Assembly (NCBI GenBank): GCA_051294375.1 | Contig: CM119268.1 | Location: 18,368,005 to 18,432,004 of the forward strand | Direction: 5' to 3' | Source: Paraspadella gotoi | Lineage: Eukaryota > Animalia > Chaetognatha | Length of the DNA: 64,000 bases | In this document: one piece after another, positions 1 through 64,000 of the stretch | How positions within the stretch are numbered: position 1 is the first letter of the stretch | Layout: each line of letters starts with the position of its first letter | Made by a program: the position numbers and the translations under genes | The notes under the pieces: generated by a model | Databases searched by the model: none | Told to the model about the DNA's origin: nothing | The model's input: only the letters and a program-made list of their open reading frames with translations

Positions 1-259
1 TTGAGCTTTAAGTAATTTTTGCATATATACTCAATCTCCTCATTGGTTGGTGTGGTCTGGTATTCGATGATCTCCGTTGCCAAATTTAGTAACTGAAGTT
101 TTCTTTCAATTTTTTGATAGTACTTAGATACATGTAGTATGCTGCTCAAAGTATTAGCAAAGTATCCCATTATATTTTCATCATCTTGATCAAATCGACG
201 AATCCAATTTTTCTTATTTACTGCTGTCACAAGGCATAGAACTTGCTGGTCCACAAGTT
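1..259 (-). CDS. Exon of GAF-domain cyclic-nucleotide phosphodiesterase-like gene (end of last GAF plus linker helix); gene continues beyond window start
   Basis: Acceptor TACAG at 260. Manual translation gives LVDQQVLCLVTAVNKKNWIRRFDQDDENIMGYFANTLSSILHVSKYYQK, then after a 1-nt shift in an A-run IERKLQLLNLATEIIEYQTTPTNEE. This matches the NK..F...DE GAF motif and the following 'A.E.+.Y....EE' helix of GAF-PDEs (PDE2/5/10/11 type). Confidence 0.7.
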
Positions 260-713
260 CTGTATTATTTTTGAAAATATTTTGAAAAATTTAAGCTTAA
301 ATCATGGTGGTCTTTTAAGTTATATTACCGTCTTCTGTGTAGCTTCTATGGATATGAATAGGCTCAAAATCATTTTCAAGAAAAAAATCAGTGGTTGAAT
401 AAACGAATCTAAAAAAATGGCGAGTAATAGTTATAGAATAATTTACTTAAATTTAAATTGTTCAAAAAATATTTAGTTTTTTAGTTGGGTTTGTTTATCG
501 CAGATCCCCAACTCTAGAATTGGTTCTCTTTTCCAAAAGCACCCCATTTCTGTTCCATAATCCCTAAACTTAAATTTAACCCTAATATTTTACCCTAATC
601 TGTTACCAAAACTATAACCCAATCCCTACCCTAATTCTAACCATAATCCTTAACTTAATCCTTGACCCTAACCATTAACCATTAACCTTAAATTTTCTTT
701 TGTATTTCTATCA

Positions 714-3700
714 CAGCCGGCATGACGGAAGCAAACGACGAAACAATGGTAAAGACCATCAGTGGCGTCATAAAACCTGCACTACCTCGACCTAAGTGAC
801 AACCTACGCAGAGTAGTGGAAGGAAAAAAAGGCTTTCACAGGAAAGGGATCAGCAAAATCCTGCGCCTCATCAACGGAAACAGGAAAATGTCACAATCCA
901 GATGAGCGAGGAGATGAAACATCTCAGTCACCATGGCCCAACTCATGAATGCCATCAACACTATGAGCAGAGACGTCGTCCGTGCTCGATCCGGCATCGC
1001 CGAAATCAAAACCATGCTGCAGGAAGGAGCCAATGCCAGAAGGCAAACAGGAGTACGCTGGGGCTGCTGGAGAATGGAACGCGATCCAAGTAGGGAGACA
1101 ATACGAGACTTGATTCGAGACTCAGTCAGGAGCGCCGCGGCGACAATCATAGAGCCAACAACAACAAGCCAAATGGGCACCGTTAAAATCGAGGGACGTT
1201 GTGATGACAAAAAACCAAGGGATTTCTTATGAGGCATTTACCAATCCCTCTGCAGATGCGACACAGACATTCGCACTATTGACGAGCAGCTGAAGGCCCT
1301 GTTTACCAGGGATTACAAGGTCAGTTGCTTCATCGATCCCATCGACGGCAGGCTCAACAAGGGCCTATGCGACGTTTTCGAAACCACCTCGATTAGCGCC
1401 TCGGAGATCGTGGACAAAAATGGAGATAAAAGTAGACCCAGAAATACACTCCGAGTATGGACTCGCACTAGTAAACGCCGTATATAGAAAATTCGACATT
1501 GTTGCCCCAGAAGACCAAGGCGCAGTGCCACACCACACAGCCCACCTGCTGAAAAAAGCATTAAGCCCGGGAGGTCATGGAATTCAGGGAATTCATCAAG
1601 ACCGGCAGGAGAAAGGAACTGGGAAGGAGGATCGAGTGGATCCTCCTTGGCTGGCTGGAGACACACGGACAACAGGCGACAGGTCGACGATTCATCAACT
1701 ATGTCAAGGACAACGATCGTCAAGTCTTCACAGACTCTACTACAAAAAGGCCTCACAGATAAAAATCCGGCCGAATCCAGCAAATGGCGACGGAGTCCGC
1801 GCCAGTAAAGGAAACAGAATTTCTGAAAAATTGTGCAAAAGCCGCCATCGCATCGCCATCGCAAGGACGACATCAAAATATTTGGTTTCATCATATCACA
1901 GGACAAGCTCAAACCCCAAAAGGACAAACTAGAACAAGCGGAGGTAAAACTGAAAGAGATAAAAACGCAGAAGGATCTGTGTGCGCTCTTCACTAAACTA
2001 CTACCGCTGCTTCACCCACTATATCTAATACCTGGCACAGCCGCTGCATGCCCTTACGCTGGTCAACAAAAGCGCGGCGTTGGAGACCCTGGAAACAGCA
2101 ATAAAGAACACGCCAGGCCTAAATTTCCTAAACCATGAGAAAATAAAAAATGGAGAATACAAAATCTACACCGACATGAGGTCTCATAACAGCCACGGCA
2201 AACGGGATAGAATACCCACTGTGCTTCCATTCGAAATCCTTTCCGGAGGAATACAGGATTAAGCATATTAACACCCTTGAAACCCTCGCCTTCAACATGA
2301 TGACAAGAAAATTCAAGGGCTACACCTGTGGAAGGCGAGTCACATTAGGCACGGACTCCCAGTACTTCAAAAGAGTAATGGACCTACAACATGAGCGACA
2401 AAAGCTACTACCGACAAACTAACTGAGATGGATTACAGAAATTAAGCAAGAAGTGCCACCCAGCAGAGGTCATACTAGTTAGACAACCAAGCCGACTTCC
2501 TCACCAGATTCACCGACCAGGGACAAATCACCCCGTTGACGGAAGATATGACCCAGGCTTTTGCAAAGACCCAATCAGTGGAGAAGCCTGGCCTGGGTAC
2601 CTTGAGCTACGAGTCAGAGGAGCACCAACATTAAGCATTACGGCTGATGTGCTCGACGTCGATGAAAAGGCTTTAGAAAAATTTTTTTCAAATACATCAG
2701 ATCAAGATTTGAAAAGAGTAAAGAGAACATACATAAACTCTACGGAACGCAAAAACAAAAGACGTCGACACTTTTGTCAGAACAATCTCGGCGAAAGACT
2801 GGACTATGGGCCACCCTGAGCTGGAAATGCTGGCCGACATGACGGGTCTCTGCATCAAAATACTCGATGAAAACTCCACAACGTCAACAGGGTGCAAATT
2901 CAAAAAGGTATACGGAAAAAGAAACCAGCCCAAACTGGGACAAGCATCGCTAATTAGCGAAACACCAGCGCTGATAAGAGTAACAAGGATGGCAACCGCA
3001 GAGGAAAAAGACAAAATAAAAGCCATAATGAACAAAATGATTCAAGATGGAATTACCCAGCCACATTTCAAGCCAGACGCAAAACAACTGCTTGGGGACC
3101 ACTTAGCACCGCCCGCACAACGGCGGAGAGCAAGAGACTTACCCTCACCCCAGCTTCACCAGCAAGGAGCATAGACGACACCAGGACAGTTCAACCACCG
3201 AGAGCCCGGAACCAAAACCCGGGCGCCGGTCCAATCAGGACCGCACTCACCTCAAATAGACGCAGAAGCGCCATCGACGAAGAAATAAGGAACAGAGTGG
3301 AAGTGACGCCAGATTCCGCCACGGGAGCATCCATCAATGTCGACGCGATCAATCTGGAGGAAGAGGAAGCCTTCCCACACCAACAAAATTAGCAGCTACT
3401 CCTGCTAAAAGAAAATATAAAGAAATGGCAAAACGAAGATGAGGATATTAAATCTGCAAAAACGATTTATGAAAATCACGGGTGCGAAGGACTTCGTAGG
3501 CATCTAGCAGCGACGCAGAGAAAGGCACTCACTCCAACGCAAGTCTTATTCATGAAGAATACTGATGAACTTCACATCACTAATGATGGAATCCTCCGCA
3601 TCATTGGATACAAAGACAATACCCGAATTATAAGGTACATTGTTCCAGAAAAAAACCTGGAATAAGTGGTCAAAAAGATCAATGATCAAAGATTAATGAA

Positions 3701-4900
3701 ATGGATTCCACGCCAACCATTGCGATCACGCCATGGGAATCCCTATGCATAGATGTCATGCATCTCCCACCCAGCGGAGGCATCAGTCACGTCATAGTGA
3801 CATCTGACAACGCCTCAGCCTACACCTGGGTGCTGCCAAACAGGCGAGCAGACGCACCGTACATTATTACCAGATGTACTATATGAGCTGTGTATCACCC
3901 AAGCCTAGGAGGCGCGCGCGGCCGCCATGAGAGTACACAGATCCCTGGCAGCCATAATGTTCAGAGGGGAACTCATCGTCACGGCAGACTGTAAGAAGAT
4001 GCTCGCGCTGAGAAGACAAACGGAAGACTGCTGGCAAGACTTGCCAATCAGCTACAGAGGATGAGTGGCTTTTTTTCCATCATGTGATTTTCCAACACAT
4101 GATAACCTCGTTATACAAAACTCCGTCCGATCCACCACCAATCTACGAGATCTACAAGGGTTTCCACAATGCCATCGAGCGCCCTTTCAGGAAGTACGCG
4201 ACACTGTCAACCTCGCTACCAAATGAGAGATCATTTGACCTCCAAAGTAGATCTCTATAACAACGTCGCCCGCTTTATGGACATGCACGGACAGGATAGG
4301 CACAAAATTTCAACGAACGCATGGGAGATTACGGCCGGATCACCTGCCTCACTATTCAGCTCCATCTTTGGGGATTCCAACTTCACAAAATGGTGGACAA
4401 AATTCACGTGAATCGCCCCACTCGTGGCTTTAGCCGCATCTCTCCTCGCCATCTGCTTCTGCTAACTCACGATGCGGACGGCGATTCGAGAAGCAAAAGG
4501 AGCAATGAATGAGTTGGACGCTTTCATCGCAGGAACCAACTTGGCTCAGTAAGGCGGGATAAACCCGCCGCCTTCGCCAACTGCAGCGGTCAGCTGCATT
4601 CCCCTCCATTCTGCCTCTCTCCACTCTCGGCGGGAAAGCCAGCAAAAAGCCAGTGAAAAACCAGCAAGAAGCCGAGGAAACCACGAGGTCCATCTCACCA
4701 GGACCAAACAAAGACCTCACCAAAACTCTATGACCGCAAGAAAGGCCATGGGACAATTGGAGGGAAGAAGAGGATTTGGGAGGTTAACAAAAGGGCCAAT
4801 AGGAACAAGGCTCGAGACTTTGTTTGAGATTCATTCTAGTTTCTAGGCTCACAAAAGAAAGAGCAATTTTTACTTACCTTTTATCCTTGCTGACCATTGG
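714..4900 (+). pseudogene. Decayed, internally deleted Ty3/gypsy-like env-bearing element related to 5528-16254
   Basis: Frameshifted fragments are homologous to gag (GRRKELGRRIEWILLGWL), RT/RNase H (DIKIFGFIISQDKLKPQ, NTPGLNFL), the OTU-like insert (MGHPELEMLADM), integrase (PWESLCIDVMHLP) and env (EITAGSPASLF). PPT and LTR start are deleted; LTR remnant at about 4590-4900. Confidence 0.9.
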
Positions 4901-5039
4901 ACTTTTGGAAATAAACTCTCGCTTTTATGTCTCATCGAAGTTCTTGTATTTCATCCAAAATAGAAACTTAGCTAAAACGCTCACGATATATTTATACATA
5001 GTGCTCACCATAGAAAATGTTAAAATTTTAAAATGTATT

Positions 5040-5420
5040 TTTCTTATTTTTGAAAGCAGATTAAAATTCCTCAAGAAAAATTGATATCAGGAAATATGAC
5101 TCTTTTTAATTGTTATAATTTCCTTTCTTTTCGTTGCGTTTGGGACATAGGAAAAAGTTTAAATTGTTAAATAAATTCGTTGCCGAATCACAATTTAAAC
5201 TTTTTCCTAAGACTCTTTTTAAAAAATTATTTCATTATATTAGTCAAAATCCAAAAAACTAATATATATAACCTATAATTAAATTTTAGTATAAGAAATA
5301 TAGTTTTTTTAATTTTTAGCTAACTAAATAAAATAATTTTTGATTTAGATTTATATTTTCCTATATCAACTTTTTATGAGGAATTCGAATCTGCTTTCAA
5401 AACTAAGAAAAAACTTTTTT
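5040..5420. repeat. AT-rich fold-back/MITE-like element
   Basis: Inverted arms (tttgaaagcagattaaaattcctc / gaggaattcgaatctgctttcaaa) and an internal hairpin (aggaaaaagtttaaattg / caatttaaactttttcct). Similar arms occur near 41.5-42.1 kb. Confidence 0.55.
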
Positions 5421-5527
5421 TTCAAATTGTGACATATATATATAAATACATAACTATATATATATCAATATTTTTTAGTACAAGAAAGTTCATGATCAAC
5501 TATTCAAATTTTGATCGGCCTTACTGA

Positions 5528-5983
5528 CATCGACGATTAACTGAACTGCCGTGATACTGCGAGGAGAGAGGAATCTTCGAAGTAACGAAACAAGAGTTTT
5601 TATTCTCAGAATAAAATGTGATCACAAAATAAAGGATGAAATTCTTTGCTCTTTCTTTTGTGAGCCAGAAGAACCAAGTGACAAGCAAATTCACATCAAG
5701 CTTCTACCTCTACTTTTAGTTTCCGCTCCCTGACCCACAAGAGTCCCTTCCTTGTTCCCCATTGGCCCCCGACCCTGTGATCCCCTTCTACTCTTCTGTG
5801 ATTGGTTCGTGGTCCAAGTGTGGTCATAGAGTTGAGGGTAAGGTCTTTGTTTGGGCTTCTGGTGAGGTTGGCTTTGCCGCCGGCTGCTCCGCTGTGTCTG
5901 CTGCTTCTGCTCCTGCGTATGGGTTGGGGAGGCGAGAGAGAGAGAACCAGCAGCGGCGACCGCTGTGTCAGTGAGCGTTGATG
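5528..5983 (-). repeat. 3' LTR (456 bp)
   Basis: Homologous to 15810-16254. Sense-strand ends are CATCAACG...CGTCGATG. Contains CCAAT motifs and AATAAA. Confidence 0.92.
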
Positions 5984-7928
5984 CGTCCCCCCTCAGTTCG
6001 GCGAAGTAGGGGGGTTTATCCCGTCCTAGTGGAGCCACGGCTACTCCTGCGATCATGGCGTCCAGATTGTCTATTGCAGCCTCGATCTCTCTATTTGCGC
6101 AGCGCACGCATAGCTTGCAGCAGCAGTAACCGCAGCAGCTGAGGCACAAAATGGCTACCATTGCTGCTGTGACCGCGGCGATGATAGGGGCGGTACGCGT
6201 GAGGCTGGTCCACCATTTTGTCAGCTTTGTTTCCCCTAGGATGTCTCTAAAGAGGGAGGCTGGTGATCCGGCGGTGATCTCTCCCATTCTCTGGTTGAAT
6301 TCATGAGCCTCGCCTGTGTATTTGATGTGTAGGTCCATGAATTTTCCGACGTCGTCATATAAGTCTATTTCGGTTGTTATTTGTTCGTCTTTGTTGGGGA
6401 TTGTCGTAGTTAGTGATTTGAAGTTTTTGAACGGGCGTCCCTTTGCATCTCGGTATTCGCCGTTTGTTTTGTAGATTGGCGGCGGGTCGCAGGGCGTTTG
6501 GTACGACGTGCCGATCACGTGATGGTAAATGGCGTGTCGGTACGCAGCTCTACCTCGGTAACTGATGGGCAGGTCTTGCCAGCAATCTTTTGTGTCTCTT
6601 GTAAGGGCGAGAGTTCTTTTACAGTTCGCCGTTACCAACATTTCGCCCCTGAGAATGGCGATTTTCCCTTGATCGACGAAGGTTGTTGCAGCGGGGGATT
6701 TGTGCGCGTGTACGGCGGCTATACGCGCTTCTTTGGCTCTTGAGACGCAGAGCTCATGTCGGAGGGCGTCCGTGAGGCGGTTTATGCGTTGTGCGTTTCT
6801 GCCCGCCAGTTTAGACGCTTGTTCGTGTAGCGCCTCCATGACCTGGCTGTCTCTCTTCAACGTTGTCGGGGCGAGCGCCGATATGAAGAAATGCGGCGAT
6901 GATGTGGCATGCGCCACAAAGTCGCATCCTCTGATGGTTTCACTCTCCCCGGATACCTTCAGCACGAAGGACACATTCGCTTTCCCGCCGCAGATTTCCT
7001 GGCAGCGTTTGAGTTGGGCGGCGCTGTGATTTGCGTAGATGGCCGCGCACTTTGTCCAGCAATTTCCGGCCATCTTTGCCTTCTCCGGATTACTGCACTC
7101 GATTGTTTGCCTGTTCTTGCATCCGCCCAGCGTCGTCATGATGTCCGCTTCGGCCACGGAGCGGATCATGCCATCTTTTGTCGTGAAGACCGTCCCTTCG
7201 AAAGCAATGACCGCTCTACATTTTGCGTCTTTCCACGCTAGGATGCCACCTGGGTAGACGCAGGTGCGGCTTTGCGTGTCGCATCTCCCAGTTTTCGATC
7301 TGATTTCATCCGCTACTCGGATCCGTCGCGTGAAGAGGGTGAGGTTTGACACTAGTTTCGCGTTTTCTGACTCGTACGTGTGGTCGTGGAAATTAAATTT
7401 CTCACCCGTACAGTAGCCATCGGCGTCGTTCGTGCCAATGTGGTGGGTTATTATGTTCGTTCCCAGCTTTCCTTCCATCTCGATGGGGACGAGTATTCCC
7501 GTTTTGTCGCTCACTCTGATGGGCAGGCTATTTAGGGAGACTTTCTTTCCGTCGTGTAGGTCCAGGCATATTTCTCGCGGTAGCGAGAAATGATCGACGA
7601 CGTCGATGTTTGGGTATGGAATGTTCCATCTTCCACACACCCGGCCAGTGGCGACTACGGTTAGGTCACAGCCCTTTGCCTCGTGTTGTTCGTCATCCGG
7701 GACAAAGATGAGCCGTGTTTGTCCGACCTCTTCCTGGATCTTTCCGTTTTGCTCACAAGATTCGATGCTGAGTGATGTTGCTGTGTGATCCTGTGTAGCG
7801 TTGCAGTCGAAAACGGTGACTCGTCTCCCAAGTGTTTGTTCCACTATTTCATCCTTCGTTATTTGGGTCGTTTCATTTGCCATCGCTATGACGTACGCGA
7901 CGAGCATCATATTTTTGATGTTTATCAT
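5691..7928 (-). CDS. env: Env: class III-like viral fusion glycoprotein (herpes gB/chuvirus-type), 745 aa
   Basis: N-terminal hydrophobic signal (MMLVAYVIAMA). Cys pattern VFDC...C...C..R.CG...C...G.C.G..F, and C-terminal G.+A.+.GE....C......DCW.DLP+...TPC. N-glycosylation sequons; TM segment IIAAVTAAMVAILCL followed by a Cys cluster. Third ORF after pol. Confidence 0.85.
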   Translation of the reverse strand: MINIKNMMLVAYVIAMANETTQITKDEIVEQTLGRRVTVFDCNATQDHTATSLSIESCEQNGKIQEEVGQTRLIFVPDDEQHEAKGCDLTVVATGRVCGRWNIPYPNIDVVDHFSLPREICLDLHDGKKVSLNSLPIRVSDKTGILVPIEMEGKLGTNIITHHIGTNDADGYCTGEKFNFHDHTYESENAKLVSNLTLFTRRIRVADEIRSKTGRCDTQSRTCVYPGGILAWKDAKCRAVIAFEGTVFTTKDGMIRSVAEADIMTTLGGCKNRQTIECSNPEKAKMAGNCWTKCAAIYANHSAAQLKRCQEICGGKANVSFVLKVSGESETIRGCDFVAHATSSPHFFISALAPTTLKRDSQVMEALHEQASKLAGRNAQRINRLTDALRHELCVSRAKEARIAAVHAHKSPAATTFVDQGKIAILRGEMLVTANCKRTLALTRDTKDCWQDLPISYRGRAAYRHAIYHHVIGTSYQTPCDPPPIYKTNGEYRDAKGRPFKNFKSLTTTIPNKDEQITTEIDLYDDVGKFMDLHIKYTGEAHEFNQRMGEITAGSPASLFRDILGETKLTKWWTSLTRTAPIIAAVTAAMVAILCLSCCGYCCCKLCVRCANREIEAAIDNLDAMIAGVAVAPLGRDKPPYFAELRGDASTLTDTAVAAAGSLSLASPTHTQEQKQQTQRSSRRQSQPHQKPKQRPYPQLYDHTWTTNQSQKSRRGSQGRGPMGNKEGTLVGQGAETKSRGRSLM
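5986..5994 (-). promoter_or_regulatory. Polypurine tract (PPT)
   Basis: Sense-strand GAGGGGGGA, then 2 nt (CG), then the 3' LTR. Confidence 0.85.
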
Positions 7929-8304
7929 TTCGCCTCTTGTTACGATACGCTAAGGAATGTTTATTTACAGTCGATGAAGTATGCTAAGTATGCTAAGTAT
8001 TTTAAAGTTCAGGGCGAGGGAGGAAAAAAGCTTGTCCCTTTTTTTTTTTTTTTTGAATGTTCGGTGCGAGAGTTTTCCCGTTTTCTCCTATTTTCGATTG
8101 TGGTGAGTGATAGTTTGGGCATCGGCCCGCGTTTCACTCCTTGTTCGTTCGTCGTCCTTATTTTCGTCGTCGTCGTTTCTCCTCGTGCAGGGGGATCTCT
8201 CTCTTTCGCGATTTTGTTCTTTGTTCCTCCTTGCTCCTCCTAGGTCTAATTCCTACATGTCTGCAGTTTTTTTGCTTCGTCCCGTTTTTCTTTCTCTATT
8301 ACCG

Positions 8305-11300
8305 TTAGGATTTAAAAACGGGTGAGTCGCCTCCTGCCGCTTTTAGCCTTCGTCTGTGATAGGTGATGCGTTTTCCTGCTATCTCGACGATAAAATGGTT
8401 TCCTTTTATTTCTAGGATCTCGTGTGGGCCTGTGTATATGGTTTTCATCTTATTTGCGGCTGGCGCGGCTCCTGTGCGGATTAAGTCGCGTCTCACGTAA
8501 ACTCGGTCTCCTACGGCCAGCTTTTTTGGGTCGCGGAAGCGGTTTACTCTTTTCGATGTTCTATTTCTGATTCTGCGTTGCTCAGCGATCTTGTGCTGCG
8601 CTTCTTCCTGTCTGTCGGCTCTTAGTTTTGCATAATCAGATAGATATTCATAAGTTTCCTCGTCCGGAGCCTCGATTAGCCTGGGTTTGTGTCCGAATTG
8701 TAGTTCATGCGGGCTCATGTCCGTTTTCCATCCCGTTATGGGCGTGGCGTTGAGGGTGAGCAGTATGTGAGGCAGTTTCTTTGACCACGCCGTTGCATCG
8801 TCGTCAATTGCCTTTCTCAGCGCTTGTCTGATTCGGCCGATGTCCCTCTCGGCTCTGTTGCTGTTTTTTCTTGAGATTAGGGTCCTTCGTCCGCTTGTGT
8901 CAAGGAGATCGAGGAAACTCCGCATTTCTTCACCGTTCAGAGATGTAGCGCCGTCAAAATTTATTTCGAGGTAGCTCCCATGTAGTAGAAAAATGTTTTT
9001 GTCGAGGGCCGTTATAATGTTTTGCGCATCTGCTCTGCGGATGGGCAACGCCCACGTGTAGGCGGTGGCGTTATCGGATGCGACAACTACGTGGCTGATT
9101 CCGCCGCTGGTTGGAAGATGCATGACATCTATGCATAACGATTCCCACGGCGTTAGGGCGATGGTCGGTGTCGGATCCGTTTCGTTTAGGTGCACCTCGT
9201 CTGTCGTTCTTCTGCAGAGGTCGCACGTGAGTACGATATCCGCGCAGGTGCGTACCATTTCCGGGGCTGCGACGTACTGCGATACGAGGTACGCCGTTCG
9301 GTCGCGACCTGGGTGGCCTAGTTTCTCGTGAATCTTTTTTACTACTTCCCCGAGGTTCTTCTTCGGCACAACGTATCGAGTCGTCCGCGTGTTGATTTTG
9401 TAGCCGATGACGCAAAGTATGTCGTCTCTAGTGATTTCTAATTCCTCCGCGTTTTTCATTAGAAAGATTTGCGTTGGCGTTAGCGCTTTTCTTTGCGTCG
9501 ACATCAGATGCGCCTTTAATCCCATGGCGCCGTGATTTTTGTAAATCGTTTTTATTGATTTGATATCTTCATCTTCGTTTTGCCACTTTTTTACTTCGTC
9601 TATTAAGGGGAGGAGTTGGCTGTCTCGCTGTGTTGGTTGGTTTTCTTCCTCCAACAGGTCGAGTGCGTCCACCTCAATGGACGCTTCGGTGGTTGAGTCT
9701 GGCGGTATCTCGATCGCTTCGTCGGCCTCCCATGCGCTTCGGCGTCTCTCGTCCGCTCGCGGGTGGCGCCTCCTTTCGGGTCCTGGGCTTTGGTTGCGTG
9801 CCGTGGGCGGGGCCGCCGTCCTGATGTCACCCGTTCCGTTTTCCTGCGGCGCTGGCGGGCTTGCCGTCTTCCATTTCGTTGGGGTCGAAGGAGGCGAGAT
9901 TGGTGGCGGCACTGAAGGTGGCGCCGTATGCATGGGGCTTCGTGGTGGCGTTCGAGTTTCGCCACTTGCGCCGGGTCGTTTTATTTGGGATGTCGGCGGC
10001 GCTGCCTCTCTAGTTTCGTCTTGAGGTTTCGTCGCTGGTGGCCCGGGTTTTTTTTGTGTTTCATTCGTTGTTGGGATCCTGTAGATGATTGTTGTGTTCG
10101 CTGGGAGATCTTCTTTCTTTCTCTGCCTTGGTGGTGGCGCGAGGCGTTCAGCGTATGGTATGTTTGAGTTCGGTCCCAACCATTTTTCCGTTATGGCATC
10201 ATTGATGATATCTTTTGTGATGACTTTAATTTCCTTCTTTTCTTTTTCAGTAGCATTCGCGACTCTGAGGTTTGCGGACTCGTCCGCTATCAAGGAAGCT
10301 TGGCCTGTTGTTGTCCTGAAGATCTTCAGTTCTCGTTGATCGTTTGTTCCGTACGTCTTTTCGAATTTGCATCCGGCCGGCGTAGTGACGTCTTCGTCTA
10401 AGATTCTGATGCGGATGTCGATCATGTCAGCGAGCATTTCCAGTTCCGGGTGTCCGAGCATCCAATCTTTTGCCGAGATGCATCTTATGAAAGTGTCAGC
10501 GTCTTTTGTTTTTGGTTCCCCGTAAAGCTTCTTTATGTTTTCTCTTTTCTTTTCGAATTCCTTCCTGACAAAATTGAAAAAGGTTGTTCGAAAAAGTTTT
10601 TCGTCTATTTTCAGGGTGGCGGCGACGACGCTAAGTGTCGGTGCTCCTCCGACTCTCAGTTCTAAGTGGCCCGGCCATGCGCCGCCGCTTATCGGGTCTT
10701 CGCTGTAACCGGGTTCGTACGTGCCTTCGATGTTGAAACCAGCGGGCATGAAGGGCGTGTCTAGCGGGGTTATCTGGCCCTGTTCGGTGAATCTCGTGAG
10801 AAAATCGGCCGGGTTATCTTCGCTCTTCACGAGTATCACTTCGTTCGGGTGACATTCTTGTCTTATTTCGGTTATCCATCGTAAGACGTTGGTTGGGAGT
10901 AGTTGTTGTCGGTCGTGTTGAAGGTCCATCACCCTTTTGAAGTATTGTGAGTCGGTGATTAATTTTACTCGTCTCCCGCAGATATAGCCTTTGAACTTTC
11001 TGATCATCATGTTAAAGGCTAATGTTTCGAGTATGTTTATGTGTTTGATCTTATATTCGTCGGGAAATGATTTTGAGTGGAAACTTAACGGATACTCTAC
11101 GCCATTTGCTGTCGCCGTTATAAGTCCTCCCATTGCGCTGGTGCTGGCGTCAGCGTATATGCGGTATTCCCCGTTCTTTATTTTTGCGTCGTTTAAAAAA
11201 TTTAGTCCCGGAGTGTTTTTGATTTCGCTGACTAGTGTTTCTAGGGCCTCTCGATGCTTTCCTTCGAACTTAAAGCTGCTTTTGTCGACCAGCGTGAGTG

Positions 11301-13854
11301 CGTGTAACGGTTGTGCGAGATAAGAAAACCTGTGAGTAAAGCATCTGTAGTAGTTTAGTGAGGCCAGGAGGGCGCGGAGATCCTTTTGCGTCTTGATCTG
11401 CTTCAGTTTGATCTCGGCTTGTTCCAGCTTTTCCCTCTGTGGTTTCAGCTTATCCTGCGAGATGCTAAAGCCGAGGATCTTGATGTCGTCCTTCCTTAGT
11501 AGGACGCTTTTTGTCCACTTTAAGACGACGTTTTCTCGTCTACATATTTCCAGGAATTCTCGCAGGCGCTCTGCCATCTCCTCGGGTGATCTCGCTGTTA
11601 GGATGAGGTCGTCGACGTAAATGAGGAAGCTCTTTACGTCTCTTCCGAGGTCCGCGAAAATCTCGTCCAGGATGGCCTGCAGCACGTTTACACTGTTTAC
11701 TCCGCCCATGGGGAGCTTATTCATGTGCCAGTTGTGTCCTGCGCCTGCGAAAGCGGTTACCGGTTTGCATTTGTCCGCCAGATTTACCTGGTGAAAACAC
11801 GCCAGGATGTCGACCGAACATTGTAGTTCGTGGGGTTTGTATTCCTCTAAGATTGAGGCGATTGTCTGTGGCTCTGTCGCAAAGGTTGAGATGTTATCAT
11901 TTACAGCTGATAAGTCGCAGATTAGCCTCCATTGTTTCGCGAATGTTTCATCGTCCATTTGGTCTTGGTCGTTGGCGATGTGATTGGGTTTCTTTATCAA
12001 AAAGGCATTCGAATAAGCTTCTCCAGATGTTCTGGAGACGACTCCAGCTTTCTCGTAGACTTCGAGATATCTTTTGAGGGCTGCCTTCTTCACTGGGCCT
12101 TGATTCACGAATCTTGGTTTTGGTAAGCCTTCTGTCGTGTAGCCAAGGTCGACTCTATAATTCAGGAATCCTTCCTTGCAGTCGTTTATTGATTCCCCAA
12201 AAACGTCTCTGAATTCCCAGACTGTTTCCCAAACTATGGGAGCTTTGTCAATGAGGGATGGGTCAATTTCCTTAAACGGGCGTAGAAATTCGTCCTTCCC
12301 TCGGTCGTCGTGCTTCTGACGTCTCCTTCTTCTCGCTTCTTCTACCGCTTCCAGTTCCGCTTCTGAAGGTGTGTGTTTAACAATCTTCGTTGGCGGTATG
12401 TTTTCTTTGCGTACTCGTCGTAATTTTGGTCTTTCCCCTGTTAAATCTGCCTGGATTGGTCTTGCAATACAGTCCGGATCCAGATTTAAATTCGTCTTGG
12501 CTTCTTCCGTGACGATTAGTTTTGCTTCTCCCCATTCGCCGGGTTCGCCTGGCAGTTCCACCCCTTGTTTTAGGTGCTCGCCTGATACTGTGCACGCCGT
12601 CTCGCCGTCGCGGGATTGTAGGATCCACTTTGCCTCCGCGAGCGACTTCCAGTAAACCCTGGCTGCTCTCACCACGAGGTTCCCCGTCTCGTTCCTTTCT
12701 GCGTAGAGCGGTACCTGTGTTTTCTCGTCAACACACTTTCTTGCAAGCCATCTTGCTGCTTTTAGAGCTGACTGTTTGTCCTTAAAGAGATGCGTAACCG
12801 GTTTTCCCGCCATGTGTGCTACTTGTAGACCTTTCTTTTCGGCTGGGGTGACGATCCACATCTCATTGGCTGGCCCTGGGTCGGTTGTGGCCGTTCCGAT
12901 TATCACGTCCCTGTCCTCTTCGTCTGGGGATATGAAGAAGGTCGTGTCCAGTATCCAATTTTGGAACATGACTCTGAGATTGATGCGGTCTCTGATGACG
13001 ACGTTTCCGTTTCCTGTCGATACCCGGAGTGGTGGGCCGGAGTAGATTTTGCTCGTCATTGACCATTCGTCTACAAACTTCTTCGGGATAGTGTTTATCG
13101 ATGCCCCTGTGTCGTAAAGGCAGCTCGCTGGGGCTCCTCCTACCACTGCTGGGATGTAGCTGTTGCTGTTGAAGTTGATTTTTCTTTTTGTGTCATCCCT
13201 AGGTGGCGGGTCATTTCGTGGGTGGGGCGGATGGGTTTGCAGCGGACTCGTTGGTAAAGGGGGGGGTTCCATTTCACCTTTTGTATCTTCCGGGGTTATT
13301 ATTTCTCGGATGAAGACCTCCGGTTCATGACAACTTATTTCCGCTTTCCTTATCGTTGCCTGGTGTAGGGATTCGCCTTTTGCATCACCGACGATGGAAT
13401 AGGTTGGGTTGTAGATTGCCTTCCTGCATCTTGTGCTTAGGGTGGCCACTCGTGGCCTTAGGCGATTCAGTCGTGACTTTCCTCTCGACTCTGGTGTCAG
13501 CGGCCTTTCTGCCGGTAGTGTGTCGGCGTCTCTACTTTCGGTTTCATCGTCACTTGTTGATAAACTTTCACCTTCGTCTTGCGAGGGTAATTTGTTTCCT
13601 TTCTTTTTGCATAACTTCTTGCATATTTTCAACCTTTTTACAAAAGCTTTCTTTTCATTTAGTGCCCAGTTTTTCCATGGCTGTAGGCTTTCCTTTACTA
13701 TTTCTAGTGCTAATCTTTTCTTTTCACTTTCCTCAAGTGGATTGAAAAGTCTGTGGAGGCGCACTGCGGCTGTTCTTCCAGTAAATTTTAGTGCTGCTTT
13801 CGCGCATTCTTTTAAATGCGTTTGATTTCGTCCCGATGGCATCTCTTTGGCCAT
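8305..13854 (-). CDS. pol: Pol polyprotein (PR-RT-RNase H-[OTU-like, Pro-rich]-integrase), 1849 aa
   Basis: PR: LYDTGAS. RT: WRLICDL, LPMG, IYVDD, ILGFSIS, NYYRCF. RNase H: YADAS, ILETLA, ITDSQ, NPADFLTR. IN: HEKLGH...CDLC, CIDV/FDGA/AER, GPY/F-like YTGPHEI. Domain order and motifs are gypsy-type. Confidence 0.95.
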   Translation of the reverse strand: MAKEMPSGRNQTHLKECAKAALKFTGRTAAVRLHRLFNPLEESEKKRLALEIVKESLQPWKNWALNEKKAFVKRLKICKKLCKKKGNKLPSQDEGESLSTSDDETESRDADTLPAERPLTPESRGKSRLNRLRPRVATLSTRCRKAIYNPTYSIVGDAKGESLHQATIRKAEISCHEPEVFIREIITPEDTKGEMEPPPLPTSPLQTHPPHPRNDPPPRDDTKRKINFNSNSYIPAVVGGAPASCLYDTGASINTIPKKFVDEWSMTSKIYSGPPLRVSTGNGNVVIRDRINLRVMFQNWILDTTFFISPDEEDRDVIIGTATTDPGPANEMWIVTPAEKKGLQVAHMAGKPVTHLFKDKQSALKAARWLARKCVDEKTQVPLYAERNETGNLVVRAARVYWKSLAEAKWILQSRDGETACTVSGEHLKQGVELPGEPGEWGEAKLIVTEEAKTNLNLDPDCIARPIQADLTGERPKLRRVRKENIPPTKIVKHTPSEAELEAVEEARRRRRQKHDDRGKDEFLRPFKEIDPSLIDKAPIVWETVWEFRDVFGESINDCKEGFLNYRVDLGYTTEGLPKPRFVNQGPVKKAALKRYLEVYEKAGVVSRTSGEAYSNAFLIKKPNHIANDQDQMDDETFAKQWRLICDLSAVNDNISTFATEPQTIASILEEYKPHELQCSVDILACFHQVNLADKCKPVTAFAGAGHNWHMNKLPMGGVNSVNVLQAILDEIFADLGRDVKSFLIYVDDLILTARSPEEMAERLREFLEICRRENVVLKWTKSVLLRKDDIKILGFSISQDKLKPQREKLEQAEIKLKQIKTQKDLRALLASLNYYRCFTHRFSYLAQPLHALTLVDKSSFKFEGKHREALETLVSEIKNTPGLNFLNDAKIKNGEYRIYADASTSAMGGLITATANGVEYPLSFHSKSFPDEYKIKHINILETLAFNMMIRKFKGYICGRRVKLITDSQYFKRVMDLQHDRQQLLPTNVLRWITEIRQECHPNEVILVKSEDNPADFLTRFTEQGQITPLDTPFMPAGFNIEGTYEPGYSEDPISGGAWPGHLELRVGGAPTLSVVAATLKIDEKLFRTTFFNFVRKEFEKKRENIKKLYGEPKTKDADTFIRCISAKDWMLGHPELEMLADMIDIRIRILDEDVTTPAGCKFEKTYGTNDQRELKIFRTTTGQASLIADESANLRVANATEKEKKEIKVITKDIINDAITEKWLGPNSNIPYAERLAPPPRQRKKEDLPANTTIIYRIPTTNETQKKPGPPATKPQDETREAAPPTSQIKRPGASGETRTPPRSPMHTAPPSVPPPISPPSTPTKWKTASPPAPQENGTGDIRTAAPPTARNQSPGPERRRHPRADERRRSAWEADEAIEIPPDSTTEASIEVDALDLLEEENQPTQRDSQLLPLIDEVKKWQNEDEDIKSIKTIYKNHGAMGLKAHLMSTQRKALTPTQIFLMKNAEELEITRDDILCVIGYKINTRTTRYVVPKKNLGEVVKKIHEKLGHPGRDRTAYLVSQYVAAPEMVRTCADIVLTCDLCRRTTDEVHLNETDPTPTIALTPWESLCIDVMHLPTSGGISHVVVASDNATAYTWALPIRRADAQNIITALDKNIFLLHGSYLEINFDGATSLNGEEMRSFLDLLDTSGRRTLISRKNSNRAERDIGRIRQALRKAIDDDATAWSKKLPHILLTLNATPITGWKTDMSPHELQFGHKPRLIEAPDEETYEYLSDYAKLRADRQEEAQHKIAEQRRIRNRTSKRVNRFRDPKKLAVGDRVYVRRDLIRTGAAPAANKMKTIYTGPHEILEIKGNHFIVEIAGKRITYHRRRLKAAGGDSPVFKS

Positions 13855-15574
13855 TTGTTTTATTTCATCTGCGGCGTGCTGCGCTAACTGCCGCTTTCAT
13901 CCTTTCCTGGGATGTACTCTGCCTATTTCTGTTTCTTCGATATATTTTCTCTTACTTTTCATGAAATTTAATTTCTTATCAGAGTAAACATTTTCAGCGT
14001 CTCAACAACAAGGAAATCTCTACGTCTGGAATCGAATTTGTTCCTCGGTCTTCCCCTGTAGGATCTGTCTCCCCAACGGCCTTCGTTCCTTTCTTCGCGG
14101 CGTTCCCGGCCGTCATTTCTGGCGCGGTAGTCGCGGTTTGGCTTTTCTCGCCATTTTTCGATCATCCTTCTTCTCGTCCTTCTTTTCCGTTCATCAGGGT
14201 GGCCATGTCCTTGGTGAGCTTTTCCAGTAATTCTCGTGAATTATTCGCTTCCTGTAGCATGGCCCCCTGGTAGAGGGCGCTGGCGCTTTCTGCTGGGTTC
14301 TTATCATTCAATCCTTTCTGCAGGAGGGAGTCGGTGAGGACTTGACGGTCATTATCCTTGACGGAGTTGATGAAACGTCTCCCCTTTGCTTGGTTTCCGT
14401 GGGTCACCAGCCATCCGCGGAGGATCCATTCGATTCGTTTCCCTAGGTCCCTTTTCCTTCCTTTTTCGATGTAGGAGCGGAAATCCATCGCTTCCTGTGC
14501 GATCCCTGGAGCGTAGGGTGTCAAGGCCTTCGTCAGCAGACGTGCGGTGTGCCTTGGGACTGCGCCTCGTTCTCATTCCTCCGGTGCGACGACGTCGAAC
14601 TGCGATATACCTCGTTACCAAGGCGAGGCCTGCTCCGCGTGTACTCCGGTTCGACTTACTTCGACGCGTCCGCCACCTCCGAGGCTGAGATTGATGTTGA
14701 CTCGAAGATGTCGCATAGTCCTTGTAGAGACTACCGCCTATCGGGTCAAGAAGCAGCTGACCTCGTAGTCTCTGGTGATAAGGCTTGGAGTTTTCATCCA
14801 CGTTGTGACGTCGACCCTGCATCTCGCAGGGACTGATAGATCCCTCGTAGGAAATCCTGGGGTTTTCTCGGCTCGTCGTTTCTCTATCTTATCGTGCTGA
14901 TTCTGGGCGTGGCTTCCGCGCGGCTGGGGCATATTCTCGACGGGGAGGGTCGCGGCTATCGTCGCGTATGGTTTCGCGGCTGTAGTCACGCCTCCGTCTA
15001 AATGTTCCGATGTCGCGGTCCGTCTCTCCACGGTCTCCGTCGTCCCGTCGGTCGTCGTCTCCGTCGTTCTCGCAACAAGTTCATTATTTCTGTTATGTTG
15101 CTGTTGTCTTGTTCACCGTGTCTTTTATGATTCCACGGTGTTATGCAACTGTCCGAACTTTTCAGATAATTTATGTTTTCCACCTTGTTGTCGTTACTAG
15201 CGGAGCATTTCTCTGAACCCATTGAGTGATCTCCGCCTTTTCCAGCTGCGACGTTTCGTAGGTTCGTTGAAGTCCAGTTGGTGAGTCGTCCTCCGTGAGG
15301 AGATTTCAACGCGGCCTCCGTGTCCTTGTCGTTTCCCTGCTGTTTTTGTCGTTTACCGTCATTTTGCTGAGTCCGGATGTGACGTCGTTGATGTCGTCGG
15401 CTGCGCGATTGCGCTTTGACTTCCGGAGCCATGATCGACATCCCAGTCGTGGATCGAGGTATGTCCTACCATCATGGATCTTTGCGGACGCGGTAACGGC
15501 TGGTCGGGCGTCGGGGCCGATGGATGCATGTTTTTCTCCGCCATTTCTTTCGTTTCGTTTTTCTTTCCTTTTTG
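13855..15574 (-). pseudogene. gag: gag region broken into overlapping short ORFs
   Basis: Pieces 15359-15601, 14998-15441, 14738-15031, 14352-14822, 14162-14524 and 13968-14165 chain by small frameshifts. They match the decayed copy (RDY.VSCF.DPI.G.L; LGKRIEWIL.GWL). No CCHC knuckle seen. Frameshifts may be assembly errors. Confidence 0.7.
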
Positions 15575-15791
15575 CGTGAGCTTATCGACGGCCTTCGTCA
15601 AGTTTGCCCAAGACGCAGATTTCTTATGACGTCAACTTGGCTGTTCTTCAGAGTTCTTGTTTGTTCGTTGCGCACTTTGTTCGCTTTCGAAAATAACCTT
15701 TTTCCTTGTGGTAGCGGGTCGTGGTTGGCGGCGTGGGGCGATTTCGATTTTCGACGAGTTTAAAATTGTCGATTTTCGAAGTTTCTTTCGC

Positions 15792-15809
15792 ATCTCGTGT
15801 GTGACACCA
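15792..15809 (-). promoter_or_regulatory. Primer-binding site
   Basis: TGGTGTCACACACGAGAT directly after the 5' LTR. The first 8 nt match the tRNA-Leu-type PBS TGGTGTCA; tRNA identity uncertain. Confidence 0.7.
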
Positions 15810-16254
15810 CATCGACGATAACTGAACTGCCGTGATACTAAGAGGAGAAGGAATCTTCGAATAACGAAACAAGAGTTTTATTTCTCAGAATAAAAATGTG
15901 ATCACAAAATAAAGGATGAAATTCTTTTGCTCTTTCTTTGTGAGCCAGAAGAACCAAGTGAAAACAAATTCACATCAAGCTCTATCTCTACTTTTAGTTC
16001 ACGCTCCTAACCCCACTAAGTCCCTGCCTTGTTCCCCATTGGCCCCCGCCCGTATGATCCCTTCTACTCTACTGTGATTGGTTCGTGGTCCAAGTGTGGT
16101 CATAGAGTTTAGGGTAGGTCTTTGTTTGGGCTTTTGGTGAGGTCGCTTGCCCGGCTGCCTCTGCTGCTTCTGCTGCTTCTGCTCCTGCGTATGGTTGGGG
16201 AGGCGAGAAAGAGGAAACAGCAGCCGGCGACCGCGTGGTCAGTGAGCGTTGATG
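15810..16254 (-). repeat. 5' LTR (445 bp)
   Basis: Direct repeat of 5528-5983 with scattered substitutions and 1-nt indels. Confidence 0.92.
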
Positions 16255-16745
16255 ATATCAAGCTTCGTCCACATTTTCCTACCCACACACAAAAGTTCAT
16301 CTCAATCTATCCATCAATTATGATTAATTAGATATTTATTGGTTAAAATAAGTAAAAAGATTTTAGTAAATTCGACTTATGTTTTTTCCATTTAAACTAA
16401 TTCCACTCACACGATTCCATCGAAACTTTATATCCAGCTTTAATCACACACTCCTACTCACAACAAAATTAATCCAATCCAACAGCCAANNNNNNNNNNN
16501 NNNNNNNNNNNNNNNNNNNNNNNNNNNNNNNNNNNNNNNNNNNNNNNNNNNNNNNNNNNNNNNNNNNNNNNNNNNNNNNNNNNNNNNNNTGAAGAGTGCG
16601 ATCTGCAACATCTTTTTTATGTTATCATTATCAACATTGCATAAATTGACTGCACGTTTAGGGGTTCTACAATATATTTTTATAGTTTATTGATCAAAAG
16701 CTGTATTTTTTCTATAATGAAAGAGATCGCATAGAACAAAGTTAC

Positions 16746-17815
16746 CTTTCCTGTGGTAACCTTTCATCTATCATAACAGGTTGGCACATGAAATTAAAAT
16801 GATCTATTTCAAAAGATTCTGGACTTAAATCGTCCTTAATGGCGTTGTTCCAATATAAATATTTGCATTAGACAAAATTTGCTCTTGTGTCAGTTGAATA
16901 TTCACTAATTTTCCTTCAAGGGCCGTTCTCCAAAAATAACCCTGTGAAGAGACAGTAATTATTGTTATATGTTAGTGATAGAACCGTTCAATTTAAGCAG
17001 TCCCTGAGCTTTGGATCAGGCTGTAACACCGTGTTACAGGCGGGTTAAGCGCCCCGTCCTTCTTAACTGCCAGGCGACCACCGGGCTAGAACCCTGGACC
17101 TTTGGGTTGGGGGGCGAATGACTTGCCTCCGGCACCAATGGCCACTGATGAACGGTTGGTGGATTTTAGTGCACCATACATCCCCCCCTTGCGTAGGGAA
17201 AAGTCTGTTGCGTCTCTTCAGTGAATTGTTGGTGGAAAGTTCGTCACCAAGTTGAGGCATGTTGCCTGATGTGTTGTGGGCGGAAAGTGCATCGCCAGGT
17301 GGAGGCATGTCACCTGAAAATGTTGTTGTTGCTGTTGTGTTCGGAAATCGGGCTCACCAATGAAGAAACAGTAATTATTGTTGTATGTTAGTGATAGAAC
17401 CGTTCAATAAAAGCAGTCCCTGAGCTTCGGATCAGGCTGTAACACCGTGTTACAGGCGGGTTAAGCGCCCCATCCCTCTTAACTGCCAGGCGACCACCAG
17501 GCTAGAACCCCGGACCTTTGGGTTGGGAGGCGAATGACTTGCCTCCGGCACCAATGACCGCTGATGAACGGTTGGTGGATTTTAGTCCACCATACCTGTT
17601 TATTTATTGGGCAGGTCAATAGTTTCACTTCCTCATTTTTTGTGAAGTAAACAAACATCTCGTTATCCCTAAAAATTCAGTCGAAAGCGTTAAATTATGC
17701 ATAATTTCCTGTATTATTTTCTGAACATTTTTGGTATTGATTTGAAGGTTAATAAACTGTTCTTATGCTGTTGGTATTTAAAGTTATAGCTGAACCTTCA
17801 ATTATTGAGGCTAGA
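16746..17815 (-). CDS. GAF-coding exon of the PDE-like gene, interrupted by the 16945-17594 element and frameshifted
   Basis: Removing the element and one TSD restores EVKLLTCPINKQGYFWRTALEGKLVNI, followed by FMCQPV. Donor AG|GTAAC at 16746. Confidence 0.6.
16997..17070 (-). ncRNA. Twister ribozyme-like motif (family A 3' LTR)
   Basis: Same fold. L4 TCCAAAGC mismatches the CGG pseudoknot partner at one position, and P2 has a substitution. Confidence 0.6.
17413..17486 (-). ncRNA. Twister ribozyme-like motif, P5-type permutation (family A 5' LTR)
   Basis: GCAGTT-AAG-AGG-GA-TGG-GGCGCT-TAA-CCC-GC-[CTGTAACAC/GTGTTACAG]-C-CTGA-TCCGAAGC-TCAG-G-GACTGC, i.e. P5, P2, catalytic GA, pseudoknot, P1, UAA cleavage site, P3, P4 and the L4 U-NNN-AAGC loop. 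P2 is one nt short. Confidence 0.75.
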
Positions 17816-18223
17816 CATTCTTTAAAAGTTAACTATTAATAATGATTAAAGTTATATTCAACTTTAACATTTAATTTTTAAATTAATGATTAACTTCTGT
17901 CAATTCTTATATTAATTGTATCTTAAAATTGGTATAATTTATTGTTTTAACGTCATTACAAGTACAGTTAAAATGCTGTTTAATATTAATATTTTTATAA
18001 TGGAGTATTACAGTGCTGAACAAAACATTATAAATGACAAATATTTTGACCTAGGGGTGGGACCCTATATCCATAGAAAATTTTAACGTCTTGCCCTGTC
18101 TGAATGATTTGAGATACAATAATAAAATGAGTGGTAAAAGTGTTTTTGGCTTTTTACTTTCATATACAATGAAAAAAATTTAAGCAACTACAAGGCGTCG
18201 TGGATGTTTTCAAAACATTGAGT

Positions 18224-18476
18224 TATGGCAACAGCCGGGTTGCCTGTGATGCATCTCAGTGGGGCATCTCACTGTTGGCTTTGGGGGCTTCCGACCCTCA
18301 GTGACGCCTCCAGTCACTGGCGCGGTTACCCTAGGACGGTCTCGCTTTGCCAACGCAGAGGGAAGTCGTTAGGACTGTGGATGGAACACTACGCCTGGGA
18401 TGGTGTGTTCCCCCTCTGAGCCAATGGATTTGGCTGACGGATGGTGGACGTGAGGCGGTGTGAATATACCGCCACA
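18224..18476 (-). mobile_element. Family B solo LTR (253 bp) carrying a twister ribozyme
   Basis: Perfect TSD GAGT; sense ends TGTGG...GCCATA; 5' hairpin GGCGGT/ACCGCC; empty site in the duplicate copy near 20192. Confidence 0.9.
18274..18354 (-). ncRNA. Twister ribozyme, P5 type (best canonical copy)
   Basis: GTTGGC-AAA-GCGA-GA-CCG-TCCTAGGG-TAA-CCGC-GC-CAGTGAC..GTCACTG-AGGG-TCGGAAGC-CCCC-AAA-GCCAAC. Pseudoknot CCG/CGG; predicted cleavage between 18328 and 18327. Confidence 0.85.
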
Positions 18477-19133
18477 GAGTCGTTTTTTTGTGCGCGCATT
18501 GTATTGCACACGATAAAAGCCATACTTGTTAATATTTTTCACTAGTCGTTTCTGAACATGACAGTGTTATGTCTTATCTTCAATTCACTTCATTTTAAGA
18601 TTTTAATCACTATCCTAGTTATACCTATTTAATATTTATTTTTAGTTCAGGTATATAAGTAAAACAAAATTTTACGAAGATTATAATGAATATGCTTAAA
18701 TTGTCGAATACTTTGTATTTCTTACCTTTTTGACGATTTTATTATGTATTAAGAAATCTTACATGATAAATTTAATTATCTGACAATATCGTTAATAATT
18801 TTTTTGATAAAAGTTAGTTTTATTAAAAATTAAACCATAATAGTAACTTATACAAATCTTACCTGCTTACTTTAATTTTTTTTAACCAAAACACCATGTA
18901 CACCTTACTATACTACATTATTATACTCAAATAAGTGCTTCCAAAAATATTTTTAACTTTTATATATTAGAATGAGATTCAACAGTAAGTATTCAAACAT
19001 TTTTCTTCCAAACCGCGCATCCGTCTGTCCGTCTGGCCACCCTTAGCAAAAAACTCCAATTCCTCGTGATTGGATGGTTGAACCCACACTCCCACAGATG
19101 ATACACATCACCCAACCAAAGAACATGAGAGAT

Positions 19134-19342
19134 TGCAAAGAAAGTAATTATTATTATGTGCTAGTGACAGAACCGTTCAATATAAGCAGCCCCTGAGCTT
19201 CGGATCAGGCTGTAACACCATCCCTCTTAACTGCTAAGCGACCACCGGGCCAGAACCCCAGACCTTTGGGTTGGGAGGCGAAAGACTTGCTTCCAGCACC
19301 AATGACCGCTGATGAACGGTTGGTGGATTTTAGTCCACCATA
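19134..19342 (-). mobile_element. Family A solo LTR with internal deletion removing the ribozyme cleavage site (duplicate at 20842-21048)
   Basis: TSD AGAT; lacks the GGCGCTTAACCCGCC segment. Confidence 0.85.
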
Positions 19343-21562
19343 AGATTAACTTTACACTAGACATGTATGACGACAATGCTCAACAGAATCGAGCTTCAAA
19401 CAAGTTTGAACAAACAACGTCGGATCTGCCTATGATAATTAAGCGGTATAAAGTATAAAGTATAAAGTATAAAGCTAATCCAATGTTATATCACGATAAT
19501 TCTTTCTTTCAATTTGTGATCTAAACAGATCATAACAAATCAAGACATAAAAAATCATGACAAATCTATAAATCAATTGATCAATCAATCATTACCAGAT
19601 CAACGCATCAATGCATGAACCATTTTAATTACCATTTAACGGTAGACATTTTGTGAAATCCTTTCTTTTGTTGTGTTTGGATTAAGAAAAAGTTTGAAAT
19701 CGATTCTACAACAATTTATTTTTGAGACAGTAAACATTAAGGCAGGCTAAAATTGCACACTTTTTATAACTTTTAGTTCTCTCAAGATTTTTTTCCCTAA
19801 GTTGTAGTTCATTCAAATAGCGATGTCGCCGGCNNNNNNNNNNNNNNNNNNNNNNNNNTCTCGATGTATTAGCTCTAATACTCAAAGATTACGCATGTTA
19901 TGCTGAATGACCTTTCCTCTTTAACGTCATTACAAGTACAGTTAAAATGCTGTTTAATATTAATATTTTTATAATGGAGTATACAGTGCTGAACAAAACA
20001 TTATAAATGACAAATATTTTGACCTAGGGGTGGGACCCTATATCCATAGAAAATTTTAACGTCTTGCCCTGTCTGAATGATTTGAGATACAATAATAAAT
20101 GAGTGGTAAAAGTGTTTTTGGCTTTTTACTTTCATATACAATGAAAAAAATTTAAGCAACTACAAGGCGTCGTGGATGTTTTCAAAACATTGATCGTTTT
20201 TTTGTGCGCGCATTGTTATTGCACACGATAAAAGCATACTTGTTAATATTTTTCACTAGTCTGTTTCTGAACATGACAGTGTTATGTCTTATCTTCAATT
20301 CACTTCATTTTAAGATTTTAATCACTATCCAAGTTATACCTATTTAATATTTATTTTTAGTTCAGGTATATAAGTAAAACAAAATTTTACGAAGATTATA
20401 ATGAATATGCTTAAATTGTCGAATACTTTGTATTTCTTACCTTTTTGACGATTTTATTATGTATTAAGAAATCTTACATGATAATTAATTATCTGACAAA
20501 TCGTTAATAATTTTTTTGATAAAAGTTAGTTTTATTAAAAATAAACCATAATAGTAACTTATACAAATCTTACCTGCTTACTTTAATTTTTTTTAACCAA
20601 AACACCATGTACACCTTACTATACCACATTATTATACTCAAATAAGTGCTTCCAAAAATATTTTTAACTTTTATATATTAGAATGAGATTCAACAGTAAG
20701 TATTCAAACATTTTCTTCCAAACCGCGCATCCGTCTGTCCGTCTGGCCACCCTTAGCAAAAATCCAATTCCTCGTGATTGGATGGTTGAACCCACACTCC
20801 CACAGATGATACACATCACCCAACCAAAGAACATGAGAGATTGCAAAGAAAGTAATTATTATTATGTGCTAGTGACAGAACCGTTCAATATAAGCAGCCC
20901 TGAGCTTCGGATCAGGCTGTAACACCATCCCTCTTAACTGCTAAGCGACCACCGGGCCAGAACCCAGACCTTTGGGTTGGGAGGCGAAAGACTTGCTTCC
21001 AGCACCAATGACCGCTGATGAACGGTTGGTGGATTTTAGTCCACCATAAGATTAACTTTACACTAGACATGTATGACGACAATGCTCAACAGAATCGAGC
21101 TTCAAACAAGTTTGAACAAACAACGTCGGATCTGCCTATGATAATTAAGCGGTATAAAGTATAAAGTATAAAGTATAAAGCTAATCCAATGTTATATCAC
21201 GATAATTCTTTCTTTCAATTGTGATCTAAACAGATCATAACAAATCAAGACATAAAAAATCATGACAAATCTATAAATCAATTGATCAATCAATCATTAC
21301 CAGATCAACGCATCAATGCATGAACCATTTTTAATTACCATTTAACGGTAGACATTTTGTGAAATCCTTTCTTTTGTTGTGTTTGGATTAAGAAAAAGTT
21401 TGAAATCGATTCTACAACAATTTATTTTTGAGACAGTAAACATTAAGGCAGGCTAAAATTGCACACTTTTTATAACTTTTAGTTCTCTCAAGATTTTTTT
21501 CCTAAGTTGTAGTTCATTCAAATAGCGATGTCGCCGGCGATTCACGCAAGAGTCGCAGGTGT

Positions 21563-22625
21563 GGTTCTAGTTGGTTGGCGACTTAGCCATGACGCCCTCG
21601 CCATTTGGCGATTTAGCTGTAAACTACATCTAGCGTTCTAGTTATGGCGATTTCGCTAACTAAACTCAGATTAGGGTTAGGGTTAGGGTTGAGTTGGTTA
21701 GGGTTAGGGTTGAGTAGGTAGTAGTTAGGGTTAGGGTTGAGTAGTTTAGGGTTAGGGTTGAGTAATTTAGGTTAGGTTGAGTTAAGTTAAGTTTATTTTA
21801 GGCTTATTATTAATGTCAATTTTAGGGATAGGGTAGGGAGGGTGTTGTTGATGACCAAGAGGCCCGCGTTAGGGTTAGGGTTGAGGCACGGAGATGTACG
21901 GGAGGCCTGGGCCCGGTTAGGGTTAGGGTTGGGAGAGAGGCCCGTGGGTTATATATCGAAGGCAATAAGGGTTAGGGTTGAGGTACGGAGATGTACGGGA
22001 GGCCTGGGCCCGGTTTAGGGTTAGGGTGGGAGAGAGGCCTGTGGGTTATATATCGAAGGCAATTAGGGTTAGGGTTGAGGTACGGAGATGTACGGGAGGC
22101 CGGGCCTGGTTTAGGGTTAGGGGAGAGGCATGGAGTTGAACGGGAGGCTTGGTTTAGGGTTAGGGTTGCGGGAGGGACCCATGGTTGATGCATCGAAGGC
22201 GGTTAGGGTTAGGGTTGAGGCACGGAGATGTACGGGAGGCTGGGCCTGGGTGAGGGTTAGGGGAGAGGCATGGAGTTGAACGGAGGCTTAGTTTAGGGTT
22301 AGGGTTGGGGGAGGGGGCCCGTGGTTGATGCATCGAAGGCGGTTAGGGTTAGGGTTGAGGCACGGAGATGTACAGGAGGCTGAGCCTGGGTTAGGGTTAG
22401 GGGAGAGGCACAGAGTTGAACGGAAGGCTTGGTTTAGGGTTAGGGTTGGGGGAGGGGCCCGTGGTTGATGCATCAAGGCGGTTAGGGTGTGCTCATCCCG
22501 TGTTAGCTGCGCTTTTCATTATATTCGCTACTTTTATCACTGGCGAGGTCGCCAGTGGGGGACTGGCGAACATCGCCAAAGCCCTGGCGATATCGCCATG
22601 GCGAAGTCGCCAACCAACTAGAACC
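21563..22625. mobile_element. MITE-like element with about 30-bp TIRs enclosing a TTAGGG-rich minisatellite
   Basis: ggttctagttggttggcgactt.gccatg / catggcgaagtcgccaaccaactagaacc; internal units of about 85-140 bp punctuated by GGGTTAGGGTTAGGG. Confidence 0.7.
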
Positions 22626-23278
22626 TTCTACTACTAAATCGATTTTCAATGCAACTTTTTGAATTAGTTCATTGGGTTGTTGCACTGAAGCTTTTAAATA
22701 TTTTTTAATATATAACAAAATACATTTTTTTATAATATTATTTATTCCTAAAAAGTTTGAAAAGTTAAATAAAAGTTATCATCATCATCATTGGCTGAAT
22801 TTTATAGTTTTTTTAAGTTTTTATCAATAAAATATAAAAAATTTAAAAAGTTATAATAATAACCTATATTTAACTTTTAAAGCTCTATCAGAATATAATA
22901 AAAAATATATTTATTAAAATAATTTTTAAATGCTTCCTTGCGCTTATCTATAAGATAAATTTAAAAATTATTGTAATTTTGATGAAACTTCTAGTTTTTA
23001 ACCTGTTCCGGCCTAGTGTTTCGTTTTTGAAGTCAAGTTAAGGTTTACAAGTCGTAAAGACCCAAATATTTTTTCAAAAGAGCCCAGGGACCCTGCAATA
23101 TGCAGCATTATCTTAATTTTAGTAATTTTTTTATATAAAATAATTAGATTTGTCATACTATTAAATAGTAGTAATGAAAATGAATGATAACAATTGATGA
23201 CAGTGAAAAGGAAGAAGTATTTTAAAATTTACCAATTCTAACTAAGGCGATAACAAATTTTCTCAAATAAAAGTTTAC

Positions 23279-23531
23279 CTAAAAGACACGACATAACATT
23301 TTTCCGCTTGCAATAATTTTTGCATCATGAGAGGTATTCGCTTCATTATGTCTTCAATGGTGTAATTATTAGTAAAAAAATTAGAATGGAGCAGATATAG
23401 GTCTTTTGTCAAATAAGCAGAAGTTGCTTTTTTGATTTGGCTGTTTTCAATGCTAAGGTTGATCGCTGTCTGAGTTAAACCAAGAAGTTCCTGTGCCAGG
23501 CATTTATCTAATTCTCTGAAATCAGGAAAAT
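23279..23531 (-). CDS. Exon of GAF-PDE-like gene (end of one GAF, start of the next)
   Basis: Acceptor TTTTTTTCCAG, donor AG|GTAAA. FRELDKCLAQELLGLTQTAINLSIENSQI...IMKRIPLMMQKLLQAEKCYV matches the GAF terminal helix (AIENA) and the next GAF start (LL.AE+C). Confidence 0.65.
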
Positions 23532-23627
23532 CTGGAAAAAAAATTGTGAATAGTACTAACTTCATAAATGATTGATCGAAACGTTCGAATTAACAAAAGC
23601 TAGGATGACAGGGTGGATAACAAATTT

Positions 23628-23998
23628 AACAAGTTTGAGCAAACAATGTCGGATCTGCCTACGATCATTATCGGTAATTAATTAATTAATAATGAATTAA
23701 TTCAAGTTAATTAATTAATTAGGCAATTAATTCATTAATTAATTAATTTGAATTATGATGATAACAATTGACATAATTAATTAATAGATAAATAAATTGA
23801 TTGAATAATTAATTAATGAATTGATTGAATAATTAATTAATAGATTGATTGAATAATTAATTGATTGATTAATTATTTAATTATTTAATTTAATATTACA
23901 CTTCCCTACCAACACACAAAATTTCATTCCAATCCATCCATCCAATCACGAGTAATTGGTGTTTTTTGCAAAGGTAGGACCGACGGATTGACAGAAGA

Positions 23999-24040
<42 letters not shown>

Positions 24041-24195
24041 GGATGGACGGACATCATTTTTTTTGCATACTTTATCACAATTTGATGTTCTGACATGATA
24101 TAAGTGTATGCTCAATAAGATTGAGGGGGCGGACCGACGGACCAACAAAGTGAATTATAGAGCCAGAATCTGCCGTAAGCAGACCCGACTAAAAA
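23628..24195 (+). mobile_element. DINE-1/HINE-like (Helentron-associated) non-autonomous element; related copies or fragments near 19399, 34562-34740, 38545-39595, 44889-45233
   Basis: Conserved start aacaagtttgagcaaacaatgtcggatctgcc, TTAA-rich tract, GACA/GACG microsatellite, 3' end resembling the hairpin gatctgc..gcagatc followed by cgactaaaa. Confidence 0.6.
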
Positions 24196-25126
24196 TGGTT
24201 CGGTTCCAGTTCTTTAATAGTTACTTGCATGCATGCAGTGATAATAACTCTACATTTTTACATACGCAAGGGTCACAATACCTAAATTTTACTATATTTC
24301 ACCAGATATCCAAAAAAACAAACTTTTTAAAAAATCATTACGCACAAAATGGCAAAGTAACATCTTGATTATGAAAAAAAAAGGATTCTTAAACACACAA
24401 ATAAAAAATATTTAACCCAACAAGGTCTTGATTTAATTAAAAATTGTAAAAGTCTAACCATGGAATGAGAAATATGTTTTTTTTGACTGCTGAAATTTTT
24501 TTTATTAACTTAGAGGGCAATAGGGGACAGTTTGAAGTGTAGTAGAACTTCAGAATTTGAGGCAATTTCCTAGGGAAAACCACTCTGGATGCATCAAGAA
24601 CTGTACAAATGCTTTGAACTTTTTTATACTCTATTTTTGATATATACAGTCAAAAAAGCGTATTGAATGAGGGAATGAGAAGTAAATGAACATTTAAAAA
24701 ATATATTTATATTTATATATTTTGATTTTTTTTGTTTTGTTGCGTTTGAACATAAAAATAATTGTATTTGCTATGACAACAACGGTATGTTTCATTTTTT
24801 ACCATTGTTGTCATTACAAATACAAATAATTTTGTGTTCTTAATTTATATATTAACCTTTAAAGCGAAGAAATTCAAATACACCAAGTAAATAATTTTCT
24901 TTCAAAAATGGAATGGATATGCTAGAAGTATTATCAGGTAATGATACATCGCCAACACCCTAAAAAAATTGATATAAAACCTGAGGTTTTAGATTTTCAT
25001 TTTCTAAAAAAATTATTTATTAATATATTATCATATAATATGTAATATATATATATTATTTACTATTATATCAGTGAAGTTAGTATAATTCTTATGGTTT
25101 TTTAAAAAAAGGTAAAAAAAACTTAC

Positions 25127-25227
25127 GTGGGGAAAGTTTTGATTTTTCCACCATTTATATTGTAAGATTGGTCTTTTTATACTAGCCACATAAGCTGGAA
25201 GTATTCCTCCCACTTTAATATTGATTG
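25127..25227 (-). CDS. Exon of GAF-PDE-like gene
   Basis: Acceptor TTTTTAG, donor GTAAGT. INIKVGGILPAYVASIKRPI resembles the GAF motif G+.G.VA...P+. Confidence 0.55.
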
Positions 25228-25354
25228 CTAAAAATAAGATATGATTAGACCCCTCAACTGTTTACTTTTTGAGAGTAGGACTTTACTAAACTTGTGTACA
25301 TCAAGAAGTAAATCTTTAAAAATGGGAAATTTTTATCAAAAGTTAAGAAAGCTT

Positions 25355-25510
25355 CGAAGATACAGTAATAAATGACAGAACTGTTCATTATAAGCAGTCC
25401 CTGAGCTTCGGATCAGGCTGTAACACCGTGTTACAGGCGGGTTAAGCACCTCGTCCCTCTTAACTGCTTGGCGACCACCGGGCTAAAACCCCGGACCTTT
25501 GGGTTGGGAG
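25355..25510 (-). mobile_element. Family A LTR fragment including the twister region
   Basis: Matches the 3' two-thirds of the family A LTR. Confidence 0.85.
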
Positions 25511-26572
25511 CTCTGGTTAAAACTCTACAGATAACGCCCTAATGCTAAAAATGGCTAAATTTTGTTTTAGTATGCTAAGTATTATGCCAAATTATCTTTT
25601 AGCTAATTTAATGCAAAACTGTTACAAGAGTATAGAGAAATGATTTTTATTAGAGCCTATGAAAAATTATTTAGACAGATAAAAACAAAAAAAGACGAAA
25701 AAAATGAGACTTTTTGTGAATTGCTTAAGCGATGAGCCATATAACAGTCAATTCCTGTAAAAGGTGTTTTGCAGCAGTAATTTTCAAACAGACCAACTAA
25801 CCAACTGACGCCATAGTATTTTGCTTTTTTTAAAGTTGCTTTAACATGCTATTACTAGTATTACAGAACTACACAAGCATCTCAGAGGAAAATCGGTATT
25901 AACCAAATACTTTGGCTTTATTGTATAAATGCTAGCAATCCGTCTCAAATAATTGTAAATAATTGTAAATTGTAATTAATAGTAATTAATTGCAAATAAT
26001 TGTAAATAATTGATAACCAAATATTGATGCTTGATATTGAGCTGAACTCATTTTTAGACGAATCTGAATAGGGTTCCACTTCTTTCCTTTCTATAAATAA
26101 ATATTAAAAAATAAATATTTGGGTATAGAGCCATATAATAATTTTTTTATAAAAATATTTTATATGGCTCTATACCTAAATATTTAAGTATATTTAAAAT
26201 GTATAAACTTTTGTTTGAGCATGTTCTCATTCAAAATTTTTGACTCACCCCATTGAGAAGAAAAAAAAAGAAGAAAAAAAAGAGAGAGAGAGAGAATCTT
26301 GACAGCCGCTGGACAGCTGCTGGACAGCCGCTGCAGAGGTTTTTACAGAAGCAGCAGCGATGGAGAAAAAGAGAGAGAGAGCGATATATAATTAACAGAG
26401 AAAGAGAGAAACCGAATACCCCCTTTACTCGTCAAGAAACAACAGTACTTATGGCGCCGGAAGTAGCACGAGCTTTACCTAACCCAATAACCCAAAGGAC
26501 TCGGGTTCGCGCCCTGCTGATTCACACAAGAAAAATGAAAAAAAGAAATAAATGAAACATTTTTTTTGTAAA

Positions 26573-26613
<41 letters not shown>

Positions 26614-27580
26614 TAGCCGGAACTCGTTTTTAGACATAACAGAAGAAGCAGTGACGGAGAAAAAGACAAAGAGAGAGAGTGACATATAATTAAAAGAGAG
26701 AGAGAGAGCGAAATATAATTAAAACATTTTTGTTTTGTAAATAAAACGAACAAATACGAATATTGATATTAGCGGTAACCGACCAAATTTAAATTTTAAT
26801 GGAAACAGCATTAAACGAATCCATTATTGGTATTAGTTATTGTGTGAAAAAATTTTTTTACAAAAATGTTTCAAACCATGAATGTGGCGAACGGTCACGT
26901 TCGCCAACGTCTCTACTTTCACTAGTTCGTTAGAATGATTAAAATGTTTTCCAGAACAAAAGCTTTATTTGTTCATTTATAAAAACAGACCTTAATAAAA
27001 TAATCAAAGCATATAGATATTCATAAAATACCTATATGCCGTAACAAGCAATGGCAATAACAAAATACTATCAATCAATAGTATCAATCAATAAACGTTA
27101 ACAAGTAATATAAACATTAATACTGTGATAATAAACATTGACAATGTGGAACCAAATCCATGATGAGAAAGAAAGGAAATAATTGAAGTTGTAAAATGGA
27201 AACCATAAAGTTACTACTAGTGTGATCTAGTAAGATATAAGTATTTATAATGTTCTTTTGTTTTAACATGATTATTCTAGAATGCTAGAATAATTAAACA
27301 CCTATGGAATATCCATTGGTAATTACTGAGGTGGTAAAAACCACTAAGTGACAGGTCATGGATAATTAGTCCTGGGATCGAATCTGGGAGATGACTATTT
27401 TATTATGAATCAATTAAACTGTTTATCAGTTGATACTTATGTAAATTCAAAGATAAGTTTAATTACATTGTTAGAGATAGTTGTTATTAACATTTTTTGT
27501 TAACTTTTTGAGCTCATCAGAATCAATTAAAAAAATTTAAAATATCAAAAAAAATTTTTTTAACATTATATAGGCAATAT

Positions 27581-28553
27581 TATGGTGGACTAAATTCCAC
27601 CAACCGTATCAACGGCCATTAGTGCCGGAGGCAAGTCATTCGCTTCCTAAGCCAAAGGTCCGGGGTAGTCGCCTAGCAGTTAAGAGGGACGGGCGCTTAA
27701 CCCGCCTGTAACACGGTGTTACCGCCTGATCAAAGCTAGGAACTGCTTATATTGAACGTTCTGTCACTAAACATAACACATTGGTTGTACCAATTTATAA
27801 AATTCAGCTCCTTGTATTTTGATGCTAGTGCGGAGTACAATATAGTATTTCCCGAACTAATACTTAAGGGAGTGGTCTTTTCATAGCAATATGAAACATT
27901 CTTTGAAAACATTATACCACTTCATTAATAGGGAAGCCAGGTACTCTGGGAGTGAATAAACGAGACTGTGAGAAAGTCTTGATTGAAAGCTTGCAGGGAC
28001 CTGCTATGTCATTATCTTGTAAGAGTGATGGAGGCCTTAAACCACCAAGCCTGTCCAAAGTCAGGGGCAAGATAAGCTTTATTTATTAATAATGGATAAT
28101 TTTTATATTGGTTGTACCAATTAACCCAAACAATTATTACTGTTCTTCATTGGTGAGCACACGACTTCCGAACACAAACAGCAACAACAAAAACACTTTC
28201 AGGTTGACATGCCTCATCCTGGCGATGCACTTTCGCGCCAACAACACAGGCGAACATGCCTCACTTGGTGACGAACTTTCACAACAACAATTCACTGAAG
28301 AGACGCAACAGACTTTCCCTACGGGACATAAAATCCACCAACCATTCATCAGTGGCCAATGGTGCCGGAGGCAAGTCATTCGCCTCCCAACCCAAAGGTC
28401 CAGGGTTCTAGCCTGGTGGTTGCCTAGCAGTTAAGAGGACGGGTCGCTTAACCCGCCTGTAACACAGTGTTACAGCCTGATCCGAAAGCTACGAACTGCT
28501 TATATTGAACGGTTCTGTCACTAACACATATCAAATATTACTGTCCTCTTTCA
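27581..28553 (+). mobile_element. Family A two-LTR element with an insert of about 350 bp in LTR1 (error-rich copy)
   Basis: LTR1 from 27581 resumes near 28130 and ends CTTCA at 28149; PBS TGGTGAGCAC; internal region; LTR2 about 28328-28553. A noisy duplicate starts near 29189. Confidence 0.75.
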
Positions 28554-31500
28554 AAAATATAATAATTTTAATACAATTATTCATGGTTTGAAACATTTTT
28601 TGTAAAAAAATTTTTCACACAATAACTAAATACCAATAATGGATTCGTTTAATGCTGTTTCCATTAAAATTTAAATTTGGTCGGTTAACCGAAATATCAA
28701 TATCTATTTTGTTTCAGTTACCGCTAATATTCGATCCACGGGTTTTTTCGCATTCAGGGCGAGGAACTGGGGCAATCTGCCATTAACGNNNNNNNNNNNN
28801 NNNNNNNNNNNNNAACTGTTTCAAAAATGGTTAGAATAAGCAGCTAGATAATTAATTTTTATATTTAATTTATCAGGATAGGAAATGTTCCAAATATTTT
28901 TATTTATTTTGTTTGGAATTTTAAAAGCAGATTCAGATTAGCTTAACAAAGTTGTAATTCTTTTTTTAATATTTTGTTGACAAGTGGTTGTCAAAATTAA
29001 AAAAAAACTGAATCCTTATCATCATCATCCGATAATTTTAATAGTTTATACCAATTTTCAATTAAAAAAATATCAAAATTTTTAAAAAGTTGTTATTACA
29101 TTTTTTGTTAACTTTATTGAGCTCTATCAGAATCAATTAAAAAAATTTAAAATATCAAAAAAAATTTTTTTAACATTATATAGCAATATTATGGTGCGAC
29201 TAAATTCCACCAACCGTATTCAACGGCCATTAGTGTCCGGAGGCAAGTCATTCGCTTCCTAAGCCCAAAGGTCCGAGGGTAGTCGCCTAGGCAGTTAAGA
29301 GGGACGGGCGCTTAACCCGCCTGTAACACGGTGTTACGCCTGATCAAAGCTCAGGGACTGCTTATATTGAACGCGTTCTATCACTAACAAATACACACTT
29401 GGTTGTACCAATTTATAAAATTCAGCTCCTTGTATTTTGATGCTAGTGCGGAGTACAATATAGTATTTCCCGAACTTGGCAAATAACTTAAGTGGAGAGA
29501 GTGGTGTGCGATGCATATGTAGAGTAAGAAAGTGGTACGTTCACCATACAAATGTAAACATCTGCTTGAACATGTGCCCTGATTTTCGCGATCTACTACC
29601 ACTTCATTAATTAGGGACAGCCATCCAGCCATATGCACAAAAATAAAGAAAAAAAAAGGAAAACCAAAATCTGGCACCATGAAATTGAGACAAACAGAAC
29701 TAAGAGGCGTGCTATGTAAAAAAACAAACTCGTCATGGCACCTCGCACTCCTCTAACCAGAGCGCAAGCCACGACTCAGCAACGTTGGACGCTATCGAGG
29801 AACGAACGCCCAACAGACGTCTATGTCATAAGAGTCAGCCTGTCGGACCTACCTATGATAAGTGATCATGGGTACTTCTGGAGAAGTGAATAAACCAAAG
29901 GAGAGGGACTGTGAGAAAGGAAAAAAGTCGGTGATGTTTGAAAGTTGCCAGGGACTCACTGCCTATGCGGTCATATCTATGTTTAGAGGATTGGGAGCCT
30001 TAAGAGTCGTATGGACGGCCTGTTAAACCACCAAAGCCTGTCCCGAAAGTCTAAGGGCTAAGAGCTAAGCTGGCTTATTTTAGGTGTAAGGATTGAGTTA
30101 ATGCGATAATTTTAAGATTAGGTCGCGAGTGGTGTCTTTTGTTCACCAACCAAAAGATTAGCCAAACAATCTCCCAGAGATTTGCACTGTCTCCTTCCAG
30201 TATAGAGCAAAATAATGGGAAGAAAAAACGATAATGTGCAGAGTCGAGCAACTGAGCAGAGGAACGAACACTTCACCGAAGGCACAACAGCAAACAACAA
30301 AAACAACTTTCAATTTGGAACACTGCTGGCCTATCATTACCTGTTGTGCGATGAGTGCCACTTTCCAGCCAGGACAAACGACATCAGAGGCGACATGCCT
30401 GACAAACTGTAAATGGAAGGGAGAGGAAGAGGAAAAAACTGTGTAAATTAGTATGATCAAGGTAAAAGACTTGATATACTAATAGAAGTAATAGACCAAC
30501 AAAATCACAAATGGTCACTGGAAGGAGAAAGAGCGCAAAACAAGCAGAAATAGTGAGAAAGGCTTCTCCACTAGCCGCGACCTCCAAAAATGATTACCCA
30601 CAGCCAAACCCAAAAAAAGTTCAAAAATAACGACCGAAAGTTGCGCCCCTAAGAAACTAAAGAAAATAAAAAAAAATTATATTGGTGCCGGAGGCCCAAG
30701 TCACATTCAAGACGGCCTCTATACACGCACCAAAAGACGCTTCCGTAAAGGGAAAGATTATAATCATAAGTGTGGTGCTACTGGTAGGAAAATGATTAGG
30801 TGGCCTAGCAGTTGAATAAGGAGGGGGATGGGAATACACGAGAACGGGTCGCTTAACCGCCTAGTAAGGGAATATAACAGCACAAGTGGTTATAAACAGG
30901 CACAAAGGACGTCGTTGCCTCAGAAATAAGCTCTAAGCGACGGCGGCTTATATTTGAACGGGTTCTGCTCCAAATGCTGCAACTGTAGCAACATATGCAT
31001 CAACATATTCCATCTTGCCTCTTCCAAACTGATAACATCTTGAATGAGTATTAATGTTACACCAGGTACACAAATATCGTCACTCAGTCTCTACTTCCAT
31101 GCGTTCCTCGCTAATTAACGCTATTTCTACTGCTCGCTAAACAACAACTTTTATGCACCCTGGACTATCCATTATATAATCGCTGTCGTTGGAACTGGGC
31201 GTGTGCTCTGCTGCTCTCTTCGCTCTCGCACCAAACGAGTCCCAATAATTATGGCATTCGTGGGTTATATGAAGACCATGACTTATCTCACTGAAATGGA
31301 TTTAAAGTCAAAATTGCGCTGCTGTGGATGGTATAGGACGTCGGGTAATACACAGCAGAGATAGATATCGCAGATTACAATTACAGTAATTTATTTATTT
31401 TCAACCCTTGTTTACGATTCGGTTAGGAAAACGTAATATATTCGGAGGGCTAGATGCGAGAAAATAACCGAGTTTCTTCGCGAATCAGATGCTGCAGGAA

Positions 31501-32906
31501 CATAAAGAGAGAGACCACATAACTTAGGACCTATTATTACCGTACTGGGCATTAATCAGGTAGGCAATCTGCTTCCAACCATCCTCCAAGATTAACAACT
31601 GTAAATTAAATCTGGATATCTTTGAAATCTAGTTATCCAATATAGTATCTAACTAGTAATGAAGGATTTACAGTTTAATTTGGTAGAATATTACATTATT
31701 ATTCAAAGATAGTACATCCAGCCAGGATTTTCCGGAATCCCAGACTGACAAATTATCCTGTAATAGACCTGATTATCTATCTTAGTTGGTTTTTACCACC
31801 TCTCAGTATTAATCAATGTGATATTCCATATACATTTAATTATTCTAGCATTCTAGAATAATCATGTTAAAACAAAAGAAACATTATAAATACTTATATC
31901 CTTACTAGAACACACTAGTAGTAACTTTATGGTTTTCCATTTTACAACTTCAATTATTTCCTTTCTTCGCATACAATACATATTATCCAACATATCCCTA
32001 CCATGAATATTATTTAAAATATGTAGGCATTAAAACGAGTCATGAAACATAGTAAACATTTAACGTCAGATTATGGACTGAACCCAGAACGACCAAACCT
32101 ACCCACCATAACCTTACGAGAATCAATGATTTGAAACTTGTCCCCACACTCGAACCCAGCTAAAAAAGTCTGAATAACTTTATGCTAATTATCTAACATT
32201 TTAATAAACTTTAAACAATAAATATATGTAAAAATTCCATTGCTCAAGCCTTCAATTTTTCGGCCCAAAAATAAGCGATTGACTTATATTACTTGGGAGC
32301 TGTTGGAGGAGTTCCTTTCCGATCAAGTTGTTTTCTTAGGGTGTTAGTACCAGTTTTAAGGTTCTTTAAAGAAAACCAAAAAGTAACCTAGTTAGATATG
32401 AGTCTTGAAATTTATATTTAAGCCATAAAGAGCCCTCAAAAATTCTAAAAAGTTATGAAGAAGATAATGTATTAATTTTCATTTTTGAAAATTTTGGTCC
32501 ATTGAAAGTTTTCTCAGAATTATATGAAATTTCATTTGGGAAGGTTCCCAAATCAAACTTCGGACCCACCTTATTGACAAAGTTTGGCCCTATTGATATG
32601 AAACATGACAATTTCAAAGATCTTGATGATTAGAAGCCATATCAAAATTTTTAATTCCCTATGATATCACACTTTCAATAGCCATGATGGTAAAAAAGCG
32701 TGATGCCGACAACGACGACGACGACACAAAAATGCCTTGCCTTTGCTTTCTCTCGTCAAGACGAGATAACAATTAAATAGTAAAGAAGGGAGATATATCA
32801 TATTTGTGAATGTTAATAACTGTCAATGTCAATAAAATATATATAAGGAAAAAAACACAACAAAATAGTTATGAGGACGAAATAATTTTTTAATGTCATA
32901 ACTTAC

Positions 32907-33084
32907 CGCGGTGAATATTAGTAACCAGTCTTTTTTCATTAGGTGCTATTGTACATAATCTTGATCCAAATATTTTATGCATGCATCTGTATAACTTGTT
33001 TCTATGAGGATGCCTCAAATAAGTATTAACTTTTTCGGCATCCTGAAGTTCCATTAAAGATCGACCGCAACCTTTTTGTAACAA
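32907..33084 (-). CDS. Probable exon of GAF-PDE-like gene (start of first GAF)
   Basis: LMELQDAEKVNTYLRHPHRNKLY resembles a GAF start; donor G|GTAAGT at 32907; acceptor uncertain. Confidence 0.45.
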
Positions 33085-33214
33085 TTCTTTTTTAGTCGGA
33101 TCTGTTTATCGCAGATTACAACTCTACAGTGTGTCCCAATGGTACTGTCTGTTGAGAAAAGCTTACTGCTCCTATACCAGATCGAAAAACTTTAATTCAT
33201 TATAATGAATATGC

Positions 33215-33296
33215 GACCTTTGGGTTGGGAGGCGAATGACTTGCCTCCGGCACCAATGGCCGCTGATGAACGGTTGGTGGATTTTAGTCCACCATA
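33215..33296 (-). mobile_element. Family A LTR 5' fragment
   Basis: Matches the first ~80 bp of the LTR (TATGGTGGACTAAAATCCACC...). Confidence 0.85.
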
Positions 33297-34317
33297 CTAC
33301 TTACCTTGTTCATATTACTTTTGGAATTGATTTAATAATAATTTATTGAATAAATAGCAACCATTTTGTTCTGGCTTAATGATTCAATCGCTCACATCTT
33401 CAAATAATAAAATTTATATACTAAATTAATTAGCATATTTTAATCAACTTTTATATTTTTTTAATATTTGTTTATTTCTTTTTATTAAAGCACTTATTTT
33501 ATATAAATTAGAATTTAAATAATTTACATCTATTTAAAATATTTTTTTACTTAATTTTTTGAATAAAATTTATTTTAAAGTAAAAAAATATCAAAAAATT
33601 TTAAAAAGTGAGAAATGAGGACTCATTTAAATTGAATGTTCTGCAAAGAAAAATTGATAAAAATTGAATTCGAAATATAGTATCATAAATGGTAAGAACT
33701 TATTTTTGACATTGTTATCTCAGATAATAAAAATCAATCGTTGATGTCAAAAAAACTTCATCTTTAATCTCATTAAAAAAATATTCATAAAATTGAACAT
33801 ATCAAATTTTTCTATTTTTAAAAATAATAAAAACATTGGTCATTTTGCAAATTGAATCATTTGCAACTCTTTAGAAAAAAATATAATATCAGCTGACATT
33901 TGTTCAAAGATTCAAATTTTGATAGGTTTCAAAAGTTACACATTACCAAAGCATTGAGCAATTATGAAAGCTAAATGCTACAATCTGAATACTTTACTTT
34001 TTAAATTCTATCAAGTTTTAATTGATTGTGAATTTGTAAAACATTTAAAGGTAAATAAATCATAAGTTAATGACATTAAATGTTAAAGACGAAAAAAATC
34101 ATGCTCTATCAATATATATCAGTAAATATCAATGTCTCAACAAAATAATAATTATAATAATAATAATCATTATAATGAATCAATATATCATCAATATAAA
34201 TATATATATATATAAATATTGTGTACAAGATAATATTATTACCAACATAACCATATATTTACTCATTTCATAGGTTCACACAACTATTTGGTACGGCCAT
34301 GACAACAAATGGCTAAC

Positions 34318-37300
34318 CTTTTAACATAACGGCAATGTGCTCATACGATTCCTTAATCATTTGAGTGCTCAAAATTTTTAGCATTTCCATTTCTTTATCG
34401 TTTGGCTTGTGGTTATTTTTCTAAAATAATTGTTTGTGTTATGTGAGACGTCAGTTATTTAAACAATGTTGACAAACCTGAAGCGCAATTATTTCTTCCA
34501 AGAATTCTTCATTACAATTACGGAAGTTGTTTGAGTGCCTGGAAAAAGAATTTAGAAAAAAAATTTAGTCGGATCTGCTTTCAGCAGATCCCGACTCTAT
34601 AATTCACTTTGTCGGTCCGTCTGCCCACCCCCTCAATATTGTCGGGCACTCACTTATATCATGTCAGAACATCGAATTATGATAAATTATGCAAAAACAA
34701 GTTTGAGCAAACAATGTCGGATCTGCCTACGATAATTAATTAATTAATCGATTAATTAATTAATTAATTAATTCTCAACTAAACCTGTCCTCACCTCTGA
34801 CCTCTGTCCTTTTCTTAAATCTTGGTTTGTTACTTTCTCTCTCTATCTCTCACACACATTTCCAGTACAGCAAAAAAATTGTAAATTAACAAGTGATAAT
34901 GAAGACTTAAAACTGAAGTAGAAATATCTCCAATTTTTAAAAATAAATCCTTGCAGAAAACAATTCAAACTTTTTTTCTAATTCCAATATAATAGAATCC
35001 ACAAATCTGAATCTAGTATTAAACTAGATATAATTTACAGAAAGCAAGTGAGCCTTTTATTTTTACCCTAGCTTATATAATATATATTTATACCTTTCCC
35101 TAGGAATGCCATTTATGCGTCTGTCTCCCACCTCCCGTTAGTACCTACTTGAAAAGTCTCCCCTTTTTTAATCCTATTTATATTAGTTATACTGACTTAA
35201 AGGTAACTAATGAGGCAACATATTCACTATCTCTCAGGAGACTTCAGAACAACCTTAGTAGTGTAAGGACATTCTTCCTGACACACACTCAGATTAGAAA
35301 ATTTAGACTTAGCTTGCAGCTGGCAGTAATTATTATTGTGGATAAGGCACTTAGTGGGCTGAAAAGTGCTATCCGCAACTTCTTTAACCCCCTTTAAATG
35401 CCATGGAACGAGTCCTAGGCTTGGAACCAGACTGTCCTCACGTTTCACGCAGGGTATTTACCATTGGGGAACGATCCCGAAACCTAATGGTATTAAGCAT
35501 TGAGCCACCAGGTCACGACTGAGGTGTCATGCTTATGGGCAGGGTGAACATATTGTAATGCCCGAGTACATTATAATAATTATAATTATTGTAAACAATA
35601 AATTTTAGTTTTAGTTACACCTTTTGATAAGTAACATATCTCTGGGTGAAATATTTTCAAAGTCCAAGTTCTTGATTTGTAAGATGGCATCGTGAAATTG
35701 TTTTGGATGACGATTGCTAAAGTATTGCAGTACTCGGATACTTAGTGGTATGTTTACCAATTGTGAATTTAACCTATAAAAAAAATTTAATTAGCTATTT
35801 TGAAGATTGTAATCGTTTTATATGGTCAAGTAAAAATAAGATTATTAATATAATAATATTATTATATTGAATCCATTATTTATACTTGATATTTGTAGTA
35901 TAATAAAATTTTATAACTTAAAATTTAGCATATAAAACATGAAAATAAAAACTCATAAAAATGTTATATTAGTTGGCACCAGTGAGCTATATACATAAAA
36001 AAAAATTTTTGAACATTTTTTTTCAAAAAAAATTTACAGTAAATGCTGCCAACTTTGAAAAAAATGGTAAAAAATTGAATTTTTGCTGAATATCTTTTAA
36101 AGCTTTATTGCGATAGGGACGAAACTGAAACTATCTTGTAGAGCAGAAAAAAATGACTTTGTTACATTTCTCGCATTATAAATTAAGTTATTTTTTAAAA
36201 CCTATTGTTTTGGGCATTTTTGGATAAAATTGTTAAAAAAATTGGATTTTTAACAATGTTAAAACTTTTTATAAAAAAGTACGGCCAATTTTAATAAAGA
36301 GATAATTGGCTTTGTTTTGCTGAAAGAATTTTTTAAAAAAAGATTATCGGTTAAAAAGTTATAATTTTTTTAATTTAAAAAAAAATCACTTGCCTTAAAA
36401 ATCATTTTTATCCGGATCTGCTTACAGCAGATTCCGGCTGAGGGGGGGTGACAATGCAGCGAATGTTTGATTGACCAATCAGAGGAGGCTTCCTTAATTG
36501 CCTGCATTTTTCTCTGCATAATCTACATATTTTGTATGTTAATTATCATCATCGCAACGTGTTCTTATGTCAATAAAACTCGTAATTGTCCCGTAATAAC
36601 CACGCCTATTTCCTTCATTGTTATCATGAAATTATGACTTTTAAATAAGGTAGTATGGTGGACTAAAATCCACCAACCGTTCATCAGCCACCACACGTCG
36701 TCTCATGTCAGCCGGCCATTGTGGCGGAGGCAAGTCATTCGCCTCCCAACCCAAAGCGTACGGGGTTCTTAGCCGCGCGGTGGCTGCCAAGGACTCATTC
36801 TCTGTTAATTAGGTTCTTTTTTGTCTGTAGAAGACATTGGGACTGATAAACCTGAAAAAATCTGACCGGAAAGGAACTCTCCAGAGTTTCCAAGTGATCG
36901 AGTACTTTTGCGGTTTTTCTTGATCGTAATCTTATAATGTGAAATTAATTTAAAGGATTTTTTTTAATAAAATAATGATTAAATCAATACTTGATTTGAT
37001 TTTGAAACATATTTTTGATGTAGACCTATATATTTTTTATTAAACCTTTTATTTTTAATAAATTTTTATTAATAATATAATATTATATAATATAAAAATA
37101 TAAAGATGATCATTAGTTATTTGATAAATACTTACTAAAAGTTATTCCTAAATTTTGTAAAGAATAAATATTAAAAAAATAATATTTAGCAGTCACTTAC
37201 TAAAAATAAAATACAAAAATACACAATATTAAACTTTAAAACTAAAAAAAAAAAATAGTGGTTAAAATTTATAATTATATTCTCCATAACTTTTTAAAAT

Positions 37301-40300
37301 TTTTGAGCTCTTTATGGCTTTAAATTTGCGCCTTTATACCAAGAGAACTGTCAAATTTAGATTAAAATTATCAATATTTTCAGAATCTGCTGAGTCTTTG
37401 CTTTAGTAAACTATCAAAAGTGTTGGAAAATGGCCAATTACTATTTTTGTGCCATGAGTAAATTGTTTTCTCCAGAAATTGTAAACTTTTATTGTTTTTA
37501 AAACAGATTCAAATTTAAAACAGTATTACATAAAAAATTAAAGTAAAAATTTTGCCTTTTATTAGATAGCTAGATTGCATATATTATTGATCAAGTAATT
37601 TTTGTGAATATGTATCAACATAAATAAACTAAGGGGAAAATATTATATTTAATTAGTATGGCATTAGTATAGATTTATAAATGGCCAAGATAAATAGAAG
37701 TATATGTAAAAATTTATCCTGGAAATAGTTAGGTAAACAAAATTTTCTTCCTTTCTGTTTAGATATTTTGACTCTTTGGTGGAGAATTTAGTGATGCCCC
37801 GCGAATGAGAGTGTGTTGTTTGTAAGAAAGTAAATTAGGATATGGTAAAAGGCTTGCTGCATGGTCTAGCTGATGCGTCATTTTTTATTTTATTGCAAGT
37901 CTAAACTAGTGTTAAACTTATAATAAAACTTATTAACTACAGTTCAAGTTTATTATGCTATAGTTTAAACAGAATGATTGATTAGTTCAGAACAAATCAA
38001 TCAAAACCTTCTTTCTTTAACGTCAAACACAAAAAAAGGGAAAAATTGAGGAAAAAACTGTATGAACCTAGTTTGATTGAATCTTTAATATAAAAAAAAG
38101 TAATAATTATGAGTAAATGAAAAAAACTGGCAGGTTTAGTCTTATGTCGTATTTTATGGAAGAATTTCCAAAGTACAATAGAAAACATATGAAGCAAATT
38201 ATGTACACATTAGCATTTAATTTGTTTGTCTTATTTATAAAGTTATGATATAGAAAACAAGTTGTATTCAGCATTAACAATCGATCTTTATTTAATAATA
38301 AAGGTTTCTGACTTCCCGCACGNNNNNNNNNNNNNNNNNNNNNNNNNAGAGAGAAGAGTACCCCTTTTCCTACCGGATCAAAAAATTCATTCTCAATCTA
38401 ATCATGGCGTTAAAATAAATAAAAAGATTCATATAAAGTGTGACTCATATTTTTTTCATTTAAACTCATTTTCACTGGTACGTTTCCACTGTAAACTTTA
38501 TATTCATAGCTTCGAGTCATACGTGTTTTCCGTTACCCGCACATAGAAAAATTTCAACTCAATCTATCCACCCCCAATTATGATTAATTGAAAGATTTAT
38601 TTTAAAATTAAAGTAAAAAGATTTTAGTAAATTCGACTTAATGTTTTTCCAATTTAAAACTAATTTCCACTCACACTCGATTCCATCGAAATTTTATATC
38701 AGGCTTTATGCACACACTCTTCCTACCCACGACACCAAAAATTTTAATCCAATCCAATCTCAGCCAAATCACGAGTTATGGAGCTTATTATATGCTAAGA
38801 ATGGGACGGTATGGACGGATTGATGGAACTAATTAATGTAATTATGCATTAATTTATTTACATAATGTGATTAATTAACACTGATTAATTATATTGATGT
38901 TTTAATTAACATCTGCTGCAGATACATTTAATATAAACAGGAAAAAAGAAGCATACATCAATTAGTAAAAACAGGTTTTTTTGTTTTTTTTCCATTTAAC
39001 ATGCGCACTGCAACTCTTCCATTCGAAACTTGATTTCCTGTTCAAATCACACACTTTCCTACCCAATACAAAATTCCAGAGTCACTAGCCCAGTCCCACT
39101 CATGAGCAATTGGTGTTCAAAATAAGTGAATATATTTTTTTTGAATATTTTTCCCATTAAACTCATTTCTCACTACCGGCCGATCCATCGAAAACTTAAT
39201 ATCACAGCTCAATCACACACTTACCTATCCACACACAAAATTTCATTTAAATCCATCCACCAATTCACGAGTAATGGTGTTTTTTGCTAAGGTGGGACGG
39301 ACGGGACGGACGGTACGTCGGACGGACGGACGGACGGAGGACGTATCGGACGGACGGAGCGGACGGACGGACGACGGACGGACTGCGGAGCGGGACGGAG
39401 ACGACGGACAGAACGGAACGGTACGGACATTCATTTTTTTGCATAATTTATCAATAAATTCGATGTTCTACATGATATAAGTGTGTGCGCCGATCCAATA
39501 CTTGGAGGGGCGCGAACCGGACGGACCGTAAAAAGTGAGTTATAATAAAGTGAGTTATAGAGTCGGGATCTGCTTGATAAGCAGATCCGACCTAAAAATT
39601 TTTGAACATTTTTTTTCAAAAAAAATTTACAGTAAATGCTGCAACTTTGAAAAAAATGGTAAAAAATTGAATTTGCTGAATATTTTTTAAAGCTTTATTG
39701 CGATAGGGACGAAACTGAAACTATCTTGTAGAGCAGAAAAAAATGACTTTGTTACATTTCTCGCATTATAAATTAAGTATTTTTAAAACCTATTGTTTTG
39801 GGCATTTTTGGATAAAATTGTTAAAAAAATTGGATTTTTAACAATGTTAAAACTTTTTATAAAAAAGTACGGCCAATTTTAATAAAGAGATAATTGCTTT
39901 GTTTTGCTGAAAGAATTTTTAAAAAAAGATTATCGTTAAAAAGTTATAATTTTTTTAATTTAAAAAAAAAATCACTTGCCTTAAAAATCATTTTTATCCG
40001 GACTGCTTACAGCAGATTCCGCGGAGGGGGGTGACAATGCAGCGAATGTTTGATTGACCAATCGAGGAGGCTTCCTTAATTGCCTGCATTTTTCTCTGCA
40101 TAATCTACATATTTTGTATGTTAATTATCATCATCGCAACGTGTTCTTATGTCAATAAACTCGTAATTGTCCCGTAATAACCACGCCTATTTCCTTCATT
40201 GTTATCATGAAATTATGACTTTTAAATAAGGTAGTATGGTGGACTAAAATCCACCAAACCGTTCATCAGCGGCCATTGGTGCCGGAGGCAAGTCATTCGC

Positions 40301-43300
40301 CTCCCAACCCAAAGGTACGGGGTTCTAGCCGCGGTGCTGCCAAGCAGTTGAAGGGACGGGGCGCTTAAACCCCCTGTAACACGGTGTTTAACAGCCTGAT
40401 CCGAAGCTCAGGGACTGCTTATATTGAACAGTTGTTACACTTTCAGGTGACATGCCTCAACCTGGCAATGCACTTTCCGCCCACAACACATCAGGCAACA
40501 TGCCTCAACTTGGTGACGAACTTTCCACCAACAACAATTCACTGAAGAGACGCAACAGACTTCTCCCTACGGGAGGGGGGGATGTATGGTGGACTAAAAT
40601 CCACCAACCGTTCATCAGCGGCCATTGGTGCCAGAGGCAAGTCATTTGCCTCCCAACCAAAAGGTCCGGGGTTCTAGCCCGGTGGCCGCCTAGCAGTTAA
40701 GAGGGACAGCCTGATCCGAAGCTCAGGGACTGCTTATATTGAACGGTTCTGTCACTAACACTTAATGTCTCTTCAGTAGTTTTTATTTTTTTTTCATATA
40801 ATATGAAAAGATAAATTGCCAAAGGTGATTAAAAATTAATAAAATGAGACAAAAAGATTAAAATTAATAAAAGTTAATCAACTGAGAGAAGAGTTGCTTG
40901 CTGTTAACGCTGATGAAGACTTGCAACTAAAAGAGTCAAAACATGTTCGTATAATAAAACAAATCGTTGATGAAAAAACAAATTTTCAAACTTTTTCTAA
41001 ATCTCTAAACTCAACGTAAAAGAATGGCTATTCTTACTTTAAAATTGTATCATTAAGTTTGTCAAAAATGAAAAAAAAAACATTTAAGATACCAATTTTT
41101 AATTTCTATTTTAAAAATATAGTTTTTTGTTATCGCTTTAAGGACATCTCATGCATAGTAGGGCGTTGAAAAATAACAATATTATACAAATAAAGTGAGG
41201 TACATAGCTATTTTAGTGTAATAAAGCTGTAGATTTGATGATGATAACCATTTTTTTGTATAGTCTCATTTTCTTTGTCGGAAATGGCGATTTTTGTAGC
41301 ATATAAGGTGCTATTAAAATGGAGCAAACATTGGAGAGTATAAAAAACTCAAATTATTAAGATTTTATAAAAGCCATATTTAACTTATATAATATGAAAA
41401 TAAAGACCCATATAAATATTTTGGTAAGTTTATTTACAAATTTTATATTTTATTAATAGTTGTTAGCTATATTTATTAAATAAATAATAATAAAAAATAA
41501 GCTAAAGTAAAAAAATAAAAAAATAAAAAATTTAAAACCGTATTTGAATTCCTTACAAAAAGTTGATATAGAAAGTATAATCAATTTAAAAAAATTATTN
41601 NNNNNNNNNTTCCTTACAAAAAGTTTATATAGAAAGTATAATCCATTTAAAAAAATTATTTTATTAAGTAGGTTAAAAATATTAAAAACTATTATTTTTG
41701 TTTAATTTTTCAATTTTTAGCTTAAAATTATAGTTTTTCTGAATTTTGACCAACTTAATGACATAATTTTGATATAAAAATTATATTTTCTTATATTATG
41801 GTGGACTAAAATCCACCAGCCGTTCATCAGCGGCCATTGGTGCCGGAGGCAAGTCATTCGCCTCCCAACCCAAAGGTCCGGGGTTTTAGCCGGTGGTTGT
41901 CTGGCAGTTAAAAGGGACGGGGCGCTTAACCCGCCTGTAACATGGTGTTACAGCCTGATCCAAAGCTCAGGGACTGCTTATATTGAACGGTTCTGTCATT
42001 AACACTTATCAATAATTATTGTCTCTTCAATATCAACTTTTTGCAAAGAATGTAAATCCATAAAAAAAATTTTGAAATTATTATTTTTTAACTTTAACCT
42101 AATTTTTACTCATAATTATTAATTAATTTTATAATTATTTTATAAAACATAAAATTTAGAAATAAACTTACCAAAATATTTTTATAAGTCTTTATTTTTA
42201 TATTTCAAAAGCTCATATAAATTTTTATAAAATTTTAATAATTTGATTTATCATAACTTATAATGGTTTTGCTATTTTATAACAATTTTATATACATTAA
42301 AAACCGTCATTTCCGACAAGAAAGATAAAATTATATAAGAAAATGGTCATCACCATCGAATTCTACAGACTACATTACACTAAAATAGCTATGTACCTCA
42401 ATTGATTTGTTATATTTTGTTATTTTTCAACGCTCTAATGCATAGGGAGGTTAAAATTGATTAGGAGTTCACTGTGGGATTTGCAAGTGCATTAGATATA
42501 TTTTGCCAATATTTTAATTCACATTGTCTTACTTAATGAAATATCTTTTAAAAATGATTTATAACTTTTTACTCAGTACCAATTAAAAATACTTTAAATA
42601 GAAAGACAAACTTACGTTATTTTCATTAAATCCTCTTCTGAATTGTCAGTAGAATCTCGTTTGAAATTAATTTTTCTTACCCTTAGTTCTGAAAGATGAT
42701 AATAATAAATCATAAGACAAGCAATAAATTAATATATATGGAAAATATGATACCTTCATCCATGTAGTTAGAAAAATCAAAATATTGAGTTTCACGCGAA
42801 ATAGTACTGCTAAAAAGATGGTTTTTAAAGGTTAGCCAAAAAAATATTGCTTCTGGTAACACATTCACTCTAGTGACCAAACTAACAAGTATACTATACG
42901 ATATAAAATTTTTTTTGGTTAAATTTTATGACGGTATGACTCACCGCTGCCTTCTTCGAGCCAATCCCAATTGGTCAGCTGTTGAACGCACCATCTTACC
43001 ATAATTTCTACAGTTCATGACTGTTTTATTAAAATTTTGCCAGTGGCAGGCAGCGCCACTGAGGGTCTAAAGCTACTAATGCTAAAAGGTAAAATTATCC
43101 CCTCAAATGAGCATCAGAGGCAATACGGCTTGTGCTATCAGTGGTGAGCCTTTAAACATGCAACTGATGTGCTCTGTGCTACTTCATGCCCTTGTCCAGA
43201 CGTGTGGTCTTTTAACAGGCACTCAGCGTATGTATCCGACCCCTTTGCCCTGCAACTCGCTCTCACTATGGTAAAAGCCTTGTCAGACATCTCCCAGGCT

Positions 43301-44099
43301 TGGAGAATTAGGATAATGTCTTTGCCCGGGGATCCTGTGGTAGTAAAACCACACCAACTAATATTAGCCTAATCTCAGCCAATCCCAAAGCCTTAATGTA
43401 GGGAACGCACTATCCCAATCATGCTATCTCCAGTAGTAATTTTCCCCTTCATTGTCAAGGCATGACGCTACTAGTAAAGCTGGGCCCGGTCTCAAGCCCA
43501 TCACGCCAATAGGTGAGATGCCCCACCCTCATGGGCAAAACAGGCTTGCTATATTATTCTAATGAACTGCCATTTTTAAAAAGATTTAGTCTTTCTAACT
43601 TGTTAATAATTAGGGTTGAAAATTCTTCTTATTAAGAATAAAACGGTAAAATAATCCGAGTAATAGAAGGTACTATGGTGGACTAAAATCCACCAACCGT
43701 TCATCAGCGGACATTGGTGCCGGAGGCAAGTCATTCGCCTCCCAACCCAAAGGTCCGGGGTTCTAGCCCGGTGGTCGCCTAGCAGGGACGGGGCGCTTAA
43801 CCCGCCTGTAACATGGTGTTACAGCCTGATCCGAAGCTCAGGGACTGCTTATATTGACTGCTTATATATCTGTCACTAACACATAATAATAATCACTGTC
43901 TCTTCAGTACTATAGAGGTACTGACTGACCGATGTTGTACTTACTGCAGTTCCAACTCATTAGGAGGACTAGTGGGAAACCAAAAAGTGTCCGGGTTATT
44001 AGCCATTTGTTTGATGTTGCCCTGAGTGGCGTCAAAATGTCTCCCCTCTATTAATGAATATTCAATCCGTGATGGATGAGGAGGTAAACGAGGAAACAT
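34318..44099 (-). CDS. N-terminal exons of the same minus-strand gene: 43945-44099, 42754-42809, 42616-42688, 35621-35773, 34478-34538, about 34318-34420
   Basis: GT-AG boundaries with mutually compatible phases give one open peptide, MFPRLPPHPS...ELELH-STISRETQ...MDEE-LRVRK...MKIT-LNSQLV...LLIKR-HSNNF...IIALQ-KNNHKP. Linkage to the GAF exons is inferred from strand and order. Confidence 0.55.
35337..35570. mobile_element. Family D solo LTR-like element (234 bp, TG...CA)
   Basis: TSD TTAT; termini TGTGG...TACA; terminal hairpin TGTGGATA..GCACTT / AAGTGC-TATCCGCA. Confidence 0.65.
35997..36790 (+). repeat. Duplicate of about 39593-40345 (includes a family A LTR start at 36654)
   Basis: Near-identical sequence differing by small indels. 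Confidence 0.85.
40235..40775 (+). mobile_element. Family A two-LTR element with deletions (PBS region lost; LTR2 lacks ribozyme core)
   Basis: TSD GTAG; PPT GGGAGGGGGGGA plus TG; LTR2 40585-40775. Confidence 0.9.
41140..42454. mobile_element. Fold-back/MITE with long imperfect TIRs, hosting a family A solo LTR
   Basis: gcgttgaaaaataac...gaggtacatagctattttagtgtaat is inverted at 42374-42434; right end ...gggaggTTAA. Confidence 0.65.
41797..42029 (+). mobile_element. Family A solo LTR (233 bp) with twister motif at 41904-41977
   Basis: TSD ATAT; TATGG...CTTCA ends. Confidence 0.92.
42927..43553 (+). mobile_element. Old, degenerate two-LTR element related to family B
   Basis: LTR1 42927-43140 retains GC-CAGTGGC/GCCACTG-AGGG-TCTAAAGC; PBS TGGTGAGCC at 43142; LTR2 remnant with GGTCTCAAGCCC...GTGAGATGCCCCAC...TTGCTATA. 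No TSD recognisable. Confidence 0.6.
43674..43906 (+). mobile_element. Family A solo LTR
   Basis: TSD GTAC; small deletion in the P5/P2 linker of the twister. Confidence 0.92.
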
Positions 44100-44130
44100 C
44101 TTCACTTTCGTTCCTGGGTTTGAAATAAAT

Positions 44131-44387
44131 TGTGGTGAATTCTAAATTCGCTTCCCGTGTAGCTTGGTGAAAATCAGCTCGACCCATTGGCTTGGACAGC
44201 TAAGAACTCGTTCACCAACCGTTAGTTCCTGTTTCAATCCCCTCACGGTCTCGCTGGTTAAAGTGTAATGGTGTCGGCATAAACACGCCAGTGACATGCT
44301 GTTGTCACTGCAGGTGCAAAGCCTTGAACGTCAGCTGTCAGAAGATGCCTCAAACCCGGGCATCACAACTGTCCCCCTGTTACCATA
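44131..44387 (+). mobile_element. Family C solo LTR (257 bp) with twister motif at 44253-44335
   Basis: TSD AAAT; TGTGG...CCATA ends; GCTGG-TTAAA-GTGT-AA-TGG-TGTCGGCA-TAA-ACAC-GC-CAGTGACA/TGTCACTG-CAGG-TGCAAAGC-CTTG...TCAGC. The catalytic G position is A in this copy. Confidence 0.88.
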
Positions 44388-45948
44388 AAATTTCATTTTA
44401 TGATTTTGTCATGCAATTTTTATAAGTATATAAAGTTAGATAAAAACATTTACTTTTTGATAAAATTTGAGAAATCAACATCCCGTCTGCCTACAAAAAT
44501 TAGCTAAGTCATAGTAGTGAATCTTTTTTTGTTGATATTGTTAAAGGCAAAAATTATACTTATGTCTAATGATTTATTTCTGACTCGTATTAGAATTATA
44601 TTATTCATATTCTATACTATGAGTATCTCAGCTCATGAATTTGTGCAAAAAGCAAATATTGTTTTATGCCATTTATGCATCGGTAAAAGTTACCTTGCGA
44701 CCCAAAGAATTGACTGGTTTCTTATTTTTAACTTTGACCTAAAGCTAAACGAGAAAATTTTAAAGAATGATTATTTTTTATGGACCTTAAGCAAAAGCTG
44801 TTTTTTAAACAAAGGTCAAGACGTGCTCTGTCGATGAAGATAAAAGCAATTGTAAAAGAATGAGATAAGAAATTTCCAAAAATAAAAAAACAAGTTTGAG
44901 CAAACAATGTCGGATATACCCACGATCATTATCGGTAATTAAATAATTAATTAATTAATAAATAATAAATTAAAGTTAATTAATTAATTAATTAGTCAAT
45001 TAATTAATTAATTAATTAGTCAATTAATTAATTAACTTGATCCGAAATGTTTGTTTTGATTGATTAATTGACTGAATAATTAATAATGGATTAATTAATT
45101 GACAAATTGATTAATTAACTGATTAATTATTTGATTAATTTATACATCTTGCATAATCAATTAGTGAAACAGGTTTTTTATTTTTTTTGTAATAATAGAG
45201 TCGGAATCTGCTGATAAGCAGATCCGACTAAAAATAACAAGAAAGCACTCCTATTTTTAGTTTGCCGCGATTACTTGCAGACCAACTCAATAAGTCACTT
45301 TTCGGTCGGCCTGTTTGTCGGTCGGTCGGTTTGTCCGTCGGTCTGTCCCACTTATGTTAAAAATGCATATAATTTGCCCATAGTTGGCTGCTCATTTGTT
45401 AAGACAGAAAAAACCTCAAATCTTAGGGACTGCTAACGCCGCCTTCAGGAATTCCTAAAACTATAAGGAATAAAAGACAGTATTTTGATGCAGTGCATGT
45501 CATATATACATAGGCAAAAAAAGGAAATACACGGCGCAATACATTGGAATTACCGTTCTTGTTTTCTCAATTATGTCAACGAAGAAAAAAGGAAAAAGAT
45601 TACGCCAGAAGTGATTAAAAAATAACAGAGTCAAATAAAAAAAATCGAAATAAAAAGAGATGAAATTGAAAAAAGGAAAAAAAACAACATAAAAAGTCTG
45701 TACTAATTCAGTTCGACAGAGACACAGACTATCTTTGTTTTCGACCAGATCTCTTCGTTCTCTACGATCTTTTTCCTTGGTTTCTTCCAACGTCTCAACG
45801 TGGCTCTCCGTCCTTTAAGTGAGGCTGTTTTTTATAATTAAATTTTTAAAGAAAAAAATCATTAAAAAAAATGATGTCCATCTCTCTGTCAGTCCGTCCG
45901 ACTTGTTTTTATCCGATGCACCCATTCCTTCTTTTTCTTTATTTTTTT

Positions 45949-45979
<31 letters not shown>

Positions 45980-46582
45980 TCACTCCACTATTTTCTTCCT
46001 CCATCTTCTATTTTTCCTCCCTCAATCCTCTCTCCCTGCCTCCTCTTTTTTTCCCCTTCATATTCTTTCTCTTTGTTTTCTCCCTTTTCTCCTTGTATCC
46101 TCTCTCCTTCTCTTTTCTTCTCTTTTCTCTTTCCATCCTCTTTCCCTTCTTCTTTCTCTCTTTTCTCTTTCCATTCTGTCTACCTCCCTCTTTGTTTTCT
46201 CCTCTTTTCTCTCTCCCTTTTGCTCTTTCTTTTCTTTTTTCCCTCCATCCCCTCTCTCTCTCCTCCTATCTCCCTCTCTCCTCCTGGCTTTCTTTCCTCC
46301 AATTCGATCTCCGTCTCATTTTCCGTCGCTTAATTTCTAAGTTGTTGTTGTTGTTGCACCGAGAAAGCGGGCATGTTAATTCGTTCGCGACTTCGGATGT
46401 AAAATGTAAACAAAAACGGAAATGGGAGAAGCCGCGTCGCGAGAGATAGAGTCTGATTGACAGAAGGATGGATGGAGGAGTACGAAGAGAGAGAGGAGAG
46501 AGAGAGAGAGAAGAGGAGAGAGGAGAGAGGAGAGAGAGAGAGAGGAGAGGAGAGAGAGAGAAAAGCGAGAGAGAGAGAAAGC

Positions 46583-46633
<51 letters not shown>

Positions 46634-48795
46634 AAAACAGAAAGACAAAGGGAAATTGCCACATAAAAACTGACGCTGTGAGATAAGAGATATAATTATG
46701 TAAAATGGTTCAACAAGTTGAAGTACAAAATCTACACAATTCGCGATTACTCATTGGTACAATGATTTAATGATTAAAAAAACTAGTTATTTTGTTTTAT
46801 CTGAAAACAAAATCGAGCCCTTAGTCACAATGATACCGTTCACCAAACTACTGTGAAGTCTCAGTCGTCGTCGTCGTCAACGGCTGACTTCTCCTCCTGA
46901 CTTTGTAAAGTTTCTCTCATTCGACTGGGGCCAATTTGAGTCGCCAGAAGTTAACCAAGGTGTCATAATATAGAATATTATAATATTCATAAGTTAAATG
47001 TCAAAGAGGCGACCAACGACAGTAGATGCCTGAAATTTCCAAGTACAGAACTGAGCTTGTTGCTTTAACTCGCCCAAGCAACTAACTATCGGTATATGTT
47101 TTAATACTAAACAATCATTTGGGGAAAAGCTTCAAAGATGCAGTGAATCATGTTATGAAGCAGTAACAATTTCTGACATACATTCAAAATTATTTTTTCT
47201 GACATACATTCAAAATTATTTTTATATCCTTACATTTTAAGGTTACACATAAAGATTTCAAATATACTTATAATGGTAATTTTGTTTAAAAATTTTCTTT
47301 ACATAAGATATGTATCAAATATTTAAGTCATTTTTTTCAATATAATTAACATATGAATCAATGTATTTATGTATATATTTTCTATATTTTATATATTTTA
47401 TATATTTTTAAAATATTTCACATTCTGATTCCCGAGATTTTTTTTTTAACACCTAATCTCATTGTTGACATTGTAGTCCAAAAACTGATCCAGAGAAAGT
47501 GGACAAGTTCCCAAACCCACACAATGCAAAGCTATAGTGATTCGCTTAATCCATGTTATCTTGAAAAGCCTCGGAAATACATGTCGATTTATTTTAAGGC
47601 CACGAGTCCAAAAATTGACGCGATGACGCAATTGATGGTGACGATACTGACGCTGACCCACCCTAGAACGTTGAGCTTAAAATCAGAGCGGGTTACGTAA
47701 TTTCTTGCGGTTTGAACGTCTGTTCCGAGGTCCATCACTTGCATGGCGTCGCTCGCCTGCAAGACCAAAAGTTTCAAATTCGATCTTTGCTCAAGAAGGA
47801 ACTCTTCGCCTTCCTGATCTTCCGTTCTTTTTATACCCTTCGTCGCAGCAACGCTCCTTTGTCGTCGTCATTATCGTCCTTCTTGTTATATCAATTATAA
47901 CAAAACTGTGACGACTCACATAATATCGAAATGGTTAATTACTTTAGGAGGAACTAATTCATTCTCGAGTGACGGATAACGAAACAAACGGAATAAAAAA
48001 TGAGATAAGATATGTTGTACTCTTTTAGATGTCGCGTGGTATAACGAGGTGAACGGAAATTTCCCAATTTATGACCTAATTTCTTTCCTTTTTATCATTA
48101 ATTGAATCTGTAATGTTGTTCCACGTCCTTTAGTTATGGATAATCGAAATTCTTTTATTTTGTCTTTTGTTCTTGTTATTCATCGCCAGTGTTTCTCGGG
48201 AAAGAGGAAGAAAAAAGATTTTGACAGAAATAATTGGAGAAACGCTAAGTACACAAAAAATTAACCAAAGGTTGGAACTAAAACATGACTAATATGAAAC
48301 ACTAAATCAGACTAAATCTACAAAAATATAGCAGCATTATTAAATCATTAATTAATTAATTATTATATCAAGAATTAAGTTTTATCTCTCTATTAAAAAC
48401 CCTATTATCTAATTGGGAATATATTATTAAGAGAAATGATAATTCAACATGTGAAAATATTGAGTGTACAATGGGATATAAATTGCACTTGTACAACCCG
48501 TGTGAAATATTTTGCCTCGTTCAAGAATAGCCTTTTTGTGGAGAATCCTAAATTCAAAAAAGGCCATTTACAACTGACCAATTAAAAACGAAAAGAGGTT
48601 CTCTCACCGACTAATCAGAAGCAAGAACAGTTTCCCAAATCCTCTCGCGTCACCTCAAGGATTTTTTAATCATCTCCAACATTTTTTTTCTTTTTCCAAA
48701 CAATTTTTTTTCTTCTGAGTTTCACTCTGTTTCCGCCGCCTCTAATTGTTCCGTGGAACACTAACCGTCCTCTCTCTCTCTCTCTCTCTTCTCTC

Positions 48796-48863
<68 letters not shown>

Positions 48864-49214
48864 TTTCTCCTCTTCTCACCCCAGTATTTGATGCGCTTTT
48901 TTGTGCTCTCTCAAAAATGGGCGTAGGGAGGTTGGAGACAAGAAAATGAGAAAGAATACGGAAAGAGAGAGAGAAAGAGAGTGAGAGGGCTAAAATAAGA
49001 TGGGTCCAAGAATGGCGTCGTGAAAGCTGAATTTCTATTTCTATTTCTTTCCTTTCTTTCGCCGTCTCCTTATTTATATTCCTTCCTCAAACACACACAT
49101 ACGTTAAACCCACACACACGGACCGCCAGCGTCAAATTCTTTTTCAGCCACGCTCTGACTTATGGCCTTTCACTGATTTACTTTCTTTTCTGGCACCGAT
49201 TTTTTTGCTTTTCA

Positions 49215-49267
<53 letters not shown>

Positions 49268-50036
49268 TCTCTCTCTCTCTCTCCCCTCTCCGCGGACTTT
49301 CATAGCGTTTATCGCGAACACATCTGTTTTTAGTTGCGCGGCGAATACTCGCTGAGCAACGCTATGAATTTTTTTTTTGATTTAGTTTGTCAGTCTCTGT
49401 AAACTCTGTTTATATCTGTTATTGGGTCAAATTAATAATTATTTAAAATTTGTACGTTAGTTCTTGCTTATATGATTATGAAAAAACCTAAAAATATGTT
49501 CATTTATATTATATTGTTTTATTATATTTAAAAAAATTAACCTAAATAATATGATAAAATTTGAAATTTAATAATAGTTTGTATATAAATTGTGTAGAAG
49601 ACGAAAATTGGCGTGAGTCGCCTAAATTGGTTATTTTAAACTATAATTCGTATATAAATGATAAAAATAAAATGTTTACAAACATATATTCTATTTATTC
49701 AGAATTACGGTAAATAATTACAATTATTATGTGGCACAACTTTGTGGAATGAAAATTGTTTGTTTCTTTGTTCTGTAAGCAATTCGGTTTTGAATTAAAG
49801 AGCATTTTTTCAGCATCTATTCATCAATTCTAGTTACGTGAATTAAATATTTTAATTAAGACTTTGGCTTATTCGGATTTAAACCTAGTTCAACGAATTA
49901 TTCTTTCAAAATTAAAACCTTTTCTGTAAAGTTCTCGTTTTCTCTCTCTCTGTCTCTTTGTCTCCTCTCTCTCTCTTTCTCTCTCTCTCTCTCTTCTCTC
50001 TCCTCTCTCTCTCTCTCTCCTCTCATCTCTCTCCTC

Positions 50037-50070
<34 letters not shown>

Positions 50071-50546
50071 CTCTACAAGAACAAAAAAGGTTACCGAAAA
50101 AATATTTTACACCCAATGTATGTTTTTTCCTCTTTTTTTAGAATTTTTTTCAATTTCAAATTCTTTTTCATTTTCAAGCACCCTTCGTTATCCAATATCC
50201 ATTATGCAAGAACCAACCCTCTATTCGATCCACCTTAACACTCACACCACCCTCTTTGATCCACCTTTACCCTCCACCACCACCACCATCACCACTCCAT
50301 TCGATGAGACGACGGAATCCACGTCCGTCTCCCATTTGATTCCTCCGCGAGTCGGGGGATGGCGGCCTCGGCCCGGCTTCGGCCCGGCTTCGACCCGGCC
50401 TCGCCGGCCAGCGCTGGCAGCAGAGGTCAAATCAACCACTAAACTAAAGATAGAGGGAGTGCACACATGTTATGAGCGATTACGATCCATCATACTCAGC
50501 GCTATCCATCTCTGCCAAGCTGCGCTTCCTTTCTCTCTTCTCTCTA

Positions 50547-50578
<32 letters not shown>

Positions 50579-50579
50579 T

Positions 50580-50663
<84 letters not shown>

Positions 50664-52640
50664 AAATTTTGCGATCACGGAATCCCTCCCTTCTTCACTT
50701 TTCTTTTCAGCTTCCTCTTACTTTCTTCTCTTTTTCCTTCTTATCTTTTCTTCTCTCTCACTCTCTCACTCTTTCTCGCCAGCCACCGTCAAATCCTATT
50801 TGTCTTTCTGACTTTCGACTCCTGATTGAAACTCTTTATCGGCATTGAACACCAATCAATGAGTTGAATATCAATGTGATTTTGATAAAACTATTAATAT
50901 ATTGATTACAATGAGTAAAGCATTAAATTCAAATTTAAATTCATTTTAAAATATAATATAATATCCTGACTCCTTTTTCTTGGTAACCAAATTTTCTTTT
51001 ACGAAAATAACGACAACAGGTATAACTAACTAACAACAACAATAACAACGACAACTGAACGAGCTGTCGCTTCCGTTATCAAGACGAAGAGATTTTCCCC
51101 GATTTCCTTTAGCGGCTTTTGCCAAAAAGGAGGTCGGTTTCGGGTCAAGCGACGACGACGACGATGACGATAACGACGCTGATGACGACGACGATGAAAA
51201 CGAACGAACCCCAGAAGACGACGACGATAAACGTATTGAACTGGAAACGACATCGTCAGTGGCGACCCTAGCGACACCAATAGACTTTAAAAGGATGGCG
51301 GCAACATGGAAGACTACGAGATGAACAACGTCATTAAAGATGAAATCGAAGACGACCATAAAAAACAACCACGAAGATGAAAGAAGCGGAGACCGACGAA
51401 AGCGGACGCCAGGTGCAATGCGAGGCTATGCAATCGGAAGAACCCACCGTCGATGTCATTCTGCAATATCCGTTTTCTTTAAGTCAAACCTTTTTTTCTG
51501 TTGACGATGAAGGCGACGACGACGACGACGACGACGGTCTCGAACTCAAACTCGGAAAAATCGACAGAGATTAAAATCAAATGAGAAATGCGCGTGAGTT
51601 AAACTAAATAGATGAATCATTTCTGTGTTCATCAGTTATGTAAACTTTTAAAAAGTATTTATGATTTCCAACATTTATCTTCATATTCCATATCAATAAA
51701 GTGTTAATTAAATATGAATGATATATTTTCTTTATTTATTAGTATCTGCGTTTGTAGACATGAATAACAATTAATGTTCATATGATTATCATTTCTCGTC
51801 TTCAAACATTACTAATTATAAACTGTACTAGTTCCGAAATATAGGAATCCTGCTTTTGAGAAGAACCTCGTTCAGATTGAAAAAACTTTCAATATAATTT
51901 CACGAATCTTTTTTAAAAATGTATTTCTTTCAATTTCGATGATGTAATCGTCGATTTATATCAAATAAAGTAGACGTAAAGGAAACGCCATTGTTAATAA
52001 AGTTTCAAGTCACACTGTTGTTAATGTTATTGCTAAGCTCCTACACGAGTTGTTGTTGTAAACGGTGAAGGTAAGATAACTATGAATGTCCGATGAAAAA
52101 AATGTTTCATGGAAAAAATGTTTTATTTTTTTCAAAAATGGCGCCGCAGTGTCTATTTCTCATGTGTGTCCACGTGACACATAACTGAAATAATATGTAA
52201 CAAACGACCGATTTTTGATCACTAATGTGCAACTTTTCAACTAAAACAACCTAATATTAGACGAAATATGACGCAATTCTGCTCATGTAATCGCGTTTTC
52301 GGTCATCAGGTGATTTCACTAGTATGATATGTATGGTCATATGGTTCTTTACCTTCCTACCAAATATGAACTAAATTGATGATTATTACCCGAATTATGA
52401 GCATTCAAAATGTTAATAGGATAGAATAACAGACCGACCGAAAAGTGACTTATTGAGCTGTTCCGCGTGTACTCGCGGCGTAACTAAAAATGATACGAAA
52501 AATGATACGAAGCGAAAGGAAAACTATAATTTTATTTTAATTAATTTATTTAAAGAGTCATCAAGGTCATCAACCGTATTACTTCCTCATGCTCCCTTGT
52601 CCACGCTTTCTTTGATGTAACGAATGTAACGAATCAATAT

Positions 52641-52952
52641 CGTCTCACTCTCATTTTGTCTTTAACTTTCGTCTCACTCTCATTTTGTCTTTAACTTCGT
52701 CTCACTCTCATTTGTCTTTAACTTTCGTCTCGCTCTCATTTTTGTCTTTAACTTTCGTCTCCACTCTCATTTTGTCTTTTATTAACTTTCGTACTCACTC
52801 TCATTTTGTTCTTTAACTTTCTCCTCAACTCTCATTTTGTCTAACTTTGTCCCTTCACTCTCATTTGTCTTTAACTTTCGTCTCGTTCTCATTTTTGTTC
52901 TCTTTAATTCGGTCCCTCTCATTTTGTCTTTAACTTTCGTCTCACTCTCATT
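52641..52952 (+). repeat. Minisatellite, about 29-bp unit, roughly 10-11 copies
   Basis: Tandem cgtctcactctcattttgtctttaacttt, degenerating rightwards. Confidence 0.9.
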
Positions 52953-53183
52953 CTCACTGTCACTCTTTCACTCGCACGTTACTTTCGCTTTTAAAATTCT
53001 TCGTCAAAATAACAACAACGACCAACGAAAGAAGCGAAGTCGACGTCTTCGCCATTTTGAAATTTGGGTTCATGAAAAACGAAGGTTTTCGTGGGAACAA
53101 CAAAGATTTTATTTTAAATAAAAATCGGACATATTGTTTCGACTTATTTCGACTTTTGACTTAGTCTCTAAAACAGTAAGTTG

Positions 53184-53319
<136 letters not shown>

Positions 53320-53445
53320 GTGTATTTTTCTTTCTCGAAATCAGTGAGTGGAAACATATCCGATTTTTATTTTAAATAAAATATTTATTGTTACCACGAA
53401 AACTTTTGTCTCTCTTAAATTTACACAAACAACAAAAAGAAAGGT

Positions 53446-53478
<33 letters not shown>

Positions 53479-53779
53479 TTCAGAGACAAAAATAATAATT
53501 TCTTTTGAACTTGTTTTTAGACGTTTCCTCTTTCTTCTAAATATTAAAGATGAAAGAACATGGATTTTCAATTCAAACAACGAAAAAAAGTGAAACGAAA
53601 AAGAATAAAGAAAATGTCTTTAGAATAAAATAAAAACTATGACAAAATGGAATAAACAGAAATTCATCTCTCTCTCACACGAGTCTCTCGCTCTCTCTTG
53701 CGTTTGGCAATTATTCTCGAAAAGGCAAAAATCCGCGATTTTTGGGGAAAAAATGATTTATAAATCATGTGAAGGAATT

Positions 53780-53815
<36 letters not shown>

Positions 53816-54249
53816 TCGGCGATCTTGTCAACCAGTACGAAATCGAGCTAACGTTTGATGTATATATAAAACTATGCATGGAATAATATCATTTCATATA
53901 TAATAATGTAATATAACTAGGATAAAATGATTAGGTCTCCCAAATAATAATGACAGTGTCGACAACCTTGATTAAGACGAAATGGACAACGCCGACGAAT
54001 AAAAAACATTTACATACTTTCTCCAGGAGACATTAACAAAAACACACATCATGACAACAATTTTTTTTTCATCAGACCTGTTGTGCCTTTAAAAAATAGA
54101 GAGAAGAGAGAGAGAGGAGAGAGAGAGAGAGAAGAGATGAGAGAGAGAGAGAGGAGAGAGAGGAGAGAGAGAGAGAGTGAAGAGAGAGAGGAAAAAAAAA
54201 AACAGACAAAATTAATTTTTATTTTTTACGATGTTGCATAATATTGGGT

Positions 54250-54506
54250 TGTGGCGAATCCCAAATTCGCCTGCGACGATTCCCGTATAGCTTGGTGAAA
54301 CTCAGCTCGTCACATTGGCTGTGACAGCTAAGTACTCGTTCACCAACCGTTAGTTCCGGTTTCAATCCCCTAACAGTCACGCTGGTTAAAGTATGATGGT
54401 GTCGGCATAAACATGCCAGTGGTCACTGCAGGTCAAAAGCCCTGAGCGCCAGCTGTCGGGAGATGCCTCACACCCCAGGCATCACATATGTCTCCCCGTT
54501 GCCATA
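54250..54506 (+). mobile_element. Family C solo LTR (257 bp) with twister motif at 54381-54453
   Basis: Homologous to 44131-44387; TSD GGGT/CGGT (3 of 4 match); GTAT-GA-TGG-TGTCGGCA-TAA-ACAT-GC-CAGTG/CACTG-CAGG-TCAAAAGC-CCTG; P5 GCTGG/CCAGC. Confidence 0.88.
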
Positions 54507-55393
54507 CGGTCTTATTTTTCTAGAAGTTCCCATTTTATCCTAAATTCGGAATTAGTTTTTTAATTAAAGATTACGTGAGAGGTTAGGGTTAAGGATTAAA
54601 TTAGGGATTATATTAGTGATTAAGGTGAGGGATTTAGTTTGTGATTAGAATTTAAGATTTAGGTTAGGGACTAGTGATTAGTATTAGAAGTTAGGGACAG
54701 ATAATATAGATAATAGTTTAGTGTTCGTGTTCAGGATAAGGTTGAGGTTAGGAATTAGGGATTATTTTATAAATTTTAAATTCTGAAAAAAAAACGAACA
54801 AAAAAGGGGGACTCTCGGAAAAGAGAGCGAAATAACAAGGCAAACAAAAAATGACGGGAATAGTTGCAAAATCGGTTGATATTAAAGCAAACCCTGAATT
54901 AATATAAAATAAAATTACAAATAAAAAATGGTCAATCACAATCGTTTCCGAAATGATAGGATAAAATATAAGATATATGATTTTAAAAATCAGTAATCAG
55001 AATCTTCTTCGGGAATATTCGATTGAAGGGTGGATTCTTTTTTAAAAGGAGTTGCTTTTTAGTATTCATAATATAATTCAAGTTTGTACAACTGGTCTAC
55101 TGACGATTCGAAAGTGACTAAGCAAATATAGCAAAGATAAAACTTTCCTAATGAATTAAAAATACACGAAAAACAACAACAAACGACGACGACAACAACA
55201 ATAACAACGAGAAAAGGAGGACAACAACGCCAACAGCCACGAGGGCGAAAAGGGGAACGGTGAGAGTTAATTTCCTGAGTGGATCCCCGTGTCACGAAAC
55301 GGAAGGAGGGATCACGGAGTCACTCGAATCACAAAGGCTCACCAGAGGGAGGATCGTGAACGCGAGGCCGCGGTGAATAACCGGGGAAAAAGT

Positions 55394-55512
<119 letters not shown>

Positions 55513-55774
55513 CTTAGTCCACGATTTTAGTCCCCCCCCTCTCTTCCCTCCCCGGTGTGACTCGATCCTCGGGGAATAAAAAGGTCAATCAATCTAATCT
55601 CGCGTCAGAACCGAGAGATGGCGGAGGAAACACGAGACGAAGTCAACGACGACGACACGACCGACGGGTGAGACCAGGTTTATGAAGGGAAGACTACGAT
55701 CGATGATGATGATGATGATGATGTTTGTGATGACGATGATTATGATATAATGATAATAATAATGATGTAGAAGA

Positions 55775-55869
<95 letters not shown>

Positions 55870-57488
55870 AGTATTTTTATGAAAAAACATCAGTATGCAA
55901 CACTAAGAAGAACGTCTTCGTCTGTAACGACATTTGTGACGATAACAACGACGACAGCGACGAAAATAATTATGTTCAAACACCATTAAGGCCTAAATGT
56001 TAATTCATATTAATCTTTTAAAATATACAATTATTACTCAGAAAACAGATCTGGTGTTATTTTAGGATGGCAACATCTGTTTTCTTTAGGAGGACACGAT
56101 TCTAGTCTTCATTTTACTTCATCTTTTCTCCTCAACTTTGTCGTCAAACCAGATTTTCTCCTCCGCTTCCTTTTATTCTTTTTCTTCCATCCATCGTCTT
56201 CGTAATTTCATTCTAAGTAAATCTCTTTCGACTTCGACTTCGTTCTCGTCGTCGTCGTGCGAATGCACGCAGTCGTCGCGCATGCACGGATCCGCGTGCA
56301 TCGCGAAGCGGAATGACAACACGAGTTGGGGTGAAGAAAAACTGAGGTCAGGTGATAAGAAGCAAATAGGTGAGTTGACTTACCCAATACATCATTCTAG
56401 CCAATGAATGGAGGCCGGGACAAAATGGGGCGCATGCAAAGGCCCGAAAGGTGAAGGGCGGAATGTCGCGCTACGCATTCATCCTGCGCGTCATTTCACG
56501 CTCCGTCGCGTAATCAGGAAGTGACGCTTGTCTTCGCGTGGTGTCGAGAAGTGGGAAAGAATTCTGAAAAAAGCTCAAGAAGCCAAAAGAGGAGAAGGCG
56601 TAAACTTTGTGATTTTACATACAGAAATTTTGACAGGAAACTGGATCTGAAACAATCAATCAAGCGGAGGTTTTTTCCATCGGTTAAACCTTGCATTCTG
56701 CAAATTTGCAGCCGGATTTATTTTGGAATTTGAGATTTAAATCGTAAACCCGTCGCACTATGTATTACGGTGTTAATGTATGAACAACATTTTATCAAGG
56801 GTTTATGATATTTCGTCGCGACGAAAACGGAACTGACTGAAGACGCAAAAAACGTAAGACATTAGATCTTCTTCTTCGCCAGGAAATTTTCTTTTCTTTC
56901 TTTCCCACTTTAATGTTGGGTTTTGACCCGATGACCTTCTCGAGCCAAATCTTATTCTCTTCACTTCCGCTTATTCGGTTCCACTTCGACCTTCGCCTTT
57001 TTTCTCTCTTCGCTTTTCATCTTCTTCACCTCAATTTATTCCAATGAGCGAAACTTATTTTTATTCTTCTCTTTTTATAAACGTAAAAAGTTGATTCGAA
57101 GTTGTTAAAAACGTTAAAATTGACGAAGTTTTATACAAAAATCATATGTTATATTTTTACATGGAAAAATACGATTATAATACGATTACAAGAAACAAGA
57201 AACTGATGCCATTAAGGGTATTATCATGGTACCGTATGCTCAATAATTCAAAGTTACAACCACTACTATAGTAATATCTTTTAGAACTGTGTCTTTGGAT
57301 TTTAAGCTCGTTTGTTTTCTTTTTTTCACTCAACCACAAACAGAAAGAAAAAGAGATAAAGAGAGAGAGAGAGAAAGAGAGAGAGAGACGAGAGAGGAGG
57401 AGAGGAGAGAGAGTAGATAAGAATCCTAAAGAAAAATTTCTTGTTTGCTCTATTTTCCATTTTTCCGAGGCTCTTTGTCTTAGAGAGA

Positions 57489-57527
<39 letters not shown>

Positions 57528-58622
57528 TGATAGAGAGAGAGAGAAAGAGATTAATGGTGAAATACTGTGATGTTTTATATTTTTATTATCAATAATACAA
57601 GTTTTCACTCATATCAGATAAAGTAAATTAGTAGTACAAGACTTTAAATAATTTTAAATCAATATATAAAAAAAATAAGGAACATTTCGAAATATCGCTT
57701 CTAAAGTGAACTAATTTAAAGGCTGATATCCCATTAGAGACTGGTGACTCTATCTTTCGTCTCCTGCAATTCTTATGTCAAAATTACACTTGAGAAAGTT
57801 TCAATTTGCATGTTGAAAATATCATTCGGAACTTCTCTCGTCTGGATGGCGCACGTAAACAACTCGGCACAAAATTCACACGCATTAGTCACGCTTTCTA
57901 AACGTAAAGGGTTAAAGTTCCACTTCTTTCTAATTCTCTACGCCGAATTTTTTTGTTTTTCTCATTTTAATTACGTTTCATTCCATTCGGTCCTTTTTTT
58001 CCATTGGTCCGTTTGTCCGTTTTTGTAGACAGAACCGAAGATTTTTCTCCTTTTCCCAAAATCTTTGAAGGAAAAGTTTTATTCAGGGATTATCATTACG
58101 CTGGTGGAATTCACGCCGGAATCAGAGTGATTCCTCTACTCTCCTAAAAAAAAGCAAAATCAATTAATAAACATTGAACGGATCATTAGCGAGTGTAAAA
58201 ATGTTCAAGTTTCAGCCAGGAGTGATATCCTTTGTTCGCATCTAATTTCCATCGAAACCAGTAGTGATCGCCTTTGTTCGCATCTCATTTTCATCTCCTC
58301 CCGTCCAATCGTTTTGTTTGCATCGTTTGTCCATCTTTGACAATCGGACTGCGACAATTCGCCTTCGTCTCTTCTAGCGAACGCTCGTCTCGAATGAAGA
58401 GTCGGAAATTGATATTGGAGTTGCTGTTGTTCTTGTTGTTGCAGAGATAAAAAAAAATAAATAAAAACATAAAAACAAAAAACAACAACAACAAAAAAAC
58501 AAAAAACAAATCGATAATTGACAACGCCTGTTTTTTCTTTTCTCCTTTTCTCCATTTATCTTTTTCTCCAATTCGAGAATTAAAACAAATGAACTTTTTT
58601 TTCTTCGCGTCACTATTTCACT

Positions 58623-58666
<44 letters not shown>

Positions 58667-58824
58667 AGTTAACGAAAACAGGTGGAACAGATCTGCGACG
58701 ATAGCGGCGACCAACGCGCTAATTGTTTTTAAATCGATGGTTACTCGAAACCTGGAAAATTTTTCTCCGTTTTGTGAGATGGAGAGAAAGAGAGAGAGAG
58801 AGAGACAGAGAGAGAGAGAGAGAC

Positions 58825-58873
<49 letters not shown>

Positions 58874-60345
58874 TGAGAGAGAGAGAGCCAGAGCGAGAGA
58901 GAGACTATAAATTTTCCTATTGGCTCATTATTTTCCACTTGGAGGAAATCCGGCCGCCGCCGCCACGCCGCCGCCGCCTCCTCCTTGTTGTCGTCGTCAT
59001 CATTTCGATTTGAAAAGAGACGCCGATTTCCTCCGATTATCCTTGGATTTCCTTTTTTCTTTACCATCAATTTATCGAATGGTAAAATATGTATATTACT
59101 TAAAATGACTCTCACTTTTAACATTGTAAACAAGAATCGAACACTGATATCTATCTTTATCTCTCTCTTTATTTTTTACATTTTTTTCCCCTTTTTTTCT
59201 TTCCTCTTTTTTCCTCCAAAATCCATTCTTTCTCTGGGTCACACAACTCACCTTTTCTCATCAATACTTTTCTTCTCGACGCTTTTCCCTTTGTTCTTGC
59301 ATCAAACTCTGCACCCCGAAGCCCCAAACCTAATTCTCTTCGAAAACCCCGACGGCTCGACACCCATCAGCCCCTCACCTCAAATCGATGTCGCAGACGG
59401 TTTTCAACGACGACCACGACGACGAAAAAATAGACGAGAATTTAAATGATCTCACAAAACACAGTCTGGAAAAAAGAGACCCCGAAGTAAGGTTCAAATT
59501 ATCTACTAATATCAACCAATTTTATTATTAATATAAAGATGAGATGATGTAGACGACATTATGGACTACGTCAATCCTGACTACTTCAATCTTGGTGACG
59601 ACTTCAGGTCTGATTTTACGCGGGGCTGTTCAACTCTGATGGATTTGTCGCGTCCATTTATTTCCTTCGTTGGAGTCATTTTCATTAATCCATTCATCCA
59701 TCTGTCCGATTCCCATTTTCTATTTTCATTAATCCATTCGTTAATCTGTGCCATTCCCATTTTCTAATTTCATTAATCTGTACGATTCACATTATCGATT
59801 TTCATTAATCCATTCATTAATCTGTCCGATTCCTATTTTCATTAATCTATTCATCTCTGTGCGATTCTCATTTTTTATTTTCTCTTCGTGTCCTCTTGTC
59901 CCCGATTCTTCTCCTTCTCCTCTTCTTCCTCCTCTTCCTCCTCCTTCTCCTCTCTTTATCTCTGTTGTTCGTAGAAATTTGAGTTCAAAGTCATCGCAAA
60001 GGTGATCTTACCCCGTTCCAGAAACTTACCCTATAATAAGCTACAGGTCTCGCCCAATCCAATCTCTTTCACCATTGCATCCAGCTTTTCTCACTTAATA
60101 ATTAAATAATTGATTAACTCATTCAATCCATCAATCATTTTTTCCGATGTTTTTCCTTTTTCATCTTCTTCTTCTTTTCCTTTTCCATTTCCTCCGTCTC
60201 TTCCTCTTCCTCCTCTCCTTTCAGTTTTCCAAGTCTATTAAAAGTGAAAGGTTCTGAAAAATCCGTTCTTTCGCGGAAAAACCATTTTCTCTTCTGTAAG
60301 AGACTGGAGGCGAAAAGCGGGTTCTATCTTAACCTGTCTGCCACC

Positions 60346-60403
<58 letters not shown>

Positions 60404-61906
60404 GGTTTATGGTTTATTGACGCGATGGAAGGGTGGCGGGAGAAGGTCAAACGAAGATGGAATGAAAGAAAAAAATGTCAGTTTGAAAACAATTTTCGGT
60501 ACATTTTTTATGTTTAAAAAGTAATGACACAAAAATTAATATGAAGGAAATCTCAAAACAAAACAAAACTTTACGTAAAAAAGGAAGTAATAATGACGCA
60601 CATTCGTTACGTTCAATTTCACAAAAAGAATACATTTTTGGCTTAAAAACTCGAAACGTGAAAAATTGTTCGAAGGAAAAGAAGAAAAAAATTAATCGGA
60701 TTTAAAGAAAAGAAATGAGCAAAAATTAGAAAATAAAAATCGAATAAAAAAATAGGTAGAAAAAAAAAGGAAACATAAAAGGAAGGAAAAAAGGGAGAAG
60801 AGTATTCTCAATTTCTCCTCGCGGCTTATTTTCTTTCCTTCTCTGCCTTTTTATGTACTCCAAAGAGGACCGCCCGAGGGCGATGTTACAATACGAGCGG
60901 AAATTCTTACGCTCGCAGGTGGACGTGTTTCTCTTGTTTCGTTTTATGGTTAATATTTTGTTTTTTTGTTTTTTGTTTGGTTCATTTTTTAATAGGAGGT
61001 AAAGTGATAGAATATTTGTAATAAAGTAATCAGTGAACTGTTTATAAATTAATAGTCCATCAACTTCTGAGCAGGCTGTCTCACCATGCTACGGGCGAAA
61101 ACCGGTCCAGAACCACAGAATCCGAGTTGAATGACTTGTCTCTTGTATCGAGCTTCAATGATCGAAGTAAACAGTTTATGGAGTCACTGAACGATGTTTT
61201 TTGTTTGTCTTTGAAAATATTAGAAAAGACAACGTGGCCTGGTACAAAGATTGTTTCTTAAAAAAAAAATTAAATTAGACTTTATTTGAGTGAATATTTC
61301 TATTGGTATAGACCTCACGAAGATTTCCGTCAATATCTTTTTTAACGACAACCTCGACGTCATTCCTCACGATGCAATTGAGGTCAACCTTAACTGCGAA
61401 AAAGAGACGATCGAATCGCCTCCATTCTTCGACCAGATCGAAGCGAAGACTTCGGCTTTAAAATAATTAAGAACTAAAAAATATGGTGCTGCCAGAAAAC
61501 GCAGCCGCCCACATTTAATGCATGTAACCGCGAAATACGTAAAGGCACAGCTACTTGTTTACATGTCGAATGGTAAACATTGTAAAAAAATTGAAAATTT
61601 GAACGAGGCCGTTTAAAGTTTTCAAAAAAAACTGGTTTTCCGACCTTTTTAAAAGTCACGTTGATAGTATAAAAAATAATATTAAACAGTATTGATAACA
61701 GAAAATATTAAAACAGAAAAGAGACAAAAGATTAAAAAAATTCTATTTTTATTGCACATTAAAAAAAGATTTTTTTCACTGGTCGTAAAATATTCACGAA
61801 AGGTATTAGGAAAACGGAACCCATAGATTCTGTCTGCCATCGCTGCGCAATGTTGGCGCAATTCAAAAGATTGCGAGGCGTCGGGGCATAAAGAGGGGGG
61901 AAGAGA

Positions 61907-61959
<53 letters not shown>

Positions 61960-62046
61960 TTTTACAAATTCCCGGATTGCCTCCAATCTTGCATCTCCAC
62001 CAACATCAAGCAGAAAGCGTCCATCTGCCAATGATGAAGGAAGAAG

Positions 62047-62083
<37 letters not shown>

Positions 62084-62618
62084 CTCTCTCCTCTCTGCTC
62101 TCTCTCTCTCCTCTGCCCTCCCAAAACGCTCTTAAACCCTTAAATCCGGAGCTTCAGAAAATCCTCGCGGAAAGCTGCTCCGAGTTTGTTCCGTCCTAAA
62201 AATCTGTGGTTCCGTTTTACAACGGCCGATGCGAGAAAAAAAAGTAGGAATGTCTACCATTATAACTCATAATATCATTATTGATTTTACCTTCAAACGA
62301 CCCTCCATTCTTGTTTCCCGCTCACACTTACTAATGTGTACTACACTTACGAGTGTGAGTAACTGGTTAGCAATAAGACTATCAGTAATAAGTATGTAGT
62401 ATTTTGTATTTTCTTCTATGTTGAAAAAGAAATTACAAAGATTTGTGTCCTATGATTAAAAAAATTCAAAAGAGGAAGAAGTAATGAAAAATACAAAGGG
62501 AGACAAAAAAGAATAGGAAAAAAAATAAATGGAATATTCCTAGCATCGGATATCCCTCAATGGAATATGTGGGCACCTGTATTCTTCAGAATTTGAAATC
62601 AAATCTGGATTCTTCTCT

Positions 62619-62664
<46 letters not shown>

Positions 62665-62697
62665 CCTTTACTCTTCCCCTTCCCATCCTCCTTTCTG

Positions 62698-62736
<39 letters not shown>

Positions 62737-62768
62737 CCTTTTTTTTTTTTTTTATTTTTTTTTTTTTT

Positions 62769-62802
<34 letters not shown>

Positions 62803-64000
62803 CCTTCTCATTGTTCTCTCCTTCATTAGTTCTTTCAATATTTACTTTCTCTCGCTCGACATTGTCTTTTTTCCACACGAATGAAAGACGTTGAGTCAAT
62901 AGACAGTAGCTACTGTTTTTTTGTTAAGATAAACTATAAACTATTGTTAAAAACTATGTTGGAGCACGCAAATCACCAGACGTTATCTCCTACATTTAAA
63001 ATTAAAACGTCTAAATGATATCTTTTGTAATTTTAACATTCGAAGTAAATGATTTAAACATACATTATTCGCCAAAATGTCTAATTCTGTCTATATACGC
63101 CATGCTGTGACTAAAACGTGAGCCACAACGTTAATGAGCAGCACTTCGCCCGTCGTTTTTTGACCTCACAGACCGACCTGACTTTGCAAGATGGTTCTCC
63201 AGAAAGCAACTTCCCTAGAGCGATTCTCTCTCTCTCTCCACTCCTCTATCTCCTCTCTCTTCTTCTGTTGCGGGTTTTTCTCTCATAAAAACAAACGCTA
63301 TACAGGGTTAAGCAGTCCATTATAATTCCATTTAGTAATAAAGGACGCGATTCCAATTTGACATTATTAAACTATATAGATAAATCATAAGGACAGAATG
63401 TGAATAAGCGAGACAAACATGATAGACGAGGACAACGCTTAAATCTAAAGAGAATTTAAGTATTAATTTCACAAATAATTTAAATATTCAACAAAAATAT
63501 ACCTCTGGTTGCATCATATAATCAAGAAAACCTTAGTTTCAATAAGTTTAATTCTCTTAAATACTACTTTGACAATAAGAGCTAGAATTGAGGTTGGAAA
63601 AATAAGGAACTTTAAACAATAGAAAGCAGGAATATTAAATCACGATTCTGACTCTAAATATAGGTTCGTTTCCTTGATTCGAACGGACGAGTTAACTCAG
63701 ATAAATCATTAAATATCTCTAACAATACCCGCTGTGCAAAGTGCAACATTATGGATTTTTGTTTAAAAGCAAGTTGGGACAGCGATCAATTCGATTCCAA
63801 AACAAGGAACAGTAGAATATCGGTAATAAAAACTTCATTAAATGAATTTCTTAAAACAAGCTTGGAATAAAATAATAAAAGTGATAATTTTACAAGTATT
63901 TACAATAAAACATTAAACGACAATTTCATCACATTTACTTCTCTGGATAATCTCACAGTCTTCATTGTCGATTTGCTTATTCAAGCAGAACTACTTTGGT

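What the first reader, a model, noticed from the sequence alone, without database searches (positions are those of the whole stretch)
5691..7928. Gypsy-type element with an intact class III (gB/chuvirus-like) envelope
Seen: an intact 745-aa type I membrane glycoprotein ORF after a gypsy-type pol. Known: insect errantiviruses use baculovirus F-like env, while gB- or chuvirus-like envs are described mostly in BEL/Pao elements (e.g. nematode Tas, mosquito chuviral captures). Inference from the Cys spacing: an independent class III fusogen capture by a Metaviridae lineage, possibly infectious. The diverged copy at 3.9-4.6 kb shows the capture is old.
Basis: partly seen in the sequence, partly recalled or inferred. 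Interest (0 to 1): 0.8.

Follow-up and report, generated by a model that had tools for sequence, protein, structure and literature searches.

The report
Divergent gypsy element with gB-type envelope
This is a multi-copy jumping gene, likely of an animal, whose third gene encodes a predicted herpes-gB/chuvirus-type membrane-fusion protein, a pairing already catalogued in over two hundred gypsy elements, so it is a new and unusually divergent member of a known kind.

Summary
Window 5528-16254 (minus strand) is a 10.7-kb LTR element: a gag-like region, a 1863-codon pol (protease, RT, RNase H, integrase) and a 745-codon env. Env is of the class III fusogen family: Pfam Monjiviricetes_fusion scores above cut-off; 14 of 20 ectodomain cysteines align with chuvirus-type G; the predicted fold matches herpes gB and chu-like glycoproteins. 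Pol is gypsy-type (best solved matches Ty3; no BEL/Pao domains), though no tree with BEL/Pao references could be built. The novelty claim fails: Chary & Hayashi (eLife 2026, PMC13524379) list 221 of 1512 env-bearing gypsy elements with gB-type env, 114 found with chuvirus-like baits, and argue for ancient origin. 'Intact' needs qualifying: env through the transmembrane segment is open and under purifying selection across sibling subfamilies, but gag is broken in this assembly and the env tail frame is unsure. Infectivity is untested. What is left as new: a very divergent RT (21-29% to all hits), a likely inactive OTU-like domain between RNase H and integrase, a cysteine-rich helical insert in env, and CA...TG LTR ends. 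The scan noted a related gB-type element in another genome.

The parts
15810..16254 (-). 5' LTR; begins CATCA and ends CGATG (8-bp terminal inverted repeat with one mismatch), not TG...CA
   Evidence: Aligns with 5528-5983: 417 of 440 aligned positions identical plus 23 gap columns; ends printed
15802..15809 (-). likely primer-binding site (TGGTGTCA), complementary to the last 8 nt of tRNA-Leu
   Evidence: Abuts the 5' LTR; same 8 nt as the Leu tRNA ends listed in PMC13524379 supplement 1; only 8 of 12 nt match
13900..15650 (-). gag-like region, broken into short ORFs in this assembly; identity as gag inferred from position
   Evidence: Longest ORF 178 aa; conserved at protein level in the decayed copy (up to 71% over 58 aa); no capsid family hit; a 629-nt short-read contig over 15201-15817 differs by 2 substitutions and 12 gaps (record 24)
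8305..13896 (-). pol, 1863 codons: aspartic protease (DTG, aa 262), RT (YVDD, aa 760), RNase H, bridge insert, integrase with H2C2 zinc finger, DDE core and GPY/F-like motif
   Evidence: Pfam RVT_1 1e-16, RT_RNaseH 1e-10, Integrase_H2C2 1e-9, rve 7e-5; best solved matches Ty3 RT 5e-24 and Ty3 Gag-Pol integrase 3e-12; motifs located
10290..10620 (-). OTU-like domain between RNase H and integrase, likely catalytically inactive
   Evidence: Pfam OTU E 0.067, below cut-off, the only hit for the 200-aa stretch; ESM Atlas look-alikes at 0.91, OTU on about 20% of cluster members, 10 of 10 best family hits agree; 55% identical in the decayed copy; no Cys or His at the recalled catalytic positions (sequence)
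5691..7928 (-). env ORF, 745 codons as assembled; class III fusogen family
   Evidence: Pfam PF24664 43.1 bits (50.7 for aa 1-600), cut-off 27; Atlas 0.95; Foldseek gB E 2e-10 and chu-like G E 2e-22
6981..7127 (-). cysteine-rich helical insert in the env ectodomain (aa ~268-316, six Cys)
   Evidence: Gapped in the virus-type G rows, five of six Cys shared with P0056; two helices predicted at low confidence
6129..6194 (-). env transmembrane segment (aa ~579-600)
   Evidence: Kyte-Doolittle 19-residue mean up to 2.4
5986..5994 (-). polypurine tract, inside the env coding sequence
   Evidence: Purine run 2 nt before the 3' LTR
5528..5983 (-). 3' LTR, overlapping the env tail; AATAAA about 380 nt in
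730..4870 (+). decayed, internally deleted element of a sister family: gag, part of RT-RNase H, OTU-like insert, part of integrase, 3' half of env
   Evidence: 65-77% nucleotide identity in long blocks; stops and frameshifts

Best explanation
[quoted passage not shown] Shown: two LTRs, domain order PR-RT-RH-IN, an open env through its transmembrane segment, a multi-copy family with at least three sequence variants of env, and selection on env codons. Inferred from the families involved: Gag packages the RNA, a Leu tRNA primes reverse transcription at the PBS, the integrase inserts the DNA, and Env, probably made from a spliced or separate transcript, trimerises on the particle or producer cell and drives membrane fusion with two fusion loops (candidates near aa 99-105 and 178-183), letting the element move between cells of the host, as Drosophila errantiviruses do from soma to germ line. 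The cysteine-rich insert may bind a receptor and the OTU-like domain may bind ubiquitin without cleaving it; both are guesses. The breaks in gag are most likely consensus errors near a contig end.
For: Env family: PF24664 above cut-off; 24 relatives among 1.84 billion representatives, 16 of 24 hit PF24664 and none hit another family; one of them (P0053) is the glycoprotein beside a Mononegavirales-type L gene on viral contig L004; profile-profile probability 99.5%; 14 of 20 Cys align with virus-type G; Atlas best hits are Monjiviricetes, rhabdovirus G, gp64 and gB clusters; all 42 listed PDB Foldseek rows are herpes gB; top viral-library rows are xinmo/chu-like G; the first 6 VIA-align rows are class III proteins. 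Pol. Selection: 29 of 40 listed env variants fall on third codon positions (p 5e-7) and no indel appears over 699 nt in 4 of 4 runs. Precedent: PMC13524379.
Against: Fusion, particles and expression are untested. The fold model is moderate (pLDDT 66, pTM 0.38), was built from an alignment holding ten full PF24664-family rows, gives TM-scores of only 0.12-0.28 and a best Z of 6.8, under the tool's threshold of 8. RT-RNase H is only 21-29% identical to any hit and sits on the longest branch of a tree without BEL/Pao or Troyka references. LTR ends are not TG...CA and no target-site duplication is seen. No capsid domain was recognised. The two LTRs differ at 23 of 440 aligned positions, so this insertion may not be young.
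Confidence: 0.8

Rival explanations
1. The element belongs to a deep, unnamed LTR lineage outside the sampled errantivirus clades and took up its class III gene separately from a negative-strand RNA virus.
For: RT-RH 21-29% identical to all 31 hits; longest branch in the tree; CA...TG ends resembling a rare Troyka variant; OTU-like bridge insert not mentioned in PMC13524379 main text; env is closer to chu/xinmo-type G than to gB and has its own subfamily with a shared insert.
Against: GPY/F-like motif and Ty3 best hits point to gypsy; PMC13524379 reports long branches, several source lineages and 'extra domains' within its gB-type set; the search for pol relatives was word-limited and length-limited, so close kin may be missed.
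Confidence: 0.15
2. The family is no longer infectious: the env is a recently inherited passenger or this copy is a dead insertion, and the third-position bias only records past selection.
For: gag is broken as assembled; LTRs differ by about 5% substitutions; internally deleted variants appear in the contigs (table 5); selection measured between subfamilies 9-13% apart reflects their history, not today.
Against: pol (5.6 kb) and env (1.9 kb to the transmembrane segment) are free of stops; contigs identical to the window's env occur in 4 of 4 runs; indels against short-read contigs cluster in the gag, leader and LTR parts, as assembly errors would.
Confidence: 0.3
3. The ORF is a chuvirus-like endogenous viral element that merely lies next to gypsy sequence, or the carrier is a BEL/Pao element.
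For: Such viral fragments are often flanked by gypsy pieces without true capture (PMC10084718 passages); BEL/Pao could not be excluded by a tree.
Against: env lies between pol and the 3' LTR, contains the polypurine tract and overlaps the LTR; a sister family has the same linkage; no BEL/Pao marker family appears among pol's Pfam hits at E up to 1.
Confidence: 0.04

Closest known systems
Ty3/gypsy 'ancient errantiviruses' with HSV/gB-type ENV (Chary & Hayashi, eLife 2026, PMC13524379)
   Same: LTR-gag-pol-env-LTR layout, gypsy-type pol, signal peptide plus ectodomain plus transmembrane env of class III type, conserved cysteines, tRNA-Leu-like PBS, multiple copies.
   Different: OTU-like domain in the RNase H-integrase bridge (paper describes mini and pseudo-RNase H domains; five entries are only labelled 'Other'), six-Cys helical insert in env, CA...TG LTR ends, very divergent RT. 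Whether this family is among the 1512 listed could not be settled: the supplements hold no sequences.
Jingchuvirales/Xinmoviridae-type glycoprotein G (Pfam PF24664 Monjiviricetes_fusion)
   Same: 14 of 20 ectodomain cysteines, domain order and predicted fold.
   Different: Only 15-20% identity; extra cysteine-rich insert; long basic tail; encoded by an LTR element.
Anakin and other BEL/Pao elements with chuvirus-like env (Dezordi et al. 2020, PMC7642597; search listing only)
   Same: An LTR element carrying a chuvirus-like glycoprotein.
   Different: Pol here is gypsy-type, without BEL/Pao marker domains.
Troyka LTR retrotransposons (Kojima 2025, PMC12440569)
   Same: Non-canonical LTR ends; CATCA occurs as a 5' end in 1 of 603 Troyka LTRs.
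   Different: Troyka has CG...CG ends, 3-bp duplications, no GPF/Y motif and no env; this element has a GPY/F-like motif and env.
OTU domains of Ginger1 and Helitron transposons (Bao et al. 2010, PMC2836005)
   Same: An OTU-family domain carried in a mobile-element protein near a gypsy-like integrase.
   Different: There it follows the transposase of a DNA transposon; here it precedes integrase in an LTR pol and seems to lack catalytic residues.

Membership tests
Ty3/gypsy (Metaviridae) | Two LTRs with PBS and PPT | tested here: met
   PBS match only 8 nt
Ty3/gypsy (Metaviridae) | pol order PR-RT-RH-IN | tested here: met
Ty3/gypsy (Metaviridae) | RT and integrase closest to Ty3/gypsy; GPY/F module | tested here: met
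   Ty3 best among solved structures; YTGPH motif; SH3_Tf2-1 weak, E 0.034
Ty3/gypsy (Metaviridae) | Placement inside Metaviridae in an RT tree with reference outgroups | tested here: inconclusive
   Tree of 32 sequences lacked BEL/Pao, copia and Troyka; window pol on the longest branch
Ty3/gypsy (Metaviridae) | TG...CA ends and 4-6 bp target duplication (typical, not universal) | tested here: not met
   Ends CATCA...CGATG, flanks differ; the 5' end lies near an assembly gap in error-rich sequence, so the missing duplication is weak evidence
Ty3/gypsy (Metaviridae) | Gag with capsid fold | tested here: inconclusive
   No family hit on the ORF pieces
HSV/gB-type errantivirus (operational group of PMC13524379) | env ORF of class III type inside the LTRs | tested here: met
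HSV/gB-type errantivirus (operational group of PMC13524379) | All three ORFs uninterrupted | tested here: inconclusive
   pol and env open; gag broken in this assembly, likely by consensus errors
HSV/gB-type errantivirus (operational group of PMC13524379) | Multiple near-identical genomic copies | tested here: inconclusive
   Several variants in short-read contigs of 4 runs; no genome held, depth is not copy number
HSV/gB-type errantivirus (operational group of PMC13524379) | Assignment to a cysteine-bridge class (C1-C3) and pol clade | not testable with these tools
   Defined in figures and a sequence archive that are not held
Class III viral fusogen | Sequence-family membership and conserved cysteines | tested here: met
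   PF24664 above cut-off; 14 of 20 Cys
Class III viral fusogen | gB/G/gp64-like fold | tested here: met
   Foldseek E to 2e-10 (gB) and 2e-22 (chu-like); low TM-scores, VIA Z 6.8
Class III viral fusogen | Trimer formation and membrane fusion | not tested
   No complex job or assay
BEL/Pao (Belpaoviridae) | Peptidase_A17, DUF1758/DUF1759, DUF5641 marker domains (list recalled) | tested here: not met
   None among pol hits at E up to 1
Troyka | CG...CG ends with 3-bp duplication; no GPF/Y; no env | tested here: not met
Active OTU deubiquitinase | Catalytic Cys and His (motifs recalled) | tested here: not met
   Match covers profile positions 35-103 of 128 only; no Cys or His at the expected places

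The most novel reading that the evidence does not exclude
The element marks a deep LTR lineage that no catalogue holds: an integrase that works on CA...TG ends, a pseudo-OTU domain built into pol, and a separately captured negative-strand-virus fusogen that gained its own cysteine-rich receptor-binding insert, still infectious in its host.
Probability: 0.15. Interest if true: 0.6.

Novelty: new member of a known kind. Interest (0 to 1): 0.28.

Why it matters
As a known kind it adds one very divergent data point to the question of how often gypsy elements gained class III fusogens, and how a gB-type protein fuses without the helper proteins herpesviruses need, which PMC13524379 names as open. 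The insert in env and the OTU-like domain in pol are concrete features to test. It does not overturn current views.

Tried and rejected
Word-index protein searches with env found nothing; the full HMMER search did. No solved structure matched env by sequence. A single-sequence fold was unusable (pLDDT 32). Scans of viral contigs with env and RT and of metagenome contigs with an env alignment and with P0056 gave no relative, so the context of the 29% relative P0056 is unknown. No genome is held, so copy number and host could not be read. No RNA holder was listed among sequencing runs; run X9 is only guessed to be RNA; neither is evidence on expression. The RT tree is uninformative on superfamily. 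Four peptide and two LTR motifs were absent from all 7 supplements of PMC13524379, which hold no sequences, and the window's 9-nt PBS string is absent from its PBS columns; many rows have no PBS, so this does not show the family is unlisted. An apparent empty-site joint in one run rests on 25 letters of a high-copy repeat and was not used. Two paper searches for OTU domains in gypsy pol gave the Ginger paper and papers where OTU means taxonomic unit (2 of 5 checked; one further listing not opened); Repbase was not searchable. ARAGORN found no tRNA in the window. No complex prediction was sent.

Full report
Observation. The ORF is real: ATG 7928 to stop 5691 on the minus strand, 745 aa. It has a short hydrophobic N-terminus (aa 7-17), 20 ectodomain cysteines, one transmembrane segment (aa ~579-600) followed by a cysteine cluster, and a basic tail. 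It follows a 1863-codon pol (8305-13896) after 380 nt. A likely tRNA-Leu primer site abuts the 5' LTR, and a polypurine tract lies inside env just before the 3' LTR. The element is 10.7 kb, about 50% GC in a 30-38% GC, microsatellite-rich background. The host is not identified; an animal is inferred from the repeats and a phosphodiesterase-like exon.

Env family. Pfam PF24664 (Monjiviricetes_fusion) scores 43.1 bits on the whole ORF and 50.7 on aa 1-600, cut-off 27, and is the only hit. HMMER over 1.84 billion representatives gave 24 relatives at E up to 0.001; 16 of 24 hit PF24664 at E up to 0.01 and none hit another family. The closest are unnamed metagenome proteins of 24-38% identity, among them the full-length cluster member P0056 (29% over 555 aa). 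More distant ones are full family members; P0053 is the glycoprotein next to a Mononegavirales-type L gene on contig L004. A profile of the close group matches a profile of the distant group at 99.5% probability. In a 10-row alignment, 14 of 20 ectodomain cysteines align with virus-type G; the other six sit in an insert (aa ~268-316) that those proteins lack and P0056 shares. The ESM Atlas ranks Monjiviricetes clusters first (0.95), then rhabdovirus G, gp64 and gB; one coronavirus spike cluster is at rank 28. An AlphaFold model from a 29-row alignment (pLDDT 66, pTM 0.38) gives herpes gB in all 42 listed PDB rows (best E 1.8e-10) and xinmo/chu-like glycoproteins on top of the viral library (E 2e-22). 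Against this: TM-scores are 0.12-0.28, the VIA-align best Z is 6.8 (HSV gB, rmsd 24.7, 296 aligned), under that tool's threshold of 8, though its first 6 rows are class III proteins; and the alignment held ten full family members, so the fold search is not wholly independent. Together the class III call is firm.

Pol. Domain order is protease, RT, RNase H, integrase. Ty3 is the best solved match for RT-RNase H (5e-24) and for integrase (3e-12); a GPY/F-like motif follows the core. No BEL/Pao marker family appears (marker list recalled). The 31 database hits are only 21-29% identical. A FastTree tree of 32 sequences and 423 columns puts the window's RT-RH on the longest branch, but has no BEL/Pao, copia or Troyka rows and so does not test superfamily. 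Between RNase H and integrase lies an OTU-like stretch: Pfam OTU E 0.067, below cut-off, Atlas look-alikes at 0.91 with OTU on about 20% of members, 55% identical in the sister copy. It lacks Cys and His at the recalled catalytic places, so it is likely a pseudo-enzyme.

Integrity and selection. Nine runs of one organism, from three studies, hold the stretch (the best may be the source sample). In the four laid, contigs identical to the window's env occur alongside variants about 9% and 13% different, with no indel over 699 nt. Of 127 variant rows the tool showed the 40 best supported; 29 of 40 fall on third codon positions (p 5e-7). For pol, 27 of 30 do; these 30 are the pol rows among 40 shown of 1376, the other 10 rows being LTR, env or gag. 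So env has been kept under purifying selection while the subfamilies diverged. The gag region has no ORF over 178 aa. A 629-nt contig across the leader and gag start differs from the window by 2 substitutions and 12 gaps, and the 5' LTR lacks 17 bases against the 3' LTR, close to an assembly gap; consensus error is the likely cause, but an open gag was not shown. Contigs also differ by single-base indels in the env tail, so its frame beyond about aa 640 is unsure. The plus-strand copy at about 730-4870 is a decayed, deleted sister family, 65-77% identical. It shows old linkage of pol and env but gives no date.

Mechanism. Most likely an enveloped LTR element: Gag packages RNA, RT is primed by a Leu tRNA, integrase inserts the copy, and Env fuses membranes so that particles pass between host cells. 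The layout, family and selection are shown; expression, trimer, fusion and infectivity are inferred from Drosophila errantiviruses and viral class III proteins.

What is known. Chary & Hayashi (PMC13524379; I read the abstract, results sections 5 part 1, 6, 7, 8, discussion part 1, methods section 14, the supplement list, part 1 and searches of supplement 1, parts 1-2 of supplement 4; figures not held) catalogue 1512 env-bearing Ty3/gypsy elements, 221 marked ENV_HSV, in cnidarians, ctenophores, tunicates, bryozoans, nematodes, flatworms, crustaceans and insects. They found 114 gypsy elements using chuvirus-like BEL/Pao baits, note extra domains in some gB-type envs, and favour ancient origin. 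Troyka (PMC12440569; abstract, results parts 1-2, passages) has odd LTR ends but no env and no GPF/Y. OTU domains are known in Ginger1 and Helitron transposons (PMC2836005, passages); two searches did not find them in gypsy pol, and the word is absent from the main text of PMC13524379, whose bridge table has five entries marked 'Other'. Its figures and sequence archive, which I could not see, bear on whether this family and its inserts are already covered. The scan's note e1-8573884, on another genome, reached the same paper; I had found it before.

Verdict. New member of a known kind, with three unusual side features worth a reference tree. Interest 0.28.

Noticed in passing
window 3-290 (minus): Likely host exon resembling the GAF domain of cGMP phosphodiesterases (PDE6C E 3e-5); the frame at 23278-23589 (minus) may be another exon but had no match, so both elements may lie in an intron.
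   Followed up: partly
window 10290-10620 (minus): OTU-like, probably inactive domain inside pol between RNase H and integrase; kept in the sister family.
   Followed up: yes
window 5528, 5983, 15810, 16254: LTR ends read CATCA...CGATG rather than TG...CA, with no target duplication.
   Followed up: partly
window 9153-10433: Contigs in 4 of 4 runs join across this 1279-nt stretch of pol, suggesting an internally deleted variant of the family (table 5).
   Followed up: no
window 16255-16489, 38526-38767 and others: A very high-copy repeat starts right at the outer end of the 5' LTR, next to an assembly gap at 16490-16589.
   Followed up: partly
window 16945-17605, 19109-19353, 25342-25576, 28324-28548, 40241-43897: A dispersed SINE-like repeat of about 200-250 nt in both orientations.
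   Followed up: no
window 21871-22474: Tandem 97- and 140-nt units that contain TTAGGG telomere-like motifs.
   Followed up: no
window 19047-19455 and 20750-21161: Identical stretches about 1706 nt apart, a possible recent duplication or assembly overlap.
   Followed up: no
P0056 (ENA contig of 5582 nt): A full-length 717-aa relative, 29% identical over 555 aa, sharing the cysteine-rich insert; its neighbours could not be fetched.
   Followed up: partly

Follow-up and report, generated by a model that had tools for sequence, protein, structure and literature searches.

The locus at 16945–17594 raises the question of whether a small LTR retroelement without enzyme genes, residing in an animal-like genome, could be propagated in the manner of a retrozyme, with a twister ribozyme in each LTR, as a preliminary description of this DNA proposed. 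The element was analyzed within its 64-kb window (the whole stretch of DNA under study) and in X1, one public run consisting of contigs only, the data type of which is uncertain ('RNA?').

Structure of the Element

The family A element comprises 650 bp, with its sense on the minus strand (Table 1). Its LTRs differ at 13 of 234 positions; ten of these differences are transitions, five of them at CpG. The 5′ LTR begins with TATGG and a hairpin, ends with TTCA, and contains neither AATAAA/ATTAAA nor TATA. No ORF of at least 120 aa overlaps the element. The primer is presumably tRNA-Trp. The LTR pair, the CCTG flanks, an empty site in X1 and the lack of such an ORF bear out the anatomy given in the preliminary description (650 bp, two 234-bp LTRs, a 4-bp TSD, PBS and PPT, no enzyme gene). 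It is shorter than 1 kb and represents a genuine TRIM with multiple copies.

Family A LTRs open with TA, not TG, and a TG remains between the PPT and the LTR; the LTRs of families B and C (see below) have TG at the start and TA at the end. A TA start is also present in some wasp Helenus LTRs (PMC10886601, supplement).

Table 1. Features of the family A element and of related insertions in the 64-kb window (ribozymes, tRNA-like segments and monomer are predictions).
Feature	Position	Strand	Remarks
TSD, left copy	16941–16944	.	CCTG; flank comparison, X1 empty site
TSD, right copy	17595–17598	.	CCTG; flank comparison, X1 empty site
5′ LTR, family A	17361–17594	−	234 bp
3′ LTR, family A	16945–17178	−	234 bp; 94.5% identity to 5′ LTR
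PBS, tRNA-Trp-like	17342–17359	−	11 of 12 bases as at the start of Helenus-2_SyJa/SyUm internal regions
Polypurine tract	17181–17190	−	2 nt ahead of 3′ LTR
Non-coding interior	17179–17360	−	182 bp; contains a 48-bp tandem duplication
tRNA-like segment, 5′ LTR	17490–17561	−	72 nt; acceptor-like stem, T-arm, weak box A; by eye
tRNA-like segment, 3′ LTR	17074–17145	−	same segment as in 5′ LTR
Predicted P5-permuted twister, 5′ LTR	17413–17486	−	U|AA cut 17463/17462
Predicted twister, 3′ LTR	16997–17070	−	U|AA cut 17047/17046
Predicted monomer between cut sites	17047–17462	−	416 nt; putative RNA
Second two-LTR family A element	40235–40775	+	TSD GTAG; internal deletion; 3′ LTR without ribozyme core
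Family A solo LTR	41797–42029	+	TSD ATAT; twister U at 41927
Family A solo LTR	43674–43906	+	TSD GTAC; twister U at 43798; 7-nt linker deletion
Family B solo LTR	18224–18476	−	253 bp; TSD ACTC; own P5-type twister 18354–18274, predicted cut after U 18328
Decayed two-LTR element, B-related	42930–43555 (ends approximate)	+	70% to B; PBS TGGTGAGCC at 43142; each LTR with twister remnants
Family C solo LTR	44131–44387	+	TSD AAAT; twister remnant, general-base G changed to A
Family C solo LTR	54250–54506	+	flanks GGGT/CGGT; P5-type twister, U at 54408

Copies and Empty Sites

One X1 contig joins 16940 to 17595 and skips 654 positions, i.e., the element (650) plus one TSD (4), which corresponds to an empty site; since the flank may itself be a repeat, this site could represent a paralog instead of an allele. 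Contigs with loose ends before 16945 (35) and behind 17594 (29) leave the element into unlike flanks. Back-pointing joints in X1 are compatible with deletions, or with contigs placed on the other LTR, and in such contigs circles are indistinguishable from LTR repeats.

In the window, family A LTRs are represented by 14 BLAST matches, both LTRs of the element counted, and by one further decayed LTR near 27950–28150. Two pairs of regions are duplicates (17946–19833/19920–21538 and 27479–27858/29088–29476). The earlier figure of about 15 LTRs or fragments, some of them assembly duplicates, holds. The near-identical duplicated blocks 17946–21538, 27479–29476 and 36001–40344 adjoin assembly gaps and are probably uncollapsed haplotypes. 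One pair of blocks differs by a family B insertion: the duplicate haplotype has no counterpart, at 20193/20194, of the LTR at 18224–18476. Four-bp TSDs flank four A insertions, one B insertion and one C insertion, and no tandem arrays are present in the window, which speaks against the retrozyme reading considered below.

The ribozyme core is missing at two family A LTR loci (40585, and 19139 with its duplicate 20847). Independent deletions within the family A ribozyme are seen at 40585–40775, 19139–19342, 20847–21048 and 43674–43906; by eye, each has 2–4-nt microhomology at its ends, and these deletions may mark template jumps across structure. A TTAGGG-rich, telomere-like 97/140-bp satellite, which fits an animal genome, lies at 21671–22488.

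Families B and C have no BLAST similarity to A and are present in the window as solo LTRs only. X1 contains an empty site for the family B insertion (18220 joined to 18478), a PPT-like loose end for B and, at a contig depth of 107, a B variant whose deletion spans the ribozyme. The PBS of the B-related element 42930–43555 has the same start as that of the family A element. At 26883, a TGTGG hairpin start resembling those of B and C LTRs is found with no twister behind it.

The Predicted Twister Fold

The blocks of each LTR follow the order P5 strand, linker, P2′, GA, T1′, short P1 hairpin, U|AA, P2, GC, P3, P4 with L4, and P5 strand. For this reading, the Schistosoma table (PMC8501958) and the P1 consensus of Rfam served as templates, and UAA, GA, GC and L4 agree with them. 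The predicted twister of the 5′ LTR could form a 7-bp P5, a 3-bp P2 with a bulge, T1 with one G.U, a 1-bp P1 with a 4-nt loop, T2 GC, an 8-bp P3, and a 5-bp P4 followed by L4, the general-base G being 17474. The 3′ LTR counterpart is mismatched in P2 and, with A.C, in T1. The conserved twister core (U|AA, general-base G, A.A pair, T2 GC/GC, L4) is present, with the G altered in one C copy.

A descriptor written on family A, the A matches of which are therefore not independent, found this P5-permuted layout with the U|AA sites named in the preliminary description, and also recovered families B and C, previously unnoticed. Its relaxed form gave seven matches in the window against four in 300 locally shuffled windows. 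T1 triplets differ by family: CCG/CGG in A (in copy 43798 and, at 17472, in the X1 majority), CGG/CCG in B, and CCA/TGG in C as inferred from its two copies. T1 pairing is complete (3/3) in the 5′ LTR (one G.U), A copy 43798 and B, and amounts to 2/3 in the 3′ LTR, A copies 41927 and 25444, and both C copies. The first P1 pair is G.U in A, U.G in B and U-A in C; P3, P4 and P5 are distinct among the three families, yet paired. The twisters did not align across families with MAFFT, and covariation here means a family-by-family comparison of stems. The claim of a twister fold is strengthened because two further LTR families carry covarying P5-type twisters.

A covariance model of the permutation-invariant core, independent of the descriptor, was obtained from 371 phage and metagenome loci, which yielded 88 fully paired P1-type cores; 53 of the 64 P3-bearing cores were used to build it. 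The training set contains no CCG or CGG T1 types, and the E-values are rough. At E ≤ 1 this phage-core model gave seven matches: both C copies (2.3e-8 at 54250–54506, 0.0014 at 44131–44387), two A copies (0.046, and 0.047 for the 3′ LTR), B (0.59), the B-related remnant at 43488 (0.35) and one probable chance match (0.34). The 5′-LTR copy and A copies 43798 and 25444, all found by the descriptor, are not listed by the model at this threshold. At 35390–35500 (minus strand), a P4/L4-like hairpin preceded by UAA was missed by both descriptor and model; it may represent a fourth twister that has decayed, or a chance resemblance.

The search with Rfam twister models that was proposed together with the preliminary description came out negative: there was no match at gathering in the window and none at E ≤ 10 in 16900–17650. 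Only chance-level, non-ribozyme matches appeared at E ≤ 10 in 16900–17650 and 17480–17575, and no Rfam hammerhead match was obtained in the window. The Rfam twister models do recover positive controls. The twister-P5 model (RF02684), as seen on a phage control, covers 58 positions, with a long P1 and without a P3 or P5 stem; thus, the layout of these LTRs is not described by that model.

The P2 strand is 3 nt long in A (4 nt in the templates) and 4 nt in B and C, and P1 comprises 1 bp in A and 2 bp in B and C. According to PMC11662667, P1 is dispensable and imperfections of P2 are tolerated in P1-type twisters, whereas pseudoknot mismatches are not; PMC5113685 agrees. P1 linkers of 6–8 nt were not convincingly seen among 59 viral (phage) loci recovered with P5-type patterns; 20 of these loci were scanned with Rfam, which identified one true twister-P5, with a long P1. 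Among the loci retrieved with a B/C-style pattern (5 from viruses, 11 from metagenomes), there is no LTR P5 twister (8 of 10 scanned match Rfam twister-P1), and the exact family A motif had no match in metagenome contigs. Several phage and metagenome loci carry more than one self-cleaving ribozyme within a short distance (three twisters in L061, two in L164, a twister and a pistol in L071).

Keeping P2 and P4 costs 4.7–12.1 kcal/mol in all five A copies, 3.7 in B, and 6.7 and 2.0 in C; the same cost in the 88 phage twisters has a median of 0 and a maximum of 6.1, these twisters being pre-selected for perfect pairing and pseudoknots being unscored in the fold energies. The family A ribozyme probably cuts slowly due to a competing hairpin. 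Judging by CpG-type changes in T1, the copy at 16945–17594 is a decayed one, and it may be impaired by the T1 A.C and P2 mismatches of its 3′ LTR. The ribozyme may be dispensable, since ribozyme-deleted A and B copies exist. The weak P2 and P1, the competing fold of family A and the tRNA-like segment considered below are new relative to the preliminary description, as are the differing PBS and LTR ends of the gypsy element in the window.

The tRNA-Like Segment

The tRNA-like segment adjoins the twister on its upstream side and carries a box-B-like motif in its T-arm (17509–17499 in the 5′ LTR). The box A/B score against a consensus is reached by 75 of 300 shuffles for the 5′ LTR and by 13 of 300 for the 3′ LTR; five of the seven twister LTRs fall within 10–22 per 300, the other two at 75 and 200, and the gypsy LTR used as a control at 266 of 300. 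No tRNA was obtained from Rfam in 17480–17575, and ARAGORN reported 0 tRNAs. The motif CATTGG may be a CCAAT box or, equally, the start of box A. The segment is a candidate, though a weak one, for a Pol III promoter, and it points weakly to the Helenus TRIMs.

Proposed Retrozyme Mechanism and Alternative Readings

The preliminary interpretation holds in part. The reading favored here, with a probability of roughly 0.55, is that the element is a mobile, protein-free TRIM with a predicted P5-permuted twister in each LTR, which acts, by analogy with the plant elements, as a retrozyme via a circle and a gypsy-type helper. If the promoter lies upstream of LTR base 109, the transcript would contain an entire ribozyme within each LTR; such a location upstream of the ribozyme is described for the promoter of plant retrozymes (PMC9695139). 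One cut per LTR would then release a 416-nt monomer, which could be ligated into a circle, copied and integrated by the gypsy-type helper. Since the double cut would leave a unit length without terminal redundancy, unusable by ordinary strand transfer, a circular template would solve this problem, and this route was proposed for plant retrozymes (PMC4918200). The spacing of 416 nt between the cuts, put forward in the preliminary description, is correct; it follows from the LTR duplication (234 of LTR plus 182 of interior) and is therefore no independent evidence for cleavage. The predicted 416-nt circle of this one decayed copy has an MFE of −115 kcal/mol, with 55% of bases paired and z = −1.0 against 100 shuffles; in this prediction the monomer is not unusually stable, unlike plant retrozyme monomers with their highly stable, branched fold.

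A gypsy-type element lies at 5527–16254 on the minus strand, with LTRs at 15809–16254 and 5527–5983 and the ends CATC...GATG. Its gag region is spread over short frames, whereas pol is a frame of 1863 aa that encodes protease, RT, RNase H and integrase. A further frame, of 752 aa, matches Pfam Monjiviricetes_fusion (E = 2e-11) and is envelope-like, of the chuvirus type. This element was rejected as the likely helper: its PBS and LTR ends are different, and it has no twister match. A decayed, rearranged relative with 65–77% identity to it is located at 1863–4419 on the plus strand.

There is some, if minor, likelihood that the twister mainly makes the 3′ end of the RNA as a substitute for a terminator and no circle arises, the 5′ copy often staying uncut because of the competing hairpin. 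The product would be a linear RNA that starts at about LTR base 34 and stops at base 132 in the 3′ LTR, with a terminal repeat of about 100 nt and normal strand transfer. Such a role agrees with the lack of a poly(A) signal in all seven twister LTRs (the gypsy LTR has one), a feature that suits the favored reading as well, with competing folds that would leave cleavage partial, and with a monomer stability that is not viroid-like. The three T4 runs of the element (17410, 17320, 17200) sit where the X1 majority differs, and T4 runs are absent from two other interiors, though the chance expectation is only 0.78 runs. However, both ribozymes are identical at insertion, and the 5′ one, being transcribed first, has more time for cutting; in plants, the 5′ ribozyme cuts completely (PMC9695139).

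Rather improbable is a derivation of the twister from an autonomous gypsy-type LTR lineage, or from a captured SINE/RTE fragment, in which the TRIMs are carriers and the ribozyme has its role in the full-length element or has lapsed. The solo-only occurrence of B and C, the ribozyme-deleted copies and a resemblance of the family A P3 to that of Schistosoma RTE twisters (PMC8501958) would suit such an origin. Both two-LTR types (A and B-related), however, have short non-coding interiors, the one gypsy element with located LTRs differs from them in PBS and lacks a twister match, and the compensatory differences among families point to continued selection. Very improbable is a chance match or a twister-like structure that no longer cuts, in an ordinary TRIM: the missing Rfam match, the short P2 and P1, the competing fold and the weak model scores for A and B are outweighed by covarying stems that occupy a shared LTR position in three families, by the rarity of descriptor matches in shuffled windows and the model score of C, and by the activity of about 94% of the natural twisters tested, P1-type only (PMC11662667).

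Implications

If the retrozyme reading is true, LTR retrozymes need self-cleavage and not one given ribozyme, and twisters have a second genomic role besides the 5′ ends of LINEs. The LTRs would also contain a natural P5 plus P3 twister with a minimal P1, missed by Rfam. For a direct test, short templates of natural sequence, every one with its predicted cut site, are available from the three families.

Comparison with Known Systems

The element has in common with plant LTR retrozymes (PMC4918200, PMC9695139) a non-coding two-LTR structure with a ribozyme per LTR, a PBS, a PPT and a 4-bp TSD, as well as many solo LTRs, a presumed gypsy helper and an R repeat removed by predicted double cleavage. 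It differs from them by a predicted twister in place of the type III hammerhead, a tRNA-Trp-like instead of a tRNA-Met PBS, LTRs of 234 bp instead of 300–400 bp, an animal-like host, the tRNA-like LTR segment and a monomer that is not unusually stable. As both the hammerhead and the tRNA-Met PBS that define the plant elements are lacking, it is regarded as a variant with a probably similar mode of action.

Helenus TRIMs (PMC10886601) likewise are animal TRIMs with a 4-bp TSD and a gypsy-type PBS. Their LTRs contain tRNA-like sequence, of which the putative tRNA-like segment of family A, read by eye, would be a much more degenerate form, without an Rfam or ARAGORN match. Read by eye, Helenus-2_SyJa and Helenus-2_SyUm share the layout of hairpin, box A/B, ribozyme and short tail, with a near-identical PBS. 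In the LTRs of these two gall wasp elements (PMC10886601, Data S1), a type III hammerhead follows the tRNA-like boxes, with a GUC cut triplet, a 7-bp stem I and two loops complementary over about 12 nt, again by eye; it sits at the LTR position occupied here by the predicted twister. No ribozyme was seen by eye in the other animal Helenus LTRs examined from the supplement. The accessible text of PMC10886601 (Kojima 2024) describes no ribozyme, and the word occurs there once, in a reference title. It is possible, at somewhat less than even odds, that these elements belong to an overlooked animal lineage of Pol III-driven LTR retrozymes, tRNA-headed, with a tRNA-Trp-type primer and an interchangeable ribozyme slot (twister in at least three families here, type III hammerhead in gall wasps), which replicate via small circular RNAs. 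Such a lineage, if real, could contribute viroid-like circles with twisters to transcriptomes.

Perere-3 RTE (PMC8501958) also presents a eukaryotic twister on a retroelement, and the sequences of its P3, L4 and linker resemble those seen here. That LINE is autonomous and has one ribozyme, of the P1 type, at its 5′ end, whereas here the P5 permutation is predicted in both LTRs of a non-coding element. Rfam twister-P5 (RF02684) has the same order of P2′, GA, T1′, closed P1, UAA, P2, GC and P4/L4; its P1 is long, compared with 1–2 bp here, where P3 and P5 measure 5–8 bp.

Animal non-LTR retrozymes (PMC7761336, bioRxiv 10.64898/2026.07.22.740005) are small animal retroelements too, with the self-cleaving ribozymes and circular RNAs that are predicted here, but they form tandem repeats with type I hammerheads, are tied to Penelope, and have no LTR, PBS or PPT. 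A 2020 review describes metazoan retrozymes as lacking LTR, PBS and PPT, and a July 2026 preprint defines LTR retrozymes as elements with type III hammerheads, primarily of plants. Neither a twister in an LTR element nor an animal LTR retrozyme was found in the full texts searched, among which subscription papers are few, and an earlier listing is possible. The accessible portions of PMC13565253, PMC10085705, PMC11721086, PMC6765202, PMC6154101 and bioRxiv 2022.07.19.500677 contain nothing on twisters in LTRs. The division current in texts up to July 2026 opposes LTR retrozymes with type III hammerheads (primarily in plants) to non-LTR ones with type I (mostly in animals), and a twister-bearing LTR element in an animal would depart from it on both counts. 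The LTR design has hitherto been reported chiefly from plants, and always with a ribozyme other than the twister.

Follow-up and report, generated by a model that had tools for sequence, protein, structure and literature searches.

We confirm from the sequence that positions 18274 to 18354 of the 64,000-nucleotide stretch analysed here (the window) carry a twister-type fold, which lies inside an LTR of a TRIM, a small LTR retrotransposon that lacks coding capacity. Comparison of three LTR families, which we call A, B and C, supports the view that this fold has been under selection as a twister and is not a set of chance hairpins. Our preferred reading, to which we give a probability of roughly 0.55, is that the twister would self-cleave the transcript in both LTRs and release a unit-length RNA, probably circularised, which a Gypsy-type partner would reverse-transcribe in the manner of a plant retrozyme. 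Features are collected in Table 1, and comparisons with published systems refer to the available portions of the papers cited.

The fold lies on the minus strand, which the original prediction of a twister did not specify. A function of the plus strand was considered and rejected, because the core motifs are absent there. Read 5′ to 3′, the family-B motif begins with P5 (GTTGGC), the 3′ arm of P2, GA, the T1 triplet CCG and a short P1 hairpin, and continues through U^AA (U18328/A18327), the 5′ arm of P2, GC, a 7-bp P3 and P4, which closes on U-CGG-AAGC, before returning to P5 (GCCAAC). Twisters are described as having P2 and P4, optional P3 and P5, the pseudoknots T1 and T2, and the motifs GA, U^AA, GC and U-NNN-AAGC (PMC5408937). 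The predicted twister topology, the catalytic G, the U^A step, the conserved L4 and the complementarity for both pseudoknots are indeed present, and the stems (P2 and P4 together with P3 and P5, with the termini in P5) are those of a type-P5 twister (RF02684; PMC5408937). The T1 (3 bp) and T2 (GC/GC) complementarities can be traced in family B, in the family-A copy at 43674 and in reads of family C. All of the relevant L1 and L4 nucleotides, namely the general-base G, the cleavage-site A, the U·A pair and the G-C that extends P4, are kept in families B and C.

The motif differs from the type-P5 class in several details. P1 is minimal, comprising only 1-2 bp that close a short loop; in the published description P1 is conserved yet dispensable for cleavage, and the G-C extending P4 is essentially invariant (PMC5408937). 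Family A has A-U in place of this near-invariant G-C atop P4 and a P2 of 3 nt, two of whose three pairs can form. In family B three of four P2 pairs can form, the exception being a C·A that adjoins L1. This C·A is not among the variants reaching at least 5% in three public runs; since it shows no variation at that level, we take it to be the family-B state rather than decay, and the idea that the mismatch reflects damage was dropped.

Table 1. Positions, strands and particulars of the features discussed; all positions are those of the window.
Feature	Positions	Strand	Particulars
Family-B type-P5 twister fold, 81 nt	18274-18354	minus	Predicted cut at U18328/A18327, following LTR nt 149
Family-B solo LTR, 253 bp, TGTGG...CCATA	18224-18476	minus	Boundaries and TSD
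GAGT, left copy of 4-bp TSD	18220-18223	plus	Right copy at 18477-18480
Putative Pol III A-box-like (18423-18413) and B-box-like (18387-18379) motifs	18379-18423	minus	From regular-expression matches
Duplicate of family-B flanks lacking the insertion	19920-20512	plus	Empty site near 20193
B-like element with two LTRs, old and decayed, 212 + 195 + 218 bp	42929-43553	plus	Ribozymes broken; no exact TSD
Complete family-A element, 650 bp	16945-17594	minus	LTRs 17594-17361 and 17178-16945; exact 4-bp TSD
PBS TGGTGAGCCCGA	17348-17359	minus	1 base past 5′ LTR; 11/12 like tRNA-Trp PBS (Kojima Fig S2)
Polypurine tract (PPT)	17181-17190	minus	2 nt ahead of 3′ LTR
tRNA-Gly(CCC)-like 73-mer, LTR nt 34-106	17489-17561	minus	Relaxed ARAGORN; stops two bases before ribozyme
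Family-A twister, 5′ LTR	17413-17486	minus	T1 with one G-U; cut predicted after U17463
Family-A twister, 3′ LTR	16997-17070	minus	T1 and P2 mismatches; cut predicted after U17047
Family-A solo LTR	41797-42029	plus	TSD ATAT
Family-A solo LTR	43674-43906	plus	TSD GTAC; T1 intact; 7-nt deletion at P5
Family-A two-LTR element with deletions	40235-40775	plus	TSD GTAG
Family-C solo LTR (copy C1)	44131-44387	plus	Twister 44253-44335; TSD AAAT
Family-C solo LTR (copy C2)	54250-54506	plus	Twister 54381-54453; TSD 3/4 matching

The claim of three divergent families, each an LTR, holds on the evidence of LTR ends, TSDs and an empty site. In three public runs, contig ends cluster at 18223/4 and 18476/7, the ends of the family-B LTR, and in three of four runs an empty-site joint, 18220-18478, skips 257 bases (253+4). 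Exact 4-bp TSDs flank six of the eight tabulated elements of families A, B and C; three of four bases match at one, and none is found at the old element at 42929-43553. Family-A LTRs start with TATGG and end with TTCA, and those of B and C start with TGTGG and end with CCATA, the usual TG..CA pair occurring in neither group.

Family A, by its sequence, is a Helenus-like TRIM. The complete element at 16945-17594 is shorter than 1 kb and has two LTRs, a PBS, a PPT and no coding capacity; its interior is 182 bp and non-coding, and its 234-bp LTRs differ at 13/234 sites. With a ribozyme in both LTRs, a PBS, a PPT, a 4-bp TSD and no ORF, it also has the layout of an LTR retrozyme. A SINE was rejected as an identity for these elements: a SINE has a TSD of variable length and a 3′ tail and lacks a PBS and a PPT, whereas these elements have a TSD fixed at 4 bp, constant ends and both a PBS and a PPT. 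Decay affects most copies of family A (12 LTRs examined). The LTRs of the old element at 42929-43553 match family B with z of 12.4 and 13.3; its PBS is present, beginning as that of family A does, and its PPT is degenerate. Since this B-like two-LTR element measures 625 bp, the B lineage is TRIM-sized as well. As a lead only, in run X10 (organism B), which yielded just 2 and 1 contigs, one low-depth contig at 18223-18412 has a family-B LTR and, directly behind it, this same start of the PBS and an interior resembling that of family A.

A tRNA-like segment precedes the ribozyme. In the family-A copy at 40584 it passes ARAGORN at -ps90, as does one of 1,000 shuffles; no tRNA was called in the family-A LTR at the default ARAGORN settings, and Rfam gave no tRNA family over 40250-40360. 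Families B and C have only A-box-like and B-box-like motifs, weaker in C than in A and weak in B, where the B-box-like motif (18387-18379) carries one mismatch at a short spacing from the A-box-like one and ARAGORN, relaxed settings included, finds no tRNA at 18379-18423.

It is very improbable that the motif is a set of GC-rich hairpins that arose by chance, became homogenised through template switching and only look like a twister. Twister descriptors, drawn up after the motif had been seen, gave three matches in the window against none in 1,481 block-wise dinucleotide shuffles in the strict form, and seven against five in the loose form; the strict result argues against chance. What speaks for chance is that P3 and P4 are local hairpins, that folding z-scores of the twister sites are modest (-2.4 to 0.0) and that Rfam gives no match at threshold: a scan of the full window at the gathering score was empty, and a search of 16800-18600 at E≤10 returned no twister. 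In short-stretch searches, however, a twister family ranks first or second. Twister-P5 scored 19 bits (E 0.053; gathering 37.6) on family-C copy C2, and twister-P1 scored weakly on family B (15.2 bits, E 1.1; gathering 67.2), with no copy reaching the gathering threshold of RF02684 or RF03160. We consider that such scores tell against membership of the curated Rfam family and not against twister-like folding. For family B, ViennaRNA prefers a rival nested fold, lower than the twister skeleton by 9 kcal/mol, and gives P2 and P4 pair probabilities of at most 0.02, in both cases with pseudoknots uncounted. Scans with B/C-type and A-type stem patterns found nothing in metagenome contigs and nothing in viral contigs, collections in which animal DNA is rare and which are thus uninformative on range.

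Compensatory change also argues against chance hairpins, including in T1 and P2, which compensate although they are long-range. The T1 triplets are CGG/CCG in family A and CCG/CGG in family B, as originally predicted. The TGG/CCA that had been deduced for family C is borne out as well, since the deviating bases 44267 and 44316 of copy C1 are private to that copy: in run X1, 99% and 91% of depth, respectively, carry the letter first proposed, and runs X5 and X9 agree. Tallied by hand, the stems whose register is fixed show 10 compensated changes and 3 broken pairs, the former being double changes that keep pairing in T1 (2), P2 (2), P3 (3, with the old B-like copy counted) and P4 (3). For the long-range T1 and P2 only, the count is 4 compensated against 2 broken, with a binomial probability of 2e-4 to 2e-3 that is rough, as it rests on hand counts and assumes independent sites. 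The three P5 stems (GCAGTT/GACTGC, GTTGGC/GCCAAC and GCTGG/CCAGC) are present as quoted, but they cannot be aligned between families, so their differences do not amount to site-by-site compensation as had been suggested.

Because MAFFT misaligns family A against B and C, pair counts by tool were limited to B, C1 and C2, and family A was tallied by hand. Among these three sequences, from which the structure was itself derived, 92% of cells are paired and 5 pairs are changed on both sides, a result that 4 of 500 shuffles attain; when the register is slid, 28-47% are paired. A covariance model for which B, C1 and C2 were the sole input, with rough E calibration, recovers 6 of 12 held-out copies of family A with E≤0.005 (scores of 17-26.5 bits and E values from 7e-6 to 5e-3) and the old B-like copy at 32 bits, the best unrelated site scoring 8.6 bits. 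Outside the ribozyme, family A has weak similarity to B and C (z 1.9-3.0), whereas homology between B and C is clear on either side of it (whole-LTR z 8.7).

Present variation in family B points in the same direction. Places with variation at 5% of depth or more amount to 0/62 in the ribozyme core, 2/19 in the ribozyme loops and 11/122 upstream; the contrast between the core and the loops plus upstream sequence (13/141) has a Fisher p of 0.007, calculated without places 18251-18262, where indels cluster locally beyond the ribozyme, and with part of the variable upstream places being private to the copy at 18224-18476. Hence, frequent family-B variants within the ribozyme are confined to a loop in the public runs. 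The double-sided changes, the recovery by the held-out model and the location of family-B variants outside the core together uphold the proposal of selection on the twister fold, with covariation that spans three lineages only and an alignment below the size for R-scape. The core itself is retained in representative copies, as was claimed, but not in all: three of 12 family-A LTRs lack it and two of 12 pass the strict descriptor. One family-C copy has the GA to AA change, as stated.

Several known systems resemble these elements in part. Plant LTR retrozymes (Cervera et al. 2016, PMC4918200) are likewise non-coding, with a 4-bp TSD, a ribozyme in each LTR, a PBS, a PPT, solo LTRs and a presumed Gypsy partner. 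They carry a type III hammerhead, measure 1-1.5 kb and have a Met PBS, whereas here we find a twister, 650 bp and a Trp-like PBS, together with a tRNA-like internal promoter and an animal host; furthermore, plant retrozyme RNAs are highly structured and the circle predicted here is not. The elements would therefore work like an LTR retrozyme, but without a hammerhead they are not retrozymes in the strict sense. Animal non-LTR retrozymes (PMC7229834; 10.64898/2026.07.22.740005) are also small animal retroelements with self-cleaving ribozymes, but these are type I hammerheads in tandem repeats, linked to Penelope, with no LTR, PBS or PPT. In reviews and in a 2026 preprint, LTR retrozymes are portrayed as mostly plant elements that rely on hammerheads, and the retrozymes of animals as non-LTR.

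A link between twisters and retrotransposons has been described for RTE elements, which are of the non-LTR kind (PMC8501958, PMC7761336). The T-variants of Perere-3 RTE (Liu et al. 2021, PMC8501958) are animal retrotransposon twisters with a proposed role in RNA processing, as here, but they occupy the 5′ end of an element that is coding and non-LTR, and have P1 completed by the target site, whereas the whole ribozyme is LTR-internal here and occurs twice per element. In the same report, an LTR-type RT lies downstream of 1.6% of variants (PMC8501958).

Also close in layout are the Helenus TRIMs, or TRIMp3 (Kojima 2024, PMC10886601), which share a length below 1 kb, a 4-bp TSD (in animal Helenus), a PBS and a PPT. 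The tRNA-like A/B-box segment in the Helenus LTR (PMC10886601) has a clear counterpart in family A, a weaker one in C and a weak one in B, and Helenus termini are TG..CA (PMC10886601), compared with TG..TA or TA..CA here. The available text of that paper contains no description of a ribozyme ("twister" is absent, and "ribozyme" appears in one reference title), and inspection by eye of the animal consensus LTRs in the available supplement (PMC10886601) revealed no twister. Two gall-wasp consensus sequences in DataS1 of PMC10886601, Helenus-2_SyJa-LTR and Helenus-2_SyUm-LTR, do appear by eye to hold a complete type III hammerhead just past the tRNA-like segment, with complementary loops I and II and a PBS of the tRNA-Trp type; this hammerhead goes unmentioned in the paper's text as available. 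Also by eye, it sits where the twister sits in our elements, in the same layout (PMC10886601).

A SINE insertion has been proposed as the origin of Helenus (Kojima, PMC10886601), and schistosomes have SINEs that combine a promoter with a ribozyme. It is thus conceivable, although doubtful, that the twister is a passenger from a tRNA-headed SINE inserted in an ancestral LTR, and is inactive or irrelevant to transposition. The non-canonical pairs fixed in families A and B and the failure of 10/12 family-A copies to match the strict descriptor would agree with such an origin. A passenger is expected to decay, however, as the ribozymes of the old element at 42929 have done, and instead changes are compensated between LTR-bound families and the present variation of family B spares the core.

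If the ribozyme serves transposition, as in our preferred reading, Pol III would initiate transcription at the tRNA-like segment, and the transcript would be cut roughly 100 nt further downstream in each of the three families, after LTR nt 132 (A), 149 (B) or 150 (C1). No run of five or more T was found on the sense strand of the 8 elements checked, which is compatible with Pol III read-through. Cleavage at U^A would leave a 5′ hydroxyl and a 2′,3′-cyclic phosphate, and cuts in both family-A LTRs would free a 416-nt RNA with no terminal repeat. For such an RNA ordinary strand transfer would be impossible, so a circle would be needed as the template; the same argument from the missing R region has been made for plants, where a cut retrozyme RNA regains full LTRs only via a circle (PMC4918200). 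Ligation would be favoured by the P5 permutation, as P5, P2 and T1 keep both cut ends tied. The circle would then be primed at the PBS and copied by the enzymes of the partner, for which the 4-bp TSDs suggest the Gypsy type, following Kojima (PMC10886601). Source copies would be the target of selection, and inserted copies would decay.

Some observations sit less easily with this reading. Twister 5′-hydroxyl ends were ligated poorly in published work (PMC8782182), which counts against it. The predicted family-A circle has unremarkable stability (z -0.75), no tandem multimers were seen within the window, the sole complete element (16945-17594) has a damaged 3′ ribozyme, and the Gypsy element of the window has a PBS different from that of family A. 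The low Rfam scores, the rival fold and the P2 C·A of family B, the minimal P1 and the loss of the P4 G-C in family A count against the preferred reading as well. Alternatively, an active ribozyme might operate in a linear cycle, in which a slow cut, or one made mainly in the 3′ LTR, sets the 3′ end of a Pol III read-through RNA and leaves a repeat of about 100 nt, from start to cut, for strand transfer. We regard this as unlikely, though less so than a SINE passenger. The weak P1 and P2 and the competing fold are suggestive of slow or context-dependent cutting, and both the start-to-cut distance shared by the three families and the ordinary stability of the circle would fit; nevertheless, the same ribozyme is present in both LTRs, and the 5′ copy has more time to cut.

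The window also contains a Gypsy-type element at 5527-16254 (minus strand), with its own LTRs at 5527-5983 and 15809-16254 that are 89% alike. Families A, B and C are not LTRs of this neighbour, whose LTRs are unrelated and have no twister. It has an open PR-RT-RH-IN frame of 1,863 aa at 8305-13896 and a 752-aa env-like frame that matches the Monjiviricetes fusion glycoprotein PF24664 (E 2e-11); its gag region has short frames only. A degraded relative lies in the opposite orientation at about 1200-4750 (plus strand), with inverted matches of 70-77%. Elsewhere, near-identical local duplicates occur next to N gaps (17946-18800 and 19920-20512, 19138 and 20846, 27581 and 29190), some with scattered indels, and may be uncollapsed haplotypes or a sign of noisy assembly. 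Tandem units of 97 and 140 bp, organised around TTAGGG repeats, occupy 21871-22474. The TTAGGG units, AT-rich repeats and nearest RT clusters that come mostly from Mollusca, Arthropoda and Chordata would fit an animal host.

A full-text literature search, which covered a minority of subscription papers, yielded no description of a twister in an LTR element or TRIM. A broader proposal, which we offer tentatively and at slightly less than even odds, is that these elements represent overlooked animal LTR retrozymes: TRIMs driven by Pol III, in which circles made by a ribozyme would replace terminal-repeat transfer and the class of ribozyme would be interchangeable, a twister in these elements and a hammerhead in the two gall-wasp Helenus families. 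Three TRIM families whose LTRs each keep a twister under selection would mean that this strategy evolved anew, with a different ribozyme and in a different host. The elements would also offer a small, high-copy system with exact predictions (the cut site, the 416-nt unit and its junction) for the reverse transcription of Pol III-driven TRIMs. In a tested animal case, the role of the twister is the 5′-end processing of a non-LTR element (PMC8501958). If our reading is true, genomic twisters would have a second biological role, and animals a new source of small circular RNAs.
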